NCBI GenBank assembly: GCA_965219085.1
Contig: OZ244720.1
Location: forward strand, 1,216,001-1,280,000
DNA length: 64,000 bases
Reading direction: 5' to 3'
From: Dehalococcoidia bacterium
GTDB lineage: Bacteria; Chloroflexota; Dehalococcoidia; UBA2979
Positions within the stretch are counted from its first letter, which is position 1. The number at the start of each line of letters is the position of its first letter. A model generated the notes under the pieces. That model worked only from the letters and a program-made list of their open reading frames with translations. It did not search any database and was not told the DNA's origin. Below are positions 1-64,000 of this stretch, one piece after another. The translations under genes were made by a program, and so were the position numbers.

Positions 1-1413
1 CTGCTCGGCATGGTCGGCGGGCCGGCCAAGAACCCGTTCACCATCGAGCTCAAGCCGGAACTCGCATCCTCGTGGGAGCGCACCCCGGACGGCCAGGTCT
101 TCTCGTTCCAGCTACGCGACGACGTCAAGTGGCACAACGTCGCGCCGTTGAACGGCCGCGCGCTCACGGCCGCCGACATCAAGTTCGCCTACGACCGCTA
201 CAAGGGTGACGGCGTACACCAGTCGTACTGGACCAACATCGGATCCATCGACGCGATCGACGACACCAACCTCACGATCACCATGTCGAAGGTCACGGCC
301 GACTTCATCCTGCCGCTGGCCAGCCGCTACCAGACGATCTTCCCCAGGGAACTCGTCGACGAGGGCACGATCGACCAGAAGGTGATCGGCACCGGCGCGA
401 TGATCCTCGACGAGGCCGCGCAGGGCAGCCACGCCACCTTCAACAAGAACCCCGACTACTGGGAGAGCGAGGTGCTGCTGGACGGCGTCGAGTTCCGGCT
501 CCGCCAGGACTACTCGGCCCGTCTCGCCGGCTTCCGCGTCGGGCAGTTCGACTTCTGCTACGGGCTGGTGCCTGACATTCGGGCGATGGAAGCACTGCTC
601 AAGACGAACCCGGACGTACAGGTGAACTTCAACACCAACGTGCGCGGCAGCCCGTTCGGCATGAACCTCTCGAACCCGAAGTTCGCCGACGAGCGGGTGC
701 GGCAGGCGATCACGCTCGCGCTCGACACGGACTTCATGACCGACGTGCAGTACGACGGCCTGGCGAAGTCGAACGCGCTGCACGTGTGGACGTTCGCCTT
801 CGACGAGGAGCCCACGGTCGAGAGCGGCGAGTTCGGCCCGTGGGCCGGTCGCCACGATGTGGCCGAGGCAAAGAAGCTGATCGCGGCTGCGGGCGCCGAG
901 AGCCTGGAGTTCGAGAACTTCTACCACAACTACGGATCGCCGACGACGGACCAGCGCTCCGACATCATCAAGGAGCAGCTGGCGGAGGTCGGGATCAACA
1001 TGATCCCGCGGCACGTCGACTACACCGAGTTCAACTCGACGTGGGTGCCCGGCAAGCTGAAGGAGGCGAGCAGCACGGGGTGGGCCACGGTCGGCTTCGA
1101 CGCCGACAACTACTTCTACGGCGTGATCCACTCGCAGTCGTCGGGGAACCGCTGGCGGCTCAACGACCCGCACGTGGACGCCCTGGCGGAGGCCCAGCAG
1201 GTGGAGCTCGACCCGGACGCGCGGAGGGACATCCACCGCGAGATCTGGGACTACATGATGGACAAGATGTACCACCCGCCGATGCCGACCCAGTTCAGCT
1301 TCGAGGTCTACCAGCCGTGGCTGCGCGGCATCCGCTTCGGCGGCGTCATGTACTCCAACGGCTCGTACTACGACTGGGGCCACCAGGCCGCGACTGCCTG
1401 GCTCAACAAGTAG
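1..1413 (+). CDS. ABC transporter family-5 (Opp/Dpp/Nik-type) solute-binding protein, copy 1, 5' truncated by window edge
   Basis: Homologous to copies 2-7 (ELASSWERTPDG..F.LRDDVKW, FNKNPDYW, DERVRQAI); frame open at position 1. Confidence 0.9.
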   Translation: MLGMVGGPAKNPFTIELKPELASSWERTPDGQVFSFQLRDDVKWHNVAPLNGRALTAADIKFAYDRYKGDGVHQSYWTNIGSIDAIDDTNLTITMSKVTADFILPLASRYQTIFPRELVDEGTIDQKVIGTGAMILDEAAQGSHATFNKNPDYWESEVLLDGVEFRLRQDYSARLAGFRVGQFDFCYGLVPDIRAMEALLKTNPDVQVNFNTNVRGSPFGMNLSNPKFADERVRQAITLALDTDFMTDVQYDGLAKSNALHVWTFAFDEEPTVESGEFGPWAGRHDVAEAKKLIAAAGAESLEFENFYHNYGSPTTDQRSDIIKEQLAEVGINMIPRHVDYTEFNSTWVPGKLKEASSTGWATVGFDADNYFYGVIHSQSSGNRWRLNDPHVDALAEAQQVELDPDARRDIHREIWDYMMDKMYHPPMPTQFSFEVYQPWLRGIRFGGVMYSNGSYYDWGHQAATAWLNK

Positions 1414-1456
1414 CAAGTACCCCTCGGTACAACACCCCTCGGTTTGGGGGGACTGG

Positions 1457-1480
1457 GCGGGCGGCCTTCGGGCCGCCCGC
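1457..1480 (+). terminator. GC-rich hairpin GCGGGCGGCC-TTCG-GGCCGCCCGC after SBP copy 1
   Basis: 10-bp perfect stem, UUCG loop; no U-tract, so terminator role uncertain. Confidence 0.55.
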
Positions 1481-1647
1481 TGCACGTCCGGGCGCCGCGC
1501 TCCCGCGCGGCTACATCCACCCTCGCGCTCATCCCGTGAATCCACGCACAACAGGGATTGCGTATCGTCTGTAGGGGCCATGTATGATGCCTCGCGTGGC
1601 GCGTACGTGACCTGCGGCACGAGCATGAGGGGAACTGGAGCACAACC

Positions 1648-3540
1648 ATGACTGAACCCGAGAGCACCCGAAATCTGTGGTCGCTGGAACTGAACCGGCG
1701 CACCCTCCTGCGAGGAGGTGTCCTGGGCGGGGCGGGCCTTGCCGCCGCGGCGCTCATCGGTTGTGGCGGCGACGACGATGACGACGACGACGATGGCGGC
1801 GCCACCGCCACCACCAGCGGCAGCTCCAGCACCACCACCACGACCACGAGCAGCACGACCGCCAGCTCGTCGAGCGACGACAGCTCCGACGACTCCTCGG
1901 ACGACTCGTCGACCGACGAGGGCGACGCGGAGGAGGCCGTGGGCGAGGGGATGCTGGTCCAGGATCCGGACCTGCCGTTCCCGTACCAGTTCCCGGAGCC
2001 GCCGGGCCTGACGCCGAAGGCCGGGGGGATCCTGCGAGTCGCGGCGACGTGGGACGTCGGGTCGATGGACCCGACCGTGTCCGCCGCCGGCGGCACCATC
2101 ACCGTGCCGAACATGGTCTACAACAAGCTCCTCGGTATGGTCGGGGGGCCCGCGAAGGACCCGTTCAGCATCGAGATCAAGCCGGAAATCGCCTCGGCAT
2201 GGGAGCGCACACCGGACGGGACCACCTTCTCGTTCCAGCTGCGCGACGACGTGAAGTGGCAGAACGTCGCGCCGCTGAACGGTCGGCCGCTGGTCGCCGA
2301 GGACGTCAGGTTCGCCTTCGACCTCTACTCGCAAGAGGGGGTGCACCAGTCGTACTGGACCAACATCGGGTCCATCGACGCGGTTGACGACTACAACCTC
2401 ACGATCACGATGTCGAAGGTCACGGCCGACTTCATCCTGCCGCTGGCTAGCCGCTACCAGCTGATCTTCCCGAAGGAGCTCGTCGACGAGGGCACGATCG
2501 ACCAGAAGGTGATCGGGACCGGCGCGATGATCCTCGATGAGGCCGCGCAGGGCAGCCACGCGACGTTCAACAAGAACCCCGACTACTGGGAGGGCGAGAT
2601 CTTCCTCGACGGCGTCGAGTTCCGGCTCCGCCAGGACTACGCCGCCCGCCTCGCGGGGTTCCGAGTCGGCCAGTTCGACTACTGCTACGGGCTGGTGCCG
2701 GACATCCGGGCGATGGAAGCACTGATCGGGACGAACCCGGACGTACAGGTGAACTTCAACACCAACGTACGCGGAAACCCGTTCGGCCTGAACCTCTCGA
2801 ACCCGAAGTTCGCCGACGACCGTGTGCGGCAGGCGATTAGCCTTGCCCTCGACACGGAGTTCATGGAGGACGTGCAGTACGACGGCCTGGCGAAGTCGAA
2901 CGCGCTCCAGGTGTGGACATTCGTCTTCGACGAAGAGCCCACCGTCGCGAACGGCGACTACGGGCGGTGGCACGGCCGCCACGACGTGGCAGAGGCGAAG
3001 AAGTTGGTGGCCGCCGCGGGCGCCGAAGGGCTCGAGTTCGACAACTTCTACCACAACTACGGCTCACCCGGCGGAGACCAGCGCTCCGACATCGTGAAGG
3101 AGCAGCTGGCAGCCGTCGGGATCGAGATGACCCCGCGGCACGTCGACTACACCGAGTTCAACTCGACGTGGGTGCCGGGCAAGCTGGAAGAAGCGAGCAC
3201 ATCGGCGTGGGCCACCGTGGGCTTCGACGCCGACAACTACTTCTACAGCGTGCTCCACTCGCAGTCGTCGGGGAACCGCTGGCAGCTCAACGACCCGCAG
3301 GTGGACGTGCTGGCGGAAGCTCAGCAGGTCGAGCTGGACCCGGACGCGCGGCGAGACATCCTCCGCGAGATCTGGGACTACAACATGGACAAGGCGTACC
3401 ACCCGCCGCTGCCCACCCAGTTCAGCTTCGAGGTGTACCAGCCGTGGGTGCGCGGTCTCCGCTTCGGCGGGGTCATGTACTCCAACGGCTCGTACTACGA
3501 CTGGGGCCACCAGATGGGGACGGCCTGGCTCAACAAGTAG
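1648..3540 (+). CDS. Tat-lipoprotein family-5 solute-binding protein, copy 2 (630 aa)
   Basis: LNRRTLL twin-Arg, lipobox LIGC, D/S/T linker, SBP_bac_5 motifs; GGAG RBS. Confidence 0.92.
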   Translation: MTEPESTRNLWSLELNRRTLLRGGVLGGAGLAAAALIGCGGDDDDDDDDGGATATTSGSSSTTTTTTSSTTASSSSDDSSDDSSDDSSTDEGDAEEAVGEGMLVQDPDLPFPYQFPEPPGLTPKAGGILRVAATWDVGSMDPTVSAAGGTITVPNMVYNKLLGMVGGPAKDPFSIEIKPEIASAWERTPDGTTFSFQLRDDVKWQNVAPLNGRPLVAEDVRFAFDLYSQEGVHQSYWTNIGSIDAVDDYNLTITMSKVTADFILPLASRYQLIFPKELVDEGTIDQKVIGTGAMILDEAAQGSHATFNKNPDYWEGEIFLDGVEFRLRQDYAARLAGFRVGQFDYCYGLVPDIRAMEALIGTNPDVQVNFNTNVRGNPFGLNLSNPKFADDRVRQAISLALDTEFMEDVQYDGLAKSNALQVWTFVFDEEPTVANGDYGRWHGRHDVAEAKKLVAAAGAEGLEFDNFYHNYGSPGGDQRSDIVKEQLAAVGIEMTPRHVDYTEFNSTWVPGKLEEASTSAWATVGFDADNYFYSVLHSQSSGNRWQLNDPQVDVLAEAQQVELDPDARRDILREIWDYNMDKAYHPPLPTQFSFEVYQPWVRGLRFGGVMYSNGSYYDWGHQMGTAWLNK

Positions 3541-3582
3541 CCAGTACCACTCGGGACAACACCCCTCGGTTGGGGGGACTGG

Positions 3583-3606
3583 GCGGGCGGCCTTCGGGCC
3601 GCCCGC
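3583..3606 (+). terminator. Hairpin after SBP copy 2
   Basis: Identical to 1457-1480. Confidence 0.55.
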
Positions 3607-3771
3607 TGCGCGTCCGGGGGCCGTGCTCCCGCGCGGCTACATGCACCCCGCGCTCATCCCGTGAATCCACGCACAACACAGATACGTATTGCCTGTAGGG
3701 GCCATGTATGATGCCTCGCGTGGCGCGTACGTGACTTGCGGCACGGGCAGTAGGGGAACCGGAGCACAGCC

Positions 3772-4836
3772 ATGACCGGACCCGAGAGCACCCGAAATCC
3801 GTGGTCGCTGGAGCTGAACCGGCGCACCCTCCTGCGAGGAGGTGTCCTCGGCGGGGCGGGCCTTGCCGCCGCGGCGCTCATCGGTTGTGGCGGCGACGAC
3901 GACGATGACGACGAGAGCGCGAGCACCGCTGCCGACACCAGCGGCAACAGCACCAGCACCGGCGCCACCACGGCCAGTCAGTCGTCGACCACGACGCAGA
4001 GCTCAAGCAGCAGCTCGTCAGACAGCTCTACCGCAAGCACCACGAGCGAAGACACCGAGGAGCAGGTCGAGACGCTCGGGGAGTGGATCAAGGATCCGGA
4101 CCTCCCGTACCCGTTCAACTACCCCGAACCGCCGGGCACGCCCAAGCCGGGTGGCGTCATGAAGGTCGCCACGAGTTGGGACTACCAGACCCTCGACCCG
4201 ATCGCCTCGGCCGCGGGCGGGACGGTGACCGTCCCCAACGTGGTCTACAACCGCCTGCTCGGCATCGTGCGCGGGCCGGCGGCGGACCCGTACCTGCTGG
4301 AACTCGAGCCGGAGCTGGCGCAGTCCTGGGAGCGCTCACCGGACGGGCTGACGTTCACGTTCAACATCACGCCGGGCATCACGTGGCAGAACCTGCCGCC
4401 GCTCAGCGGCCGGGCCTTCACTGCCGAAGACGCACGTTTCGCCATCGAGTTCAACTCGGCCTGGGTACCGAGCAAGCTGCCGGACGTGTCCACCGTCGCG
4501 TGGAGCACCAGCGGCTTCGACGCCGACAACTGGTTCCACGGGCAGATCCACTCGCAGTCGCCCGGTAACCGCTGGCGCATCAACGACCCGCAGCTCGACG
4601 AGTGGGCGGACCAGCAGCAGCTGGAACTGGATCCCGACGCGCGACGCGACATCTAGCAGAAGATCTACGACCGGGACCTGGACATGATGTACCGGCCGGC
4701 CTTCCCCAGCGGGAACTACCCCGAGGTGCTCCAGCCCTGGGTGCGCGGCATCCGTTGGGGCGCCAGCTCGCCGAACGACAACAGCTCCTACTACGACTGG
4801 GGCGACGTCATCCCGTCGGCCTGGCTCGACAAGTAG
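3772..4836 (+). pseudogene. SBP-5 copy 3: large in-frame internal deletion plus premature TAG
   Basis: RFAIE joined directly to FNSAW at ~4447-4449; TAG at 4654-4656, homology continues to SAWLDK* at 4836. Confidence 0.88.
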
Positions 4837-4875
4837 CGAGTCCTTCTCGGGACGCACTCCCTGGTACGGAGTCTG

Positions 4876-4901
4876 GGCGGGCGGCCTTCGGGCCGCCCGC
4901 C
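4876..4901 (+). terminator. Hairpin after SBP copy 3
   Basis: 11-bp stem, TTCG loop. Confidence 0.55.
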
Positions 4902-5069
4902 GCTCGTGAGGCGTCGTGCCGACATCGGCCGGCGCTCCGGCATGCATCCAGACGCGCCGGTATCACGTATACGAGTCCTGAGGACATCGACGTCTGCCCG
5001 CGCCAGGCCGCACGGCGATCGCGAGAGGTGTGAGATGGCCGATCACGAGCGCAGCGGACGAGGATTGGG

Positions 5070-6928
5070 ATGGAGCTGAACCGGCGCGCCCTGGTCCAGG
5101 GCGGCCTGCTCGGGGGTCTGGGCCTCGCCGGAGCTGCGCTCCTCGGCTGTACGCGCGATGACGAGACCGCTGCCGTCCCCGTGCAGGCCGACGCCACCAC
5201 TGACGCTGCACCCCGTAGCGCCACGACGGACGCGCAGCCCGAAGCAGCGGGCACGGCCGAGCCGACCCCAACCGGCCTGATGGGTCTCTCGAAGGAAGAG
5301 CTCGTGCAGGCGAAGTGCGAAGGGTGGCTTATAAGTGGTGGCGAGCTGCCCTTCCCGTTGCAGTTCCCCGAGCCAGCCGGACTGACGCCCAAGCCGGGCG
5401 GAACAATGTCGATCGCCGCCACGTTCGATGTCGCTTCCCTGGACCCGGCGTCGTCTCCAGCGGGGCGGAGCCATCACCGTTCAGAACATGGTCTACAACC
5501 GGCTGCCCGGCATGGTCGGGGGGCCACGCAAGCACCCATTCACCATCGAGCTCGAGCCTGAGCTCGCCTCCTCGTGGGAACGCACCCCGGACGGCGTGGC
5601 GTTCACGTTCAACCTCCGCGACGATGTGACGTGGCAGAACGTCGCCCCGCTCAACCGCCGTCCCTTCGTGGCCGAGGACGCGAGGTTCGCCTTCGAGCGC
5701 TACCGCTCGGAGGGCGCGCACCAGTCGCACTGGGCAAACGTCGCGGCTATCGAGGCACCGAACGACACCACGCTCAGCATCCACATGTCGAGAGTCACGG
5801 CGGACTTCGTGCTCCCGCTTGCCGGGCGCTACCAGACCACCTTCCCCCGGGAGCTCGTCGACAGCGGTGAGGTCGACACGAGGGCCGTGGGCACCGGCCT
5901 GATGATCCTGAGCGACCTCGACGCATCGAGCCGCGTCGCGTTCGCCAAGAACCCCGACTACTGGGAACGCGCCGTCCTGCTGGATAGCGTCGAGTTCAGG
6001 CTGGAGCCCGACATCGCCGCGAGGTCTGCGGCGTTTCGCGACGGTGCGGTCGACTACGCGTACTCGGTGGCGCCCACCATTCGGGCACTCGCGCCGATCC
6101 TCGATGCAAGCCCGCACGCGCAGGTCAACCTGCGCCCGGTAGTGAGCGGCGGCATGCCGCTCAGCCTGAACCTGTCCAACCTGAAGTTCACCGGCGAGCG
6201 CATACGCCGGGCGATGACGCTCGCGGTGGACACCGACCTGATGGTCGACCTCGTCTACGGCGGCCTCGCGAAGAACCTGCCACTCCACCCGTGGACACTC
6301 GCGCTCGACGACCCGGACGAAAGGCCCCGCGCAGAGTGTGGCGAGCTTGGCCCGTGGATCGGCCGCCACGACCTCGCCGAGGCGAAACAGCTACTGCGGG
6401 CAGCCGGCACCGAGGACCTCTCGTTCGGCTCGATTTACCACAACCGCGGGGACCCAACGCGGGACGGCATCACGGAGTTCGTCGCCGCACAGCTCGCCGA
6501 TGCCGGCATCACCATGCACTCGCGGCACGTCGACCAGACCCGAGTTCGAGACGACGTGGGCGTCGGGCGACCTGGCGGAGGCCAGCACGTCCGCGGCGCA
6601 CCCCGAGGGCTTCGACGCGGACCACTTCTTCTACCACCTGGTCCACTCGGAGTCCCCAAGGAACCAGTGGAGGCTCGACGATCCGCAAGTCGACGCATGG
6701 GCGGAGCAGCAACAGACGGAGCTCGATCCGGACGCCCGCCGGGGGATCCGCCGCCGGATGTTCGACTACTTCCTCGACAAGATGTTCTGGCCGCCGCTGC
6801 CCTCGGCGATCGGCTTCGAGGTCTACCAGCCCTGGGTGCGCGGGATCCGCTTCGGCGGCATCTACGGCACCAACAGCTCGTACTACGACTGGGGCGACCA
6901 GATCGCCGGAGCATGGCTCGACAAGTAG
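5070..6928 (+). pseudogene. SBP-5 copy 4 with two +1 frameshifts
   Basis: Homology runs through three frames; shifts near 5463-5466 (G run) and 6539-6541 (C run); ends GAWLDK*. Confidence 0.85.
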
Positions 6929-7137
6929 CGAGCACCCCTCCCGACGCACTCCTCATTTGGGGACTGGGCGCGCGGCCCGAAAGCCGCCCGCTCCGCGTGG
7001 GGCATCGACGCTGCGCAGCTCCCGGCCAGAAGGATCCATCCCTGCAACGAGAGCGTATAGCCAGTAGCGGGTATGTATGATGCCGGCACGCGGGGCGTGT
7101 ATCACTTCGCTCTGCGAGTCATCCGGGGGTAGTGATC

Positions 7138-9012
7138 ATGACCGACACCGAGCGCACCGAACAGTGGTGGGCGTTGGAGCTGAACCGGCGGACCTTGCTG
7201 CGAGGCGGTGTCCTCGGCGGGGTGGGCCTCGCCGCCGCGGCGCTCATCGGTTGTGGCGGCGACGACGATGACGACGACAGCGACGATAGCGCGAGCAGCA
7301 CCGGCAGCGGCGCCTCCACGAGCGGCGACGCGGCCACGGGCGCCACGTCCGGCGGGACCAGCAACGGCAGCACGACGGCGACGACAGTCGACGAGGAAGA
7401 GGAGGCGACCGGCGAGGGGATGCTGGTCCAGGATCCCGACCTCCCGTTCCCGCACCAGTTCCCGGAGCCCGCGGGCAAGACCCCGAAGGCGGGCGGGACG
7501 CTGCAGGTGGCGGCGACGTTCAGCGTCTCCACGATGGACCCCTCGAAGTCCGCCGCGGGCGGCACGATCACCGTGCCGAACATGGTCTACAACCGGTTGC
7601 TCGGTATGGTCGGCGGGCCCCGCAAGGATCCCTTCAGCATCGAGCTCGAACCGGAGCTGGCCGCCTCGTGGGAGCGCAGCCCGGACGGCACAACGTTTGC
7701 GTTCCAGCTGCGCGATGACGTGAAGTGGCAGAACGTGCCACCGCTCAGCGGCCGGCCGTTCACCGCACACGACGCGAAGTTCGCGTTCGATCGCTACGCC
7801 ACGGAAGGCGTGCACCAGTCGTACTGGGCGAACGTCGGCTCGACGGAGGCCGTGGACGACACCACGTTGAACATCAACATGGCCACGGTCACGGCGGACT
7901 TCATCCTCCCGCTGGCGAGCCGTTACCAGACGATCCACCCTCGCGAGCTGGTGGACGACGAGAGCATCAACGAGCGAGTGATCGGGACCGGTCCGATGAT
8001 CCTCACGGAGCTCGAGCCGGCCAACCGCGTGGTCTTCGAGAAGAACCCCGACTACTGGGAGCGCGACGTGCTGCTCGACGGGGCGGAGTTCACGCTGCAG
8101 CCGGACCACGCCGCACGCCTCGCGGCCTTCCGCGTGGGGCAGATCGACTACGCCTATCAGCTGGCGGGCAACATCCGGGCGATCAACGCCCTGCTCGATA
8201 CCAACCCCGACGTGCAGATCAACATGAACGTCATCGACAGCGGCGGCCTGCCGCTCGGGCTCAACCTCTCGAACCCGAAGTTCCTGGACGAGCGCATCCG
8301 GCAGGCGATGGTACTGGCGATCGACACCGACCTCATGGAGGAATTGGTCTACGACGGGCTCGCCAAGACGCTGCCGCTCCAGCCGTGGATCTTCATCTTC
8401 GACGAGGAGCCGACCGTCGAGTCCGGACTGCAAGGCCGCTGGTTCGGCCGCCACGACCCGGGCGAGGCCAGGAAGCTCCTGGAGGCGGCCGGCGCGGTGG
8501 GCCTCGAGTTCGGCTCGATCTACTACAACTACGGCCTGCAGGCGATCGACAACCTCACGGAGATCGTGGTGCAGTCCTTCGCCGCTGTCGGCATGACGAT
8601 GAACTCGCGGCACGTCGACTACACCGAGTTCAACTCGACGTGGGTGCCCGGCAAGCTCGAGGAGGCGAGCACCTCGGCGTGGCGCACCGTCGGGTTCGAC
8701 GCCGACAACTACTTCTACAACCAGGTGCACTCGGAATCGCCGGGGAACCGCTGGCAGCTCAAAGACCCGCAGATCGACCAGTGGGCAGACCAACAGCAGG
8801 TCGAGCTCGACCCGGACGCACGGCGGGAGATCCTGCGCCAGATGTGGGACCACATCGTGGAGCAGTGCTACTACCCGCCGCTGCCATCGTCGTTCTCGTT
8901 CGAGGTCTACCAGCCGTGGCTGCGCGGTCTCCGCTTCGGCGGCGTCTTCGGCACCAACAGCTCGTACTACGACTGGGGCGACCAGGTCGCGAGCGTCTGG
9001 CTCGACAAGTAG
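7138..9012 (+). CDS. Tat-lipoprotein family-5 solute-binding protein, copy 5
   Basis: Same architecture as copy 2; ATG 7138 matches paralogue N-termini. Confidence 0.92.
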   Translation: MTDTERTEQWWALELNRRTLLRGGVLGGVGLAAAALIGCGGDDDDDDSDDSASSTGSGASTSGDAATGATSGGTSNGSTTATTVDEEEEATGEGMLVQDPDLPFPHQFPEPAGKTPKAGGTLQVAATFSVSTMDPSKSAAGGTITVPNMVYNRLLGMVGGPRKDPFSIELEPELAASWERSPDGTTFAFQLRDDVKWQNVPPLSGRPFTAHDAKFAFDRYATEGVHQSYWANVGSTEAVDDTTLNINMATVTADFILPLASRYQTIHPRELVDDESINERVIGTGPMILTELEPANRVVFEKNPDYWERDVLLDGAEFTLQPDHAARLAAFRVGQIDYAYQLAGNIRAINALLDTNPDVQINMNVIDSGGLPLGLNLSNPKFLDERIRQAMVLAIDTDLMEELVYDGLAKTLPLQPWIFIFDEEPTVESGLQGRWFGRHDPGEARKLLEAAGAVGLEFGSIYYNYGLQAIDNLTEIVVQSFAAVGMTMNSRHVDYTEFNSTWVPGKLEEASTSAWRTVGFDADNYFYNQVHSESPGNRWQLKDPQIDQWADQQQVELDPDARREILRQMWDHIVEQCYYPPLPSSFSFEVYQPWLRGLRFGGVFGTNSSYYDWGDQVASVWLDK

Positions 9013-9050
9013 CGAGCACCTTCGGGCGCACTCCTCCGTACGGAGTTTCG

Positions 9051-9074
9051 GCGGGCGGCCTGTGGGCCGCCCGC
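9051..9074 (+). terminator. Hairpin after SBP copy 5
   Basis: GCGGGCGGCC-TGTG-GGCCGCCCGC. Confidence 0.55.
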
Positions 9075-9208
9075 TCCGCGTCCGGCGACGATCCGAACGA
9101 ACCCACGAGATCCACGGCGATAACGTGTGCGTATTGACTATAGGAGATGTGTATGATCGCGCTGGTGGTGCGTCACCGCGCACCTCAGGCAACCAGGAGA
9201 GCAGAGCC

Positions 9209-11110
9209 ATGACCGAACCCGAGAACACCCAACACTGGTGGTCGCCGGAGCTGAACCGGCGCACGCTGCTACGAGGCGGCCTGCTTGGCGGGGTGGGCCT
9301 CGCCGCGGCCGCACTCGTCGGCTGCGGCGGCGACGACGACGATGACGAGGAACCGGCGGCCACCACGGGCAGCTCCGGCGGCTCCGGCGGCACTGCCTCG
9401 GTGACCGTCAAGACCACTTCCGACAGCGCCTCGGACGACTCCTCTGACGACTCCGCAGCGGCGGATGGTGACAACGGGGATGACGGTAGCGGCGGCGAGG
9501 TAGCAACCGGCGTAGGCATGCTGGTCCGTGACCCGGACCTACCCTACCCGTACCAGTTCCCGGAGCCGGCGGGACTGACGCCCAAGGCCGGCGGGATCAT
9601 GAAGATCGCCGCGACGTGGAACGTCGCGACGATGGATCCATCGAAGTCCGCAGCAGGCGGCACGATCACCGTCCCGAACATGTCCTACAACCGCCTGCTC
9701 GGGATGGTCGGCGGGGTGCACAAGGACCCCTTCACGATCGAGCTCGAGCCGGAGTTGGCGTCGACGTGGGAGCGCACGCCGGACGGGGCGGTCTTCACGT
9801 TCAACCTGCGCGAAGACATCAAGTGGCAGAACGTGCCGCCGCTCAACGGCCGCAAGTTCACCGCCGACGACGTGAAGTACGCCTACGACCGCTACGCCAC
9901 GGAGGGCGTCCACCAGTCGTATTGGGCGAACATCAGCTCACGCGAGGCCGCCGACGAGCACACATTCAAGGCGACGATGGGGACGGTCACCGCCGACTTC
10001 ATCCTGCCGCTCGCGAGCCGCTACCAGACGATCTTCCCCAGGGAACTGGTGGATGATGGCAGTATCGACGAGAAGGTCGTCGGCACCGGCCCGATGATCC
10101 TCGAGGAGGCGGAGGCCGGCAGCCATGCCACCTTCCGCAAGAACCCGGACTACTTCGAGCGCGAGGTGCTGCTGGACGGCGTCGAGTTCCGGCTTCGCCA
10201 GGACTACGCGGCGCGGCTGGCCGGGTTCCGCGTGGGACAGTTCGACTACGTGTACGGTCTGGCCCCGAGCCTGCGGGCCCTGGGCGCCATACTGGAGACC
10301 AACCCGGACACGCAGATCAACCTGATGCCCGTGGTGAACAGCACGAGCCCATTCGGGATGAACCTCTCGAACCCGAAGTTTGCCGACGACCGCATCCGGC
10401 AGGCGATCACGCTCGCGATCAATGAGGATCTGCTGGCGGAGCTACTCTACGACAACCTGTCGAAGACGCTGCCGCTGCAACCGTGGACGTTCGTCTTCGA
10501 CGAGGAGCCGACGGTCGAGTCGGGTTTGCTTGGTCGCTTCGCCGGCCGGCACGATCCGGAGGAGGCCAGGAAACTGCTGAAGGCCGCCGGCGCGGAAGAC
10601 CTCGTGCTCGATAGCCTCTACCACAACTACTCGTCGCCAGTGAACGACCAGCGCACCGAGATCATCACCGAGAACCTCCAGCAGGTCGGCGTCACCATGA
10701 ACTCGCGGCACGTGGACTACACGGAGTTCAACTCGACGTGGGTGCCCGGGAAGCTGGAGGAGGCCTGCACGAGCTGCTGGCTGACCGTCGGCTTCGACGG
10801 GGACAACTTCTTCTACAACGCGGTCCACTCCAAGTCACCCGGCAATCGCTGGCGGCTCAACGACCCGCAGATCGACGCCTGGGCGGAGCAGCAGCAGGTC
10901 GAGATCGACCCGGAGGCGCGACGGGAGATCCACCGCACCATGTGGGACTACCTCATGGAGAAGATGTACCACCCGCCGTTGCCCTCGGCGTTCCCCATCG
11001 AGACGTACCAGCCGTGGCTACGCGGGATCCGCTTCGGGGGCGTCATGCTCACGAACGTCTCGTACTACGACTGGGGCGACCAGATCGCCGAAGCCTGGCT
11101 CGACAAGTAG
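9209..11110 (+). CDS. Tat-lipoprotein family-5 solute-binding protein, copy 6
   Basis: AGGAG RBS, MTEPENTQHWWSPELNRRTLL; start corrected from ORF track. Confidence 0.92.
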   Translation: MTEPENTQHWWSPELNRRTLLRGGLLGGVGLAAAALVGCGGDDDDDEEPAATTGSSGGSGGTASVTVKTTSDSASDDSSDDSAAADGDNGDDGSGGEVATGVGMLVRDPDLPYPYQFPEPAGLTPKAGGIMKIAATWNVATMDPSKSAAGGTITVPNMSYNRLLGMVGGVHKDPFTIELEPELASTWERTPDGAVFTFNLREDIKWQNVPPLNGRKFTADDVKYAYDRYATEGVHQSYWANISSREAADEHTFKATMGTVTADFILPLASRYQTIFPRELVDDGSIDEKVVGTGPMILEEAEAGSHATFRKNPDYFEREVLLDGVEFRLRQDYAARLAGFRVGQFDYVYGLAPSLRALGAILETNPDTQINLMPVVNSTSPFGMNLSNPKFADDRIRQAITLAINEDLLAELLYDNLSKTLPLQPWTFVFDEEPTVESGLLGRFAGRHDPEEARKLLKAAGAEDLVLDSLYHNYSSPVNDQRTEIITENLQQVGVTMNSRHVDYTEFNSTWVPGKLEEACTSCWLTVGFDGDNFFYNAVHSKSPGNRWRLNDPQIDAWAEQQQVEIDPEARREIHRTMWDYLMEKMYHPPLPSAFPIETYQPWLRGIRFGGVMLTNVSYYDWGDQIAEAWLDK

Positions 11111-11150
11111 CGGGCACGCCTCGCTACGCACTCCGTGGTGCGGAGTTTCG

Positions 11151-11174
11151 GCGGGCGGCCTGCGGGCCGCCCGC
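11151..11174 (+). terminator. Hairpin after SBP copy 6
   Basis: GCGGGCGGCC-TGCG-GGCCGCCCGC. Confidence 0.55.
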
Positions 11175-11319
11175 CCTGCGTCCGGGCGACGGATCCGAAC
11201 GAATCCACGAGATCCACGACGGTAACGTATGCGTATTGACTATAGGAACTATAGGAGATGTGTATGATCGCGCTGGTGGTGCGTCACCGCGCACCTCAGG
11301 CAACCAGGAGAGAAGAGCC

Positions 11320-13182
11320 ATGACCGAACCCGAGAACACCCAACAATGGTGGTCGCCGGAGCTGAGCCGGCGAACGCTGCTACGAGGCAGCCTGCTTGGC
11401 GGGGTGGGCCTCGCCGCGGCCGCGCTCATCGGCTGCGGCGGCGACGACGACGATGACGATGACGACACGGTAGCCACCACGGACAGCTCCGGCGGCTCCG
11501 GCGGCACCGCCTCCGTGACCGTCAAGACCAGCTCCGACAGCGCCTCGGACGACTCCGCAGCGGCGGACGACGAGGCGGCCGGCGAGGGCATGCTGGTCCA
11601 CGACACGGACCTGCCCTACCCGTACCAGTTCCCCGAGCCCGCGGGAAAGACGCCCAAGGCGGGCGGCACGCTGCGGATTGCGGCCACCTGGAACGTCGCC
11701 AAGATGGACCCGACGACGTCCGCAGCAGGCGGCACGATCACCATCCCGAATATGGCCTACAACCGCCTGCTCGGCATGGTCGGCGGGCCGCGCAAGGACC
11801 CGTTCGCGATCGAGCTCGAGCCGGAACTGGCGGCGACGTGGGAGCGCTCGCCGGACGGCTCCGTGTTCACGTTCAACCTGCGCGAAGACATCAAGTGGCA
11901 GAACGTGCCTCCGCTCAACGGCCGCCCCTTCACCGCCGACGACGTGAAGTACGCCTACGACCGCTACGCCACGGAGGGCGTACACCAGTCGTACTGGGTG
12001 AACATCGCTTCGCGGGAGGCCGTGGACGACCACACGTTCAAGGCGACAATGGGGTCGGTCACCGCCGACTTCATCCTGCCGCTCGCGAGCCGCTACCAGA
12101 CGATCTTCCCCAGGGAGCTGGTGGATGACGGCAGCATCAACGAGAAGGTCATCGGCACTGGCCCGATGATCCTCGAGGAGGCCGAGGCCGGTAGCCACGC
12201 CGTCTTCAAGAAGAACCCCGACTACTTCGAGCGCGAGGTGCTGCTGGACGGCACCGAGTTCAGGCTGCGGGCGGACTACGCCGCGCGGCTGGCAGGATTC
12301 CGCGTCGGCCAGTTCGACTACGTGTATGGACTGGCCCCGAACATACAGTCGCTGAACGCCGTGCTGGACACGAACCCGGACACTCAGGTGAACCTCAACC
12401 CGGTGGTGAACTGCACCACCCCGTTCGGCATGAACCTCTCGAACCCGATGTTCACCGACGAGCGCGTCCGGCAGGCGATCACCCTCGCGATCGACGACGT
12501 GCTGCTGGAGGACCTGCTGTACGACGGGCTCGCAAAGACCCTTCCGCTACAGCCGTGGACGTTCGTGTACGACGAAGAGCCCACGATCGAGTCTGGCAAG
12601 CTCGGCCGGTGGTTCGGCCGGTACGACCCCGCGGAGGCAACGAAGCTGCTGGTGGCGGCCGGCGCGGAAGATCTCACGTTCGAGAACTTCTACCACAACT
12701 ACTCGTCGCCGGGCGGTGACCAGCGCGCCGAGGTCATGGTCGATCAGCTCGCGAACATCGGCATCACGATGAAGTCGCGGCACGTGGACTACACGGAGTT
12801 CAACTCGACGTGGGTGCCCGGGAAGCTGGAGGAAGCCTGCACGAGCTGCTGGCTCCCGGTCGGCTTCGACGCGGACAACTTCTTCTACAACGCGATCCAC
12901 TCCGAGTCGCCCGGCAATCGCTGGCGGCTCAACGACCCGCAGATCGACACCTGGGCGGAGCAGCAGCAGACCGAGATCGACCCGGACGCGCGCCGGGACC
13001 TCCACCAAACGATGTGGGACTACATCATGGACAAGGCATTCCACCCGCCTCTGCCGTCGGCGTTCTACATCGAGACCTACCAGCCGTGGCTGCGTGGCAT
13101 CCGCTTCGGCGGGGTGATGATCACCAACAGCTCGTACTACGACTGGGGCGACCAGGTCGCGGGGGCCTGGCTCGACAAGTAG
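11320..13182 (+). CDS. Tat-lipoprotein family-5 solute-binding protein, copy 7
   Basis: AGGAG RBS, MTEPENTQQWWSPELSRRTLL; start corrected from ORF track. Confidence 0.92.
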   Translation: MTEPENTQQWWSPELSRRTLLRGSLLGGVGLAAAALIGCGGDDDDDDDDTVATTDSSGGSGGTASVTVKTSSDSASDDSAAADDEAAGEGMLVHDTDLPYPYQFPEPAGKTPKAGGTLRIAATWNVAKMDPTTSAAGGTITIPNMAYNRLLGMVGGPRKDPFAIELEPELAATWERSPDGSVFTFNLREDIKWQNVPPLNGRPFTADDVKYAYDRYATEGVHQSYWVNIASREAVDDHTFKATMGSVTADFILPLASRYQTIFPRELVDDGSINEKVIGTGPMILEEAEAGSHAVFKKNPDYFEREVLLDGTEFRLRADYAARLAGFRVGQFDYVYGLAPNIQSLNAVLDTNPDTQVNLNPVVNCTTPFGMNLSNPMFTDERVRQAITLAIDDVLLEDLLYDGLAKTLPLQPWTFVYDEEPTIESGKLGRWFGRYDPAEATKLLVAAGAEDLTFENFYHNYSSPGGDQRAEVMVDQLANIGITMKSRHVDYTEFNSTWVPGKLEEACTSCWLPVGFDADNFFYNAIHSESPGNRWRLNDPQIDTWAEQQQTEIDPDARRDLHQTMWDYIMDKAFHPPLPSAFYIETYQPWLRGIRFGGVMITNSSYYDWGDQVAGAWLDK

Positions 13183-13220
13183 CGAGCACCTTCGGGCGCA
13201 CTCCTCGGTACGGAGTTTCG

Positions 13221-13244
13221 GCGGGCGGCCTGCGGGCCGCCCGC
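13221..13244 (+). terminator. Hairpin after SBP copy 7
   Basis: GCGGGCGGCC-TGCG-GGCCGCCCGC. Confidence 0.55.
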
Positions 13245-13301
13245 TCCGCGTTCGGCGTCGCGTGCCACGCCGCTAGCGGAGAGCCCGTGTAGGCTCGATC
13301 C

Positions 13302-14255
13302 ATGACGTCGAGCGCCGAGGTCACCTCAACCCCGCCGGCACGCACCCGCTCTGACGGCCTCGCCATCCACACGCAGGGCCTGCGCAAGTCCTACGGCGCC
13401 ATCGAGGCCGTGGCCGGCGTCGACCTCGCTATCGAGCACGGCCAGGTGTACGCGCTGCTCGGCCCGAACGGCGCGGGCAAGACGACGACCGTCGAGATCC
13501 TCGAGGGTCACCGCACGCGCGACGGCGGCGAGGTCAGCGTGCTCGGCCACGACCCCGCGCGGCGCGATCGCGCACTACTCCAGCGCATCGGCATCGTGTT
13601 GCAGACCACCGGCGTCGAGCCGTACCTGAAGGTCGCCGAGGCCATCGAGCAGTACCGCGGCTACTACCCGAACCCGCGCCCGCTCGACGAGATCATCGAG
13701 ATCGTCGGGCTCACGGAGCAGCGCGGCCAGCGCATCCGCAAGCTCTCCGGTGGGCAGCAGCGCCGCCTCGACGTGGCGATCGCGCTCGCCGGCGACCCGG
13801 AGCTGCTGTTCCTCGACGAGCCGACGACGGGCTTCGACCCGGCCGCGCGCCGCCAGGCGTGGGACATGGTGCGGAACCTGCGCTCCTCGGGCGCTACCGT
13901 GCTGCTCACCACGCACTACATGGACGAGGCCGAGCACCTCGCCGACCGCGTCGGCGTCATCGTCGGCGGCCGCATGGTCGCCGAAGGGACGCCCGAGGAC
14001 CTGATGGCGCAGAGCGCCGCGGCAGTCGTGTCGTTCCGGTTGCCGCCGACGCAGTCGCAGCTCCTCGACGGCATCGAGGGCGCGCGCGACGCGGGCGACG
14101 GGCGGTGCGAGGTGCAGACCGAGTCGCCGACTGCGCTGCTCCACGAATTGACCGGGCGCGCGCTCGACGCCGGCGCCGAGCTCGCCGAGCTGCGCGTCGA
14201 GCGCGCCACGCTCGAGGACGTCTACCTCGACCTCACATCGGGAGCGGCGTCGTGA
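13302..14255 (+). CDS. ABC-2 exporter ATP-binding protein (DrrA-like)
   Basis: Walker A GPNGAGKT, LSGGQ, LFLDEPTTG, H-loop TTH. Confidence 0.93.
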   Translation: MTSSAEVTSTPPARTRSDGLAIHTQGLRKSYGAIEAVAGVDLAIEHGQVYALLGPNGAGKTTTVEILEGHRTRDGGEVSVLGHDPARRDRALLQRIGIVLQTTGVEPYLKVAEAIEQYRGYYPNPRPLDEIIEIVGLTEQRGQRIRKLSGGQQRRLDVAIALAGDPELLFLDEPTTGFDPAARRQAWDMVRNLRSSGATVLLTTHYMDEAEHLADRVGVIVGGRMVAEGTPEDLMAQSAAAVVSFRLPPTQSQLLDGIEGARDAGDGRCEVQTESPTALLHELTGRALDAGAELAELRVERATLEDVYLDLTSGAAS

Positions 14256-15028
14256 CCACTGCACGGCTGCTGGTCCGACAGCTGCGCTACGAGCGACTGG
14301 CGTTCACGCGGAACCCGGCCGCGGCGTTCTTCACGTTCTTCTTCCCGCTCATCTTCCTCGTGATCTTCAACGTCATATTCGGCAACGAGACCATCCGGCT
14401 CGAGGGCGGCGAGACGAACACGTCGACGTTCTACATCCCGACGATCGCGGCGTTCTCGGTGATCAACGCGTGCTACACGGGCCTCGCGATGTCGATCTCG
14501 TTCGCTCGCGACCAGGGCCAGCTGAAACGCGTGGCCGGGACGCCGCTGCCGAAGGGCGCCTACCTGGGCGCGAAGGTGGTGTTCATGACGATGATCGCGA
14601 TCGTGCTCGTCGCGGTCGTCACCGCGTTCGGCGCCGTCTTCTACAGCGTCGACGTGCCCACGGGCACGCTGCCGGCGTTCGCGCTCACGCTCGCCGTGGG
14701 CGCGGCCGCCTTCGCGATGCTCGGGCTGGCGACGACGGCGTTCGTCCCGAACGCCGAGGCGGCCCCGGCGGTGGTGAACGCGATCATCCTGCCGCTGCTC
14801 TTCATCTCGGACGTCTTCATCCCGCTGCGCGACAACGCGCCGGTCTGGCTCGGGCTTGCGGGGGACCTGTTCCCCGTCAAGCACCTCTCGCTCGCCTCGC
14901 AGGCGGCGTTCGACCCGTTCGAGGAGGGCTCGGGGCTGCGGCTCGGGCACCTCGCGGTGATGGCGGGGTGGGGGATCGCGGGCGGAGTGGTGGCGTTGTG
15001 GCGCTTCCGGTGGGAGCCGAACCGCTGA
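14252..15028 (+). CDS. ABC-2 type permease
   Basis: GTGA overlap with ATPase; about six hydrophobic segments; RNPAAAFFT motif. Confidence 0.88.
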   Translation: MTTARLLVRQLRYERLAFTRNPAAAFFTFFFPLIFLVIFNVIFGNETIRLEGGETNTSTFYIPTIAAFSVINACYTGLAMSISFARDQGQLKRVAGTPLPKGAYLGAKVVFMTMIAIVLVAVVTAFGAVFYSVDVPTGTLPAFALTLAVGAAAFAMLGLATTAFVPNAEAAPAVVNAIILPLLFISDVFIPLRDNAPVWLGLAGDLFPVKHLSLASQAAFDPFEEGSGLRLGHLAVMAGWGIAGGVVALWRFRWEPNR

Positions 15029-15049
15029 CGCCAGAAGCTCAGCCTCGGC

Positions 15050-15295
15050 CTACGTGTATTCCGCAAGGTCGCCGATCCCGATAGCCCGGACGCCCTCGAT
15101 CTCCTCGACGTTCGCGACGGCTGACAGGACTGCGTCCTCGAAGGTTGGGGCCTCGCTGTCGAAGTCGAGGTACTGAACGCCACAGCTGCGCCCGACGACC
15201 GCATCGTCGCAGCCGTGCTCGTAGAGCGCGTCGATCCGCTCTCCGTCCTGCAGGTCCGGCCCCTCAACGAACAACGTGAAGCCATGAGTCGTCAT
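15050..15295 (-). CDS. Small hypothetical protein (N-terminal domain of a putative DNA-binding/antitoxin-like family, HTH missing)
   Basis: GAGG RBS before MTTHGFTL; DALYEHGCDDA..G..LDFD.EA motif. Confidence 0.5.
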   Translation of the reverse strand: MTTHGFTLFVEGPDLQDGERIDALYEHGCDDAVVGRSCGVQYLDFDSEAPTFEDAVLSAVANVEEIEGVRAIGIGDLAEYT

Positions 15296-15414
15296 GGATG
15301 CGTCCTCGCGATACCCGTACGAACCGATGCCGTAGCCCTCTTGACTACGACACAACAGGAGCTCGCGCGGCGTCAAGCGGGTCGATCCGCGAGCGCGCCC
15401 TCAAGCGACCGCCT

Positions 15415-16782
15415 CTACCCAATCGCGTCGATGAGCAAGGTCGCGAGGCTGAGGAACACGAGGAAGCCCACGACGTCCGTCGCAGTCGTCAGCCAGATGC
15501 CGGCCGACAGCGCCGGGTCCTGGCGGAACCGCTGCAGCCCCATCGGGATCAACACCCCGGCGACCACGCCCACGAGCATGTTCGCCGCGAGCGCGATGCC
15601 GACGACGAGGCCGAGCGCCGCGTTCTCCTGCCACAGCCACGCCGCCACCCCGACGGCGGCGCCGATCACCACACCGTTGACCAGGCCCGTGGCCGCCTCG
15701 TGCAGCACGACGCGCCACAGGTTGCGCCCCGCGAGGCGGCCGACCGCGAGCGAGCGGATGACGACGGTGAGCGTCTGGATGCCCGTGTTACCGCCCTGCC
15801 CCGCCACCACCGGCAGGAACGCCGCCAGCACCGCGACGCGCGCGACGGTGTCCTCGAACGCCGCCACGACGGCCGCCGCGCCCAGCACCGTCACGAGGTT
15901 CACCATCAGCCACGGGAGCCGGAACCGGATCGAGCGACGCACGCTCCGCAGGTCCTCGTCCTCGTGGACGCCGACCTGCCGGAACATGTCCTCGGTCGCC
16001 TCGTCCTCGAGCACGTCGATGAGGTCGTCGGCGGTCAGCGCGCCGAGCAGGTGCCCGTCGTCGTCGACCACCGGCAGCGAGAGCAGCTTGTAGCGCTTGA
16101 GCAGGCGCGCGGCCTCCTCCTGGTCGGTCGAGGCCGTGACCGAGAACACGTCGGGCGTCGCGAGTTCCGTGATGGGGGTCTCGGCAGGCGCGATCAACAG
16201 CGATCGCAGGTTGACGACTCCGCCGAGGCGGCCGTCGGCATCGCGGATGTACACGTAGAACGGCTGCGTCGCGTCGGGCTGGATGGAGCGCAGGTCGTCG
16301 ATCACGTCGGCGGCGACGCGGTCCGGCAGGATGGCGATGAGCTGGCCGGTCATGCGGCCGCCCGCGGTGTCCTCGCCGTGTTCGAGGAGCGCGGCGATGG
16401 CGTGCTGCTGGCGCAGCGGGACGGCGGCGAGTACCTCGCGGCTGATGTCCTCGGGAAGCTCCTGGACGATGTCCGTGGCGATGTCGTCGGCGACGTTCTC
16501 CAGGACGCGCGCGATGCGGTCCGGCTCCAGGCCGACGAGCAGGTCCTCGCGGTAGTGCGGTTCGAGGTAGGCAAGCGCGGAACCCAGCTCGCGCGGCGTC
16601 AGGCGCTGCACGAGCAGGTCGGTGACCTCGTTGTCGACGCCGGCGAAGGCCTCCGCGAGTTGCGCGGGGTGCAACTCGTACGCGAGCGTCAGCGCGCCGA
16701 GCTGGTCCCCGGCCTCGATGCGCGACGCCATCGCCGCCACGGGGTCGAACGGGGCGGCGCGATCGTCCGGCGCGGCGGTCAT
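15415..16782 (-). CDS. mgtE: Magnesium transporter MgtE
   Basis: TAGGRM, CBS pair, RLPWL, GQGGNTGIQ, DPA..A..TT.TD. Confidence 0.93.
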   Translation of the reverse strand: MTAAPDDRAAPFDPVAAMASRIEAGDQLGALTLAYELHPAQLAEAFAGVDNEVTDLLVQRLTPRELGSALAYLEPHYREDLLVGLEPDRIARVLENVADDIATDIVQELPEDISREVLAAVPLRQQHAIAALLEHGEDTAGGRMTGQLIAILPDRVAADVIDDLRSIQPDATQPFYVYIRDADGRLGGVVNLRSLLIAPAETPITELATPDVFSVTASTDQEEAARLLKRYKLLSLPVVDDDGHLLGALTADDLIDVLEDEATEDMFRQVGVHEDEDLRSVRRSIRFRLPWLMVNLVTVLGAAAVVAAFEDTVARVAVLAAFLPVVAGQGGNTGIQTLTVVIRSLAVGRLAGRNLWRVVLHEAATGLVNGVVIGAAVGVAAWLWQENAALGLVVGIALAANMLVGVVAGVLIPMGLQRFRQDPALSAGIWLTTATDVVGFLVFLSLATLLIDAIG

Positions 16783-16840
16783 GCGAGTGGCCTCATTGGG
16801 ACGATTGTACGCAGCCGCGCGCCGCCGCCCGCGCGTGTCG

Positions 16841-17296
16841 TCAGCGGCGCCCGCCGCCGAAGAAACGCCGGACGGAACCCCACACGCCGCCGCCGCCGCG
16901 GCTGCCAAGGCCGTCGAGGAACTCACCCCACGCCGCCTCCGCGGAGGAGGAGCGCTTCAGGTCGCGTACACGCTCGTCGATGATGTCGCGGACGCGGCCC
17001 TCCTCGCCGGCGTCGAGCCAGAAGCCGTGCTCGTCGCGGCACGTGTCGATCTCAAGGTCGTAGGCACGGTAGTTGAACGCGGCCATCGGCTCCTCGCACA
17101 CCGGGCAGCGCAACTCCGAGTCGCGCTCGGAGAAGCGGATCGTGCCGCGGCGCTCACCCTCGTCGGCCCGAGTGGCCTCCAGTTCGTCGAGCTCGTGGTG
17201 GTCGAGCCAGCGGCCGTTACAGGTCCCGCAATGGTCGACCTCGATGCCGTGCATCCGCTCCTCGATCAGGTCCGTACCGTCCCTCGGGCATTGCAT
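16841..17296 (-). CDS. Tandem zf-TFIIB zinc-ribbon protein
   Basis: CPRD..EVDHC..C.G.WLD..EL and CPVC..EIDTC...G.WLDAGE. Confidence 0.8.
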   Translation of the reverse strand: MQCPRDGTDLIEERMHGIEVDHCGTCNGRWLDHHELDELEATRADEGERRGTIRFSERDSELRCPVCEEPMAAFNYRAYDLEIDTCRDEHGFWLDAGEEGRVRDIIDERVRDLKRSSSAEAAWGEFLDGLGSRGGGGVWGSVRRFFGGGRR

Positions 17297-17428
17297 CGAT
17301 GTGGCCTCGAATCAGGAATTGCGTGCTCGGATCGGCGCTGCCGGGATGCCGCTGCGCGGTGTCGATCAAGTGTACCAGCGCGGTGTCGCGGAGCCGGTCA
17401 CAAAGTGCCTGCGTGGTAGGATGCCGCC

Positions 17429-17944
17429 ATGACCAGCGACTCCCCGGCCGTCGACCCCCGGCACTTCCGCGACGTGGCCGGCTCCTTCGCGACGGGCGTC
17501 ACGGTAGTGACCACGCACGACGACGAACACGGCCCACGCGGCCTCACCGCGAACGCCGTGGCCTCGCTCTCACTCGACCCCGCGCTGTTCCTCGTGTGCG
17601 TCGACCTGCACGCCGGGTCGTACGAGGCGATGGCGCGCGCGGGCCGCTTCGCGATCAACATGCTCGCGGCCGACCAGGAGGGCGTCTCGCAGTTCTTCGC
17701 GCGCCCCAACGACCCGGATGAGCCGATGGGCCCGCACGCCTGGCGGATGAGCGAGCAGGGCTCGCCGCTGCTGGAGGGCGCGATCGCGTGGGTGGACTGC
17801 CGGACACACTCGGTCCTCGACGGCGGCGACCACAAGATCTTCGTGGGTGAGGTGGTGGGCTGCGAGGTGGCGCGCCCGGACGCCGAGCCGCTGCTGTTTT
17901 TCCGAGGCCGCTACCGTGCGATTGGCCCGGCGGACTCTCAGTAG
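17429..17944 (+). CDS. Flavin reductase family protein
   Basis: FR..AG.FATGVTVVT, SLSLDP, GGDH.IFVGEV, PLLFFRGRY. Confidence 0.92.
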   Translation: MTSDSPAVDPRHFRDVAGSFATGVTVVTTHDDEHGPRGLTANAVASLSLDPALFLVCVDLHAGSYEAMARAGRFAINMLAADQEGVSQFFARPNDPDEPMGPHAWRMSEQGSPLLEGAIAWVDCRTHSVLDGGDHKIFVGEVVGCEVARPDAEPLLFFRGRYRAIGPADSQ

Positions 17945-17955
17945 TAGCCAGCTCC

Positions 17956-18366
17956 CTATGGTGCTTCAGCACGCACCAGTTGCGAGAGCAGAGCGGGCGC
18001 ACGCACGATCCGGATGCCCTCGTACTCCCCGATTGGCAGGAGGTGCTGACGGTCGCCCGTCACGAGGTAGTCCGCCTCCGCCGCGCACGCCAGTATCCGG
18101 TTGTCGGCGTGGCCGCCCGCGACCACCTCGACGAGACTGTGAGGCTCAATGATCGTCGCCGCGTCGCGCAGCATCGCGATTGCCTGCGACGATCGCGCCT
18201 CGCTCCAACCGAACTTCCGCGTGAGCACTCCCGCGACTTCCGCGAGGATGAAGGGCGAGAGCACCAGCTCGAACCGCCCCCGGCGGCCGTACTCAAGCAC
18301 CAACCGCTCGTTGCCGGGGAAGTTGAGGGCGGACACCACGACATTGGTGTCCAGGACGACCCTCAT
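17956..18366 (-). CDS. PIN-domain toxin (VapC-like)
   Basis: VVLDTNVVVSA, D.RILACA, ADYLVTGD..LL. Confidence 0.9.
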   Translation of the reverse strand: MRVVLDTNVVVSALNFPGNERLVLEYGRRGRFELVLSPFILAEVAGVLTRKFGWSEARSSQAIAMLRDAATIIEPHSLVEVVAGGHADNRILACAAEADYLVTGDRQHLLPIGEYEGIRIVRAPALLSQLVRAEAP

Positions 18367-18620
18367 CCGCGTCCGGTGCCCGCCTCGGCCCGGTACTCCG
18401 CGACGAGGCGCTCGACATCGTCGGGGCTGATCCCGGCCCGTCTCGCCTGCTGCTCACCGTACTCGATGAGTTCCTGCCACTCCCACTCTTCCATGTAGCG
18501 GAGGAGCGCTTCCCGGACGAACGCGGAGCGCGTCCGTCCGTCCCGGCCGGTCAGCTCGTCCAATCGGTCAGACATCTCGGGCGGCAGGGAGAAGGTGATC
18601 GTCCTGGTGGTTCGAGGCAT
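18363..18620 (-). CDS. CopG/RHH antitoxin
   Basis: ITFSLP...LD...GRTRS.FVREAL; ATGA overlap with PIN gene. Confidence 0.87.
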   Translation of the reverse strand: MPRTTRTITFSLPPEMSDRLDELTGRDGRTRSAFVREALLRYMEEWEWQELIEYGEQQARRAGISPDDVERLVAEYRAEAGTGRG

Positions 18621-18768
18621 GGGCCGTCCGGTTATTACTGCGTCTTACTACAGACTGCTTCTCCAACGCCGGTCGCGTCAAGCCGGTGCTGCTCGGCCGT
18701 GCGCACGGTTGGCGCATCCCCACAGCCTGTTACACTCGATGCAGCGGCCGTGGGCCGCGTCTCCACGT

Positions 18769-18846
18769 GGTGGGTGTCGCCTAGCGGTCTAAGGCGCCAG
18801 GTTGTGGCCCTGGAGAGCGGGGGTTCAAATCCCCTCACCCACCCCA
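18769..18846 (+). tRNA. tRNA-His (GTG)
   Basis: G-1, acceptor GTGGGTG/CACCCAC, anticodon arm CCAGG-TTGTGGC-CCTGG, T-loop GGTTCAAATCC, encoded CCA. Confidence 0.97.
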
Positions 18847-18929
18847 ACACTTCCCATCTATCACGCACGTCTATCACGCACGCGACCGTGCTACGATCGT
18901 TGTGCTCCAACCACCGCCCGGGAGGCACC

Positions 18930-20138
18930 ATGCACCTTCGGCTTGCGCTGCCCGCGGCCCTCCTCGCCGCGCTGCTCGCGCTCTTCGCCGTCGCCTGCGG
19001 TGGCGACAACGACGCCACCGTCGAGGAACCCACCGACCCGACCAACGACTTCGCCGCCCGCGTCCTCCAGCTCGGCGAACCCCTCGACACCGTCATCGAG
19101 ACGCGCAACGGCGAGCTCGTGCCCGGGCTGCAGGCCATCCTCAACCCGGAGGCGCTGACGGTCCTCGGGAACGCCATCGAGGATGGCGACGAGCGGGTCA
19201 CCCTCATCGCGGAGACGGCGGGCATGACCCCCGAGGAGTTCCGCGCCGCGTGGGAAGCCGACCGCGCCCAGGCGTTCGCGCAGTTCGCCGCCGGACTCCG
19301 CGACGCCGAGGACCCGCAGGCTATCCGCGATGATCTGTTCCTCTCGGACATCGCCGCACTCCCGGTGCATCCCGACGCGGTGCTCGTCGCCAGCGGACGC
19401 ATCGACAACCCGGACGGCTCGCAACGCTACTTCATCGTCTTCGACCTCATCGGCTCGCCGGCCGACATCGAGCAGACGGTCGCGGAGCAGCTCGACCAGT
19501 CGCCGTGGCAGGCCACCGGTGGGCAGTCGTCCGAGGAGATCGCGATCGTCCAGTTCCAGAGCACCGTGAGCGCGGACGTACAGGGCGTGGCCTGGGTGCA
19601 GCCCATCCTCTCGAGCGCCACACTCACAGCGGCTGCAGCCGAAGCTGCCGCAGCCGAGGGCGAGGGCGAGGGCGAGGGCGACGCCACGGACGCGGGCGCG
19701 CCGACCCTGGAAGGCCCGCTCGCCAGCCTGCTCTACCTCATCCAGGTCTTGCCGCCCACCACGTCCGAACCACCCGACTTCGAGCTGCCCGAGGGCCGGC
19801 CGCTGCCCGCGGCGTTCCCGGCCGCATTCCTGGTCGACGACGACATGACGGTCGTCAGCACGGCGTGGAGGACCCAGCCCGGCGCGACCGCGTACCAGAT
19901 CACCGTGCTCTCGAGCGGATCGAGCTTCGACCTTGCGGAGGACTACCGTGAGCGCCTCGAAGGTGAGGGCTGGGAACTGACCGCCGACGAAGCGGTCGGC
20001 TTCGCGACAGTCCTGGGGTTTGCCTCGGAGAGCGACGGCATCCAGGGTCAGATCCAGCTCGACGCCTTCCAGGAGGACGAGGGCTACACCCAGGTCATCC
20101 TCGAACTACAGGTCAGCTCACGGACGCCCAGCGAGTAG
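18930..20138 (+). CDS. Acidic hypothetical lipoprotein
   Basis: GGAGG RBS, signal ending AVAC-GG; GC3-rich frame. Confidence 0.8.
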   Translation: MHLRLALPAALLAALLALFAVACGGDNDATVEEPTDPTNDFAARVLQLGEPLDTVIETRNGELVPGLQAILNPEALTVLGNAIEDGDERVTLIAETAGMTPEEFRAAWEADRAQAFAQFAAGLRDAEDPQAIRDDLFLSDIAALPVHPDAVLVASGRIDNPDGSQRYFIVFDLIGSPADIEQTVAEQLDQSPWQATGGQSSEEIAIVQFQSTVSADVQGVAWVQPILSSATLTAAAAEAAAAEGEGEGEGDATDAGAPTLEGPLASLLYLIQVLPPTTSEPPDFELPEGRPLPAAFPAAFLVDDDMTVVSTAWRTQPGATAYQITVLSSGSSFDLAEDYRERLEGEGWELTADEAVGFATVLGFASESDGIQGQIQLDAFQEDEGYTQVILELQVSSRTPSE

Positions 20139-20265
20139 GCCCGACCAGGGCCGGCTCGTGACGCCGGCGGCCGGCCGAGGCGCCCCGGCGCCGGCATGGA
20201 AATGCGACAATGGCTACGTCGGGTCCTCCACCGAACCGGGGGACGCCCGGAAGGCGGGCGGCGAG

Positions 20266-20676
20266 GTGACGACCAGCGCGCGATGCACCTACGGAGGCGG
20301 GTTGCTGCGCCGCGGCTGCGGGCAGGCCGCCGTGACCGACTGCGTCTACTGCGCCCGTCCGTTCTGCGAGGAGCACGGCCAGCGCGGCGCGCAGTACATG
20401 GACGTGTGCAGCCGCACGCGCTGCCAGCGGAAGCGCGAAGACCTGGACGCCCACACCGAGTGGCGGGCCCGCATGGAGCTCTCGAACCGCGTGAGCGTGT
20501 GCGCCGACGAGCGCTGCGACTCGCGGATGCGCCACGAGTGCTCGCGCTGCCGGCTGCTGTTCTGCGCCGACCATGTCCGCGAGATGCGCGGCCGCGACTC
20601 GAGCCGGCAACGGCCGGCCGGCATCAAGGCGCTGGTGTGCGCCCACTGCGGCGAGCGCCGCAAGATCTGGACCTAA
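20266..20676 (+). CDS. Cys-rich multi-zinc-finger protein (AN1/B-box-like)
   Basis: Two C-x-C..CxxC..FC.xH units plus CxxC; start uncertain. Confidence 0.7.
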   Translation: MTTSARCTYGGGLLRRGCGQAAVTDCVYCARPFCEEHGQRGAQYMDVCSRTRCQRKREDLDAHTEWRARMELSNRVSVCADERCDSRMRHECSRCRLLFCADHVREMRGRDSSRQRPAGIKALVCAHCGERRKIWT

Positions 20677-21068
20677 CTGTACTGACCACACCCAACGGAG
20701 AGCGCCATCGCGGGGGGCCTCATCGCCCCGCCTCGCCTTCCGCCACCAGTTCCCCGTCGGTGCTGGCTCGTATCAGCCCCCTCATGTCCCATCCGTCCGG
20801 GGCGACCGTGTAGAGCACCACGTCGGCGTGGGGGCAAACATCGAGATTGCTGCAACTCGAAAACGGCGCCAGGCGGACGGCAAGCCGCGTGCCCGCTGGA
20901 GACCAGGCCAGGCCCAGAGCGTCGTTGATGGGCGGGGCAACGCGGTGGATCCGCTGCGACCCTTCAACAGAGACGGCAAACAGCCCTCCATCCGGATCGA
21001 TCGAGGAGGACCGCGGGCCGTATACCTCGTCGCCGCTGCGCGACCACAGCAGCGGCCCGAACTGCCCT

Positions 21069-21400
21069 TCAGCGCTCCACCATCAACCTCGAAGATGCAC
21101 AGCACGTCCGAACCGGACGCCACCATCGGGTGCAGAACGCCGTCCTGCAGGAAGGCGATGCGCGTCCCGTCCGGCGACCACGCCGGCCCCGCACCCCACA
21201 CGTTCGAACCGGCCGCCCCCTCCGCGACGAGCGTGAGGTTTGAAGCACGCTCGGACCCACGGAACGCGAGCCGCGGTCGGGCGACCACACCGGTGCGGTC
21301 TGCGATTCCTGGCCGGGCGTGAGTTGCCGGTGCTCCCTGCCGCCCCCGAAGAAGAACAGCACGCGCTCCGTCTCCTCGAGTCCCTTCGTCTCTCACTGCC
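21069..21400 (-). pseudogene. Degenerate TolB/PD40-repeat protein remnant
   Basis: PVWSPD and PAWSPDGTRIAF in different frames; boundaries approximate. Confidence 0.55.
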
Positions 21401-21555
21401 TTCGGGAGACTGTGTACACGCCCGAACCACACACCCCGGTGGCGAGAGCGCGAACGCGCGACTCCTCCCACTCACGATACGGAACGCGCGCCCGATGGTT
21501 TCACGGAACCGCAGTGACTCACCAAGGCATCGAGGTGCCCGGGCACCTCCGGAAG

Positions 21556-23259
21556 CTACCCCTCGTCGCCCGGTGGCGGGCCGAAGAGGTCCGGGAACGC
21601 CTCCGGGCGGTGGGCGAGGATCAGGTCGGTGCGAGGGGCCATGCGGTGGCGACGGGTGAGCGCGCGGTTCGCGTCGGCCGCGACCGCCATCGCCTCGCCC
21701 GCCAGCGACTCCGCCGCCACCGCTCCCGACGGCTCGACGACGTACGCGCCGCCCGCGCGGTCGGGGCCAGCCGAGGCCACGACGTAGACGCGGTTTTCGG
21801 CCGCGCGGGTGCGCGCGATCACGCGCACGGCATCCTCGGCCGCATCGGCGAGCGGGCTGGCGCACCACACGAGCACCTCGGCGCCCGCGAGCTTGAGCGC
21901 ACGCGCCGGTTCCGGCGCGAGCGCGTCGCGCCCCGCGAGCAGGCCGAGCCGCCCGAGTCGCGTGTCGATCAGCGGCGGCGGCGCCTCGCCCGGCGCGAAG
22001 CCGGCCACCTGCTCGTCGGCGTCGAGGTGCGCCTGCCGGTAGGCGCAGAGCAGCTCCCCACCGTCGAGCAGCAGCAGCGACTTGTACGCGCGCTCCTCGT
22101 CGCTGTCGCCGCGCGCGGGGCGCTCGGCGAGCGTGACAGCCAGCATCAGCCCCGTCTCGGCGCTCAGCGCCTCAAGCTGCGGCAGCAGCTCCTGCTGGCT
22201 CAGTGCGTGCGGGTCGGCGCCGGCGAGGTCGGGCAGCACGAGCAGCTGCGCGCCCTGCGTCGCGAGCGTCGTGGCCGTCGCGCGCACTTGCTCCATGAGC
22301 TCGACCGCCGAGGGCTGCACGGCAAGCGCGGCCGCCGCCAGCCGCACCTCGGCGTCGGCGACGGTGATCGGCTCGCGGGTCGCGCGCGCCGCAGGTGAGT
22401 CCTCGCCGACGATGGCCGCGCCGCTGTACAGCTCCGGCCGCCGCGCCACCGGCGCACCGCGCACCTCGTCGAGGTCGATCGAGGCGCGGATGATGCCCGG
22501 CGCGTCGCTCGGCGCCTGCACGCGCCAGCGCCCGGCCGGGTCAACGACGCCCGAGCGGCCGGCGTAGACGATCGTGCCGGCTTCGACGCCGACCTTGTCG
22601 GCGGCGACGACCCACACGCCGTTCTCGATCGCGCGCGCCGCGAGCATGTAGTCGACCTGCGGGTTGGAGAGCGCGGCCGGGTCGCGCCCGCTCGACACCC
22701 ACGCGGTGGGGTCGATGAGCAGCTCGGCGCCCGCAGCAGCGAGCGCTCGAGGGATCTCCGGCAGGCGGCCGTCGGCGCACACGAACAGCCCGGCGCGCGC
22801 CCCGCCGATGTCGACGACCGAGGCCTCCTCACCTGGCTCGAACCACCCCGCCTCGAACCACTCGGTGTCGAAGTGCCAGAGGAAGCGCTTCGCGGTCCTC
22901 GTGAGCACCTCGCCGGAGGGTCCGAAGCAGACGGCCTGGTTGCGGAGCTTGCCACCAGGCGTGCGCTGCACGAGCCCGACGACGATCGTCGTGCCATGGC
23001 GCGCCGCGCGCGCGGCAAGCGTCGCCTCGACTTCGCCGTCGGCGAGCAGGCGCGCGGCCTCGTACGCCGCGCGCGAGTGGAGGTAGTACGCGGGGTAGCT
23101 GGCCTCGGGCGCTACGATCAGGCCGGGCGGCGGACCGTCGGCTGGCGCGGCGGCCTCGTCGATGCGGCGTAGCAGTTCGGCCCATGCCGCCTCGTGGTCG
23201 GCGAGCCCGAACGCGCGCAGTTGCAGCAGCGCTACGTCCAGCACCCGTCCGCCTGTCAC
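21556..23259 (-). CDS. Carbon-nitrogen hydrolase with two nitrilase-fold domains
   Basis: Domain 1 PE..K..VCADGRLPE; domain 2 ARTRAAENRVYVV with degenerate triad. Confidence 0.85.
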   Translation of the reverse strand: MTGGRVLDVALLQLRAFGLADHEAAWAELLRRIDEAAAPADGPPPGLIVAPEASYPAYYLHSRAAYEAARLLADGEVEATLAARAARHGTTIVVGLVQRTPGGKLRNQAVCFGPSGEVLTRTAKRFLWHFDTEWFEAGWFEPGEEASVVDIGGARAGLFVCADGRLPEIPRALAAAGAELLIDPTAWVSSGRDPAALSNPQVDYMLAARAIENGVWVVAADKVGVEAGTIVYAGRSGVVDPAGRWRVQAPSDAPGIIRASIDLDEVRGAPVARRPELYSGAAIVGEDSPAARATREPITVADAEVRLAAAALAVQPSAVELMEQVRATATTLATQGAQLLVLPDLAGADPHALSQQELLPQLEALSAETGLMLAVTLAERPARGDSDEERAYKSLLLLDGGELLCAYRQAHLDADEQVAGFAPGEAPPPLIDTRLGRLGLLAGRDALAPEPARALKLAGAEVLVWCASPLADAAEDAVRVIARTRAAENRVYVVASAGPDRAGGAYVVEPSGAVAAESLAGEAMAVAADANRALTRRHRMAPRTDLILAHRPEAFPDLFGPPPGDEG

Positions 23260-23262
23260 TGA

Positions 23263-23310
23263 CCTGCGGGGTTTCCCCGCGTCCGCGGGAGGCCTGCGGG
23301 GTTTCCCCGC
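23263..23310. repeat. Two copies of palindromic CCTGCGGGGTTTCCCCGC, 30-bp period (REP-like)
   Basis: 23263-23280 and 23293-23310 identical. Confidence 0.75.
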
Positions 23311-23312
23311 AT

Positions 23313-24083
23313 CTACGGGGACTCCGCGACGACCGGATTCACGAGGTAGCCGACGCCCTCGACCTCGACGCGGACGGAGTCACCCGCCGCGAGGCGACGC
23401 GTCGTGCCCGGCGTGCCCGTGAAGATGAGGTCGCCGCGCTCGAGGGTCATCGAGCGCGAGATCCAGGCGATGCACGCCCGCACCGAGTGGATGAGGTCCG
23501 CGGTCGAAGCCTCCTGCACCACCTCGCCGTTCACGAGCACGCGTAGCCCGATGTGCTCGGGGTCGAGGTCGGTGGCGATGAACGGGCCGACGGCCGTGAA
23601 GGTGTCGGCGGACTTCGCGCGCCACCACTGCAGGTCGTTGCCCTGCCACGCGCGCGCGGACACGTCGTTGCCGCCGGTGTAGCCGAGCACGTAGTCGTCG
23701 ACGCGGTCCTCGGGGATGTTGCGGCCGCGGCGGCCGATCACGGCGACGACCTCGCCCTCCTCGTCGACCGGCCCGGCGTCTGCCGGGAGCACGATCGCTT
23801 CGCCGGCGCCAATCACGGAGCTCGGCGCCTTGAGGAACGGCTCGGGGTTCGCCGGCTCGGGGCGCGCTTCGGCGCCCGCGGCGAGGTGCGTGCGGTAGTT
23901 CAGCCCGATCGCCACGACCTTGCTCGGCCGTACCGGCGCGAGCAGCGTCGCCTCGCGCGCCGTGAACGACTCGCCCGTCCGCTCGAGGCGGCCGAAGAGC
24001 CCGCCGCGCACGACGTGCAGCGTGTCCCCCTCGACGATCCCGCTGAGGGTGCGACGACCAACGCGAACGCGTCCGAGCAGCAT
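23313..24083 (-). CDS. Fumarylacetoacetate hydrolase family protein
   Basis: PSKVVAIGLNY..H, FLK.P, D.EGE, NDVSAR, GDLIFTGTP. Confidence 0.93.
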   Translation of the reverse strand: MLLGRVRVGRRTLSGIVEGDTLHVVRGGLFGRLERTGESFTAREATLLAPVRPSKVVAIGLNYRTHLAAGAEARPEPANPEPFLKAPSSVIGAGEAIVLPADAGPVDEEGEVVAVIGRRGRNIPEDRVDDYVLGYTGGNDVSARAWQGNDLQWWRAKSADTFTAVGPFIATDLDPEHIGLRVLVNGEVVQEASTADLIHSVRACIAWISRSMTLERGDLIFTGTPGTTRRLAAGDSVRVEVEGVGYLVNPVVAESP

Positions 24084-24208
24084 CCGAGGCCTCCTGTCGG
24101 CGGTGCTCGCCCCCTCGATCGACGGTCGGCGCGGGGGACGGGCTGTTCGTTCGGCTCATGCTACGATGCTTCCAGTCATCGTGCGGCACCGCCGCGAGGA
24201 GCCCGCTC

Positions 24209-25414
24209 CTGTTCGAGATCTACAACACCCTCGCGCGTCGCGCCGAGCTGTTCGAGCCGTTTGAGGACGGCGTGGCGCGTATCTATGTGTGCGGCATCAC
24301 GCCGTACGACGTCGGCCACCTCGGCCACGCCTTCACGTACGTCTTCTTCGACACCGTGCGCCGCTACCTGGAGTTCCAGGGGCTCGCCGTCCAGCACATC
24401 CAGAACATTACCGACGTCGACGACGACATGGTGCGCGTCTCCCGCGAGCGCGGGATGAGCATCGCGGACCTGACCGACGAGAACCACGCCATCTACCTGC
24501 GCGAGATGGACTCGCTCAACGTGCTCCGCCCGAACGCCTACCCCCGCGCCTCCGACTCGATGCCGCAGATCATCGAGATGATCGAGACCCTCGTGGCGCG
24601 CGGCCACGCGTACACCGTCGAGGGGTACGTGATGTTCGACGCGTCGACCCGCGCGGACTTCGGCGCGCTCGCGGGCAAGACGCCGCAGGAGCTGCGCGAC
24701 GGCCCGCGCACCGACAGCATGCCCGACGAGCCCGACCACCTGAAGCGCGACTCGCTCGACTTCCTGCTGTGGCAGCCCTCGGACGCGCCGGGCGCCGCCT
24801 ACGACTCGCCGTGGAGCACGGGCCGCCCCGGCTGGCACATCGAGTGCTCGGCAATGGCGACGGCGAACCTCGGCGCCCGCATCGACATCCACGGCGGTGG
24901 GCGCGACCTCGTCTACCCGCACCACGAGTCGGAGCTGGTGCAGTCCGAGTCGGCGACGGGCGCCGCGCCGTTCGTGCGCTACTGGATGCACGTCGGCACG
25001 GTCACGATCGACGGCGAGAAGATGTCGAAGTCGCTCGGCAACCTCGTGAAGGTGAGCGAGTTGCTCGCGCAGGGCCACACGCCGGACGCGATCCGCCTGA
25101 TGCTGCTCGGCCGCCACTACCGCGAGGAGCACCCGTGGAGCCGGGACGAGCTGCTGGGCTACGAGGACCTCGCCGCGCGCCTGCGTCGCGCCGTCGACGC
25201 GCCCGGTGGCCCGCCGGACCAGTTGCTGGTACAGCCGCGCCGCAACCAGTTCATGGACGCCCTCGACGCCGACTTCGACACCCCGAAGGCCATCACGATC
25301 CTCACCCGTATCGCCTCGGACATCGAGGCGCGCCGCCTCCACGCGGAGACGGCAGTCCCCGCGCTGATCGAGCTGGCGGGGGTGTTGGGGCTGACGTTGG
25401 GGCGTGAGGAGTAG
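24209..25414 (+). CDS. Short cysteine ligase, MshC/CysS-like (no anticodon-binding domain)
   Basis: YVCGITPYD.GHLGH, GRPGWHIECS, HGGG.DL..PHHE, KMSKSLGN; probable CTG start after GAGGAG (ATG 24158 alternative). Confidence 0.85.
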   Translation: MFEIYNTLARRAELFEPFEDGVARIYVCGITPYDVGHLGHAFTYVFFDTVRRYLEFQGLAVQHIQNITDVDDDMVRVSRERGMSIADLTDENHAIYLREMDSLNVLRPNAYPRASDSMPQIIEMIETLVARGHAYTVEGYVMFDASTRADFGALAGKTPQELRDGPRTDSMPDEPDHLKRDSLDFLLWQPSDAPGAAYDSPWSTGRPGWHIECSAMATANLGARIDIHGGGRDLVYPHHESELVQSESATGAAPFVRYWMHVGTVTIDGEKMSKSLGNLVKVSELLAQGHTPDAIRLMLLGRHYREEHPWSRDELLGYEDLAARLRRAVDAPGGPPDQLLVQPRRNQFMDALDADFDTPKAITILTRIASDIEARRLHAETAVPALIELAGVLGLTLGREE

Positions 25415-25420
25415 CCGCGT

Positions 25421-26254
25421 CTAGTCGAGCCCGGGGAGACGTACCCGACCCACGTGGTCTTTCTGGCTGATCTTCTGCCAGAAATCCCCACCCCGCTCGT
25501 GCTTGCTGGCGTACACCATGTGGTAGATCGAGGCTCCCGTGCGGTTCCGTGCCTGCTGGCGATCATCGAAGACCGTGTATCCGATCGAGCGAAGCTGGTC
25601 CTCATAGAGATTGAGCAAGGCGCGGTACGTGAGGCGCTCAGGGCCCTTTCCCGGAATCAGATCCCTCCACGCTGACGTTCCGAAGAAGCGCTCGAGTGTG
25701 GCTTCAAGCGATGGCTCGCCGATGAAACGTCGGATGTACCCGGTCATGAACGTAATGATGAGATCGATGCGCAGGCCCGCAGTCATTCGCCGGATCGCGT
25801 CGAAGGAGATTTGGAATGCTGTCGGATCAATGACGGCAAGCCCCAGCGTTCGCCCCGCTTCGAACGGCGGGAACAGATGCTCGCGCGCGGTAACAGCAGC
25901 GTCGTTGCAATCCATGTCGGTGAATCGTACGTGGCTGGCGTTCGCCTCGCCCACCCGCCGCCTCAGAGCCGCAATAGAGTCGGTACTGATGTCGTTCAGG
26001 AAGACCGCCTCGAACTCCTCGTGGCGGGCGGCCATGAGGGCTGAGCCCGGGCGTTCCTCGCCCGACTCCTCATCAACGCACAGTCCAGGCCCCGCGAAGA
26101 GATCGGCGTAGACCAGCCTCCACTGTCTCCGCATACCCCCGGTGAAGATACCGAGGTAACCGTCGATCAGGAGCAGCTTCGTCCGTGTCCATGGCTGCAG
26201 CGGGAACGCCGGCAATCCGTCACTCGCAACGAGGTTAGGCAACGCTGGCCTCAA
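25421..26254 (-). CDS. tcmP: Three-Cys-motif partner protein TcmP (SAM-methyltransferase-like)
   Basis: WT..KL..I..Y, YADLFAGPG, GSAL.A, D.N, IDP; partner of DUF5131. Confidence 0.82.
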   Translation of the reverse strand: MRPALPNLVASDGLPAFPLQPWTRTKLLLIDGYLGIFTGGMRRQWRLVYADLFAGPGLCVDEESGEERPGSALMAARHEEFEAVFLNDISTDSIAALRRRVGEANASHVRFTDMDCNDAAVTAREHLFPPFEAGRTLGLAVIDPTAFQISFDAIRRMTAGLRIDLIITFMTGYIRRFIGEPSLEATLERFFGTSAWRDLIPGKGPERLTYRALLNLYEDQLRSIGYTVFDDRQQARNRTGASIYHMVYASKHERGGDFWQKISQKDHVGRVRLPGLD

Positions 26255-26981
26255 ATCGCGCCGGCGCCTCGTCCCACGTCCGTCCGTCCAGGAGGCGCCC
26301 CGACGCCTTCTTGCTCATCCGCTTCCCCGACGCGTCGTGCGCGCCCCACTGCTTGAAGAAGAATGGGACCCCGGCGTCGAGACACTGGTCCCGAATATCC
26401 AGCGCCCACTCAGGGCGCATCGGCCGGGCCCGCGGGCCGCTCTCGCCTCCCACGATCACCCAGTGGACGCCACCGAGGTCGAGGTCGAGCGGGCCGAGCA
26501 GTGGCTCGCAGGACAGGAAGCGCACCTTCGAGTCGATCGACCGCAGCGCATCGATGCGGGTGGTCCAGCGCTGGTTCTCGACTGAGACGCCGAGCCATAC
26601 ATTCGACGGCCACGGCAACGACGGCGCGAGGGTGGCGGCTCGCTCCGGGCGCTTTGTGAGTACCTGGAACGTGTGCCAGTGCGCGCGCTCCATCACATCG
26701 AAGACCTCGGCGACGAAGGCATCCTCGATGTCCTCGTGGAACAGGTCGCTCATGCTGTTCACGAAGATCGTGCGCGGGCGCTTCCACGCGAGCGGCTGCT
26801 CGATCCGCTCCGGCCGCAAGACGACGTCGAACCCCTGCTCGTACGGATGGCCCGGCACGCCCCGGAACCGCTCGGCGAAGCGCTTCGCGTAGCAGTGCGC
26901 GCATCCCGGCGACACCTCAGTGCAGCCAGTGACGGGGTTCCAGGTCGCCTCGGTCCACTCGATGGCGCTGCGGTCGGACAT
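26235..26981 (-). CDS. DUF5131 / phage Gp37-Gp68 family protein
   Basis: IEWTEATWNPVTGC..VSPGC..CYA, FVNSMSDLFH, LTKRP, WVIVGGESG, FFFKQWG. Confidence 0.93.
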   Translation of the reverse strand: MSDRSAIEWTEATWNPVTGCTEVSPGCAHCYAKRFAERFRGVPGHPYEQGFDVVLRPERIEQPLAWKRPRTIFVNSMSDLFHEDIEDAFVAEVFDVMERAHWHTFQVLTKRPERAATLAPSLPWPSNVWLGVSVENQRWTTRIDALRSIDSKVRFLSCEPLLGPLDLDLGGVHWVIVGGESGPRARPMRPEWALDIRDQCLDAGVPFFFKQWGAHDASGKRMSKKASGRLLDGRTWDEAPARFEASVA

Positions 26982-26996
26982 CGGGGAACTCCTTGT

Positions 26997-27010
26997 AGAA
27001 CGTGTGTTCG
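26997..27010 (-). promoter_or_regulatory. LexA (SOS/Cheo) box CGAACACACGTTCT
   Basis: Perfect GAAC-N4-GTTC at 26998-27009, between -10-like TACTAT (27011-27016) and AAGGAG RBS. Confidence 0.8.
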
Positions 27011-27114
27011 ATAGTACACACGTCTGTCAACACTGTATCGGGTGCAGGCGATACGGAACGCGCGCCCGCTCACCCGCCCTGTAGTACGCTCGATCGCCAA
27101 GGGGTGGGGGCAAC

Positions 27115-28395
27115 GTGCTCGAGATTGGCGGCGGTCTACTCGCCGTCGCGTTCCTGGTCTTCCTCAACGGCTTCTTCGTCGCCGCCGAGTTCGCGCTCGT
27201 CACCGTACGCCAGACGCGCGTCCAGCAACTCGTCAACGAGGGCCGCCCCGGCGCGCGCAACGTCGAGGACGGTATCACCCACCTCGACAGCTACATCGCC
27301 GCCTGCCAGCTCGGCATCACCATCGCCAGCCTGGCGCTCGGCTGGATCGGCGAGCCCGCGCTCGCGGGGCTGCTCGATCCGGTCCTGGGGGCGTTCGGGT
27401 CCCACGCCGTCAGCTTCGCGGTGGCGTTCACGCTGATCACGGCCCTCCACGTCATCGCCGGCGAGCTGGCGCCGAAGGGCGTTGCGCTCCAGTACCCGGA
27501 GCAGACGGCGATCGTGGTGGCGGGGCCGCTGCGGCTGTTCCGCGCGGTATTCCGGCCCGTCATCTACGTGCTCAACGAGAGCGGCTGGCTCGTCGCGCGG
27601 CTGCTGCGCGTGAACCGCGCCGCCGGCCAGCACGGTCACTTCGGCCCCGACGAGCTGCGGCTCGTGGTGCAGGCCAGCGCCGAGGCGGGCGAGCTGAACG
27701 ATCAGCAGCAGTTCATGCTGCAGCGCGTGATCCGCTTCGCGGACCTCACCGTCGCCAACGTCACGATCCCTCGCACCGAGGTGATCGCGATCGACGCCGA
27801 CACCTCCACCGACGACGCGATCGCCTTCGCCAAGGCACAGCGCCACTCGCGCTACCCCGTCTACCGCAACGACCTCGACGACGTGATCGGCGTGCTGCAC
27901 GCCCGCGACCTGCTGCTGGCGGAGTCCGAGACGCCGCTGTCCTCGCTGCTGCGCGAGCCGCTCGTGGTGCCGGCGCAGATCGACGTGCAGGAGCTGCTGC
28001 GGCTGATGCGCGTGCGGCGCACGCAGTTCGCCATCGTGGTCGACGAGTACGGCGGCACGGACGGGATCGTGACGCTCGAGAACGTGCTCGAGGAGATCGT
28101 CGGCGAGCTGCAGGACGAGTTCGAGGTGCCCGAGGAGCCAGCCGTGCGCCGGCCCGGCGGCATCGTGCGCATCGACGCCGCCGAGGGTGTCGACGTGCTC
28201 GAGGAGCTGCTGGGCCTTGCAGTGGATCCGGGGCCGTACAACACCGTCGCCGGCCTCGTACTGGAGCTGCTGGGCGAGATCCCGGAGGTGGGCGCGACGG
28301 CCGACTTCGAGGGCCACCGCTTCACCGTCGTGGCGATGGACGGACTGCGCATCGCGCTCGTCGAGGCGCAACGTATCCGTCCGGGAGCGCCGTAG
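27115..28395 (+). CDS. HlyC/CorC (CNNM) family membrane protein
   Basis: NGFFVAAEFALV, QLGIT, GELAPK, HSRYPVY, VVDEYGGT.GIVTLE..LEEIVGE. Confidence 0.93.
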   Translation: MLEIGGGLLAVAFLVFLNGFFVAAEFALVTVRQTRVQQLVNEGRPGARNVEDGITHLDSYIAACQLGITIASLALGWIGEPALAGLLDPVLGAFGSHAVSFAVAFTLITALHVIAGELAPKGVALQYPEQTAIVVAGPLRLFRAVFRPVIYVLNESGWLVARLLRVNRAAGQHGHFGPDELRLVVQASAEAGELNDQQQFMLQRVIRFADLTVANVTIPRTEVIAIDADTSTDDAIAFAKAQRHSRYPVYRNDLDDVIGVLHARDLLLAESETPLSSLLREPLVVPAQIDVQELLRLMRVRRTQFAIVVDEYGGTDGIVTLENVLEEIVGELQDEFEVPEEPAVRRPGGIVRIDAAEGVDVLEELLGLAVDPGPYNTVAGLVLELLGEIPEVGATADFEGHRFTVVAMDGLRIALVEAQRIRPGAP

Positions 28396-28440
28396 CGAAC
28401 CGTCGCTGCGGGCGTCCCGAACCGGAGGGGGTGAGTGATG

Positions 28441-29070
28441 CTACGAGGGTTTGCTGCCCGCCGGGTCGTCCGTCTTGCCGGACCCGTCCGTCGAGCCCGT
28501 CTCGCCGGTCTCCGCATCCGATCGGGGCTCGTCGCGATCCGCGCGAGGCCGCTTCGAGAGCTCCTCGCCGAGGGCGTCGACGGCGGGCCTGAGGGGTCGC
28601 GGGGCGACGCTGCGGGCGACCTGCGCGGCCGCGCCGCGCAGCTCATCGTCGTGGTCACGCGCGTACTGGGCGGCATCCTGGGCCGCGCGAGCCACATGCG
28701 GCACCGCCGCCTCGCCCGCCACACGGGCCTCGCGCGCCAGGCGCTCGACCTCCGGCTTCGTCCGCTCGGCCGCGTCACGCACGCGATCGGCCGCCGAACG
28801 CGCCGCCCGCTCGGCCGCGGGCCGGCGACGCGCCGCCTCTTCGCGCGCGGCGGAAGCCATCCGCTGCACTCGGTCGGCGAACTGCCGGGCCTGCGGGCCC
28901 GCGGTCTCGTTCGCCGCCTGCGCGGCGGCTTCGACGCGGCGACGCAGCTCGTCGGTGATGCCGCCCCCGGTCGTCGACGTGCCCCGGCCGCGGAGGGGCC
29001 CGCGCCGCTTCGGACGCGGCTTCGCGGGCTCCTCGGGAGGGTCTCCGGCGTCGGTTGGTTCGTCCGCCAT
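28441..29070 (-). CDS. Hypothetical Ala/Arg-rich helical protein
   Basis: Codon bias and collinearity with neighbours; no family recognised. Confidence 0.6.
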   Translation of the reverse strand: MADEPTDAGDPPEEPAKPRPKRRGPLRGRGTSTTGGGITDELRRRVEAAAQAANETAGPQARQFADRVQRMASAAREEAARRRPAAERAARSAADRVRDAAERTKPEVERLAREARVAGEAAVPHVARAAQDAAQYARDHDDELRGAAAQVARSVAPRPLRPAVDALGEELSKRPRADRDEPRSDAETGETGSTDGSGKTDDPAGSKPS

Positions 29071-29104
29071 GTGCCGCTCCGCGGCCGGCGCGAGCCGGCC
29101 GGTC

Positions 29105-29437
29105 CTAGCCAGACCCCTGGCCGGCGCGGATCTCGTTGATCGAGAAGACGATCATGCCGACGCTCGGCATCCGGCCCCAGCCCTCGGGGGTGCTGTAGAA
29201 GCGCTCGCCGTTGGTCGTCTCCGGAGGCTCGCGCTCCCCGTACTCGACATCGAGCCCCTCGATGCGGATCGTGGGCGATCCGAGGCAGCGCACCGCCTGC
29301 GCGTCGTCCACCGAAGTGACCACCCGCGTCTCAATCTCCGGATCGGCGACGCCCGCCTCGCGCACGGCGTCGTTGATCAGCGCCAGCGCATCCTCGGTGA
29401 GCGGCTCGTCGGTGGCGACATAGAGAACGATCTTCAC
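29105..29437 (-). CDS. Thioredoxin-fold small protein (GSPTIRI.G family)
   Basis: CLGSPTIRIEGLD, RFY.TPEG...P. Confidence 0.65.
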   Translation of the reverse strand: MKIVLYVATDEPLTEDALALINDAVREAGVADPEIETRVVTSVDDAQAVRCLGSPTIRIEGLDVEYGEREPPETTNGERFYSTPEGWGRMPSVGMIVFSINEIRAGQGSG

Positions 29438-29565
29438 AGCTTCCGCCTCTCGCTGCTGTGCGTACTGCCCGCCGACCTCGTGGCGTCGTGGGCCCCGCGC
29501 ATCCTACCGCGCGAGGGCCGAACGTGCGGCATGCCCCGGCGCTACGGCTGGATTGTCGCCGAGCG

Positions 29566-30126
29566 TCACCGCGTGCGCCACGCCTCGATGATCGCCGGGT
29601 CGTGCTGGAAGGCGAGCTCGGGCAACTCGTCGGGGGCGAACAGCCCCACCTCGTACGCCTCGTCCCCCGCCGCCGGCGCGCCTCCCACGACGTGGCCCGC
29701 GTAGGCGATGAACACCACCGGGTCGCCCGCGGCGCTGTAGACGCCGAGGGTGCGGTCCAGCTCCACCTCGACGCCGGCCTCCTCGAACGCCTCGCGGCGG
29801 GCCGCGTCCTCGACGACCTCGCCGGCGTCGACGAACCCCGAGGGGAACGTCCAGCGACCCATCATCGGCTCGTGGTTGCGGCGCACGAGCAACACCCGGC
29901 CCTCGTGCTCGACGACGACGCCGGTCGCGACCTTCGGGTTGTCGAAGCGCACGAAGCCGCACGCGGGGCAGCCGGGCTGCCCGCCCGGGCCGCGTCCGGC
30001 CTCCAGCTCCGTCGCGCACTGCGGGCAGAAGCGCTGCTCGAGGTGTTCGTGCCCCGCGCCCGGCCCGCCCGCCCCGCCCGGCCCGTCCGCATCGCCGTGC
30101 CCCGCATCGGGGCCTGCGGACGTCAC
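29566..30126 (-). CDS. NUDIX hydrolase with zinc ribbon
   Basis: FCPQC..CPACG, G..DAGE....AARREAFEEAG. Confidence 0.9.
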   Translation of the reverse strand: MTSAGPDAGHGDADGPGGAGGPGAGHEHLEQRFCPQCATELEAGRGPGGQPGCPACGFVRFDNPKVATGVVVEHEGRVLLVRRNHEPMMGRWTFPSGFVDAGEVVEDAARREAFEEAGVEVELDRTLGVYSAAGDPVVFIAYAGHVVGGAPAAGDEAYEVGLFAPDELPELAFQHDPAIIEAWRTR

Positions 30127-30875
30127 CGGAACATCACCACCTGGCGGAAGGACTCGAGGTAGCGGCCGTCCTCGTCGCGCCAGTGCTCGCGCGCGAACTC
30201 GACGAACTCCTCGCTGTCACCGAACTGGCTGACGTGGGCGAGCAGCGCCTCGATCTTCGTGTCGACGACGGCGGTGATGTCGACGTCGAAGTTGGCGTCG
30301 TTGGTGCCCCACAGGTACATCTCGGCGACCTTGTGGGTATCGAGGCCTTCCTCGATCTGCTCGGGGAAGTTGAGGCGGTCGCGGGCGGTGGGGTAGACGG
30401 CGTCGACGGTGGCGAGGCCGGTGACGCGGTGGTCGTTGTGGTTGACGAAGCCCTCGGTGTGGATCACCGGCTCCGGGTCGTGGGTGTAGACGGCGTGGGG
30501 CTTGAACGCGCGGATCTCGCGCGTGATCGCGCCCAGCAACTCGCGCGAGTAGGTGAGCTCGCCGTCGGTGTAGCCGAGGAAGCCGACCGATACGACGCCG
30601 AGGATGCGCGCGGCGTCGCGCTGCTCGCGGTCGCGCGTGGCGATGAGCGTCTCGGGCGTGAATTTCGGGTCGTCGGAGCCCTTCGAGCCGTCCGTGACGA
30701 CGAGGTAGCGCACCTCCCAGCCGGCCTGCGCGAGCAGGGCGGCGGCGCCGGCCGCGCCGAAGTCGGCGTCGTCGGGGTGGGCGGCGATGACCATCGCCCG
30801 CGCCAGCTCCCCGGCGTCGGGGTCGGGTGCGCCGGGCGCCTGCTGCCCGAACAGGTCCTCGAGGCTCGCGCTCAC
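30123..30875 (-). CDS. PIG-L/LmbE family deacetylase (MshB/Mca/BshB fold)
   Basis: AHPDD, TDG..G, R..E...AA..LG, NH.DH, K..AL..H.SQ; GTG start. Confidence 0.9.
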   Translation of the reverse strand: MSASLEDLFGQQAPGAPDPDAGELARAMVIAAHPDDADFGAAGAAALLAQAGWEVRYLVVTDGSKGSDDPKFTPETLIATRDREQRDAARILGVVSVGFLGYTDGELTYSRELLGAITREIRAFKPHAVYTHDPEPVIHTEGFVNHNDHRVTGLATVDAVYPTARDRLNFPEQIEEGLDTHKVAEMYLWGTNDANFDVDITAVVDTKIEALLAHVSQFGDSEEFVEFAREHWRDEDGRYLESFRQVVMFR

Positions 30876-30978
30876 GGGTGCCGCCTTTCGATGCGTGACT
30901 GCCGGGGGCAGGGTAGCGGACGGCATAGGCGCGCAACATGGGGGCGGGCAGCGTGCCCGACGGCGTGACGGAGGGCGC

Positions 30979-31026
30979 TTGACGGGGAGGGAACGCTCAA
31001 AGTACGTTTGTTGCGAACATACGTAC
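30979..31026 (+). promoter_or_regulatory. Putative lexA promoter with imperfect SOS boxes
   Basis: TTGACG 30979, TACGTT 31003; GTAC-GTTT-GTTG 31002-31013 and GAAC-ATAC-GTAC 31015-31026. Confidence 0.6.
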
Positions 31027-31100
31027 ATCGCGCTGCCAGCGTGGCTGTGCGATGGCGTGAACGTGCGGCGGATACTGCGCCCCACCTGGCGGGGGTGCAA

Positions 31101-31165
31101 CCGGCGGACGGTAGCCGGCGGACAGTAAACCGGCGGACGGTAGCCGACGGACGGTAAACCGGCGG
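31101..31165. repeat. Tandem 14/15-bp repeat CCGGCGGACGGTA(G/AA), about 4.5 copies
   Basis: Units at 31101, 31115, 31130, 31144, partial 31159. Confidence 0.8.
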
Positions 31166-31253
31166 GCTGCGGCGGGGGCGGCAGACCATCGGCCCGGTGA
31201 GCCCGCGGTGATGCCGCAGAGCGCTCCGGGAGCAGCGAGGCGAGGTGACTGGC

Positions 31254-31901
31254 ATGGTGCAAGCAGGCGACGATCTTTCCGCGCGGCAGCGCCGCATCAT
31301 GGAATTCCTGAACGAGTTCATGGCGGAGAAGGACTACCCGCCCTCGATCCGCGACATCCAGCAGGGCTGCGAGATCTCCTCGACGTCTGTCGTGGACTAC
31401 AACCTCAAGCGCCTCGAGGAGCGCGGCTACATCCGCCGCGACCGCGAGGTGTCGCGCGGCATCGAGCTGCTCGACGGCTCCGGCCGGCGCCGCCGTGCGC
31501 CGCTGATGGTGCCGGTGCTCGGCAAGATCGCCGCCGGCGCCCCGATCCCGACCTTCCCGGAGACGCTGGGCCCGGACGTCGAACAGATCGAGGTCACGCG
31601 CGAGCAGACGCGCGGCCGCACGCAGGCGTTCGCGCTGCGCGTCGAGGGCACCTCGATGATCGAGGACCTGATCAACGACGGCGACATCGTGATCCTCGAA
31701 CCGACCAACAGCTGCGACGACGGCGAGCGCGTGGCGGTGTGGCTCAAGGACGAGGGCGAGACGACGCTCAAGCGATTCTACCGCGAGGGCGAACGCGTCC
31801 GCCTCCAGCCGGCGAACGCGACGATGGACCCGATCTACACTTCCGCCGACAACGTGGAGGTGCAGGGCCGCGTGCTCTCCACGCTCCACCTCGAGGCGTA
31901 G
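31254..31901 (+). CDS. lexA: SOS repressor LexA
   Basis: YPPSIRDI..SSTSVV..L..LE..GYI.R....SRGI, cleavage AAG.P, G.SM, TLKRF. Confidence 0.96.
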   Translation: MVQAGDDLSARQRRIMEFLNEFMAEKDYPPSIRDIQQGCEISSTSVVDYNLKRLEERGYIRRDREVSRGIELLDGSGRRRRAPLMVPVLGKIAAGAPIPTFPETLGPDVEQIEVTREQTRGRTQAFALRVEGTSMIEDLINDGDIVILEPTNSCDDGERVAVWLKDEGETTLKRFYREGERVRLQPANATMDPIYTSADNVEVQGRVLSTLHLEA

Positions 31902-32074
31902 GCCCGCCCCCGGCCAACCCCGACGCTCGAGGCGAGGCGGCGGGCGCTTCGAGCGCCGGCCGGCGGCCGCGCGTCGAGTTGCGGCGTCTCGCGCACCCCG
32001 CACCGCGAGGGCTTCACGGCGGTGCGACGATGGAGGCGCGCCACCATGGCGCTGCATCGCGACCGGAGGTCCCG

Positions 32075-32671
32075 TTGAGCGCGAACCTGCCGAGCGGCTA
32101 CGTCGAGATGGACCGGTGGGACATCGGGCGCGTGCCGTCGTGGCTCGTCGGGGTGTCCCTCGTGCTTGCGCTGGTCGCGCTCCTCGTCACGGCGAACGTG
32201 GCGCTGGCCGTGGTCTATCTCACCTCCGGCGTCGCCGAGTTCTCGCTCGGACTCACGAGCGTGGTCTTCGGCACGGCCCTGGGGCTGGTGCTGCACGAAC
32301 TGAGCCACGCGGCGGGGTTCCTGCTGCTCGGCGGCCGCCCGAGGTTCGGCTGGCGAGCGCGCACGAGGCTCGGCCCGATCCTCTACGTGTGCGCACCCGG
32401 CTCCTACTTCAGCCGCGGCGGGTACCTCTTCGCCGGGCTGGGTGCGGTCGGTGTCCTCACGGTGTTGCTCCTCGGCGTTGTCGCCGTCGCGCCTCCGGGC
32501 GGCGCGATCTCCTCGACGGCCATCATCGCCGTGAGCCTGAACGTGGCCGGGGCGGCCGGGGACGCGATCATTGCGCGCGCCGTGCTCTCACACCCCTCGG
32601 GCGCGCGGTTCGAAGACACGGGCGAGGGCTTCATCGTGTACAACGCCGCAGCGGCACGGGAACCCGCATAG
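32075..32671 (+). CDS. DUF3267-like membrane zincin
   Basis: HELSH, PRFG, N.AGA.GD; TTG after GGAGGT (start uncertain). Confidence 0.7.
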   Translation: MSANLPSGYVEMDRWDIGRVPSWLVGVSLVLALVALLVTANVALAVVYLTSGVAEFSLGLTSVVFGTALGLVLHELSHAAGFLLLGGRPRFGWRARTRLGPILYVCAPGSYFSRGGYLFAGLGAVGVLTVLLLGVVAVAPPGGAISSTAIIAVSLNVAGAAGDAIIARAVLSHPSGARFEDTGEGFIVYNAAAAREPA

Positions 32672-32681
32672 GCCAGACAGA

Positions 32682-33374
32682 CTAGCCGTCGAACTCCGAG
32701 CGCATGTCGCCCACGCGGTGCAGGTACTCGATCGAGCTGCGGTAGTCCTCGTGCGAGATGCGGCCCTCGCCCCGCAGGTAGTTGAGCAGCACCTCCAGCG
32801 TCAGCGCCGGGTGCAACCGCACGCCAAGCCCCTCGAGCCGCAGCGATGCGCCCTGCTGGCGGTCGAGCAGCACCATCGCGTCGCGCACGACGACGCCGGC
32901 GCTGCGCAGCCGCGTCGCCGTGTCGACGATCGAGCCGCCGCCCGCCGCGAGGTCGTCGACGATGAGCGCGGTCTGACCCGGACGGTACGCGCCCTCGATC
33001 TGCACGCGCCGCGCGGACGCTTCGTCGTCGAGTGGCGATGACGGGCGGACGTAGACAAGCGGGACACGCATCTGCAGCGAGAGCGCGGTCGCGATGTGCA
33101 GGCCGCCGATGGGTACCCCGGCGATGAGGTCGAAGCGCTGGACGTGCGGGTTGCGCAGCGACATCGCCAGCCGCAGCTCCTCGTCCATCACCTGCACTAC
33201 CCGGGCAAGCTCCTCGGGCCGCGAGATCACGAGCTTCGGGTTGATGTAGACCGGCGAGTTGCGCACGGTGCGGCCGAGCGAGAACTCGCCGAATTGGACA
33301 CTGCCGAGGCGCCACAGCAGGTCGGCCATCCAGAGCGGGCCGTGCGGGGGGTGTGCTTCACGCTCGCGTGTCAT
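32682..33374 (-). CDS. pyrE: Orotate phosphoribosyltransferase-like
   Basis: QFGEF.L, SPVYIN, IAGVP.GG, IEG, LIVDDL..GGS, LDRQQG. Confidence 0.75.
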   Translation of the reverse strand: MTREREAHPPHGPLWMADLLWRLGSVQFGEFSLGRTVRNSPVYINPKLVISRPEELARVVQVMDEELRLAMSLRNPHVQRFDLIAGVPIGGLHIATALSLQMRVPLVYVRPSSPLDDEASARRVQIEGAYRPGQTALIVDDLAAGGGSIVDTATRLRSAGVVVRDAMVLLDRQQGASLRLEGLGVRLHPALTLEVLLNYLRGEGRISHEDYRSSIEYLHRVGDMRSEFDG

Positions 33375-34366
33375 CGCCGTCGCTCCCACGCCTCGGGGTT
33401 CACCAGGTGCTCGGGCCGCTCGCCGGCCAGCGCCGCGAGCAGCCCGTCCACGGCGAGGTCCGCCATGCGCTCGCGCGTCGGGCCGGTGGCGCTACCGATA
33501 TGCGGGGTGACGAGCAGGTTCGGCGCGTCGAGCAGCGGGTCGTCGGGCGGCAGCGGCTCGGGCGTCGTCACGTCGAGCGCGGCGCCGCCGATCTCGCCGC
33601 GCACGAGAGCGTCGCGCAGCGCGTCCTGGTCCACCACGCCGCCGCGCGACGTGTTCACGAAGATCGCGTCCGGCTGCATCCGCGCGAACGCGTCGACGCC
33701 GAACATGCCCTCGGTCTCCGCGTTCAGCGGGACGTGCACCGAGACGAAGTCGGACGTAGCGAGGAGTGTGCGGAAGTCCACGCTCTCGCCCAGGAACCCG
33801 CGCGCGTGCCGACGGCCGTGGTAGAGCACGCGCATGCCGAAGCCCTGTGCGCGCATTGCGACGGCCGCGCCGATGCGACCGGGCCCCACGATGCCGAGCG
33901 TCGCGCCGTGCACGGCCTTGCCGAGCATCCACGTCGGGCGCCACGGTCCCCACGCGCCGTCGCGGACGGCGTGCTCGCTCTCGACGAGGCGCCGGGCAGC
34001 GCCGAGCAGCAGCGCGAAGGCGAGGTCGGCGGTGGTCTCGGTGAGGACTCCGGGCGTGTTCGTCACGAGCACACCGCGCTCGGTCGCCGCCGCCACGTCG
34101 ACGTTGTCGAACCCGACCGCCATGTTCGCGACCACGCGGACCTCCGGCCGGCAGTCGAGGAGCGCCGCGTCGACGCGCTCGGTGAGCATCGTCAGCAGGC
34201 CGGCGCAGCCGGCCGAGCGCTCGGTGACCTCCTCGGCGGTCGGCGGGCGGTCCGGCGCCCACACGTCGGGCGCGGTCGCTGCGCGCAGTCGTTCGAGCGG
34301 TGCGCTGCCGGGCAGCACACGCGTGACGAAGACCCGGGGCAGGCGGTCGGAGTCAACTGTCGGCAC
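33371..34366 (-). CDS. D-2-hydroxyacid dehydrogenase (glyoxylate reductase/D-glycerate DH)
   Basis: AVGFDNVD, TNTPGVLTETTAD, G.GRIG, NTSRG, PEP, PHIGSAT. Confidence 0.93.
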   Translation of the reverse strand: MPTVDSDRLPRVFVTRVLPGSAPLERLRAATAPDVWAPDRPPTAEEVTERSAGCAGLLTMLTERVDAALLDCRPEVRVVANMAVGFDNVDVAAATERGVLVTNTPGVLTETTADLAFALLLGAARRLVESEHAVRDGAWGPWRPTWMLGKAVHGATLGIVGPGRIGAAVAMRAQGFGMRVLYHGRRHARGFLGESVDFRTLLATSDFVSVHVPLNAETEGMFGVDAFARMQPDAIFVNTSRGGVVDQDALRDALVRGEIGGAALDVTTPEPLPPDDPLLDAPNLLVTPHIGSATGPTRERMADLAVDGLLAALAGERPEHLVNPEAWERRR

Positions 34367-34394
34367 GGGCGCGATTGTAACGCGCCGTAGAGCG

Positions 34395-35075
34395 CTACCG
34401 GTGAACCTCCGTGACCCCCTCCGGCGACTCGGGCGCTACGAGGGGCGAGACGGCATCGGGATTGAGCGCCTGCGTGCGCCCCTCGAGGTGGAGCACGCCG
34501 ACAAGCGCCGCCGTCGCGGCGTCGAGCTCGTCGTGGGTGGGGCGGCGCTTGCGCGGGATGCCGCGCACGCCCACGCGGCGCAGTCCGCGCCGCAGCCCGT
34601 CGCGGTCGCGCTTGCGCGGGATGCCGAGGATGTCCTGGGCCATGCCCGGATACACCTCGACCACCGGGACGCCGCGGGCACGCAGGCGCTCCGCGAGCGC
34701 AATACCGCGCAGCGTGAGCCCGACCATCGAGGGGATGAGCGTCGGGTAGGGCCGGTAGCCCAGCGCGGCACAAAGCCGGTCGACCTCGCGCATGATGCCT
34801 TGGCGCGAGCACTCGCACACCGGGTCGGCGCAGCAGCGGCCCTCGGGCAGCGCGAGCGGCGCGTCGATCGCCACGACCGCGGGGTCGAAGCGCCGCACGG
34901 CTTCCTCGATCTGCTCGTCCGTGCGCACGGTCTCGAGGAGCCGCAGCCGCCGGTCGACGCCGAGCACGGCGAGGCCGGTGGGGTAGCGCGGCCCGCTGCG
35001 CAGGTCGATGCCGAGCGCGAGCGGCCCGATGCGGGAGCCGGCGGGGGAGGCTGCGCCGGGCTTTGATACACTCAC
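34395..35075 (-). CDS. DUF429 family (RNase H-like) protein
   Basis: LGIDL, VAIDAPL, EVYP, DELDA..AA. Confidence 0.82.
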   Translation of the reverse strand: MSVSKPGAASPAGSRIGPLALGIDLRSGPRYPTGLAVLGVDRRLRLLETVRTDEQIEEAVRRFDPAVVAIDAPLALPEGRCCADPVCECSRQGIMREVDRLCAALGYRPYPTLIPSMVGLTLRGIALAERLRARGVPVVEVYPGMAQDILGIPRKRDRDGLRRGLRRVGVRGIPRKRRPTHDELDAATAALVGVLHLEGRTQALNPDAVSPLVAPESPEGVTEVHR

Positions 35076-35148
35076 ACGACACCCTCGCAGTACCTACCTG
35101 CGGGCTCCCGGCACGGCATCGGGAGCCCGTCGCCGAGAGGATAGCCCG

Positions 35149-35493
35149 ATGGCGGTCAAGAACGAGATGGAGCCCTTCACGCGCATCGATGTGCACGAGG
35201 CGAAGGAGATGATCGACAACGGCGACGTGCAGGTTGTCGACTCGCGCGAGATGCACGAGCACGCCGACGGCCACGTGCCGGGCTCGCTCAACATCCCGCA
35301 CATGGCGACGCTCGTGCGCGTCGCCGACCTTGCCACGGACCGCCCGGTCCTGTTCATCTGCAAGTCCGGCCAGCGCTCGGCCGTCGCCGCCGAGTTCGCG
35401 GCGACGATGGGCCTGACCGACCTCTACAACGTCGAGGGCGGTCACGACGACTGGGCCGAGGCCGGCTACCCGATGGAGACGATGGAGACGTAG
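35149..35493 (+). CDS. Rhodanese-like protein
   Basis: VVD.RE..E...GHVPG, CKSGQRS, YNVEGG...W. Confidence 0.9.
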   Translation: MAVKNEMEPFTRIDVHEAKEMIDNGDVQVVDSREMHEHADGHVPGSLNIPHMATLVRVADLATDRPVLFICKSGQRSAVAAEFAATMGLTDLYNVEGGHDDWAEAGYPMETMET

Positions 35494-35494
35494 C

Positions 35495-36160
35495 TCGCCC
35501 ACCTACCTGCTCTTCGACATCGACGGCACGCTCCTCAACGGCGACGGGGCGGGCCGCGTCGCGCTCGACCGCGCGTACGACGAGGCCACCGGGATCACCG
35601 GCGCGATGGACGGCGTCGTGTTCCAGGGCCGCACCGACCGCTGGATCCTCGACGAGGTGAAGCGCCAGACCGGCGCCGCGGTCGATCGCCCGACGTTCCT
35701 CCCGCGCTACTACGAGATGCTCGAGGAGGAGCTCGCCGCGCGGGATCCGCGCGCGCTTCCGGGCGTCCCGGAACTCATCGAGGCGCTCGCCGCACGCGAT
35801 GACGTCGTGCTCGGCCTCGGGACGGGTAACCTCCGGCGCGCGGCGTTCCTCAAGCTCGCATCAGTCGGCCTCGACGGCTTCTTCACGGGCGGTGGCTTCG
35901 GCGACGACCACATCGACCGCACCGCGATGCTGCTCGACGGCGCGCGCGAGATCGGCTGGCGGGAAGGCGATCGCCTCGCGGTCATCGGCGACACGGAGCA
36001 CGACATCGCGGGGGGCCGGGCCCTCGGCGCGTTCGTGCTGGCGGTGGCGACGGGATGGACGAGCTTCGAGGACCTCGCGGCGCACAAGCCGGATGTGCTG
36101 CTGGCGAACCTGTCGGACCTCGACGAGGTGGTGGCGATGCTGCTGGGCCGGGGAGGATGA
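35495..36160 (+). CDS. HAD family hydrolase (start codon unresolved)
   Basis: YLLFDIDGTL at 35504 is in frame with, but upstream of, ORF-track ATG 35606; TGN, IGDT..D. Confidence 0.8.
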   Translation, partial: SPTYLLFDIDGTLLNGDGAGRVALDRAYDEATGITGAMDGVVFQGRTDRWILDEVKRQTGAAVDRPTFLPRYYEMLEEELAARDPRALPGVPELIEALAARDDVVLGLGTGNLRRAAFLKLASVGLDGFFTGGGFGDDHIDRTAMLLDGAREIGWREGDRLAVIGDTEHDIAGGRALGAFVLAVATGWTSFEDLAAHKPDVLLANLSDLDEVVAMLLGRGG

Positions 36161-36222
36161 CGACTCACTCAAGCTTAACCGTAACGCCCCAGGGATACGG
36201 CAGCGCGGCTGACCACGAGAGG

Positions 36223-37110
36223 TCAGGCGTTGTCGGTAAGAACATGCGAGGCAGTCTCGCCTTCGTAAACACGGATCGAGCCCGCGGGCCCCAGCGCCCC
36301 CAGTGCGGCGTACTTCGTCCATAGCTGCCAGATCGCCTGCCATTGCGAATCAAAGGGATCGGCTTTCTTGATCGGCAGTCCAAGGCTGTTCGCATCATCC
36401 GCTGAAATGATTGCACTGTGGCTCTGTGGTCCACCAACGAGCGAGGCGTCCAAACTGTCCGCGAGGGTCCGCACCTCCGCGTCAGATCGGCCAGGCTGAC
36501 ATGCAAGTGCCTCCCGCAGCTGGTCGCTCGCACGGGCGAGTGCGTTCCGAGCCTGCTGGACGAGCAATCCGGAAACGTCGCTCAGCAACGAGGCGTGGAG
36601 CGGGTAAGTATCCGGGTTCTCCTGGATCCGTCGCTCGGCCTCGTCGACAGCAGAGATGATGGCCTTGCCCGCAGCGAGTGACCCGTCAGGGAGCCGGAAC
36701 TGCGGATCGACCGGGCCAAGATCACTCGTCGGGCCCATGAGAATGCAGTGAGCACCGAGTGCGAGGAGCGTACCGGCGCTCTTCGCTTGATCTGGGACGA
36801 TTACGGTGAGTTCCCGGCATCGAGATTGCGCCTGACGCACAAGACGGATGGCGGTCTCGCCATCGCCGCCGGGGGTCGGCAGCATGACATGGAGATCCTG
36901 TGACGGATCCGCGTCATAAAGTGTCTCCTCAAACAGTGTGACGCTCGAGGGGAACAGTTCGTCGATGAGGACGACAAGTCGGCAGTCGTTGCAATCCTGA
37001 TACTGACGGATCAGCTGCTGTCGCTCGTATCGGGGAGCATTGAACGCTTCGTATAGGGGACTGCGGGATGCCCCAGCAGGTGCATTCTGCTGGGGCAGTT
37101 CGTCGCTCAA
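36223..37110 (-). CDS. ClpP-class serine protease (SDH_sah-like), intact copy A
   Basis: L.TPGG, VP..AKSAGTL.ALGA..I.M...S.LGPVDPQ, late SH; TTG start overlapping upstream stop. Confidence 0.87.
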   Translation of the reverse strand: MSDELPQQNAPAGASRSPLYEAFNAPRYERQQLIRQYQDCNDCRLVVLIDELFPSSVTLFEETLYDADPSQDLHVMLPTPGGDGETAIRLVRQAQSRCRELTVIVPDQAKSAGTLLALGAHCILMGPTSDLGPVDPQFRLPDGSLAAGKAIISAVDEAERRIQENPDTYPLHASLLSDVSGLLVQQARNALARASDQLREALACQPGRSDAEVRTLADSLDASLVGGPQSHSAIISADDANSLGLPIKKADPFDSQWQAIWQLWTKYAALGALGPAGSIRVYEGETASHVLTDNA

Positions 37111-37262
37111 GAGGCTTCGCGTCGTGTACCCGGCAGTGCCGACTTGCCTTCGCGGGCCTTGCGGCCTTGCTCCCGCGCGATCTTCGCTAACTCAATCCGG
37201 TCGTGCCATCTCGGATCTTGGTGCTTTGGCGGCTGAATGGCCTTCTTCGCCTCCTGACTCAT
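37107..37262 (-). CDS. 51-aa basic microprotein, copy A
   Basis: GAGGT RBS; 21/51 ungapped identity to 41182-41337; TTGA coupling to protease. Confidence 0.8.
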   Translation of the reverse strand: MSQEAKKAIQPPKHQDPRWHDRIELAKIAREQGRKAREGKSALPGTRREAS

Positions 37263-37369
37263 CGCGGTACCTCGCTTCCCTGTGTGCATTGTGTCACATC
37301 GGTAACACGTGGAAGCGGAAGGCCAGTTGCGAACAGTTGCGTGCCGCGCCACTGCAACCCGCTTTCCTA

Positions 37370-37771
37370 CTACCCACCCCGCACGAGTATCACCACTGCC
37401 ACGAACGCCAGACTCACCGCGAGGACGATCAGCGCGCTGCGCAGCGCCTGCCCCGCCGGCACGCGCATCGAGCCGGCGCGAGGTGAGCCTCGCCCGTCCC
37501 AACCAAGGTCGATGAGGGTGTCGGCGGCGCGCGGGCCGTCGGTGCGCGGCACCCACAGGGCATACACGAACGGCGCACCGGTCGGATACGCCGACGACGT
37601 GAGGTTGAAGATCGCCGCGTCCTCGATGTGCAGCTCGGCGTCGATGCCGGCATCGAGGAGCGCGCCGTGCCACTCGCCCGCGCGGTCGCCGTCGCGCTGC
37701 ACGGTGAGCAGGATGAGCCCGCGCGCGCCCGGCGCCGCGTCGTCCGGGTCGGGGTGTGCTTCGAAGGTCAT
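37370..37771 (-). CDS. Hypothetical protein with C-terminal TM helix
   Basis: C-terminal part of 37370..39850 frame from MTFEAHP; hydrophobic tail. Confidence 0.6.
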   Translation of the reverse strand: MTFEAHPDPDDAAPGARGLILLTVQRDGDRAGEWHGALLDAGIDAELHIEDAAIFNLTSSAYPTGAPFVYALWVPRTDGPRAADTLIDLGWDGRGSPRAGSMRVPAGQALRSALIVLAVSLAFVAVVILVRGG

Positions 37772-37794
37772 GGCCGCCCGGCCGACCGGAGGGC

Positions 37795-40389
37795 TCAGGC
37801 CGACTGGAGCGCGCGCACCTGCACGGCCGCCGCGCCGTCGGCGGTACCGCCGAGCGGGAACAGCGCCATCACCGCGCCGCCGTCGTACCACGCCGGCGCG
37901 TAGACCGTGCCGGGCGCCACGCCGTCGTCGAGGCGCGCCCTGATGCGCACCTCGGCGTCGCCGGCGGCGAGCACGAGGTCGTCGCCCATGCGGATGCCGA
38001 GCGGCTCGGCGTCGCGCGGGTTGATCAGCGCGTCCTCCTCGCGGTGCAGCTTGTCGGCGTCCTCCGAGTGGATCGAGGAGGCCTCCCACGAGGTGTAGAG
38101 CGAGCGGCCGGTGATGAGCCGCAGCCCCGCCCCGCCTGAATCCATCGGCGCGGCTACCGGCTGGTACTGCGTGCGTGCCGCGGCCGGCATCTCCGGCAGC
38201 GCGCGCGTGCGCGAGGGCATCAGCCCCTCGTAGCGCGTGTAACCCTCGACGCGCTCGGCCGCCTCGGCCATCACGTCGGCGGCGCCGTCGTATGCGAAGT
38301 CGCCGCCGAGGGCGTTCGCGAGCGCGGCGATGATGGCCACCCCCTCGCGCTCGTCGCGCCGCGGCTCCGCGGCGGGGCGCTGGCGGGTGATGCGGCGGTC
38401 GCCGGAGGTGATGGTGCCGTTCCGGGCGAAGAAGGGCAGCTCGGCGAGCACGACGTTGGCGTGCTCCGCCGCCGTCGAGCGCAGCGAGTCGACCACGACC
38501 AGCGCGTCGACCGCCTCGAGGGCGGCGCGCACGTCGTCGGCGCCGGTCGAGCTGAGCAGCGGGTTGTCGTCGTGGATGAGCAGCGCGCGGATCGAGCCGT
38601 CGCGCGCGCCCTCGATGATCTCGTGGAACGAGAGGCCGCCGTCGCCGGGCTCGAGGCCCATGTCGGCGAGGCCGAGCGTGTTCGCGTCGGTCGGCAGGTA
38701 GTGCAGTCCCATCGCCGCGCGGTCGCCGAGGGCGGCGATGGCGAGGTTCGCGCTGGCGCGCGCCTGCCCGGCGGCGGGCTCGACGCTGAACGGGTCCGGC
38801 GCGAAGACGACCGCGAACGTCGGGCGCTCCTCGCTCGCGCCGTTGTCGTCGGACGGCGCCTCGGGCTTGCGGCCGGCGATGAGCTCGCGCGCCTGCGCCA
38901 GGCGGTCGGCGTCGACGCCCGCGGGGGCGGCGGTCTCGCCGGCGGACGCGTCGAGGGCGTGCGCGAGCTGCTGCACGGTGAGTGCCTCGTGGCCGGGGCT
39001 GGGCTGCAGCCAGACCTCGGCGAAGTCGACGAGCTCGCCCCAGCGCGAGGAGATGAGCACGAGCTTCGCGCCGCGCTTCACGACGGCGTCCTTCACGCGC
39101 AGCGAGATGACCTGGTGCGACTCCTCGATGTCCCCGCCCACGACCACGATCGTGTCGGCGTGCTCGATGTCGGCGTAGGTCGATGTCAGGCGGTCGGAGC
39201 CAAGCGCGTCGGCGAAGGCGCTCGCGACCGCGCGATGCACCGGCCCGCCGACGTGGTCGAGGTGCGGCGTGCCGATGACCTCGCGCGCGAGGCGGGTGAG
39301 CAGCGCGGCTTCCTCGTTCGTGGCGAGCGGGGAGCCGAGCACCGCGACGGCGTCCGCGCCGTGCTCCGCCCTGGCGGCAGACAGCGCGCTCGCGGCCTCG
39401 TCCATCGCCTCCTCGGGCGTGACGGGGAGCAGGCGGTCGCCGCGGCGGGCGAGCGAGCGGCTGAGCCGCTGGCCGTCGGTGACGGAGTCGTAGTGGAAGC
39501 GGCCGCGCACGCAGATCTGGTCGCGGCTGGTGGGGTTGAGGCGGTCGGGGCGCACGATCACCGGGCGGCCGTCGCGCGTGCCGTAGGAGATGGTGCAGCC
39601 GACGGAGCAGCCGTTGCACGCCGAGTTCGTCCACTCCTCGGCGAGGGCGACCCACTTGTTGGGCTTCTCCATCAGCGTCGCCGTCGGGCAGACGTCGATG
39701 CAGGCGCCGCAGAAGTCGCAGTTGGACTCGTGGATGGCGCCGCCGGTGCCGAAGGCGATCATCGTCGTCGGGCCCTTGCCCGAGAGGCTGATCGCGCCGG
39801 TGTGGCGCAGGTCGGCGCAGGCGCGCACGCAGCGCGTGCAGATGATGCACATCTGCGGGTCGAACTCAAGGAACGGGTTGGCGCGGTCGGGATCCGGCGG
39901 GGGCGCCTCGTAGTAGGAGCGGTCCTCGCCGACCCACGGCTCCTCGAACTCGCCCATGTCGATCAGCTCGGTCGAGGTCTGGAGTTCGCAGCGGTAGTTC
40001 TTGCTACACGTCAGGCAGCGATGCGTCACCACATCGTCGCGCAGGCAGATCTCGCCCGGCTGGCAGTGGACGCGACGGTGGCAGGTGAGGCAGCGGTCGG
40101 GGTGGTTCGCCATGATCAGCGACATCACCTGCTGGCGCGCGCGCTTGACCTCGGGCTTCTCGGTGTTGACGACCATGCCGTCGTTCGTGACCGCCGTGCA
40201 CGACAGCTGTAGCGGCCCGGGCCGACCGCCCTCGATCTCGACGATGCAGGTGCGGCAGCCGGCGTACGGCTCGAGGCCGTCGATGTAGCAGAGGTTCGTG
40301 ATGCGAACGCCCTGCTCCTTGATCACCTCGACGAGCGGACGGCCCGCCTCGACCTCGATCTCGGCGCCGTTGAGCGTGATGGTCGCCAC
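37795..40389 (-). CDS. NuoG-like / molybdopterin-oxidoreductase-fold Fe-S protein
   Basis: 2Fe-2S C..GCRTC..SC, H...C..C.....C, two CxxCxxCxxxC, CxxCxxxC..C; Fdh Mo-ligand Cys motif absent. Confidence 0.85.
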   Translation of the reverse strand: MATITLNGAEIEVEAGRPLVEVIKEQGVRITNLCYIDGLEPYAGCRTCIVEIEGGRPGPLQLSCTAVTNDGMVVNTEKPEVKRARQQVMSLIMANHPDRCLTCHRRVHCQPGEICLRDDVVTHRCLTCSKNYRCELQTSTELIDMGEFEEPWVGEDRSYYEAPPPDPDRANPFLEFDPQMCIICTRCVRACADLRHTGAISLSGKGPTTMIAFGTGGAIHESNCDFCGACIDVCPTATLMEKPNKWVALAEEWTNSACNGCSVGCTISYGTRDGRPVIVRPDRLNPTSRDQICVRGRFHYDSVTDGQRLSRSLARRGDRLLPVTPEEAMDEAASALSAARAEHGADAVAVLGSPLATNEEAALLTRLAREVIGTPHLDHVGGPVHRAVASAFADALGSDRLTSTYADIEHADTIVVVGGDIEESHQVISLRVKDAVVKRGAKLVLISSRWGELVDFAEVWLQPSPGHEALTVQQLAHALDASAGETAAPAGVDADRLAQARELIAGRKPEAPSDDNGASEERPTFAVVFAPDPFSVEPAAGQARASANLAIAALGDRAAMGLHYLPTDANTLGLADMGLEPGDGGLSFHEIIEGARDGSIRALLIHDDNPLLSSTGADDVRAALEAVDALVVVDSLRSTAAEHANVVLAELPFFARNGTITSGDRRITRQRPAAEPRRDEREGVAIIAALANALGGDFAYDGAADVMAEAAERVEGYTRYEGLMPSRTRALPEMPAAARTQYQPVAAPMDSGGAGLRLITGRSLYTSWEASSIHSEDADKLHREEDALINPRDAEPLGIRMGDDLVLAAGDAEVRIRARLDDGVAPGTVYAPAWYDGGAVMALFPLGGTADGAAAVQVRALQSA

Positions 40390-40410
40390 GGGGTGGAGCC
40401 TCTCCTGCCG

Positions 40411-40965
40411 CTAGCCGCGGTCGAGCTTGCCGGGCAGGTGTTGCGGGCCGAAGGCGCGGTCGCTGCCGGCGACGGCGAAGCGGCCGCGCGCGGTCGGCAT
40501 GGCCGTGCGGAGCGGGATCTCCAGCTGCTGCTGCCCGTTGGGGTAGACCCCTTCGGTGCGCTCGAGGTACGCCTTGGATTCGCGGGTCAGCGCGTCGCGG
40601 TCGCGGTACATGTCCTCGAAGACGTAGACGGCGTCGTCGTAGCGGCCGCCGGACTGGATGGCCTGGTAGGGGCAGGCCTCGGTGCAGAGGCCGCAGTACA
40701 TGCAGATGCGGAAGTCGATCTCGTAGCGGTCGACGTTGAGGGTGCCGTCCTCGCGCGGCGAGGTCTGGACGAGGATGCAGCCATCCGGGCAGGCCTGCGC
40801 GCAGGTGGAGCAGCCGGTGCAGCGCTCCTCGAACCACAGCAGGTTGGTGCGGGCGCGCACCGGGACATCCCGCTCCTCCTCCGGGTAGGAGACCGTAATG
40901 GGCGGGCGGAAGATGTGCTTGAAGGTGACGAGCATGCCCTTGGCGATGCCCATGCCGTAGGCCAC
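40411..40965 (-). CDS. nuoI: NADH-quinone oxidoreductase subunit I
   Basis: G...TFKHIFRPPITVSYPEE, CTGC..C...CP, YEID...CMYCGLC.EACP; GTG 40965. Confidence 0.9.
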   Translation of the reverse strand: MAYGMGIAKGMLVTFKHIFRPPITVSYPEEERDVPVRARTNLLWFEERCTGCSTCAQACPDGCILVQTSPREDGTLNVDRYEIDFRICMYCGLCTEACPYQAIQSGGRYDDAVYVFEDMYRDRDALTRESKAYLERTEGVYPNGQQQLEIPLRTAMPTARGRFAVAGSDRAFGPQHLPGKLDRG

Positions 40966-41181
40966 GGTGCCCCCTCGCCTGGTCGCGGCCGGGCAGCGCC
41001 CGGCGCTCGCGGCGCAGCATAGCGGACGGGTGGCGTGGGGGACAGCGGAGCGAGGCGGGCCGGGGGTGGATGACGCAGCGGCTGAGCCCATCCGCAGTGC
41101 CAAGAGGGCGTCAGGGCGAGTCTGCTCGTGGTTGACGCTGTCGGCCGGTGGCACAATAGTCTCACAGCCGAGGAGGGTGCG

Positions 41182-41337
41182 ATGGTCAAGGAACGCGAAC
41201 CGCTAGCAGCACCCCGCGAGGGCCACGACGAGGACTGGCGCGAGCGAATCGAACGTGCCAAGAGTGCGCGCGAGGATCGTAAGAAGGTGCGCGAAGGGAA
41301 GCCCGCGACGTTCCCAATGCGCCGTACCTCACGTTGA
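41182..41337 (+). CDS. 51-aa basic microprotein, copy B
   Basis: GAGGAGG RBS; W..RIE.AK.ARE...K.REGK shared with copy A. Confidence 0.8.
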   Translation: MVKEREPLAAPREGHDEDWRERIERAKSAREDRKKVREGKPATFPMRRTSR

Positions 41338-41598
41338 GCGAGAACGAGACCGCGGACGCAGGGCAGGTGGACCGCAGCCCACTCTACGAAGCCCAGAACG
41401 CCTCCCGCTATGAGCGCCAGCAGTTAATCCGAACCTATCAGCAAGTCAACGCGTGTCGGCTCGTCGTATTGATCGATGCACTGTTTCCGGAGAGCGTCAC
41501 GCTCTTCGAGGAGACGCTTTACGACGCGAACCGAGACGAGGATCTGCACATAATTCTCTCCACGCCCGGCGGAGACGGTGAGACAGCAATCCGCCTAG

Positions 41599-41749
41599 CA
41601 GGCTGCTGAAAAAGTCTTCCCGGGCGGTCTCGGCCCTGAATCGGCTGATTGCGGCTCACGCGAAACCCTTCGTTTTCAAGGGGTTCTTGTAGCTCCGCAG
41701 CGCTCCAAGCGCTCCGTTTCCGCGCCTTCAGGGGTTTTTCAGCACCCTG
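41599..41749. mobile_element. 151-bp MITE (IS5-like ends), CTAG target duplication
   Basis: TIR CAGGCTGCTGAAAAA / TTTTTCAGCACCCTG (14/15); CTAG at 41595-41598 and 43344-43347. Confidence 0.8.
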
Positions 41750-41837
41750 CTGAGGCTGTCGCACAAACCCCCGAGCGAGGTGGCATCGCGGTAGGATGAG
41801 CATGGCGGCGGGGGCGGAGTGATTCCGGGGTGCCGCC

Positions 41838-43220
41838 GTGACCCAGCGCTTCCTGCCGTGCGACCGTGACCAGCAATACCTGATGCCCGCCAGCCTGCGC
41901 GACTGGCTGCCCGAGGACCACCTCGCGTGGTTCGTGCTCGATGCGGTGAGCCAGCTCGACCTCAGCGCGTTCTACGCGCGCTACCGCGAGGACGGCTGGG
42001 GGCGGAAAGCGTACGAGCCGTCGATGATGGTCGCGCTGCTGCTCTATGCCTACTGCGAGGGCGAGCGCTCGAGCCGCCGGATCGAACGGCGTTGCCGCGA
42101 GGACATCGCCTTCCGCGTGCTGAGCGCGAACCAGCAGCCCGACCACGCCACGATCTGCCGCTTCCGCCGGCAGCACGAGGAGGCGCTCTCGGGCCTGTTC
42201 GCCGGGGTGCTCAGGCTCTGCGCCGAGGCGGGTCTGTTGCGGGTCGGCGTGGTCGCGCTCGACGGGACCAAGCTGCGCGCCAACGCCAGCCGTGAGCGCA
42301 ACCGCACGGATGCGGAGCTCGAGGCCGAGGTGCGGCGCATCCTCGCCGAGGCGGAGCGGGTCGACGCCGGGGAGAATGCGCGCTGCGGCGACGCGCGGGG
42401 CGACGAACTGCCCCCGCAGCTCAGGAACCGCGAGGAGCGCCTGCAGCGGCTGCGCGAGGCGCGGGAGCGGCTGGCGGCTCGTGAGCGGGAGCGGCAGGAG
42501 GACTACGAGGAACGCCTCAGGAGCCGCGCGCAGAAGGACCGGCGCGGGCGCCGCCCGCAGCCGCCGCAGCGCGACCCGGGCGCGAAGGTGAACGTCACTG
42601 ACCCGGACAGCCGCGTGGTGCGTGACTATCACGGCTACTTCCAGGGCTACAACGTGCAGGCGGTGACGACTCGCGACCAGATCATCGTCGCGGCCGAGCT
42701 GACACGTGCGGCGACGGACATGCACGAGCTGCAACCGATGATCGAGGCGGCGAACCGCAACCTGCAGACCCTGGGCCGAGCGCCGGCGCGCGTGCTGCTG
42801 GCCGATGCCGGCTACTACTCCGAGGCGAACGTGCGGCAGGCCGAAGGCAGGGGTCCGGAGTTGCTGCTCGCGACCCGCAGCGACCGCAACCGGCGTGGCG
42901 GCGCAGCGCCGCCGCGCGGGCGCATCCCTGCCGGGCTCTCCGTACGTGAACGGATGGACCGGAAACTGGCGACGCAGCGTGGCCGGCGTCTCTACGAGCA
43001 GCGGCGCTGGATGATCGAACCCGTCTTCGGCGACATCAAGGAGAACCGGGGCATCCGCCGGTTCATGCGGCGCGGGATCGCCGCGTGCGCCAGCGAATGG
43101 AAGCTGATCGCCGCCACCCACAACCTCAAGAAGCTCTATCGCCGGGCGCGCCCGTCACCCCGGCCGGCGAACAGCAACCCCCGACGAGGAGACCGGGCTA
43201 CCGCCGCCGCTGCCGCGTAG
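41838..43220 (+). CDS. IS1182-family transposase
   Basis: LP.DHLA.FV, SSR.IE..C..D..FR.L....PDH.TI.RFR, DGTK..ANAS, TDPDSR, DAGY, EPVFG.IK. Confidence 0.93.
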   Translation: MTQRFLPCDRDQQYLMPASLRDWLPEDHLAWFVLDAVSQLDLSAFYARYREDGWGRKAYEPSMMVALLLYAYCEGERSSRRIERRCREDIAFRVLSANQQPDHATICRFRRQHEEALSGLFAGVLRLCAEAGLLRVGVVALDGTKLRANASRERNRTDAELEAEVRRILAEAERVDAGENARCGDARGDELPPQLRNREERLQRLREARERLAARERERQEDYEERLRSRAQKDRRGRRPQPPQRDPGAKVNVTDPDSRVVRDYHGYFQGYNVQAVTTRDQIIVAAELTRAATDMHELQPMIEAANRNLQTLGRAPARVLLADAGYYSEANVRQAEGRGPELLLATRSDRNRRGGAAPPRGRIPAGLSVRERMDRKLATQRGRRLYEQRRWMIEPVFGDIKENRGIRRFMRRGIAACASEWKLIAATHNLKKLYRRARPSPRPANSNPRRGDRATAAAAA

Positions 43221-43252
43221 CGCGCCTGCCCCGCCAGACACGACCGCTCCGC

Positions 43253-43294
43253 GCCAACTGCCAACTGCCAACTGCCAACTGCCGACTGCCGACC
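43253..43294. repeat. Heptamer tandem repeat GCC(A/G)ACT x6 in IS1182 3' end
   Basis: 4x GCCAACT, GCCGACT, GCCGACC. Confidence 0.85.
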
Positions 43295-43930
43295 GGCTAC
43301 CCTTTTGGCACTCCACCCACGCGACTCCGTGCAACAGCCTCTGCTAGTACGCCAAGCACAGTCCCGTTGCAGGGAACTGACAGTCATTGTGCCCGACCAA
43401 GCAAAGAGCGCGGGGACACTGTTGGTGCTTGGGGCGCACAGAATCCTCATGGGGCCGACAAGTGATCTCGGCCCCGTCGATCCGCAATTCCCTAGCCCGA
43501 ATCCACCGATCGAAGCTTGACGGGGCGGGCTGCCGGGCTGGCGGAGAGTTCGGCGGGTGTGCCGTGGTGCGCCAGGCGGTGCCGGGGGCGGGCCGGAGCG
43601 AGGAGCCGGCGCTCAGCGCGGCTCGGGGGCGCTGAGAGCGCGGGCGCGAGGGTGCGCGAGGCGTGCGCGGGCATGCTGGCGCGAGCCTCGGACCCGGGCC
43701 GGCGCTGTGAGCGGGCGTCAGGCCGGGAGCGGAAGCGCCCGTAACCGCGCCAGGGCGGCTGCCCACTGCCCGGCCCAGGGCCAGCGCCTGGGGAGGTGCA
43801 GGGTCCAGCGCCGGGCAGAGATGGCATGAGGGCCGGCCTCCTCCTCAAGGGGGATACTCGCCCCCTGAAACAGCGGCCTCGATGGGCCAAGAGCGGCTCG
43901 GAAGAGCCTTGACGAGGTAGGAGACCGGCC

Positions 43931-45019
43931 ATGCAGCAGCATATCGCAACGACGCGGAGCATTGAAGGCAAGGATGGGCCCGCCATCACCGTCGGCCTCG
44001 ACGTGGGCGATCGTTACACGCACGTCCACGCCCTCGGCGCCGGCGGGGAGGTGATACGCGAGCGGCGCGTCCGCACCGCGGCTGCGGCGCTGGGCGCAGC
44101 GCTGACCGGCCTCTCCCCGGCGCGGGTCGTGCTCGAGGCGGGGCCGCGCTCGCCGTGGCTGAGCCGCGTCGTGGCGGACCTCGGCCATGAGGTGGTCGTC
44201 GCCAACCCTCGCCAGGTCGCGCTGATCGCCGGCAGCCAGCGCAAGACCGACCGGCTCGACGCCGCGTGGCTGGCGCGGCTGGGGCGCTTCGACCCGGAGT
44301 TGCTCGCCCCGATCCGCCACAGGAGCGAGCAGAGTCAGCACGACCTCGCCGTGGTGCGCGCCCGCGACGCGCTGGTGCGATCGAGGACGCTGCTCATCAA
44401 CCACGTGCGCGGGGCCGTCAAGGCCTGCGGCGCCGCGCTGCCGTCGTGCACGGCCGCGGCCTTTCACCGCAAGACGGCGGACCACATCCCCGACGGGCTG
44501 CGCCCGGCGCTGCTGCCGCTGGTGGAGGCGATTGGCGAGCTGACCGTGCGCACTGCGGCGGCCGGGCGGGAGGTCGAGGCGTTGTGCGAGGCCCACCCCG
44601 AGACCGCGGCGCTGCGCCAGGTCACCGGCGTGGGGCCGATCACCGCGCTCACGTTCGTGCTGACGATCGAGAACCCGGGGCGCTTCCCGCAGAACCGGGA
44701 GGTGGGGGCCTACCTCGGGCTCGTGCCGCGGCAGCGCGACTCAGGGGAGCGCGCGCCGCAGCTCGGCATCGGCAAGAGCGGCGACGCGGGCTTGCGGCGG
44801 CTGCTGGTGCAGGCCGCGCACTACATCCTCGGTCCCTTCGGACCCGATAGCGACCTGCGTCGCTGGGGTGAGCGCTACGCGGGAACAGGGGCGGGCAACG
44901 CGAAGAAGCGCGCGGTCGTGGCCGTCGCGAGGCGGTTGGCGGTGCTGCTGCTCGCGCTGTGGAAGAGCGGGGAGGTCTACGAGCCGCTGCGTCACGCCGT
45001 GGCCCGCGAGGCCGCGTAG
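43931..45019 (+). CDS. IS110-family recombinase (DEDD RuvC-like + Tnp20)
   Basis: VGLDV, VLEAG, KTDRLDA, GVGPITA, AYLGLVP...DSG, K.A.VAVAR.L. Confidence 0.95.
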   Translation: MQQHIATTRSIEGKDGPAITVGLDVGDRYTHVHALGAGGEVIRERRVRTAAAALGAALTGLSPARVVLEAGPRSPWLSRVVADLGHEVVVANPRQVALIAGSQRKTDRLDAAWLARLGRFDPELLAPIRHRSEQSQHDLAVVRARDALVRSRTLLINHVRGAVKACGAALPSCTAAAFHRKTADHIPDGLRPALLPLVEAIGELTVRTAAAGREVEALCEAHPETAALRQVTGVGPITALTFVLTIENPGRFPQNREVGAYLGLVPRQRDSGERAPQLGIGKSGDAGLRRLLVQAAHYILGPFGPDSDLRRWGERYAGTGAGNAKKRAVVAVARRLAVLLLALWKSGEVYEPLRHAVAREAA

Positions 45020-45285
45020 CCGGGAGGCGCCGCCTCAGCCGGCGGGGACCGGAGATCAGGAAGGAAGACCCGAGCGCGAACGAAGCCACGCACGTGATGC
45101 CGAGCACGGGCGACTGCGAGCACCCACTTGTCCCATCGAGGACGCGGCAGAGATAGCAGCGCCCCCTGGAAGCAGGATGTGCCTTCATGCACCGGGCTCG
45201 CTGTAGCCCACCGAGAGTGCGGATAGAAGCTTGGCACAGGCTCCGCGACCGGACATCACGAGCGGCTTGAATGGAGCGCCATACC
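45020..45285 (+). ncRNA. Putative bridge/seek RNA of the IS110 element (ends approximate)
   Basis: Two stem-internal-loop-stem units with loop sequences matching the target and the element end. Confidence 0.75.
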
Positions 45286-45392
45286 CGGAGAAGGCCGCCA
45301 CGTCGGCCTTGCGGAAAGACCGTCCCTCATAGAAGCGCCATACCCGGAGAAGGCCGCCACGTCGGCCTTGCGGAAAGACCGTCCCTCATAGA
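45275..45392. repeat. Perfect 59-bp tandem duplication of the IS110 right end
   Basis: 45275-45333 = 45334-45392. Confidence 0.92.
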
Positions 45393-47304
45393 AGTGGGTG
45401 AGCCGTCCGGCGAGGGCGAAATAGCGCCACCTGAGCGTCCTGGTCGTGACGATTCCCTCGCCGAGCCCGAGCCGTGCCGTCCAGCGGGCGAGGTTGTGCG
45501 CGATCACCTGCACCGCGAGCCATGCCGCGTTCGCGGCGAAGCGGCCCGAGGGGAGATGGTTGAGCCCGACGCCGTACTTGAGGTCGCGGATCGCGTTCTC
45601 GATCTCGGCGTGACGGCGATGGTCAGCCTCCAGCTCCATCATCTCCCCGGCGCGGTCGGTGATGAAGGCGTGGTAGCTGTACGTCGCGAAGAGCGCCAGC
45701 TGTGAGCCGGGCGTCGGCTGGACGCGCCGCGCGATGAGCCGAACCGCGCTGGCGTCCTTCGCGTGCCGGAACGGCGTGTAGGTCGTCTCGGCGACAGCGG
45801 CGCCGCCCGGCAGCCAGTACGGGATCGGCGTCCAGTCCTCCTCAGGTATCGCCTCGAGCAGCGTGCGTACGTTCGGCTGCTGGCGGATCGTGATTGAGAA
45901 GCGGACATCCAGCGCGCGGCAGGCGGCGACGACGGCGTGGTTGTAGAAGCCGCTGTCGGCGCGCATCGTGAGCTGCCCGCTCGCTCCGGCGTCGCGTACC
46001 CGCGCCACCGTCTCACGCAGGAAGTGTGCGGCCCCCCGTGCGGTGTTGGCGCGGCCCTCGCGCAGCCGCGCCATCAGCACGTCACCCGTCCCGGCCGCGA
46101 CCGCGAGCAGCGGGTGATAGCCGCGCACGCCCGTGTAGCCGTGGTGCCGGGCGCCCTCCTTGGCCAGGCCGTAGGTCTCACAGATCGTCGAGTCGAGGTC
46201 GATCGTGAACGGCGCCGCGCCGGGTCCCGCCCCGGCCGCCCATGCGCGGGCGAGCAATGCGCGGCTGACGCGGTCGAGCTGGCGGACGTGGCCCCAGCGG
46301 AAGCTGCGCAGGAAGGTTCCGAGGGTGGACGGCGCCTTGACCGTGCAACCCAGCACGCTCGCCGTCCCGCCGGCGCGCAAGGCAGCGGCGTCGTCGATGC
46401 AGTCGCCGCCCGCGAGCGCCGAGGCGACCAGGGTCAGCAGCTTGTCGCCGGCGTTCGCGCGCCCCGCTGCGTCACCGAGGTCGAGGTGGGCGTCCGCCAG
46501 TGCACGGAGGCCGAGCCGGCCAGCGAGCGTGGCGGGGAGCAGCAGGCCTGCGTGGTCCACGAGGCGGTCGTCGCCTGAGGCGATGTCTATCCGCTCGGGG
46601 TTACTCGCTGCTAGCATCGAATGGGTGCTCCTGTGGCTGTGACGTGAATTCTCAAAACCCATTGTCCCAGCTACAGCGGAGCACCCAACCGCAGCCCCTC
46701 GCGCGCTCTTCTTCGGTGGATCAGGGCTTAGCGCGGACGGATCACTAGCAGCGGGAAAGGCAATCATCGCGGCAGTCGAGGACGCGGAGAGACGGGTTCA
46801 AGCGAACCCGGAAACTTACGCGCTGCACGCCGCTCTGTTGAGCGACGTGACAGCCCTGATGGTGCAGCAGGCTCGCGATGAAATCGCCCGTAGCGGGGCT
46901 CAGGTGAGGGAGGCACTCGCGTCTCATCCTGAGCGCCCTATCGAGGACATTAACGGCCTTGCTCAGGTCCTGCACGCCCCGCTGATCGATGAGACATCCA
47001 GTCACCGGGCGACGATCTCGGCGCGAGATGCTATCGGCTTTGGGCTACCTGTTGAGGAAGTCGACCCGAGCGGTCCGCAGTGGCAAGCGATTTGGCGCAT
47101 CTGGACAAAGTACGTGGCTCTGGGCCCCGTGCGAGTCTACGAAGGACAAACCGCCTCGCAGCTCTTGCGGGCGCCCTTCGCGATCCAGTAGCGCTCCGTG
47201 ACCGGCAGCCCGTCACGTCCGCCGGCGCCGACGCCATCGCGCTACCGCCTCTACCCTGGCCCGCCCCAGCTACGAGTACATGGGCATCTGGTCACCGTTC
47301 CTCG

Positions 47305-47435
47305 CCGCGAGGCTCTCGGATGCCCTCGCGGGCATGACCGCCGACCGCTGGGCTCCCGGCACCCACATCACGGCACGCAGCATCTGGGGCGGTCGTGTGT
47401 TCGCGGCTTCGTGCTTCGTCGCCATCGAGGATCGC
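47305..47435 (+). repeat. 131-bp direct repeat, copy 1 (truncated 5' end of DUF402 gene)
   Basis: Near-identical to 48279-48409. Confidence 0.88.
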
Positions 47436-47585
47436 AGGGTGGTCACGTTACCGGGAGGCTGCCGATTCGCCGACGAACAGTTAGCGGGGTGCCCAGATAG
47501 GGCCGAGCGCGTTCGAGATTCGGCTCCCGCAGGGTCGTCGTGCGAAGAGCCCTGACCGACACAGGAACTGTGGTACTGTGAACCA

Positions 47586-47849
47586 GTGAAGAACATCACC
47601 GTCTCCGTCGACGACGAGACCTACCGGCTGTCCCGGATCAGGGCCGCCGAGGCCGGGACGTCGGTCTCTGCCCTGGTGCGCTCCTACCTGCTGGAGCTCG
47701 TGCAGGGCCAGCCGAGCGAGACGCGCTTCGACCGCCTCAAGCGCCTGCAGGACGAGACCCTGGCGGCGATCTGGGCGCGAGGCGGCGGGCTGCGTGCCGA
47801 GGACCTGCTGACCCGCGACGAACTCCACGACCGCGATGCGCTTCGTTGA
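47586..47849 (+). CDS. RHH-type antitoxin
   Basis: MKNITVSVDD..YR..RI.AAE.GTSVSALVR.YL; overlaps PIN gene. Confidence 0.87.
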   Translation: MKNITVSVDDETYRLSRIRAAEAGTSVSALVRSYLLELVQGQPSETRFDRLKRLQDETLAAIWARGGGLRAEDLLTRDELHDRDALR

Positions 47850-48261
47850 CACGAACGTCCTACTCTATGCACTCAGAGCCTCGCCCGGTGACGAACGCAA
47901 GCGCCAAATCGCGCTTGATCTGCTCACGCGGAGCGACCTCGTCCTCTCCGTACAGGTGCTGCAGGAGTTCTACGCGCAGGCCACGCGTCTCTCGTCGCCG
48001 GGCGCGTTGACCCATGACGAAGCTGCCGCCGCCATCGAGTCACTCACTCGCTTCCCGGTCCAGGCCATGACTCTGGACGTACTGCGCCTGGCGCTCGCGC
48101 TCCGCCGACGCTTCGGGCTATCGTACTGGGACGGTGCGATCCTCGCGGCGGCCCGCCTCACGGGCTGCGATCTCGTGTACTCCGAGGACTTCAGTCACGA
48201 ACAGGACTACGACGGGCTGCGCGTGAACAGCCCCTTCGCGGACGCAGTGCCGGGAGCATGA
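47836..48261 (+). CDS. vapC: PIN-domain toxin VapC
   Basis: FVDTNVLLY, S.QVLQEF, LSYWD..I.AAA...GC..VYSED. Confidence 0.92.
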   Translation: MRFVDTNVLLYALRASPGDERKRQIALDLLTRSDLVLSVQVLQEFYAQATRLSSPGALTHDEAAAAIESLTRFPVQAMTLDVLRLALALRRRFGLSYWDGAILAAARLTGCDLVYSEDFSHEQDYDGLRVNSPFADAVPGA

Positions 48262-48307
48262 CGGCCTTCGTACCCGGCCCGCGAGGCTCTCGGATACCCT
48301 CGCGGGC

Positions 48308-48934
48308 ATGACCGCCGACCGCTGGGCTCCCGGCGCGCACATCACCGCCCGCAGCATCTGGGGCGGCCGCGTGTTCGCGGCTTCGTGCTTCGTCGTCATC
48401 GAGGATCGCGGCGACGTGATCGTGGCCTGCACGCCGGCCGGCACCCGCTGGAAGCGCCCTACCGACCTCGACGGCAACGACATCCGCCTGCCGCACGGCG
48501 CATGGCGCCTGCGCGACGACGTCTGGCGCGGCCGCGGCATGGTGCGCGTGTGGATGCGGGATGTCGCCCACTCCGTGCTCATCTTCCTCGGCGATGGCGA
48601 CGTCGGCATCTGGTACGTGAACCTCGAGACGCCGTTCCGGCGGAACCCCATCGGCCTCGACCTGACCGACCAGCACCTCGACATCATCTTCCCGGCCGAC
48701 CTCGGCGAGCCGCGCTGGAAGGACGAGGACGAACTCGAGGAGGCCGTCGCCTTCGGCAGCATGACCGCGGAGGAAGCCGCGGCGGTTCGCGCCGAGGCCG
48801 AGCGCGCCATCGAGTGGATCCGCCGCGGCGACCACCCGGCCATCGACGACCGCTGGCGCACGTGGACGCCGCCCGCGGAGTGGGCCGTGCCCGTGCTCGC
48901 CCCCGGCTGGGACACGTTGGCACCCTCGATCTAG
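48308..48934 (+). CDS. DUF402 family protein, copy 1
   Basis: WYVNLE.P..R......D..LDI, WKDEDE. Confidence 0.85.
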   Translation: MTADRWAPGAHITARSIWGGRVFAASCFVVIEDRGDVIVACTPAGTRWKRPTDLDGNDIRLPHGAWRLRDDVWRGRGMVRVWMRDVAHSVLIFLGDGDVGIWYVNLETPFRRNPIGLDLTDQHLDIIFPADLGEPRWKDEDELEEAVAFGSMTAEEAAAVRAEAERAIEWIRRGDHPAIDDRWRTWTPPAEWAVPVLAPGWDTLAPSI

Positions 48935-49014
48935 GCAGCCAGCCCCGCGAACCCGGCCAGCGAGCGGTCAGCCCGCGACGACCATAGACTGCGCCGCGAG
49001 GGGGAGTCCGAGCG

Positions 49015-49593
49015 ATGACCGAAGCGGCCGACGCGCCCGCCGACGCGCCTCTGGAGATGGAGTTCCGCCCCGTCACGCCCGAGCGCTGGCCCGACCTCGC
49101 ACGCCTCTTCGATGGGCGCGGCGGCCCCAGGCACTGCTGGTGCATGGTCTGGCGCCCCTGGCCGGCTGGCGTCGAGCGCAGCCGGGCGACCAAGCGCGCC
49201 GAGATGGAGCGCACCGTCCTCGGTGGCACGACCGTCGGCATCCTCGCGTACGTCGAGGGCGAGCCGGTCGCGTGGTGCTCGGTCGCGCCGCGCGAGACGT
49301 ACCGCAAGCTCGGCGGCGACGACTATCCGCCCGGCGCCAACGTGTGGGCGATCGCCTGCTTCTTCGCCCAGCGCCCGCAGCGCGGGCGCGGCATCACCGC
49401 GCGGCTGCTCGACGCCGCGTGCGCCGAGGCGGCGGCCGCCGGCGCCGACGTGATCGAGGGCTACCCCGTCGACCCCGACTCGCCGAGCTACCTCTTCATG
49501 GGCTACTGCTCGACGTTCCTCGCCGCGGGCTTCGAGGAGATCGGACGCGTCGGCACGCGACGCCACGTCATGCGGCGCTGGCTGCGCCCATGA
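49015..49593 (+). CDS. GNAT acetyltransferase, copy 1
   Basis: CWCM.WR, G.LAY..GEPVAWCS..PR, CFF....RGRG, EGYP, F..AGF. Confidence 0.9.
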   Translation: MTEAADAPADAPLEMEFRPVTPERWPDLARLFDGRGGPRHCWCMVWRPWPAGVERSRATKRAEMERTVLGGTTVGILAYVEGEPVAWCSVAPRETYRKLGGDDYPPGANVWAIACFFAQRPQRGRGITARLLDAACAEAAAAGADVIEGYPVDPDSPSYLFMGYCSTFLAAGFEEIGRVGTRRHVMRRWLRP

Positions 49594-50219
49594 CCACTGA
49601 GCTGTGGCGCCCGGGCGACCCCATCGTCGGCCGCAACATCTGGTACGGCCGCGTCTTCACCGCCTGGAACTTCGTCGTGGTCGAGGACCGCGGCGACATG
49701 CTCGCGGTCTGCACGCCGCCCGGCGCGGTCTGGAAGCGCCCGACCGACCTCGACGGTAACGACATTCGCCTGCCGCACGGCGAGTGGCGGCTGCGCCACG
49801 ACGTCTGGTTCGGCCGGGGCATCGTGCGCGTCTTCATCGAGGGCGCCGCGCACTCCGTGCTTGTCTTCCTCGACGACGGTGACGTGCGGCAGTGGTACGT
49901 GAACCTCGAGACGCCGTTCCGCCGCACCGCGATCGGCCTCGACACCTCCGATCAGCACCTCGACATCGTCTTCCCGCCCGACCTCGGCGAGCCGCGGTGG
50001 AAGGACGACGACGAGCTCGAGGAGGCTGTCACCTTCGGCAGCATGACCGCAGAGGAGGCCGAGGCGGTCCGCGCCGAGGCCGAACGCGCGATCGCGTGGA
50101 TCGGTCGCGGCGACCACCCGGCCATCGACGACCGCTGGCGCACGTGGACGCCGCCCGCCGAGTGGGGCATCCCCACCCTTGCGCCGAACTGGGAGACGCT
50201 CCCGCCTCAGACCTCGTAG
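49590..50219 (+). CDS. DUF402 family protein, copy 2
   Basis: ATGA overlap; paralogue of 48308-48934. Confidence 0.85.
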   Translation: MTTELWRPGDPIVGRNIWYGRVFTAWNFVVVEDRGDMLAVCTPPGAVWKRPTDLDGNDIRLPHGEWRLRHDVWFGRGIVRVFIEGAAHSVLVFLDDGDVRQWYVNLETPFRRTAIGLDTSDQHLDIVFPPDLGEPRWKDDDELEEAVTFGSMTAEEAEAVRAEAERAIAWIGRGDHPAIDDRWRTWTPPAEWGIPTLAPNWETLPPQTS

Positions 50220-50321
50220 ACGCCGAAGTCCTCCAGCAGTTCGACTCCATCGAGGTCGCTGCTGCACCGGGCCAGGCTGCACGCGGTGGCCCCAAAACCC
50301 TGCCGCGAAGGAGTCGCTGCC

Positions 50322-50927
50322 ATGACCGAAGCGACCGAGGTGCCCGCCACGCTCGAGTTCAAGGCCGTCACGCCCGAACGTCGGCCCGACCTCGCCGGGC
50401 TCTTCAAGACGGCGCGGGTCGGTCCCAACTACTGCTGGTGCATGGTCTGGCGCCCGATGCCGGCCGGCGTCAAACGCACTACGGCCAACAAGCGCGCCGA
50501 ATTCGAAGCCACTATCCGGCGCGGGACGCCGGTTGGCCTGCTCGCGTACGTCGAGGGCGAGCCGGTCGCATGGTGCTCGATCGCGCCGCGCGCCACCTGC
50601 GGCGGCACGATGCGCCTCGGCGGCGGCACGTACCCGCCCGGCACGGACGTGTGGCCCATCGTCTGCTTCTTCGCCCAGCCCGAGCAGCGAGGCCGCGGCA
50701 GCGCCGCCCGCCTGCTCGACGCCGCGTGTCGCGAGGCGGCCTCGGCCGGGGCGGACGTGGTCGAAGGCTATCCGGTCGACCCCGACTCGCCCAGCTTCCA
50801 GTACATGGGCCGGCGCAAGACGTTTCTCGCGGCGGGGTTCGAGGAGATCGGCCCCGTGGACACGCGGCGGCACGCGATGCGGCTCTGGCTCCGCCCGCTG
50901 CCGACCGGCGACACTCAGACCTCGTAG
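50322..50927 (+). CDS. GNAT acetyltransferase, copy 2
   Basis: AAGGAG RBS; paralogue of 49015-49593. Confidence 0.88.
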   Translation: MTEATEVPATLEFKAVTPERRPDLAGLFKTARVGPNYCWCMVWRPMPAGVKRTTANKRAEFEATIRRGTPVGLLAYVEGEPVAWCSIAPRATCGGTMRLGGGTYPPGTDVWPIVCFFAQPEQRGRGSAARLLDAACREAASAGADVVEGYPVDPDSPSFQYMGRRKTFLAAGFEEIGPVDTRRHAMRLWLRPLPTGDTQTS

Positions 50928-51673
50928 ACGCCGAAGTCCTCGGCCAACTCGACCCCGTCGAGCGACCGCGCCCACCCGGGCACGGCGAGCGGGTCGTAGT
51001 GCGTCACGAGGAGGCGCGTCGAGGCGTCGAGGGCGGCGCGCAGCGCGCGCACGTCGTCCCACTCCAGATGGCCCTGATCGCGGTCGCCGCCACATTCGGC
51101 GATGAGCAGATCGGCGCCCTCGGCCAGGCTCAGCAGTGCCTCGCCGTATGCGGTGTCGCCCGAGTAGGCGACGACGCCCGCCGGGTGCCGCACGCGGAAC
51201 CCGAGCGCGTCGATGCCCGGAGCGTGGTCCATCGCCACGCACTCCACCTGCACGCCCGCCCACTCGAACGCCGACCCGCCTGGCTGCTCGAACCACCGCA
51301 CGCGCGGATCGTCGCGCTCCGGCAGCCGCGAGGACGTGCCGATGACCTCGCGCAGCCGGTCGTAGATGCCGGGCGGACCGGCGATGGCGAGCGGGATGAC
51401 GCGCGGGACGCCCTCGCCCCGCGCGCCCCGCGCATCCCAGTCATGCTGCGCGCGACGCTCCTCGAGCAGGAACAGGTCGACGCCGCCGATGTGGTCGGAG
51501 TGCTCGTGCGACAGCAGCACGAGGTCGATCGCCGTCGTCGGCACGCCGAGGCGGAAGAGGTGGGGGAGCGTCTGCGGCGGGCAGTCGAGGAGCACGCGCC
51601 CGTCGAGCAGGAAGCCGCTCCAGTAGGCGCCATGGGAGAACGCGAAGCCGGAGCCGAGGCAGTCCAGACGCAG
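50915..51673 (-). CDS. MBL-fold metallohydrolase (RNase Z/PhnP-like)
   Basis: LGSG, LLDC, SHEHSDHIGG, YSGDT, ADLLI.EC, TH; start probably CTG 51673. Confidence 0.87.
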   Translation of the reverse strand: MRLDCLGSGFAFSHGAYWSGFLLDGRVLLDCPPQTLPHLFRLGVPTTAIDLVLLSHEHSDHIGGVDLFLLEERRAQHDWDARGARGEGVPRVIPLAIAGPPGIYDRLREVIGTSSRLPERDDPRVRWFEQPGGSAFEWAGVQVECVAMDHAPGIDALGFRVRHPAGVVAYSGDTAYGEALLSLAEGADLLIAECGGDRDQGHLEWDDVRALRAALDASTRLLVTHYDPLAVPGWARSLDGVELAEDFGVYEV

Positions 51674-51674
51674 T

Positions 51675-52223
51675 TCAAGCGTCCTCTCGCAGCTTGCCCG
51701 TGTCCGCGTCAACCAGCACCGCCGCAAACTCGCGCTCGAGTTCCGTTAGCGCCTCGTGGACGCCGTGCAACCGGTAGACCCTACCTAGGAGTCGGACGCT
51801 AAGGGGTGCTCCCGTATCCACTGGCGCGACGTACATCGGTTCCCAATCGGATACTTCGACGCCACGCACAATGATGTATTGGTTGGTCTCGCCGCGGAGA
51901 TCGTGGTTCGAGCGGATCAGGGCGTCCTCGTAATGAGCGTATGCATGCCCGAGGTCTCGTGCCTCGTTCCACCGCTCGACGAACGCGTTTGCTGAACGCC
52001 GAGCACCTCCATGCTCAACGAACGGCGAAGGCCAGTTGCTGTTGAGGATGCGACATGACTTGTACACATGATCGGCATGAAGCGTGTACCGCTCGACCGC
52101 GTCGAAGTCGGTCCACGCGTCACGCGTCTGAGCCCAGTCAATCGCCAGTGCTCCGCGTGTTTGTTCCAGACAGAACACGGCAACAGCCATCATGTCGCCC
52201 TCGGAGCCCTTGTCGCCTGCCAT
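51675..52223 (-). CDS. Hypothetical lower-GC protein
   Basis: Fills the gap in the strand-consistent gene run; no family recognised. Confidence 0.55.
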   Translation of the reverse strand: MAGDKGSEGDMMAVAVFCLEQTRGALAIDWAQTRDAWTDFDAVERYTLHADHVYKSCRILNSNWPSPFVEHGGARRSANAFVERWNEARDLGHAYAHYEDALIRSNHDLRGETNQYIIVRGVEVSDWEPMYVAPVDTGAPLSVRLLGRVYRLHGVHEALTELEREFAAVLVDADTGKLREDA

Positions 52224-52237
52224 CGCCCGCTCGGCGG

Positions 52238-52870
52238 CTACCCCGCCGGCGCCGGCGCCGGTGCCGGGACGCCGCAGAGCCGGCGCCCCTCGCCGAGCGT
52301 GTCGGGCGTGTCGAGGTCGATGCGCACGATTGGCTCGTCGTCCATCGCAATCTGCAGCGGCGGGTGTCGCTGCAGGATGGCGCGCAGGCCCAGTTCCGCC
52401 TCGTTCGCGCCCGCAAGCTCCTCGAGCAGCGACCCGTCGACGACCACCGGGTGGCCGCGCGCCGCGCCCAGCGACGGCTGCACCGCCTCAGCGCCCGTCG
52501 CGCGCAGCTCGTCGACGAGGCGGTCGATGATGTCGGCGCGCGTCGGCTGGTCGACATTCTGGATGACGATCGCAGACGGCCGAGCGCGCGACGGCGCCAG
52601 CAGCGCCCCGGCGCCCGTGGCAAGCGACGTCGAGCGGCCCTGCGCCCAGCGAGGGTTGAACACGCAGTGCCGGCGCGTACCCGGTGGCAGGGCGCGCCGC
52701 ACGTCGTCGGCGAACGCGCCGGTCACGACCACGATCTCGTCGACGGTCGAGCGGCGCAGCACGTCGATCTCCCACGCAAGCAGACAGCCGTCGCCCCACG
52801 GCAGCAGCGGTTTCGGCGAGCCCATGCGCGTCGACGCGCCCGCGGCGAGCACGAGCGCCGCGACGCTCAT
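52238..52870 (-). CDS. MobA/MocA-like nucleotidyltransferase
   Basis: LAAGASTRMG.PK.LL, G..TSL..G, DQP, GHPV, DLDTP. Confidence 0.9.
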   Translation of the reverse strand: MSVAALVLAAGASTRMGSPKPLLPWGDGCLLAWEIDVLRRSTVDEIVVVTGAFADDVRRALPPGTRRHCVFNPRWAQGRSTSLATGAGALLAPSRARPSAIVIQNVDQPTRADIIDRLVDELRATGAEAVQPSLGAARGHPVVVDGSLLEELAGANEAELGLRAILQRHPPLQIAMDDEPIVRIDLDTPDTLGEGRRLCGVPAPAPAPAG

Positions 52871-53265
52871 GGCGTCATCTCGGCACGCTCGCGCCGCCAG
52901 GTCCCGACGGCCTCTCGCACGGCGGCGGCGGCGAGGACGGAGCAGTGGACCTTCGACTTCGGCAGCCCCCCGACGGCGTCGGCGTAGTCGTCACGCGTCA
53001 GCGCCACGGCCTCGTCGAGCGTGCGCCCCGTGAGCAGCTCGGTCGCGGCCGACGAGGTGCCGATCGAGGCGGGGCACCCCGACGTCAGGAACGACGCAGC
53101 GGCCACGCGCTCATCCTCGATGCGCAGGAAGATGCGCATGGAGTCCCCGCACACGGGATTGGTCACGAACGCCTCGGCGTCGGCGTCATCCATGGCGCCG
53201 GCGTTGCGCGGGTGCTCGAAGTGGTCGATGAGGGCGTCGCTGTAACCCGTGGTGGTTCGTGGCAT
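52867..53265 (-). CDS. IscU/NifU-type Fe-S scaffold
   Basis: YS....DHF..PRN.G, NPVCGD, GC..S..SS, K.HCS.LA. Confidence 0.92.
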   Translation of the reverse strand: MPRTTTGYSDALIDHFEHPRNAGAMDDADAEAFVTNPVCGDSMRIFLRIEDERVAAASFLTSGCPASIGTSSAATELLTGRTLDEAVALTRDDYADAVGGLPKSKVHCSVLAAAAVREAVGTWRRERAEMTP

Positions 53266-53299
53266 GGGGGTATTGTCGCACGGGTTGGGGTGGTGGAGG

Positions 53300-54262
53300 C
53301 TAGCTGGGATCAGACACGATCCTCAGCGAATGGTTGAATATCTCGTCAACGAAATCCAACCAGCTGCCCTCGTCATGGAGGAGCAGATCGATATCGAAGT
53401 CACGCTTCATGCGCATATCGTCAAGGCGCTCTCGCATCGTTTGAGTAACAACACCTACAACAAGGAAGTTGTCACAACGCGGAGGCGCTTCATCGAACGT
53501 CTTCTTGACAGCGCCAAGACGCTCCAGCGCGCCCGCAGGATCCTTTCCCGCCTTCACTTCGATGAGAGTGACGAGTGCACCGTCCTTCTCGAAGCTGATG
53601 TCCGGCTCAGCAGCGAACACCATCCGGACACCGCCCTCCAGAACCCAGGAGCCGCGCGGCTCTGACTCATCAGGTGGATCCTGATCGCCCGTTAGGAGCC
53701 CGTTCGCGCGCACCCACTCAAACATACTGTTCTTGACGGCACTCTCTCCGAGCTTGCCTATGAGATTCCGCATCGAGCCATCCGCACTGATGCCGATGGT
53801 TGCGAGCACGTTGCGGTACCCGTTCTCCATCGTCCAATCCGTCTTGTCGGTGATGAGCGAACTGATTACGGCGTTGTAGAGACGGCACACCCTCAAGACG
53901 TTCTCATCGGTGAGCCGCGGTTTGGCCGTGGAATCCTCCCAGCGGTCGACGCCGACCGCTATTTCGCTGACGCGCTTCAGCGGCAGCAGAGCCAGACCTC
54001 GGTAGTGGAGGGAGGCTTCTGGCACGACCTTGAGCACGGAGGGATGCGCGAAGACAAGGCTCGCCACGATCCCCGCTTCACGCACGTGCTCCCAAGCCGG
54101 TTCGTGAATGGCCAGCGATTCCCTGTCCGAGTAGTCGGCCGTCTCCCCGACCATCTTGATCACGCCCTTGAGCAAAGCGTCTGCTTCCGCTCCGGAGGCC
54201 ATCCGGCGTGCAATGAGCACGGAGCGCTCGATGGCATCGTCGGTCCGCCGCCCGCTAGTCAA
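53300..54262 (-). CDS. Type II restriction endonuclease, XcyI-like
   Basis: GS.RN.IG..GE, EPDI, IEVK.G.D......R.G...K; TTG start overlapping MTase end. Confidence 0.75.
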   Translation of the reverse strand: MTSGRRTDDAIERSVLIARRMASGAEADALLKGVIKMVGETADYSDRESLAIHEPAWEHVREAGIVASLVFAHPSVLKVVPEASLHYRGLALLPLKRVSEIAVGVDRWEDSTAKPRLTDENVLRVCRLYNAVISSLITDKTDWTMENGYRNVLATIGISADGSMRNLIGKLGESAVKNSMFEWVRANGLLTGDQDPPDESEPRGSWVLEGGVRMVFAAEPDISFEKDGALVTLIEVKAGKDPAGALERLGAVKKTFDEAPPRCDNFLVVGVVTQTMRERLDDMRMKRDFDIDLLLHDEGSWLDFVDEIFNHSLRIVSDPS

Positions 54263-55715
54263 GGCGTCCGTGTTCCGGCATGCGCCAGTGATACACGCAT
54301 TTGCGCAACTCGCGGCGTCCGAACCGTCCCATCTGTTGGCTGGCGTTGCCCTTCCCTCGAGGGAGGACGCTGATCTCCTCGCACTCGAAGCCGCATGCCT
54401 CGGCGATGTCCGAGAGGATGAGATCCACGGGAACCTCCTCACCGTGGTACTGGACATTGTCGTTGACCATGACCACGCGGCCACCCGGTCTCGTGACTCG
54501 TGCTAACTCGGCGACGATTACTGCCATCTCCAAGAAGTAGTTCTCCACTAGTCGGATGACATGTGGATTGCCCAACTCGGCCCGTCGCTGCAGCAAGGCA
54601 TGGAGCGCCTCGTGGAGTGCCGCTTGCGACCGGAACGCCTCCTTAGCACGATGCAGAATATCACTACGCGGATATTCGCGATCAAGGAATGTCGCTTTCG
54701 ATCGGTTCTCTACGGTCGCGCTGAGCAACGCTTGGCGGAGCTGACCGAATCTTGCTTTGTCGTAACCCAGCCATGCCAGCTCTAGCGCGTAGGTCCGCGT
54801 GTAGTCGTATCGATTGGCGTACGGAGGCGAGGTGATCGTCAGTCCTACCGACTGATCCGGCAGAAGTGCGAGCTCATCGAGGGCCGAGCCCTGCAAGAGG
54901 CGGGGTCGTTCGCCGCCGTAGCGCGATGCGAGTTCCGGTGCATCCTCCGTAATCTCCGTGAGGCGTTGTTCGAGGGCTTCAGCGAAGCTCGGGATGGGCC
55001 CCTTGTACATACCCCCGCGAAGGTCGCGTCCCGACCGGTCGTCCCAGCGCAGGTACTGGCCGTCTTTCCGGGTGTAACTCACTTCCTCCAGTACGCTCAT
55101 GCAAGCCACGTCGAGGATCGTTCGAAGCGGCTCGTCGTCACAGGTCTGGAGAAAGGCTCGTGCCCTCGCGATCGCGCGCTCAGTTTCAGCTGAGAAGGCA
55201 TGTTCGGTGATCGCAACGTGGGGAAAGCGGAACGCCTTAGCAGTACTGCGGCCGCGCAGTGCGCTGAGTAGAGCGGCTCCGGCCGATTCGATTGCGGTCG
55301 ACGTGACTCCGTTGGCGACGAGCGATATCGCCCACGCGGCTCGGACGCCGACGGGCATGATTTCGATCCCCGTCGCTTCTCGCCCAGCGCCACCCGCGAC
55401 AAGTGCTGTCGTGCCGAGGCCGGCGAAGGGATCGAGTACAGGTCCGTCGGCCTTGAGGAGAGCACTCTGGACCAACTCCGCGGAGAAGCCTTCCTTGTAG
55501 CGCAACCAGCGCAGCCCAGGTTGCGTCTTATTTCCTTGGTACGACACGAGGCGGCGGGTGAGTTCGTCTCGGACTACTAGCCGGTCGATGAAACGCTGGT
55601 GCAGGGCGTCCCGCTCGCTCCGATCGGCTTCGCCAAGGACCTCTACCTCTCTGCCATTGACACGGTAGGTGCCTTGAATGTCCCTGACCGATCGAGTCGC
55701 TGTCTCGCCTACCAC
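54255..55715 (-). CDS. DNA methyltransferase, probably N4-cytosine
   Basis: W..YKEGFS..LV, LDPFAG.GTT, TSPPY. Confidence 0.87.
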   Translation of the reverse strand: MVGETATRSVRDIQGTYRVNGREVEVLGEADRSERDALHQRFIDRLVVRDELTRRLVSYQGNKTQPGLRWLRYKEGFSAELVQSALLKADGPVLDPFAGLGTTALVAGGAGREATGIEIMPVGVRAAWAISLVANGVTSTAIESAGAALLSALRGRSTAKAFRFPHVAITEHAFSAETERAIARARAFLQTCDDEPLRTILDVACMSVLEEVSYTRKDGQYLRWDDRSGRDLRGGMYKGPIPSFAEALEQRLTEITEDAPELASRYGGERPRLLQGSALDELALLPDQSVGLTITSPPYANRYDYTRTYALELAWLGYDKARFGQLRQALLSATVENRSKATFLDREYPRSDILHRAKEAFRSQAALHEALHALLQRRAELGNPHVIRLVENYFLEMAVIVAELARVTRPGGRVVMVNDNVQYHGEEVPVDLILSDIAEACGFECEEISVLPRGKGNASQQMGRFGRRELRKCVYHWRMPEHGRLD

Positions 55716-55839
55716 GTGCAGCCCCCCCCAACTGGCGCGACTATACTGCTTAGTCGCTTGTACGGTCGAACCATTCCGCTCGGTGGGAACGAACGCGTGT
55801 TCTGCCGCCGATACTATCAGGCTGGCCCGCGCCGCACCA

Positions 55840-57015
55840 TCACTCCACCCCCCGCAAACACGTCAGCCCGTCCAACTCCACGCCCCTCCCCATCACCACC
55901 ACCCGCACCCGCCCCAACCCCGCCGGATCCAGCAGCGTCTCCGACGCCGCGCGGGCCGTGGCGTAGGCGGCGAGGTCCGAGGCGGCGCGGGTGCGGGCGG
56001 CGTCGAGTTGCTCGCCGATGCCGAGCGCGATCAGGGCCTCGGTCTGGGAGACGGGGGGCGCCGACTCGAAGCCGGACTCGGCGGCGGCAGCGGCCAGCGA
56101 GGTGAGGTCGACATGGGCGGTGAGGTCGGTCAGGCCGGGCTGGGCGAGCGGGTTGGGTTGCGGGCTGTGGTCGCGGAACGCCATCAGCGTGCCCATGCGC
56201 CGCCACGGCGCGTAGAGGCGCTCGGCCTCGTAGCCGTAGTCGATGGTGACGATGTAGCCGCGTCCGACGCGCGACGCCAGCGCCCGCATCGCGTCGACGG
56301 CGGCGAGCGAGACCTCGGCGCGACAGCCGTCGCCGGGCTCGATGCCGAGCCGCGCGAAGTAGGCGGCGAGGTCGGGCATGCTCGCCTCGCCGAGTTCCAG
56401 CTGTAGCCCGCCGTCGACGCGCGCGACGTACCACTCGCGCAATTCGTCGCCGCGACGCTCGACGAGGTGGACGGGGAAGGCGTCGAACAGCTCGTTGGAG
56501 ATGACGACGCCCTCGATGGGGTCGGGCTCGGCGAGCCACTCGCCGAACAGCGCGGCGCGCACGTCGTGGCCGCGGGCGGCGAGAGCGGCGCGCTGCTCCT
56601 CGACGCGCCGGGGGTGGCCGTCGAGGACGGTGACGCGCGCGGCGGCGTGGCACTCCGGCGCGCGGGCGCGCAGCCAGTCGAGCATCGACGCCATGAACGC
56701 GCCCGAGCCCGCGCCCGGCTCGATGAGGCCGAAGGCCGCGGGCGAGCCGAGCCGCTCCCAGCACTCTGCGATCTGGCGCGCCCAGAGGTAGCCGAAGATC
56801 GGGTGCACCTCGGGCGAGGTCTCGTAGTCACCGTCGCGGCCCCAGGCGAGGCCGGGGCGAGCGTAGTAGCCGTGCTCCGGGTGGCCGAGCGCGAGCTCCA
56901 TGAAGCGCGCGAAGGTGATACGTCCCGCCGCGGCGATCTCGCCCTCGATGACCGCCGCTAGGGGCGTCGAGCCCTGCGCGAGGGCGAAGTCGTCGGCCGC
57001 CGGCTGCGCGCTCAT
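55840..57015 (-). CDS. MidA/NDUFAF7-family SAM methyltransferase (DUF185)
   Basis: ITFARFME.AL..P..GYY, D..TSPE, E.GAG.G, SNELFDAFP, IDYG, D.TAHVD. Confidence 0.92.
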   Translation of the reverse strand: MSAQPAADDFALAQGSTPLAAVIEGEIAAAGRITFARFMELALGHPEHGYYARPGLAWGRDGDYETSPEVHPIFGYLWARQIAECWERLGSPAAFGLIEPGAGSGAFMASMLDWLRARAPECHAAARVTVLDGHPRRVEEQRAALAARGHDVRAALFGEWLAEPDPIEGVVISNELFDAFPVHLVERRGDELREWYVARVDGGLQLELGEASMPDLAAYFARLGIEPGDGCRAEVSLAAVDAMRALASRVGRGYIVTIDYGYEAERLYAPWRRMGTLMAFRDHSPQPNPLAQPGLTDLTAHVDLTSLAAAAAESGFESAPPVSQTEALIALGIGEQLDAARTRAASDLAAYATARAASETLLDPAGLGRVRVVVMGRGVELDGLTCLRGVE

Positions 57016-57058
57016 GGCGTCATCGTAGCCGCGGGCGGGGTCTGGGGCAGGGTGAGGG

Positions 57059-57466
57059 CTAGGCTGTACCGAGGAGGGCTGCGGGCCGGGCGGCGACGTC
57101 GGGTGCTCCGGCCAGTATCCCGCCATCGAGTGTGGCGAGGGGCACGCCGAGCGTGCGGGCGAGCGCGACGAACTCCGCGTCGTAGGCGGTCAGGCCGCAC
57201 TCTATCGCGACATCGAGGATGTGCCCGGAATCGACCGGCGTAATGCGGTCGCCAAGGACGGCAGCGGCGCGGTCGCTCATAACCTTCGCGCGGTCCGATG
57301 TGATGGCTCCACGACGCAGCATCCCGACCAGCACGTTTCGGAACTCGCTCATGAGGATGCGGGGCGAGGCCCACTCGCCATCCGCGTCGAAGAGCGCGGA
57401 TGCGTCCGCGGTTTCCGGGCCGTCGATGATGAGATGCACCACGACGTTCGTGTCAACGACGATCAC
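57059..57466 (-). CDS. vapC: PIN-domain toxin VapC
   Basis: IVVDTNV, SEFRNVL, LTAYDAEFVALA..LG..L.T.D. Confidence 0.92.
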   Translation of the reverse strand: MIVVDTNVVVHLIIDGPETADASALFDADGEWASPRILMSEFRNVLVGMLRRGAITSDRAKVMSDRAAAVLGDRITPVDSGHILDVAIECGLTAYDAEFVALARTLGVPLATLDGGILAGAPDVAARPAALLGTA

Positions 57467-57705
57467 GGCCGTCCGGCGTTCTTCAGCTCCTGGATCGTCT
57501 CGTTATCGAGGTCGATCGGCCCGGTGGCCTCGCGCTCCCGCCTGATGCGCTCGAGGAGTTCCGCACGGTCCGCGGACAAGGGTCGCACCGACGCGGTGAG
57601 CCGGGCCAGGATCTCGCCGTTGAGGCTGCGGTGATTGCGGCTCGCGGCGTCCTTCAATGCCGCGTGCACCTCTTCCGGGATCCCACGGAGCGTGACGTTG
57701 GGCAT
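57463..57705 (-). CDS. FitA/Arc-like antitoxin
   Basis: TLR.IPEEVH..LK..A..N.RSLNGEI..L. Confidence 0.9.
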   Translation of the reverse strand: MPNVTLRGIPEEVHAALKDAASRNHRSLNGEILARLTASVRPLSADRAELLERIRREREATGPIDLDNETIQELKNAGRP

Positions 57706-57722
57706 GCTTGTATTCCTCGTAT

Positions 57723-57741
57723 GTGATACCGAAGTGACACC
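57723..57741. promoter_or_regulatory. Possible antitoxin operator (GTGATACC/GTGACACC direct repeat)
   Basis: Two 8-mers just upstream of the antitoxin start. Confidence 0.4.
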
Positions 57742-57782
57742 AGATCAGTGTACAGCGAGCGGAGGAGCCCGGGCGAGTTTGC

Positions 57783-58331
57783 CTAGCCGGGCGCGCCGGC
57801 GAGGAGGCCCATCACCTGCACCGTGACGCGCCGCCGCTGCTGCCCCTCCGGCCGCAGCGGCGGGTTGTCGAGCTCCACGAGGAAGATGCTCTGCCACATC
57901 CCCATCTGGATCGCCCCGTCGACGATGGGCAGCGTCTCGCTCGCGCCGAGGAAGAGGTGCTGGAGGTGCGAGTGGCCGTTCTCGGGCTCGTTCTCGGTCA
58001 TGTTGACCGTGCGGATCGTGAAGTCGTTGTGCTCGTAGTAGTCGTCGGCCGGGGCGATGCGCTGCAGCAGGCGCGCCATGTCCTTCAGCAGCAGCGGCTC
58101 GTGCTCCTGCACGACCACGGCTGCCGTCGTGTGCGCCGAGGAGACCAGCACCTGCCCGATGGTCACGCCCGAGCGCTCGACGACGCCGCGTACGTCGTCG
58201 CTCACGTCGATGAACTCGCACGGGTGGGTGGTGGCGTACTCAAGGCGTTCCGAGAACACGGTGAACTGTGCGGCGGGCGCCGTGGCCGAATAGAGGGACT
58301 GGACGCTGCCTCGCTGTGGCTCCTGCGTCAT
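57783..58331 (-). CDS. YjbQ/UPF0047 family protein
   Basis: HTTA.V..QE.EP, Y.HND, NGHSHL, G.WQ.IF.VELD. Confidence 0.9.
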   Translation of the reverse strand: MTQEPQRGSVQSLYSATAPAAQFTVFSERLEYATTHPCEFIDVSDDVRGVVERSGVTIGQVLVSSAHTTAAVVVQEHEPLLLKDMARLLQRIAPADDYYEHNDFTIRTVNMTENEPENGHSHLQHLFLGASETLPIVDGAIQMGMWQSIFLVELDNPPLRPEGQQRRRVTVQVMGLLAGAPG

Positions 58332-58439
58332 CGGGACCCCTCGGTGAGACGGGCGCGACCTCGCGTGCAGCCCGTTATGACCGCCTCAGCGATAGTAGCA
58401 GCCGCACCCGCGGTCGGCCATTCGTACGGCGACGCAGTA

Positions 58440-59303
58440 TCAGGATGCCTCCGCGCCCGTGTGGCGCCGCAGCGACCGCACGGTGTCGGCGATCGTGGCG
58501 GCGTCGCGCGCGCCGGGCCGGTACTCGAGGTATGTCTCAAGGTCGGTGAGCGCCTCCGCGTAGCGCCCGAGGCGCTCGCGCAGCCGGCCGCGATCGCGCA
58601 TCTCGTCCAGGTCCCACGGCGCCAGCACGAGCAGCAACTCGATCGCGCGTTCGGCCTGTGCCTCGTCGCCGCGGCGCAGCGCGTTGGCCTTGAGGTTGTG
58701 GAGCAGGCGCTGCAGCAGCTGGCGCGGCGTGACCGGGTCCAGCAAGTGATCCCGGAATGGCGTCGCGCTGCCGTAGATCGACCGCACGATGCCCTCGCAG
58801 TCGGCGACGGTGAGGAGCGCGCCGCCGCGGAACACGTCGACGAACAGTGTCTCCTCGTCCGGCCGGGCAGCGTTCCGCACGATCACGTGGCCGGGCATCC
58901 CGACCCCGCGCATATCGAGGCCGGCCGTGCGGCAGACCTCGACGTAGACGACGGCGAGGGTGACCGGGATGCCGGTGCGGCGCTCCATCACCTCGTCGAG
59001 CAGCAGGTTGCGAGGGTCGGAGTAGTCCTCCTCGTTGCCGCGGAAGCCGAGCTCGCCGAACAGCAGCTCATTCGCGGTTTCGACGTGGGCGAGCGGCTCG
59101 GCGGCGGGGTGGACGCGCGCCTCGAGGCGTCGTCCCCACTCGCGCAGTTGCGCCTCGTAGGCGTCGATGTCGAGACCGGGCTGCTCGCCCTGCGCAACGA
59201 GCAGCGCGGCACGCGCGAGCGGCACGTCGTGCCCCGGCTCTCCGAGGGCAGCGCGGAACCGCTCGGCCAGGTGAGCAAGCGATGCGTGAGGGGGTTCGGT
59301 CAT
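58440..59303 (-). CDS. SirB1 transglutaminase-like/TPR protein
   Basis: GFRGN..DY.DPRN..L..V.ERR.GIP.TL, G.PGH, RDRG. Confidence 0.9.
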   Translation of the reverse strand: MTEPPHASLAHLAERFRAALGEPGHDVPLARAALLVAQGEQPGLDIDAYEAQLREWGRRLEARVHPAAEPLAHVETANELLFGELGFRGNEEDYSDPRNLLLDEVMERRTGIPVTLAVVYVEVCRTAGLDMRGVGMPGHVIVRNAARPDEETLFVDVFRGGALLTVADCEGIVRSIYGSATPFRDHLLDPVTPRQLLQRLLHNLKANALRRGDEAQAERAIELLLVLAPWDLDEMRDRGRLRERLGRYAEALTDLETYLEYRPGARDAATIADTVRSLRRHTGAEAS

Positions 59304-59872
59304 GCGACGGCGAATCCTTCGACCCGCCACAGTTTCACAAAGAGCAGCGACACGAGCACGGCGACCCCGAGCATGGGCGTCGGAGGCGCGTCCAGCACGT
59401 ACGCGATGGGGATGACCGAGAGCAGCGCGGTGAGACCGGCGAGCCGCCTGGACGCCCCGAGGCGCCAGAGCACGAAGGCGAGCACCGCCGCGATGAGGCC
59501 GGGCGCGGGCAGCAGCGCAATGAGCGCGCCGACGGTGGCTCCGGTGCCGTTGCCCCCGTGGAAGCGCAGGAAGATCGACCAATCGTGGCCGGCCACGGCC
59601 ATCATGCCGGCCAGCACAGCCTCGATGTCGCCGAGGCCGGCAGCGTAGGCGAGCCCGACGGCCGCTGCGCCCTTCCCGATGTCGGCGGCGCCGACCACGA
59701 TCGCGGGCTTCCACCCGACGTGGTCGCGGACGTTCATGGTGCCCGGGTTGCCGGAGCCGATGCTTCGGATGTCCTGCCCGCTGACCAGGCGCACGATCAC
59801 GTATGAACTGGGGATGGAGCCGAGGAGGTATGCGCCGAGGAGCACGAGAGCCAGCGTGCCGGAGGGTTCCAC
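59300..59872 (-). CDS. plsY: Glycerol-3-phosphate acyltransferase PlsY
   Basis: AYLLGSIP, DIR..GSGNPG..N, D..KG, GH.WS.F..F.GG.G. Confidence 0.92.
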   Translation of the reverse strand: MEPSGTLALVLLGAYLLGSIPSSYVIVRLVSGQDIRSIGSGNPGTMNVRDHVGWKPAIVVGAADIGKGAAAVGLAYAAGLGDIEAVLAGMMAVAGHDWSIFLRFHGGNGTGATVGALIALLPAPGLIAAVLAFVLWRLGASRRLAGLTALLSVIPIAYVLDAPPTPMLGVAVLVSLLFVKLWRVEGFAVA

Positions 59873-60001
59873 GTCGTCCTCCGTTCGGCGTTCGCCACCG
59901 CTGCGCGCCGCGCGTCACCGCGGCCGCCGCGTCGGTGGCCTTGAGGGTACCTTACGCGCGCGTTAACCGGACAGGCGCTCGCCGCGGGGTGACCAACCGT
60001 G

Positions 60002-60439
60002 TCAGTCGCCGAACGGCGTGAATCCCTCGGGTGCGGCGTCTTCCGGCCCCGCGCTACCCGCGGCCGGTGCGGCGCCCTCAGCCGGCGTCACGACCGTGCG
60101 CGGTTCGGGCGCGGGATCGGACGCCGGCTCCGACTGCTCCGGCGAGTCGTCCGCGAGCGGCTGGAGTTCGCGCCCGACCGCAGAGACAGCAAAGTTGACG
60201 GCGAACGCGGCGAACCAGCCTGGGATGTGCAGGTAGGACCACGGGCGGTCGCGCACGCGCATCGCGGCGATCAGGCCCGGCACGATCTCCTGGGGCCGCA
60301 GTGTCGAAGCGTTGAGCTTGACCTCGAGAGGCTCCCCCTGGAGGTGGCGCTGTCGCAAGTCCATGGCGACACGACCCGCGACCGCCCCGAGCACGGCGTA
60401 CACCATCACCAGGATCGCTCTACGCACGCCACGGATCAT
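60002..60439 (-). CDS. Hypothetical membrane-associated protein
   Basis: GAGGGA RBS before MIRGVRR; hydrophobic N-terminus. Confidence 0.6.
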   Translation of the reverse strand: MIRGVRRAILVMVYAVLGAVAGRVAMDLRQRHLQGEPLEVKLNASTLRPQEIVPGLIAAMRVRDRPWSYLHIPGWFAAFAVNFAVSAVGRELQPLADDSPEQSEPASDPAPEPRTVVTPAEGAAPAAGSAGPEDAAPEGFTPFGD

Positions 60440-60528
60440 CGGTTGGCGTCCCTCGCGTGTAGGGCCAGACGGCCACGGAAGCACCGTAGGACCGGACGGC
60501 GGCGCGAGTCAATCCGCGGGGTGACCTG

Positions 60529-61815
60529 TTAGCGGCAGAGGTCCGAGATCTGATGATCGGGGTTGGCATAGCCGTAGTCCCAGATCCGGGCGTAGCGCGA
60601 CGCCTGCTGGCGCAGGTATTCCTCGGCGGCGGTGCATGCGACCGCCGGCGCCAGCTCGCGCTCGACGGCCGCCTGGAAGATCGACGCGACCTGACCATGC
60701 AGCGAGGCGGCGAAGCCGCTCGCCGCCCGCGTGAAGAGCGCGAGCGCTCCCTCGCTGTCGCCGCCGCGCAGCGCGCCGAGGCCGGCTCGCAGCAAGGCAT
60801 ACGGCACGAGTTCGCGGCGGCCCGAACGCTCCCCCGTTTCGACGCGCCAGTCGACGAGCGCGGTGTCCTCGGCGGCGGCCTCGTACTGGGCACGAGCCGC
60901 CTCGTACGCACCAGCCCCGAACGTCTCGTCTGCGTCGGCGATGGCGTGGAGGAGGTAGCGCGGCGCGTCGGGATAGTCGCTGTCGAAGAACTTCAGCCCG
61001 CCCCAGTTGAGCACGATCTCAACGTCGCGGCGCGGCCCGGCATCGCGGTCCGGCGAGTATTCGTAGCGGAGGATCACGTCCTGCAGCCCGTCGCCGGTGA
61101 CATCCTCGACGCGTATCGAGTGCAGGTCGGTGCGGTCCAGGCGCTCCGGCGCCAGGTCGCCGAAGTCGCCCTGGTGCGCACTCGCGATGAGCAGTCTGCC
61201 CTCGCACAGGGCGGCGCTACAGACACGCGCTGAGATGAGGAGCTCGGGGAAGCGATCGCCGGTGAGGTCGGCGGCGGCTTCGATCACGACATCCTCGAGG
61301 AACTCGCCGGCGAGCGCGCGCGCCGAGGAAAAGAGGCGGAAGTGCTCGTCCGTGCCCTGGAAGAACCAGACGTCGCCCGGATTGGCGCTCTCGGTGGTGG
61401 CGTTGACGGCGAATGCGTACTCGGCGGCGCCGTCACCGTCGATGTCGGCGAAGACGCAGCGCTCGCCCAGGACGGGCGCGAGGTCCCACGCGGCGACGAG
61501 GCCCGGCAGGCAGCCGGCAATGTCTGCGCTACCGCCGGCGAGGTAGCTCGAGACAGGCACGCCTCCGGCGAGCAGGTCGGCGGGGCGGCCGGGCACGCTG
61601 CCCGACGGGGGGGGCGTTGCGCTAGCAGTGAGTGCGGTCGGGGGCAGCGGCGACACGGATCCGCCCGATCCTGCGGCGGTGGGCTCCGGCGTGGGCGTGC
61701 GCGTGAGCGCGACGATCGTCACGTCGCCGCCATCGCCGCAAGCGGCGGCGATGAGCATCGCGATACTCGCGACGGGCACGCTGAGGCGGAGGCGGGCCCA
61801 TCTGTGGATAATCAA
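60529..61815 (-). CDS. Lipoprotein with FG-GAP/VCBS-like Ca-binding motifs and helical C-terminus
   Basis: AAAC-GD lipobox; DIDGDG, DLTGD, DVTGDG..D; TTG after AGGTG. Confidence 0.72.
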   Translation of the reverse strand: MIIHRWARLRLSVPVASIAMLIAAACGDGGDVTIVALTRTPTPEPTAAGSGGSVSPLPPTALTASATPPPSGSVPGRPADLLAGGVPVSSYLAGGSADIAGCLPGLVAAWDLAPVLGERCVFADIDGDGAAEYAFAVNATTESANPGDVWFFQGTDEHFRLFSSARALAGEFLEDVVIEAAADLTGDRFPELLISARVCSAALCEGRLLIASAHQGDFGDLAPERLDRTDLHSIRVEDVTGDGLQDVILRYEYSPDRDAGPRRDVEIVLNWGGLKFFDSDYPDAPRYLLHAIADADETFGAGAYEAARAQYEAAAEDTALVDWRVETGERSGRRELVPYALLRAGLGALRGGDSEGALALFTRAASGFAASLHGQVASIFQAAVERELAPAVACTAAEEYLRQQASRYARIWDYGYANPDHQISDLCR

Positions 61816-61896
61816 ATTGAACACCTGTATTGACTTATTAGCCGAACCTTGCTTGAATGCTTCCCAGCCCGAGGGTGTCCGGTGGGGGGAATCCAG

Positions 61897-62613
61897 TTGG
61901 GCGTCGTCGATTCGCTGCAGGGACGCAAGCTCGCCGCCGAGGCGCTCGGCGCGTTCACCCTGATCTTCATCGGCGCAGGCGCGATCATCGTCACCGGTGG
62001 GGCCAACCTCGTCGCCATCGCACTGGCCCACGGACTCGCCATCGCACTCATGGTCTCCGCGGTCGGCCACGTCTCCGGCGGGCTCTTCAACCCGGCGCTC
62101 ACCATCGGGCTGTGGGCCACACGCCGTATCGGGACTCTCTCAGGCATCCTCTACATCATCGCGCAGTTGGTCGGCGCCGTCGTGGCCGCACTTGCGCTGA
62201 CTGCGCTCTTCCCCGACGTGATGCGCACGGCGACGAACCTCGGCACCCCCACGCTCTCCCCCGGCATCGACTTCGTGCAGGGCGTCGGGATCGAGGCGAT
62301 CGCCACGTTCTTCCTGATGACGGCCGTTTTCGGCACCGTGCTCGACCCGCGCGGCCCCAACCTCGGCGGCTTCGGCATCGGACTCATCATCACCATGGAC
62401 ATCTTCGCGGTCGGGGCGCTGACGGGTGCGGCGATGAACCCTGCCCGCGCGTTCGGCCCGGCCCTGCTCAGCGGTACCTGGGGAGACCACCTCGTGTGGT
62501 GGATCGGCCCGATCATCGGCGCCGTGCTGGCCGCGGTCGTCTATCACTACGTGCTCGCCGACGAGCAGGACCCGCCGGCTGGCGTGCCCGGATTCGTCCC
62601 GAATGAGAGGTAG
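61897..62613 (+). CDS. MIP/aquaporin family channel
   Basis: AE..G.F.L.F.G.G, SGG.FNPA, AMNPARAFGP, W.GPI.GA. Confidence 0.95.
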   Translation: MGVVDSLQGRKLAAEALGAFTLIFIGAGAIIVTGGANLVAIALAHGLAIALMVSAVGHVSGGLFNPALTIGLWATRRIGTLSGILYIIAQLVGAVVAALALTALFPDVMRTATNLGTPTLSPGIDFVQGVGIEAIATFFLMTAVFGTVLDPRGPNLGGFGIGLIITMDIFAVGALTGAAMNPARAFGPALLSGTWGDHLVWWIGPIIGAVLAAVVYHYVLADEQDPPAGVPGFVPNER

Positions 62614-62636
62614 TCGCGTTACGCTATAAAGGGCGG

Positions 62637-62733
62637 CGCACCAAACAGTAGCCAACATCTGCCGCGAATCTAATCACCCCCGCCGCACGGCAGATGTCGG
62701 TGAGAAGGCGGGCCTTCGGGCCCGCCTTCACCA
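62637..62733 (+). ncRNA. Candidate small RNA / structured 3' element
   Basis: TATAAA 62625-62630, 13-bp stem 62652-62700 with C-rich loop, then UUCG hairpin. Confidence 0.4.
62704..62729. terminator. Hairpin GAAGGCGGGCC-TTCG-GGCCCGCCTTC between convergent genes
   Basis: 11-bp perfect stem. Confidence 0.7.
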
Positions 62734-62784
62734 TGCCCGGCGCACTTCGCCGGACGCGTCCATCGAGGGCATCGCCGACGTGCC

Positions 62785-63228
62785 TCAGCGCAGGCCCGTC
62801 GAGCCGTGTCCGCCCGCTCCTCGCGATGTCTCGTCCAGCACGTCGACGACCTCGAGCTCCACGGGCGCGAGACGCGCCACGACGAGCTGCGCGATGCGCT
62901 CGCCGTCCTCGACGACGTAGCGGCCGGGCTCGGGCAGGCAGTACAGGGTCACGAACACCTCGCCACGGTAGTCGGCGTCGATGGTGCCGAACGTGGCGAG
63001 GACGCCGCGCAGCGCGAGGCCGGAGCGCGGACGGACCTGCACGTCGAAGCCTGGCGGCGCCGCAATGGCGATGCCCGTCGGCACGCGCACGGGACGCGTG
63101 CCGACCTCCATCGAGCCGCCGCCGAGTTCCGCGTAGAGGTCGAAGCCGCTGGCGAGCGCACTCTGCCGCTCTGGCAGGCGCGCGCCGGGCCGCAGCAACT
63201 GTACGGCGATGCGCTCGTGATCGCTCAC
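62785..63228 (-). CDS. dut: dUTP diphosphatase
   Basis: SGFDL, VPTG, QVRPRSGLA, GTIDADYRGE, GERIAQLV, RG.GG.GSTG. Confidence 0.95.
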   Translation of the reverse strand: MSDHERIAVQLLRPGARLPERQSALASGFDLYAELGGGSMEVGTRPVRVPTGIAIAAPPGFDVQVRPRSGLALRGVLATFGTIDADYRGEVFVTLYCLPEPGRYVVEDGERIAQLVVARLAPVELEVVDVLDETSRGAGGHGSTGLR

Positions 63229-63266
63229 GGCGCTACGCCCGAGGTGGGAACGATGTGGAACGGCGG

Positions 63267-63779
63267 CTAGGTGGCCGCGGCCTCGCGCGCCCGGGTGACG
63301 CCTCGGCCCTGCTTGGGGGTGAGCACCTCGACGGGGTAGACGCGCTTCTTGAGCATCTCGCGCGGCGGGTCGATGAAGATCGAGCCCCAGCCGCAGGACT
63401 GCTCGCAGAGCCGGCAACCCGTGCACCGCTTCGCGTCGACGATGGCGACGCCGAAGAAGTCGTGGCTGTTCGGCGAGTCCGTGAGCGACAGCGCGTCGAA
63501 CGGGCAGACGTGGATGCACAGCTCGCAGCCGGAGCCGATGCAGTTGTCCTCCACGACCTTCGCGAGCGGCAGCTCGCGGCGGGGGAAGGTGCGGCAGACA
63601 TCGGCGAACTCGTCGAGGATCGACTCGGGCGGGCAGACCGCGCCGCAGGCGCCGCAGTCGATGCAGAGCTCGGGGTCGATGACGTGCAGCGAATCGCGAA
63701 CACCGGTGATGGCGTTGACCGGGCACTTCTTGGTGCACGCGGTGCAGCCGATGCACGTCTCGATGATGGAGTAGGCCAC
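63267..63779 (-). CDS. Polyferredoxin with four 4Fe-4S motifs
   Basis: CIGCTAC...CP, CIDCGAC...CP, CIGSGC..C...CP, CTGC..C...C; AAGGAG RBS. Confidence 0.9.
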   Translation of the reverse strand: MAYSIIETCIGCTACTKKCPVNAITGVRDSLHVIDPELCIDCGACGAVCPPESILDEFADVCRTFPRRELPLAKVVEDNCIGSGCELCIHVCPFDALSLTDSPNSHDFFGVAIVDAKRCTGCRLCEQSCGWGSIFIDPPREMLKKRVYPVEVLTPKQGRGVTRAREAAAT

Positions 63780-64000
63780 GGCGTTGCTCCTTGGGAGACT
63801 TCGTCCGGGTGGAATCTAACATCGGCCCCGTGCGCCAGCAAGGAGAGCGCGCAATTCCAGGGGCCCGAGCGGCTGGTACGATGCCTCCATGAAGTGGAGC
63901 GCACTGCAGATCCACCCCTCGCGACTCTGGACGGCGCCCGAGGTTCGCACCATCGAACACATCCTGGACGGGTCGCCCGGCTGCACCACGTTCGCGATCG

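Follow-up and report, generated by a model that had tools for sequence, protein, structure and literature searches.

Evidence for a conserved two-gene module pairing a basic microprotein with a Clp-fold SDH protease in diverse bacteria

Comparison of 80 related loci supports the existence of a conserved, co-inherited two-gene unit that consists of a basic microprotein and a Clp-fold protease of the SDH family. A homologous small open reading frame (ORF) is located directly upstream of the protease gene, on the same strand, in 77 of the 80 loci, which represent at least seven phyla, and the remaining three loci carry disrupted remnants of the microprotein. An earlier note on this DNA had staked its reading beforehand on the presence of the microprotein next to other homologues of the protease and on purifying selection, and both are observed: across 15 independent close pairs, the pooled dN/dS amounts to 0.22 (microprotein) and 0.12 (protease). 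A dN/dS value of 0.77 from pairs chosen by pS was set aside because saturated distant pairs were mixed in.

Results

Two copies of the module in a Dehalococcoidia genome

We analyzed a 64,000-nucleotide stretch of contig OZ244720.1 of a Dehalococcoidia bacterium (hereinafter, the window; all coordinates refer to it). Two diverged copies of a unit that combines a 51-aa microprotein with a protease had been proposed, and both are found in the window:

36223..37110, minus strand: protease A, intact ORF of 295 aa with a TTG start
37107..37262 including the TGA (51 codons, 37110..37262), minus strand: microprotein A, read directly
41132..41160, plus strand: promoter-like site TTGACG-17-AATAGT just 5' of microprotein B, a consensus match only
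41182..41337 including the TGA (51 codons, 41182..41334), plus strand: microprotein B, intact, pI 10.5
41334..41598, plus strand: protease B, piece 1, residues about 1-90, ending at CTAG
41599..43343, plus strand: insertion 1, an insertion sequence with CTAG at both flanks
43344..43495, plus strand: protease B, piece 2, residues about 90-139, including the AKSAG nucleophile motif
43496..46731, no strand assigned: insertion 2, about 3.2 kb, with junctions at CTAG (left) and TTAG (right)
46732..47191, plus strand: protease B, piece 3, residues about 140 to the C-terminus

In each copy, in agreement with the earlier description, a 51-codon ORF with a strong ribosome-binding site ends in a stop codon that overlaps the TTG start of the protease gene (TTGA). 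In copy A, direct reading places the Shine-Dalgarno sequence GAGGT 6 nt 5' of the microprotein ATG, and the TTGA overlap (stop TGA, start TTG) is apparent because the junction reads ...tcTTGAgc; in copy B, GAGGAGGG is located 4 nt 5' of the ATG and the junction reads cgTTGAgc. The promoter-like site of copy B was found once, with 0.0 expected from shuffles; the promoter scan 5' of copy A yielded no site. As had been noticed, microprotein A is hidden within a longer ORF: it forms the C-terminal end of the 188-aa ORF 37107..37673.

The two microproteins align without gaps and share 21 identical residues, the number counted originally, over 48 aligned positions (E 8e-9, a single comparison). The proposed low GC content of the protease genes is evident as well: the pieces of the module have a GC content of 0.60-0.65 compared to 0.696 for the window, and a GC content as low as that of protease A is reached in only 1.9% of 888-nt windows. 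The copies are 4 kb apart and adjoin an RHH+PIN pair. The module is duplicated in the sense that two copies are present, but a recent duplication in place is ruled out because the pieces of protease B are 79% identical to two proteins from elsewhere (P0011 and P0028) and 69% identical to protease A. Protease A is 89% identical to another protein (P0001), and each copy has its own nearest relatives for both the microprotein and the protease.

The protease gene of copy B, which had been described as hit at two sites with the microprotein left intact, is indeed broken into three pieces by two insertions, so that the end originally assigned to the region (41598) is too early, covering the first piece only. 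Insertion 1 carries a gene for a 460-aa transposase (41838-43220; DUF772/DDE_Tnp_1_6/DDE_Tnp_1), and insertion 2 encompasses genes for an IS110-family transposase (43931-45019, plus strand) and a DDE_Tnp_1_4 transposase (45256-46767, minus strand).

A predicted active protease of a distinct SDH clade

The original assignment of the protease to the ClpP class and the SDH family is borne out by both profile and structural comparisons. Protease A matches Pfam SDH_protease (PF01972) with 40.6 bits, above the gathering cut-off of 31.3, although the match spans only residues 73-157; piece 2 of protease B scores 33.9 bits. The score against the NCBIfam equivalog Clp_like_SDH (NF047768) is 61.9 bits, far under its cut-off of 250, and therefore the protease represents a separate deep clade of the SDH family. 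The AlphaFold2 (AF2) model of protease A (pLDDT 84.5, pTM 0.82) has the Clp fold, with ClpP and 1510-N as the best Foldseek matches in the PDB, at probability 1.00; the helical C-terminal half of the protein (residues 148-295) lies outside the Pfam match.

Lys110 and Ser111 of the AKSAG motif are unchanged in all 81 rows of the alignment, and Ser111 corresponds in the alignment to the serine of the ASAG motif in 1510-N, the catalytic serine of that enzyme. The invariant candidates for the general base in the same alignment are Lys110, His74, Asp130, Asp135, and His231; the His and Asp of a ClpP-type triad are not evident from the alignments. Judging by the predicted fold, the aligned serine, and the invariant Lys-Ser pair, the protease appears to be active. 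With a pI of about 5, it is acidic, and it is predicted to be soluble, with no hydrophobic segment (the highest 19-residue Kyte-Doolittle mean is 1.13).

A family of basic single-helix microproteins

A search with the microprotein profile yielded 457 matches (clusters) at E<=1e-3, mostly small proteins; the sole long match, the 701-aa repeat protein P0227, is unrelated, and no fusion to the protease was detected among the best 150 of the 457 matches. A word-based protein search retrieved six proteins of the family, including the window's own, and gene calls elsewhere include five close homologues of microprotein A (50-54 aa). Together with the conserved position upstream of the protease gene and the purifying selection, the profile matches show that the small ORF is a genuine gene.

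The microproteins are 50-90 aa long, and their sole ordered part is a single amphipathic helix. They are strongly basic, with a median pI of 10.4 versus 5.2 for the protease, that is, the two partners are oppositely charged. Microprotein A (pI 10.6) is predicted to form one helix at residues 19-36, and the block-mean pLDDT for residues 21-30 in the AF2 model is 94. Conservation follows a stripe along this helix (W19, I23, A26, R30, A/G33, R37), and such a heptad-like stripe on a predicted helix is what a folded binding element typically shows. The stripe is followed by a G-K-P-x-x-F motif that is present in 63 of 76 microproteins and precedes a tail of 0-60 residues (median 12); the proline of the motif is found in 59 of 78 microproteins and is absent from copy A.

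No family in Pfam or NCBIfam matches the microprotein, the comparison with PHROGs produced nothing below E 0.33, and the search of an atlas for look-alikes returned only unnamed clusters at 0.78-0.79, under the meaningful level. No DNA-binding domain was detected with Pfam, NCBIfam, or PHROGs, the AF2 model being a single helix. The microprotein is not hydrophobic, by hydropathy, and not a beta-grasp protein, by AF2 modeling. Judging by these searches, the microprotein family is unnamed and is not covered by any named family.

Coupling, co-inheritance, and decay

The loci described here (L001-L080) were kept from 174 relatives of the protease detected in a set of 185,579 species, each represented by a single genome. 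The proteases are 51-77% identical across phyla. The identities of microproteins and proteases co-vary among the 2850 pairs of 76 modules (Spearman 0.46). Among these 76 loci, the two genes overlap at NTGA in 20 and by 8 nt in 6, and are separated by 0-40 nt in 17. In five loci, no canonical protease start is present near the microprotein stop, and in about 20, mostly actinobacterial ones, the nearest canonical start is 100-200 nt upstream, which is implausible as a start. A single gene split by a frameshift was ruled out: different loci end the small ORF with different stop codons (TGA, TAG, or TAA) and differ in spacing, and no fused form is seen among the 150 best profile matches.

Either gene can be damaged. 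The protease is broken next to an intact microprotein gene in copy B of the window and in L021 (a truncated protease); the microprotein is broken next to an intact protease ORF in L035 and L056; and both genes are damaged in L063. Thus, decay is two-sided, albeit in small numbers, whereas a strict antitoxin should not vanish alone; an upstream insertion may also silence the protease in the loci with a broken microprotein gene. Prediction of the complex from the protease and microprotein alignments gave a score of 0.00 in two runs, which counts neither for nor against binding.

Mobility and genomic context

The analysis shows that the module is an autonomous, horizontally moving two-gene operon. 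The protease tree mixes phyla (21 changes against a minimum of 6), and there is no conserved third gene, with no other gene common to more than 14 of the 80 loci. Among the 62 annotated immediate neighbors, 20, in 18 of the 80 loci, are restriction-modification, defense, toxin-antitoxin, or mobile genes, as a raw count without a matched control; the other 42 are ordinary metabolic or housekeeping genes, for example, those for acyl-CoA dehydrogenase, enoyl-CoA hydratase, PhyH, and QueC. A context of mobile, conflict-type genes is supported. The PADLOC models gave no matches for six proteins or protein pieces of the window.

Discussion

We infer, tentatively but as the most likely reading, that the microprotein gates its cognate protease within a conflict module, either a defense system or a toxin-antitoxin-like addiction unit. 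Under this scenario, the microprotein would be made in excess of the protease, because its ribosome-binding site is strong whereas the coupled protease start is weak; it would bind the cognate protease via the conserved face of the helix and hold it in check or otherwise gate it. Once the microprotein is lost, titrated, or degraded, for instance, when a phage infects or the element is lost, the protease would attack cellular or phage proteins, and it is for this reason that we propose a conflict module. A bolder generalization appears possible but rather doubtful, namely, that this is a two-part conflict system in which a single-helix basic microprotein of 50-90 residues gates an ATPase-independent Clp-fold effector that kills the cell or blocks the phage, and which spreads as a unit across at least seven bacterial phyla.

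The microprotein could instead be a substrate or pro-peptide that the protease cuts at a fixed site, for example, near G-K-P-x-x-F, to yield an active peptide, or else a decoy that reports a trigger. This possibility, which we consider unlikely, draws on the closest solved relative of the protease, 1510-N (NfeD), deposited with a substrate peptide (3viv), on the full-length relatives with 32% identity that are encoded in Bub-type operons, in which a ubiquitin-like protein is processed by peptidases, and on the variable tail after the conserved motif. No defined cleavage site is apparent, however, the strongest conservation maps to one face of the helix, which resembles a docking surface more than a scissile loop, and the microprotein does not have the beta-grasp fold.

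We also regard as improbable an ordinary adaptor-protease pair involved in quality control or metabolic regulation, with the patchy distribution caused by gene loss and niche-specific use. Such a role would fit the 42 metabolic or housekeeping genes among the 62 annotated neighbors and the strong conservation of the protease across phyla, but it is hard to reconcile with the rarity of the family (the 174 relatives), the lack of a conserved neighborhood, the mixing of phyla in the tree, the low GC content, and the two diverged copies in the window, one of which is decaying.

In a quite improbable reversal of the roles, the microprotein would be the harmful component, for example, one that binds nucleic acids or the ribosome, and the protease the antidote that degrades it. 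A very basic protein with a strong ribosome-binding site is compatible with such a toxin; yet, the microprotein gene of copy B remains intact and well signaled although the protease is destroyed, a rescue by copy A would have to span only 21 identities in 48 residues, and in L021, too, the protease is truncated and the microprotein ORF intact. The microprotein is no membrane toxin, given that it is not hydrophobic, and the antidote gene usually comes first in toxin-antitoxin pairs, an order that points the opposite way. The faintest candidate is a regulatory, possibly ribosome-arresting leader that controls the coupled protease start and yields a functionless peptide: the stop/start overlap, the weak downstream start codon, and the W ... 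R-x-G-K-P pattern, which loosely recalls arrest peptides such as SecM, are set against the proline found in only 59 of 78 microproteins and missing in copy A, the distance of 0-60 residues from the motif to the stop, the heptad-like stripe on the predicted helix at residues 19-36, and the 0-40 nt between the genes in 17 of 76 loci.

Gene callers routinely miss microproteins, as illustrated by that of copy A, which is buried in the 188-aa ORF, and by the six proteins retrieved with the word-based search. Here, one such microprotein has a fixed enzymatic partner across phyla. The pair offers a clean, small system in which to study possible control of a Clp-fold protease in the absence of an AAA+ unfoldase, as well as a way into the mechanism of SDH-family proteases. 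If it is a defense or addiction module, it adds a protease-based class of effectors and could account for the recurrence of SDH proteases in the immunity regions of prophages and next to operons for ubiquitin-like conjugation. Should the gated conflict system prove true, a Clp-fold toxin paired with a microprotein antidote would be described for the first time (we know of no Clp-fold toxin so far), and the 457 clusters of microproteins would make up a new, unnamed family with a defined partner.

Relationship to known systems

The fold of the protease is that of ClpP (Foldseek probability 1.00; TM 0.51-0.61, normalized to the target), although sequence identity is only 12-17%. Protease A differs from ClpP by the extra helical C-terminal half, and no gene for an AAA+ partner was found beside the protease in the 80 loci. 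Among the solved structures, the best sequence match is 1510-N of Pyrococcus (NfeD/STOPP; 3bpp, 3viv; E 5.6e-6), which is also among the best fold matches of protease A. Unlike the window protease, with no hydrophobic segment, 1510-N is membrane-bound; its partner is stomatin, whereas that of the window protease is a 51-aa helix. 1510-N cuts this operon partner, the product of the neighboring gene; neither stomatin nor any other conserved neighbor was detected beside the module in the 80 loci. Lys138, presumably the catalytic lysine of 1510-N, lies beyond the stretch aligned with protease A, and our best guess for its counterpart is Lys148, a position that varies among K, R, and Q.

Other SDH-family proteases occupy accessory slots of prophages and Bub-type operons. 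The KSAG...GP.D.Q block of the family (PF01972) is conserved in the protease of the module as well as in a Klebsiella phage protein. In three phages, a small ORF is located directly upstream of the SDH protease gene (Klebsiella, 71 aa, overlapping; Porphyromonas, 112 aa; Shewanella Mu-like, 90 aa); the three small proteins show no similarity to the microprotein (hhalign probability at most 0.13%), and the phage proteases align over 29-64% of the query at 27-40% identity. In lambdoid prophages of E. coli, the SDH protease gene follows a CI-type repressor gene, with a match in 49 of 5426 genomes. Among plasmid-borne proteins, the closest full-length relatives (32% identity, with 94% of the query aligned) are encoded by the fifth and last gene of Bub-type operons on three plasmids (Multi_ubiq-E2-ThiF-DUF6527), flanked by Fic and RHH genes. 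In contrast to these operons, the window module includes no Ubl, E1, E2, or DUF6527 genes; the main text of two Bub preprints does not mention ClpP or Clp (PMC11601603, PMC11601596).

The module resembles type II toxin-antitoxin systems in that a small upstream gene has a stop codon overlapping the start of a downstream enzyme gene, and also in being mobile, patchily distributed, present in several copies per genome, subject to decay by insertion sequences, and adjacent to other toxin-antitoxin pairs. Classical type II antitoxins carry a DNA-binding domain, which the microprotein lacks, and decay of the module strikes either gene.

The closest parallel in architecture is the 'hypothetical protein + SDH_sah' defense system FS_HP_SDH_sah, which reportedly stems from the study of phage-inducible chromosomal islands by Fillol-Salom et al. 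in Cell in 2022. In our literature searches, no functional study of the SDH protease family and no paper on the microprotein-protease pair were found, so that the earlier description of the system as uncharacterized holds for the unnamed microprotein and for the pair; it falls short in that a model named FS_HP_SDH_sah exists in DefenseFinder (PMC13532340). The likeness is one of architecture only, namely, two adjacent genes, for a protein of no known family and for an SDH-type Clp-fold protease, in mobile DNA; this two-gene arrangement is present in both copies in the window and in 77 of the 80 loci. The hosts differ, being high-GC environmental lineages rather than enterobacteria, and the module might be a deep-branching architectural relative of that defense system.

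Two diverged copies of the microprotein-protease module

The two-copy arrangement of a 51-codon microprotein gene followed by the gene for an SDH-type Clp-fold protease, proposed in the earlier note, is borne out by the following features of copies A and B:

36223..37110, minus strand: protease A, 295 aa with a TTG start (ORF list)
37110..37262, minus strand: microprotein A, 51 codons, hidden, as the note had recognized, inside a longer ORF of the mechanical ORF list, as the last part of a 188-aa ORF (37107..37673)
41182..41334, plus strand: microprotein B, 51 codons
~41334-41598, 43344-43495 and 46732-47191, plus strand: three surviving pieces of protease B

The other local features claimed for the module were also recovered. 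Direct reading of the DNA identifies a strong ribosome-binding site upstream of each small ORF, GAGGT 6 bases before the ATG of microprotein A and GAGGAGGG 4 bases before that of microprotein B, and the copy A junction, tcTTGAgc, where the TGA stop overlaps the TTG start within TTGA; the same overlap is present in copy B (cgTTGAgc). The two microproteins align without gaps, with 21 of the 48 aligned residues identical. The GC content of the module pieces is low, 0.60-0.65 vs 0.696 for the window, and a value as low as that of protease A occurs in only 1.9% of equal-length windows. A second low-GC stretch of the window spans 53001-55000 (0.617-0.619 vs 0.696). A search of the window for a third copy of the module detected none.

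Protease B is broken at two sites by transposase-bearing inserts, with microprotein B left intact. The first gap harbors a 460-aa transposase gene (DUF772, DDE_Tnp_1_6, DDE_Tnp_1), the second, of ~3.2 kb, IS110-family and DDE_Tnp_1_4 transposase genes, and both insertion junctions in protease B lie at CTAG/TTAG. A short array of 7-nt units (GCCAACT and variants; 43253-43301) occupies the right end of the first insertion, just before the second protease piece, and the second insertion contains a 59-nt perfect tandem duplication (45275-45392) near the 3' end of its minus-strand DDE_Tnp_1_4 ORF.

The description of the module as duplicated stands only in the sense that there are two diverged copies. 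The protease B pieces show 79% identity to the homologs P0011 and P0028 from elsewhere and only 69% to copy A, whereas protease A is 89% identical to another outside homolog, P0001; the closest relative of microprotein A is 84% identical, and that of microprotein B, a different protein, 59%. A recent duplication is therefore rejected, each copy being nearer to outside relatives than to the other copy. Judging from these sequence comparisons, A and B are two diverged family members, located 4 kb apart and facing away from each other. The region between them (37795-41154) encodes NuoG-like (864 aa) and NuoI-like (247-aa ORF) proteins; with the listed start, the NuoI-like ORF comes to within 27 nt of microprotein B, so that the actual start probably lies further inside the ORF. 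Downstream of copy B lies an RHH+PIN pair (47586-48261), bracketed by a 131-nt direct repeat (94%; 47305-47435 and 48279-48409). The repeat corresponds to the 5' end of a DUF402 gene (48308-48934), so the RHH+PIN cassette has a truncated start of this gene on one side and a complete one on the other.

The microprotein is a conserved gene linked to the protease

The protease family comprises 1545 protein clusters at E<=0.001 among 7573 candidates, and 174 relatives were found in a set of 185,579 species represented by a single genome apiece. We compared the best 80 of these 174 loci, with flanks. A profile built from only seven microprotein sequences matched, in 73 of the 80 loci (E<=0.01), an ORF on the protease strand that ends where the protease starts; four more (L046, L054, L067, L071) have weaker matches that are correctly placed and visibly homologous, L071 as judged by eye. 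The microprotein expected beside other protease homologs is thus present intact in 77 of the 80 loci, and the remaining three contain its remnants. In L063, the gene is frameshifted; in L035, it is split by ~1.3 kb (4649-5881) with a 410-aa same-orientation ORF for a putative transposase; in L056, inserted DNA of about that size (4552-5990) interrupts it, leaving the N-terminal part 1.4 kb upstream. The protease ORF beside the broken microprotein is whole in both L035 (279-281 aa) and L056 (277 aa). All-against-all ORF clustering revealed no other gene common to more than 14 of the 80 loci, if antisense shadows of the protease gene are disregarded.

The purifying selection that the earlier note had called for is apparent as well: when 15 independent close pairs are pooled, the microprotein has a dN/dS of 0.22 and the protease one of 0.12. 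The small ORF is a genuine and conserved gene. Microprotein stop and protease start form an NTGA overlap in 20 of 76 loci and an 8-nt overlap in six, and are separated by 0-40 nt in 17; in the rest, the simple start rule left the protease start unplaced. Microprotein and protease identities co-vary (Spearman 0.46), which, given that relatives share history, reflects co-inheritance and is not proof of co-evolution.

A wide search with a profile of 83 microproteins against 1.84 billion representative proteins yielded 457 matches at E<=0.001 (96 at E<=1e-10). The best 150 of the 457 include no protease fusion, and all but one are 49-182 aa long. The exception, a long match, is an unrelated repeat protein. 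A 106-aa relative, P0127, has two tandem copies of the conserved helix, which reflect either a natural duplication within the gene or an error of assembly.

Features of the two proteins

The microproteins have a median length of 62 aa (range 49-90, with the starts chosen in the analysis), a variable N-terminus, often with a PAL-x-PPP stretch, and the core D-P-D-W-x-E-R-I-E-x-A-K-x-A-R-E-x-x-x-K-A-R-x-G-K-P-x-x-F. Counts of core residues among 78 sequences are 65 for W, 77 for A26, 67 for R30, 73 for R37, 57 for G39, 57 for K40, 59 for P41 and 56 for F44. The best-conserved positions, 19, 23, 26, 30, 33 and 37, are spaced 4-3-4-3-4 and hence map to one helix face; in the AF2 prediction (mean pLDDT 76.6), residues 19-36 form the only helix and the ends are disordered. 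The protein is basic (median pI 10.4) and not hydrophobic. It has no Pfam or NCBIfam match and no meaningful PHROG match, and an Atlas search gave no usable lead.

The protease is acidic (median pI 5.2) and lacks a membrane segment. It passes the Pfam SDH_protease threshold (40.6 vs 31.3 bits), falls below the NCBIfam equivalog cut-off (61.9 vs 250) and matches PHROG 11747, of unknown function, at 1.7e-33. Its AF2 model (pLDDT 84.5) joins a helical C-terminal half to a Clp-like core; among solved structures, it most resembles ClpP and the NfeD protease 1510-N, the latter with an ASAG serine that aligns with Ser111 in the AKSAG motif. Lys110 and Ser111 are invariant in 81 of 81 sequences.

Mobility and genomic company

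In the protease tree of 81 sequences, which omits L021 (row too short), phylum labels require 21 changes vs a minimum of 6, with Pseudomonadota, Gemmatimonadota, Acidobacteriota, Chloroflexota, Actinomycetota, Spirochaetota and Rhodothermota interleaved. A crude longest-ORF rule, with one neighbor on each side, gave 152 ORFs, 62 of them with a Pfam match at E<=1e-5. Twenty of these 62, in 18 loci, are conflict or mobile genes (restriction-modification, McrBC, SIR2, NERD, DruA-like, PIN, Fic, RelA/SpoT, ImmA-type peptidase, antidote, transposase, integrase, relaxase), a share that, as a rough estimate from general experience, would be several times the genomic background, and five more are ambiguous.

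Possible function

The unit is a mobile operon of two genes, one for a basic protein of a single helix and the other for an acidic serine protease that has the Clp fold and retains its nucleophile. We tentatively favor, at somewhat under an even chance, a conflict module, defensive or toxin-antitoxin-like, in which the microprotein gates its cognate protease. The helix face would dock on the protease; the strong ribosome-binding site, combined with the coupled weak protease start, suggests that the microprotein is produced in excess; and the defence or addiction unit would have the protease as its effector. A strict toxin-antitoxin reading is at odds with the finding of either gene broken alone, the protease in copy B and L021 and the microprotein in L035 and L056, and with a microprotein that lacks a DNA-binding domain. 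That the microprotein is instead a dedicated substrate of the protease appears unlikely, and we regard an ordinary housekeeping unit of adaptor and protease with the same skepticism. Reversed roles, with a harmful microprotein and the protease as its antidote, seem highly improbable, and the least credible is a small ORF acting as a regulatory leader for the protease.

Comparison with known systems

The contexts of the wider SDH family point the same way as the favored mobile, conflict-related reading. In three phages, a small ORF immediately precedes the gene for an SDH-type protease; these pairs lie in accessory regions adjoining HicAB or ImmA/Xre genes, and their small proteins are unrelated to the window microprotein. 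In E. coli, 49 of 5426 genomes contain a match. In the sole region inspected (L089:4163-5993), a gene named by PGAP 'SDH family Clp fold serine proteinase', with no small ORF annotated upstream, comes immediately after the gene for the CI/LexA-type repressor in a lambdoid prophage, the slot that rexAB occupies behind the CI repressor in phage lambda. The nearest full-length relatives, on three alphaproteobacterial plasmids (32% identity over 84-94% of the protease A length), are encoded by the fifth, last gene of Multi_ubiq-E2-ThiF-DUF6527 operons adjoining Fic and RHH genes:

L081:532-3831: Bub-type operon with SDH protease, Methylocystis plasmid
L082:480-3837: Bub-type operon with SDH protease, Phenylobacterium plasmid
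L083:553-3843: Bub-type operon with SDH protease, Rhizobium plasmid

The DefenseFinder model FS_HP_SDH_sah is presumably a 'hypothetical protein + SDH_sah' defence system. Its name occurs in PMC13532340. The Multi_ubiq-E2-ThiF-DUF6527 operons correspond to the Bub operons described in PMC11601603 and PMC11601596, and term searches of the main text of both for a Clp-like gene had 0 hits.

A Pfam family that includes the protease and a named 'hypothetical protein + SDH_sah' system already exist, and the characterization of the module as uncharacterised is to that extent too broad. It stands for the protease clade, the microprotein family and their strict pairing, for which the literature searches made here found no published description.

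What the first reader, a model, noticed from the sequence alone, without database searches (positions are those of the whole stretch)
43819..45394. IS110 RNA-guided recombinase with a readable bridge RNA programmed against an IS1380 transposase gene
Seen: the pre-insertion target is GGCAG-AG-TGGGTG. In the downstream non-coding end, an outer stem (GGGCG-a-CTGC 45108-45117 / GCAGCGCCC 45156-45164) and an inner stem (GTCC 45130 / GGAC 45140) frame an internal loop. Its strands are CACCCACT (45121-45128, exact reverse complement of AG-TGGGTG) and GGCAGAG (45146-45152, identical to the left flank + core). A second loop (TGTGCC 45178 / GGCACA 45233; GCAC/GTGC) displays ATAGAAG (45223-45229), identical to the element's own right end + core (45388-45394). 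Established: IS110/IS1111 elements use bridge/seek RNAs with target- and donor-binding loops. Inference: a compact 362-aa programmable recombinase whose natural target is another IS family.
Basis: partly seen in the sequence, partly recalled or inferred. Interest (0 to 1): 0.85.

Follow-up and report, generated by a model that had tools for sequence, protein, structure and literature searches.

The report
RNA-guided IS1111-type element inside IS1380
This is a jumping gene of the known IS110/IS1111 kind whose own small RNA spells out the DNA site it inserts into, here the transposase gene of another jumping gene, and sister copies with other RNA "addresses" sit at the matching sites.

Summary
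Window 43819-45394 is an IS1111-group (IS110 family) insertion sequence. It carries a 362-aa DEDD/Ser recombinase gene (43931-45019) and a structured RNA in the right non-coding end (about 45092-45249). It interrupts an IS1380-family transposase gene.

The two strands of the target loop (45121-45128 and 45146-45152) match GGCAG-AG-TGGGTG exactly. Uninterrupted IS1380 paralogues show that site with a single AG.

The genome holds 11 copies in four guide variants. With 31 copies from related genomes there are 14 guide variants. Cognate guide/flank matches average 8.43 of 11, against 3.82 for non-cognate pairs (0 of 100,000 permutations reach the observed sum).

The RNA fold is conserved with compensatory changes in 46 of 47 distant homologues.

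Other points:
- The copy carries a 59-bp right-end duplication (45277-45335 / 45336-45394).
- Five of 23 unique guide/site combinations are discordant. Three of these sit at the site named by a co-resident sister variant's guide.

This is a new member of a known kind. RNA expression and circle formation are not shown.

The parts
43819..43930 (+). Left end (112 nt): core AG 43819-43820, 7-nt terminal extension AGATGGC, and subterminal inverted repeat ATGAGGGCCGG at 43826-43836
   Evidence: copy boundaries shared by 11 copies in the genome
43931..45019 (+). Recombinase gene, 362 aa. DEDD candidates are D24, E69, D107 and D110; Ser271 lies in GLVPRQRDSG
   Evidence: The KTDxxDA and (D/E)SG stretches align with the ISCro4 and IS621 transposases
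45092..45249 (+). Bridge/seekRNA gene (extent of the covariance-model match; the true RNA ends are unknown)
   Evidence: Alignment A2 and model R1; 46 of 47 distant loci hit; covariation count
45099..45103 (+). 5' half of closing stem P1 (GCCGA); pairs with 45231-45235 (TTGGC)
   Evidence: helix 1, 5 of 5 pairs with changes on both sides
45108..45164 (+). Target-binding arm: outer stem 45108-45117 / 45156-45164; right-target guide CACCCACT 45121-45128; inner hairpin 45130-45143; left-target guide GGCAGAG 45146-45152
45165..45176 (+). Small hairpin CCTG-GAAG-CAGG
   Evidence: helix 6
45180..45186 (+). Candidate left-donor guide TGCCTTC, complementary to core-G plus ATGGCA at 6 of 7 positions (T opposite T at left-end position 2)
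   Evidence: Covaries with left-end position 5 (C in W; G in L127, L047 and L042 types) and position 4 (A in L043)
45188..45221 (+). Donor-arm inner hairpin: TGCAC 45188-45192 pairs with GTGCG 45217-45221, and GGGCT pairs with AGCCC
   Evidence: helices 8 and 9
45223..45229 (+). Right-donor guide ATAGAAG, identical to the right end plus core
   Evidence: It changes to ATGGAAG together with the right end in L047, L048 and L049
45277..45394 (+). Two tandem 59-bp copies of the right end (45277-45335 and 45336-45394). Each ends CCGTCCCTCAT-AGA-AG, with the subterminal repeat at 45320-45330 and 45379-45389
   Evidence: Copy H lacks the second unit
45395..46767 (-). Interrupted IS1380-family transposase gene, N-terminal 457 codons
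43718..43818 (-). C-terminal remainder of the same IS1380 transposase gene (…SARRWTLHLPRRWPW…), including its stop codon
   Evidence: tail of ORF 43718..44596 on the minus strand; uninterrupted paralogues

Best explanation
An IS1111-group member of the IS110 family. Its DEDD/Ser recombinase is guided by a roughly 160-nt RNA transcribed from the right non-coding end. One arm of the RNA holds an internal loop. The 5' strand of that loop pairs with the top strand of core plus right target (AG-TGGGTG). The 3' strand pairs with the bottom strand of left target plus core (GGCAG-AG). Strands next to a second hairpin carry the element's own right end plus core (ATAGAAG) and an imperfect complement of core plus left end. 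The excised circle (…ATAGA-AG-ATGGCA…) is thereby recombined at the AG core into codons Thr-His-Ser of an IS1380 transposase gene, in one orientation and without any duplication beyond the shared AG. What is shown here: the anatomy, the target, guide/target covariation and structural covariation. What is inferred from published relatives: RNA expression, the circle intermediate and catalysis.
For: Protein family. IS1111 hallmarks read from the sequence against criteria quoted: long non-coding region downstream; an 11-bp subterminal inverted repeat (10 of 11 matching) with 7-nt left and 3-nt right extensions; a GL-P----SG motif; top-strand match 5' of bottom-strand match. Own genome: 11 copies in four guide variants. 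Each variant's loop strands equal its own flanks: W GGCAG|AG|TGGGTG, C-type TCAAG|AG|CTACCG, B CCACC|AG|CAGCTC, J CGCAT|AG|CAGCCT. J's right flank lies at the end of its right-end array. With 31 copies from related genomes there are 14 guide variants. Of the 42 copies, 31 have both flanks, giving 23 unique combinations, and 18 of the 23 score at least 7 of 11. The cognate mean is 8.43 against 3.82 for non-cognate pairs, with 0 of 100,000 permutations reaching the observed sum. Unoccupied exact targets in the genome lie only in the expected IS genes: 8 for the C-type and 10 for the J-type. In distant homologues, 12 of 36 RNA variants have an exact left-guide+AG 7-mer abutting a left-end motif. 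Structure: 90.3% of cells paired against 75.2% in shuffles and 30-45% in slid controls, and 29 of 36 pairs show double changes. The right-donor guide changes ATAGAAG to ATGGAAG together with the right end.
Against: No Rfam family matches at E<=1. The single-sequence fold is not more stable than shuffles (z = -0.63). Five of 23 unique guide/flank combinations are discordant (A, L031, L064, L039, L050). L021 and L113 are discordant on the one flank that could be read. The left-donor guide is imperfect in this copy, and its register is unclear in some distant homologues. The covariation count was made on an alignment fitted to the model. Expression evidence is weak: contigs from RNA libraries are identical to this copy over 45047-45148 and 45219-45322, but the tool warns that such libraries can contain DNA. 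No circle junction was seen.
Confidence: 0.93

Rival explanations
1. The discordant copies arose by trans-guiding. In the synaptic complex the target loop comes from the RNA of a co-resident sister variant, while the donor loop (its own or the sister's) holds the circle. An element then lands at the sister's address. This extends the best explanation rather than competing with it.
For: L031 and L064 are 100% identical over every 100-nt window of the element to L028, L029 and L030, which sit at their cognate site. The sites of L031 and L064 match the guide TTTTC|AG|CAGCCT at 10 and 11 of 11 positions. That guide belongs to a co-resident variant with 25 hits at 125.3 bits plus two slightly lower-scoring hits; 5 of 5 examined copies (L127, L130, L133, L144, L145) carry it, while the more divergent L146 has a one-base variant. 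The variant's recombinase is 72% identical. In the window's genome, copy A carries W-type guides but lies in an IS5-family site that matches the C-type guide at 10 of 11 positions; five C-type copies are present. Apart from that pair, no non-cognate pair exceeds 8 of 11. For IS621, the target and donor loops of one synaptic complex come from two different RNA molecules (PMC11208158, passages).
Against: No co-resident matching guide was found for L039, L050 or L021; not every RNA hit in those genomes was read. Copy A is a mosaic: its first ~300 nt are not W-like, so recombination has also acted on it. Nothing here shows when the insertions happened.
Confidence: 0.5
2. The discordant copies arose by element replacement. 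A circle recombined donor-to-donor with a resident sister copy at their shared ends, forming a tandem, and the resident copy then excised. The incomer is left in the sister's site.
For: All variants share the right end ATAGAAG and a near-identical left end. Donor-donor recombination is reported for IS621 (PMC11208158, passage). Tandem full and partial modules are reported at IS110 loci (preprint 10.64898/2026.08.14.744561, section 8) and are seen here in J, B, W, L042 and L077.
Against: No full tandem of two different variants was seen in the loci examined. The model needs two successive events.
Confidence: 0.3
3. The loop/target matches are coincidence, or target DNA carried along by imprecise excision. 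Site choice is made by the protein alone.
For: A single copy offers only one 8-mer and two 7-mers. The single-sequence fold is not unusually stable.
Against: There are 14 guide variants with matching flanks and 0 of 100,000 permutations reach the observed sum. The guides sit at fixed positions in a fold that shows compensatory changes. Recombinases 90-98% identical to this one carry different guides and sit at different sites.
Confidence: 0.02

Closest known systems
IS1111-family insertion sequences with a seekRNA (ISEc11, ISKpn4, ISPst6, ISPa11; Siddiquee et al. 2024, PMC11187229; sections 4, 6, 9 and 13 read)
   Same: DEDD transposase with a GL-P----S(t)G motif. Long non-coding region downstream of tnp. 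Subterminal inverted repeats with 7-nt and 3-nt extensions. The RNA carries a top-strand match 5' of a bottom-strand match, and the two overlap at the core. One orientation, one site per variant. Natural reprogramming between close relatives is reported there too.
   Different: The protein is 362 aa, against the 330-350 aa quoted for the family. The targets are mostly coding sequence of other IS transposases, not a short linear site, attC or REP. The hosts are uncultured lineages; the related records are titled Dehalococcoidia. No experiment has been done.
IS621 / IS110-group bridge RNA (Durrant et al. 2024, PMC11208160, passages; Hiraizumi et al. 2024, PMC11208158, passages)
   Same: A bispecific RNA with target- and donor-binding parts. 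A dinucleotide core is shared by target and donor. There is a catalytic Ser in the C-terminal domain. The PDB chains 8wt6 (IS621) and 9t56 (ISCro4) are detectable relatives at E 1.4e-8 and 3.7e-10.
   Different: The RNA lies in the right end, not the left. The strand order of the guides is reversed. The core is AG, not CT. The donor guides lie in a multiloop rather than a simple internal loop, as Durrant et al. remark for many IS1111 members.
IS4321/IS5075, which target the terminal repeats of Tn21-family transposons (Partridge & Hall 2003; seen only as a title in the reference list of PMC11208160)
   Same: An IS1111-family element whose natural target is another mobile element.
   Different: Those target non-coding terminal repeats. 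Here the targets are conserved codons inside transposase genes of IS1380, IS5 and IS3 families.
Tandem non-coding repeat units and half-match recombination at IS110 loci (preprints 10.64898/2026.08.14.744561, abstract and section 8 read; 10.64898/2026.08.31.748434, abstract read) and the modular circles of ISPpu9 (PMC12288879, abstract read)
   Same: Partial right-end modules are repeated head to tail after a full copy. Each unit ends at the authentic donor end.
   Different: Here 7 of 7 distinct junctions start right after an internal AG, the core dinucleotide. Whether the preprints report this for IS1111-type elements was not checked.

Membership tests
IS110 family (sensu ISfinder): DEDD RNA-guided transposase | N-terminal RuvC-like DEDD domain plus C-terminal Transposase_20 domain | tested here: met
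   PF01548 at 1.3e-18 and PF02371 at 6.9e-19. NF033542 at 231.9 bits against a cutoff of 140. The KTDxxDA and (D/E)SG stretches align with IS621 and ISCro4
IS1111 group | Longer non-coding region downstream of tnp | tested here: met
   Left end 112 nt; right non-coding end 316 nt in the canonical copy (45020-45335). Criterion quoted
IS1111 group | Subterminal inverted repeats of about 11-13 bp, with terminal extensions of 7 bp (left) and 3 bp (right) | tested here: met
   ATGAGGGCCGG at 43826-43836 against the reverse complement of CCGTCCCTCAT at 45379-45389: 10 of 11 match. Extensions are AGATGGC (7) and AGA (3), counting one AG with the element. Criterion quoted
IS1111 group | GL-P----S(t)G motif in the C-terminal domain | tested here: met
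   GLVPRQRDSG, residues 263-272. Criterion quoted
IS1111 group | seekRNA with the top-strand match 5' of the bottom-strand match | tested here: met
   45121-45128 is the reverse complement of the top strand. 45146-45152 equals the top strand. Criterion quoted
IS1111 / IS110 bridge-RNA systems | Guide strands covary with target flanks among relatives | tested here: met
IS1111 / IS110 bridge-RNA systems | Site- and orientation-specific insertion with no duplication beyond the core | tested here: met
   W, D and H share orientation and site in IS1380. C, E and K sit at the C-type IS5 site in one orientation at both flanks; A, F and I share that left flank. A's right flank is a diverged copy of the site, I's shows the same site beyond a ~909-bp insert, and F's right flank differs. 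Empty sites carry a single AG
IS1111 / IS110 bridge-RNA systems | The RNA is expressed and bound by the transposase | tested here: inconclusive
   Contigs from RNA libraries cover 45047-45148 and 45219-45322 without differences. Such libraries can hold DNA, and contigs show neither ends nor strand
IS1111 / IS110 bridge-RNA systems | Circular intermediate with abutted ends | not testable with these tools
   No back-joint from 45394 to 43819 was listed in the four runs laid. Contigs drop rare forms
Rfam-curated RNA family | Match to a curated covariance model | tested here: not met
   0 matches at E<=1 over 43000-46500

The most novel reading that the evidence does not exclude
Co-resident variants of one bridge-RNA element form a shared pool of guides. 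An element can be sent to the address written in a sister variant's RNA, with the target loop from one RNA and the donor loop from another. The lineage has radiated onto conserved codons of other IS families' transposase genes. It is in turn hit by an IS110-group element that inserts into the DNA encoding its donor loop. That would be a layered, RNA-addressed parasitism among insertion sequences.
Probability: 0.45. Interest if true: 0.65.

Novelty: new member of a known kind. Interest (0 to 1): 0.45.

Why it matters
The element adds nothing to the principle, which has been published since 2024. What it offers is an unusually clean natural data set: 14 guide variants on one conserved RNA scaffold, four of them in a single 3.3-Mb genome, each with occupied and empty targets. 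Such a set can calibrate which guide positions matter, including the variable pairing at the core and the tolerated left-end mismatch. It also gives natural candidates for cross-programming between variants and shows that transposase genes of other IS families can serve as targets. The recombinase is compact and comes from a lineage far from the characterised enzymes.

Tried and rejected
- **Rfam.** The scan of 43000-46500 found no match.
- **Single-sequence folding.** The fold gave no stability signal (z = -0.63), so I relied on comparative structure instead.
- **Sequencing runs.** Only four RNA-library runs, kept as contigs, were laid. They show the empty IS1380 site and pieces of the element. 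They show no circle junction, no RNA ends and no strand. I make no claim of transcription or of absence.
- **Co-resident guides for L039, L050 and L021.** None was found among the RNA hits read. Not all hits in those genomes were fetched.
- **L113.** It could not be aligned cleanly, so only its right flank is used.
- **Register of the left-donor guide.** It varies in distant homologues (for example L059), so I report only the close clade.
- **The ~909-bp insert in the right end of copies F and I.** Four ORFs tested gave no Pfam hit. It is left unexplained.
- **Promoters and terminators.** These were not scanned.
- **Not used.** No structure prediction, complex prediction or large protein search was run, because the family assignment was already clear.
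- **Supplements.** Supplementary files of the papers are closed. The target tables of Siddiquee et al. and Durrant et al. may already list relatives that target IS genes.
- **Literature searches.** Searches turned up no paper on natural cross-targeting between co-resident variants, or on IS1111 elements aimed at transposase coding sequence. That is four keyword searches, not proof of absence.
Full report
**What is there**

The window is 64 kb of a single-contig genome of 3.3 Mb and 69.8% G+C. Positions 43819-45394 hold a 362-aa ORF (43931-45019). The ORF matches Pfam DEDD_Tnp_IS110 and Transposase_20. It also matches NCBIfam NF033542, 'IS110 family RNA-guided transposase', at 231.9 bits against a cutoff of 140. 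Its nearest solved relatives are the ISCro4 and IS621 transposases (E 3.7e-10 and 1.4e-8). The KTDxxDA stretch and the Ser-Gly of GLVPRQRDSG align with them.

The element splits a gene on the minus strand. The N-terminal 457 codons (45395-46767) match NF033539, IS1380 family transposase, at 300 bits against a cutoff of 180. The C-terminal codons continue to the left of 43818.

The reconstructed target GGCAG-AG-TGGGTG is real:
- Three uninterrupted IS1380 paralogues in the same genome read through it with one AG. They differ at one left-flank base, reading GGCGG or GGCCG.
- Contigs from two metatranscriptome runs join 43818 to 45393, skipping 1574 nt with two shared letters.

Two things were missed. 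First, the canonical element is 1517 bp. Copy H (99.9% identical) ends at the first ATAGAAG, whereas this copy repeats its last 59 bp (45277-45335 and 45336-45394). Second, a candidate left-end guide exists. TGCCTTC (45180-45186) complements core-G plus ATGGCA at 6 of 7 positions.

**Family**

I compared the sequence with the criteria in Siddiquee et al. (PMC11187229, sections read) and Durrant et al. (PMC11208160, passages). The element has all the IS1111-group hallmarks:
- The long non-coding region is downstream of tnp.
- An 11-bp subterminal inverted repeat is present (43826-43836 and 45379-45389, 10 of 11 matching).
- Terminal extensions are 7 nt on the left and 3 nt on the right.
- The GL-P----SG motif is present.
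- The top-strand match lies 5' of the bottom-strand match.

**Guide and target covary**

The genome holds 11 copies at 87-100% identity. They fall into four guide variants on an otherwise conserved scaffold:
- **W, D, H:** loop strands read CACCCACT / GGCAGAG, and the copies sit in IS1380.
- **C, E, K, F, I:** strands read GCGGTAGC / TCAAGAG, and the copies sit at TCAAG|AG|CTACCG. That site lies in an IS5-family transposase gene (NF033581 at 253.9 bits).
- **B:** strands read CGAGCTGCT / CCACCAG, and the copy sits at CCACC|AG|CAGCTC. It lies between an IS256-like gene remnant and another IS110-family gene.
- **J:** strands read AGGCTGCT / CGCATAG, and the copy sits at CGCAT|AG|CAGCCT. These are the Arg-Pro-His-Ser-Ser-Leu codons of an IS3-family transposase (NF033516 at 191.3 bits).

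Exact unoccupied targets occur 8 times for the C-type and 10 times for the J-type, all in those IS genes. There are none for W or B.

A search of one genome per species returned 79 loci. The 31 with 69-98% protein identity keep the same scaffold and add ten more guide variants. Their records are titled Dehalococcoidia or Tepidiformaceae MAGs.

Of the 42 copies in all, 31 have both flanks readable, giving 23 unique guide/flank combinations. I scored five left-flank and six right-flank positions, allowing the same one-base register choice to every pair. Cognate pairs average 8.43 of 11 and 299 non-cognate pairs average 3.82. No permutation out of 100,000 reaches the observed sum.

**The RNA fold**

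RNAalifold on 15 variants gives a multibranched fold:
- a closing stem (45099-45103 with 45231-45235);
- the target arm with its 12-by-12 internal loop;
- a small hairpin (45165-45176);
- a donor hairpin (45188-45221).

The donor guides lie in the junction strands.

A covariance model built from this fold found the RNA downstream of the ORF in 46 of 47 distant loci (49-59% protein identity, several phyla by record title). The one locus without a hit ends just after the gene. On that alignment 90.3% of cells pair, against 75.2% in shuffles and 30-45% when partners are slid. Changes on both sides occur in 29 of 36 pairs, including all five pairs of the closing stem. The alignment was fitted to the model, which favours the structure.

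It is at best an alternative conformer.

The right-donor guide switches from ATAGAAG to ATGGAAG exactly where the right end does (L047, L048, L049). The left-donor guide follows left-end positions 4 and 5 in L043, L047 and L127.

**Results against the simple picture**

Five of 23 combinations are discordant (A, L031, L064, L039, L050). L021 and L113 are discordant on the single flank that could be read.

For three of the five there is a specific explanation. L031 and L064 are 100% identical over the whole element to L028-L030, which lie at their cognate site. L031 and L064 themselves occupy TCTTC/TTTTC|AG|CAGCCT. That site is the address of a co-resident variant with 25 hits at 125.3 bits plus two slightly lower-scoring hits. 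Five of five examined copies (L127, L130, L133, L144, L145) carry that guide; the more divergent L146 has a one-base variant. Three of three with flanks read (L127, L130, L133) sit at that address. The variant's recombinase is 72% identical.

In the window's own genome, copy A has W-type guides but sits in an IS5-family copy that fits the C-type guide at 10 of 11 positions. A is also a mosaic, since its first ~300 nt are not W-like.

For IS621, the target and donor loops of one synaptic complex come from two RNA molecules, and donor-donor recombination occurs (PMC11208158, passages). So two routes are open: trans-guiding by a sister RNA, or replacement of a resident sister copy. I cannot separate them here. 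For L039, L050 and L021 no matching co-resident guide was found.

**Right-end arrays**

This copy has an extra 59-bp unit. Copy B has a 76-bp unit, L042 has two units, and J has four partial units of 119-322 nt, one of which carries a whole second RNA gene. L077 has six right ends at a 155-bp spacing.

In 7 of 7 distinct junctions the repeated piece starts right after an internal AG, and every unit ends at the true right end. That fits recombinase action at pseudo-cores. A 2026 preprint on tandem non-coding units and half-match recombination describes similar arrays (section 8 read). I did not test replication slippage as an alternative.

**Targets across the clade**

Besides the IS1380, IS5 and IS3 transposase genes, the targets found are:
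- sequence just upstream of other IS110-family genes (B, L022);
- ISNCY/IS630-like helix-turn-helix regions (L032, L042; below the model cutoffs because only fragments were scanned);
- a palindromic repeat (L023 type);
- sites beside host genes, namely a formate-tetrahydrofolate ligase (L028) and a von Willebrand A protein (L048).

For L030, L043 and L049 no family was found. Other IS elements are therefore a frequent target but not the exclusive one.

**Verdict**

The finding is real and correctly interpreted. It is a new member of a known kind, and the principle, including natural reprogramming, is in print. Its value is as a natural series of reprogrammed guides, and as a lead on cross-programming between co-resident variants.

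Noticed in passing
L021 4299-5579; L027 about 4296-5559; L139 from 498: A ~1.28-kb IS110-family element is inserted on the opposite strand, inside the DNA that encodes the donor loop of this IS family. Its ORF L021:4312-5430 matches NF033542 at 175.2 bits. The insertion lies at GGAT-AG|…|AG-AAGCT, with AG at both junctions. It occurs in three genomes and is 99.5% identical between L021 and L027. By eye, its short upstream end holds GCTTCT and GCATAG around a hairpin, close to its own target. It looks like an RNA-guided IS aimed at another RNA-guided IS's guide gene.
   Followed up: partly
L021 up to 2889; L034, L035, L036 and L038 up to 2893: In five copies from two genomes the first three bases of the left end (AGA) are replaced, and the same foreign sequence (ending …GCCGGGCGCTC) abuts TGGCATGAG. 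It has no similarity to the element above. What it is remains unknown.
   Followed up: partly
G000:C1 1859038-1859948 and 1972909-1973817 (outside the window): Copies F and I carry the same ~909-bp insert in the right end, between …GCAGAAAG and ACCGTCCCTCATAGAAG. The sequences are identical for 928 nt, and four ORFs tested gave no Pfam hit. After the restored right end, F has a different right flank (TGACCG…) from the C-type site.
   Followed up: partly
G000:C1 1333208-1334571 (copy D, outside the window): Copy D is cut at element position 1364. It is joined to IS1380 sequence about 80 bp beyond the insertion site, at a short shared GTGC. This is a deletion across the right junction.
   Followed up: no
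window 41838-43220 (+): A 460-aa DUF772 + DDE_Tnp_1_6 transposase gene lies 600 bp to the left of the IS1380 remnant. By target-site counts, the genome holds at least 6 IS1380 copies, about 14 copies of an IS5-family element and about 11 copies of an IS3-family element.
   Followed up: partly
window 43700-45500, runs X1-X16: Sixteen runs from seven studies hold about half or more of the sampled words; four of them are labelled sponge metagenome.
   Followed up: no
loose ends at 45336: RNA-library contigs continue from the first right end (45335) into other flanks. One flank is CTCTGAGCCC…, which resembles the palindromic target of the L023-type variant. Relatives of the element therefore sit at other addresses in those communities.
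   Followed up: no
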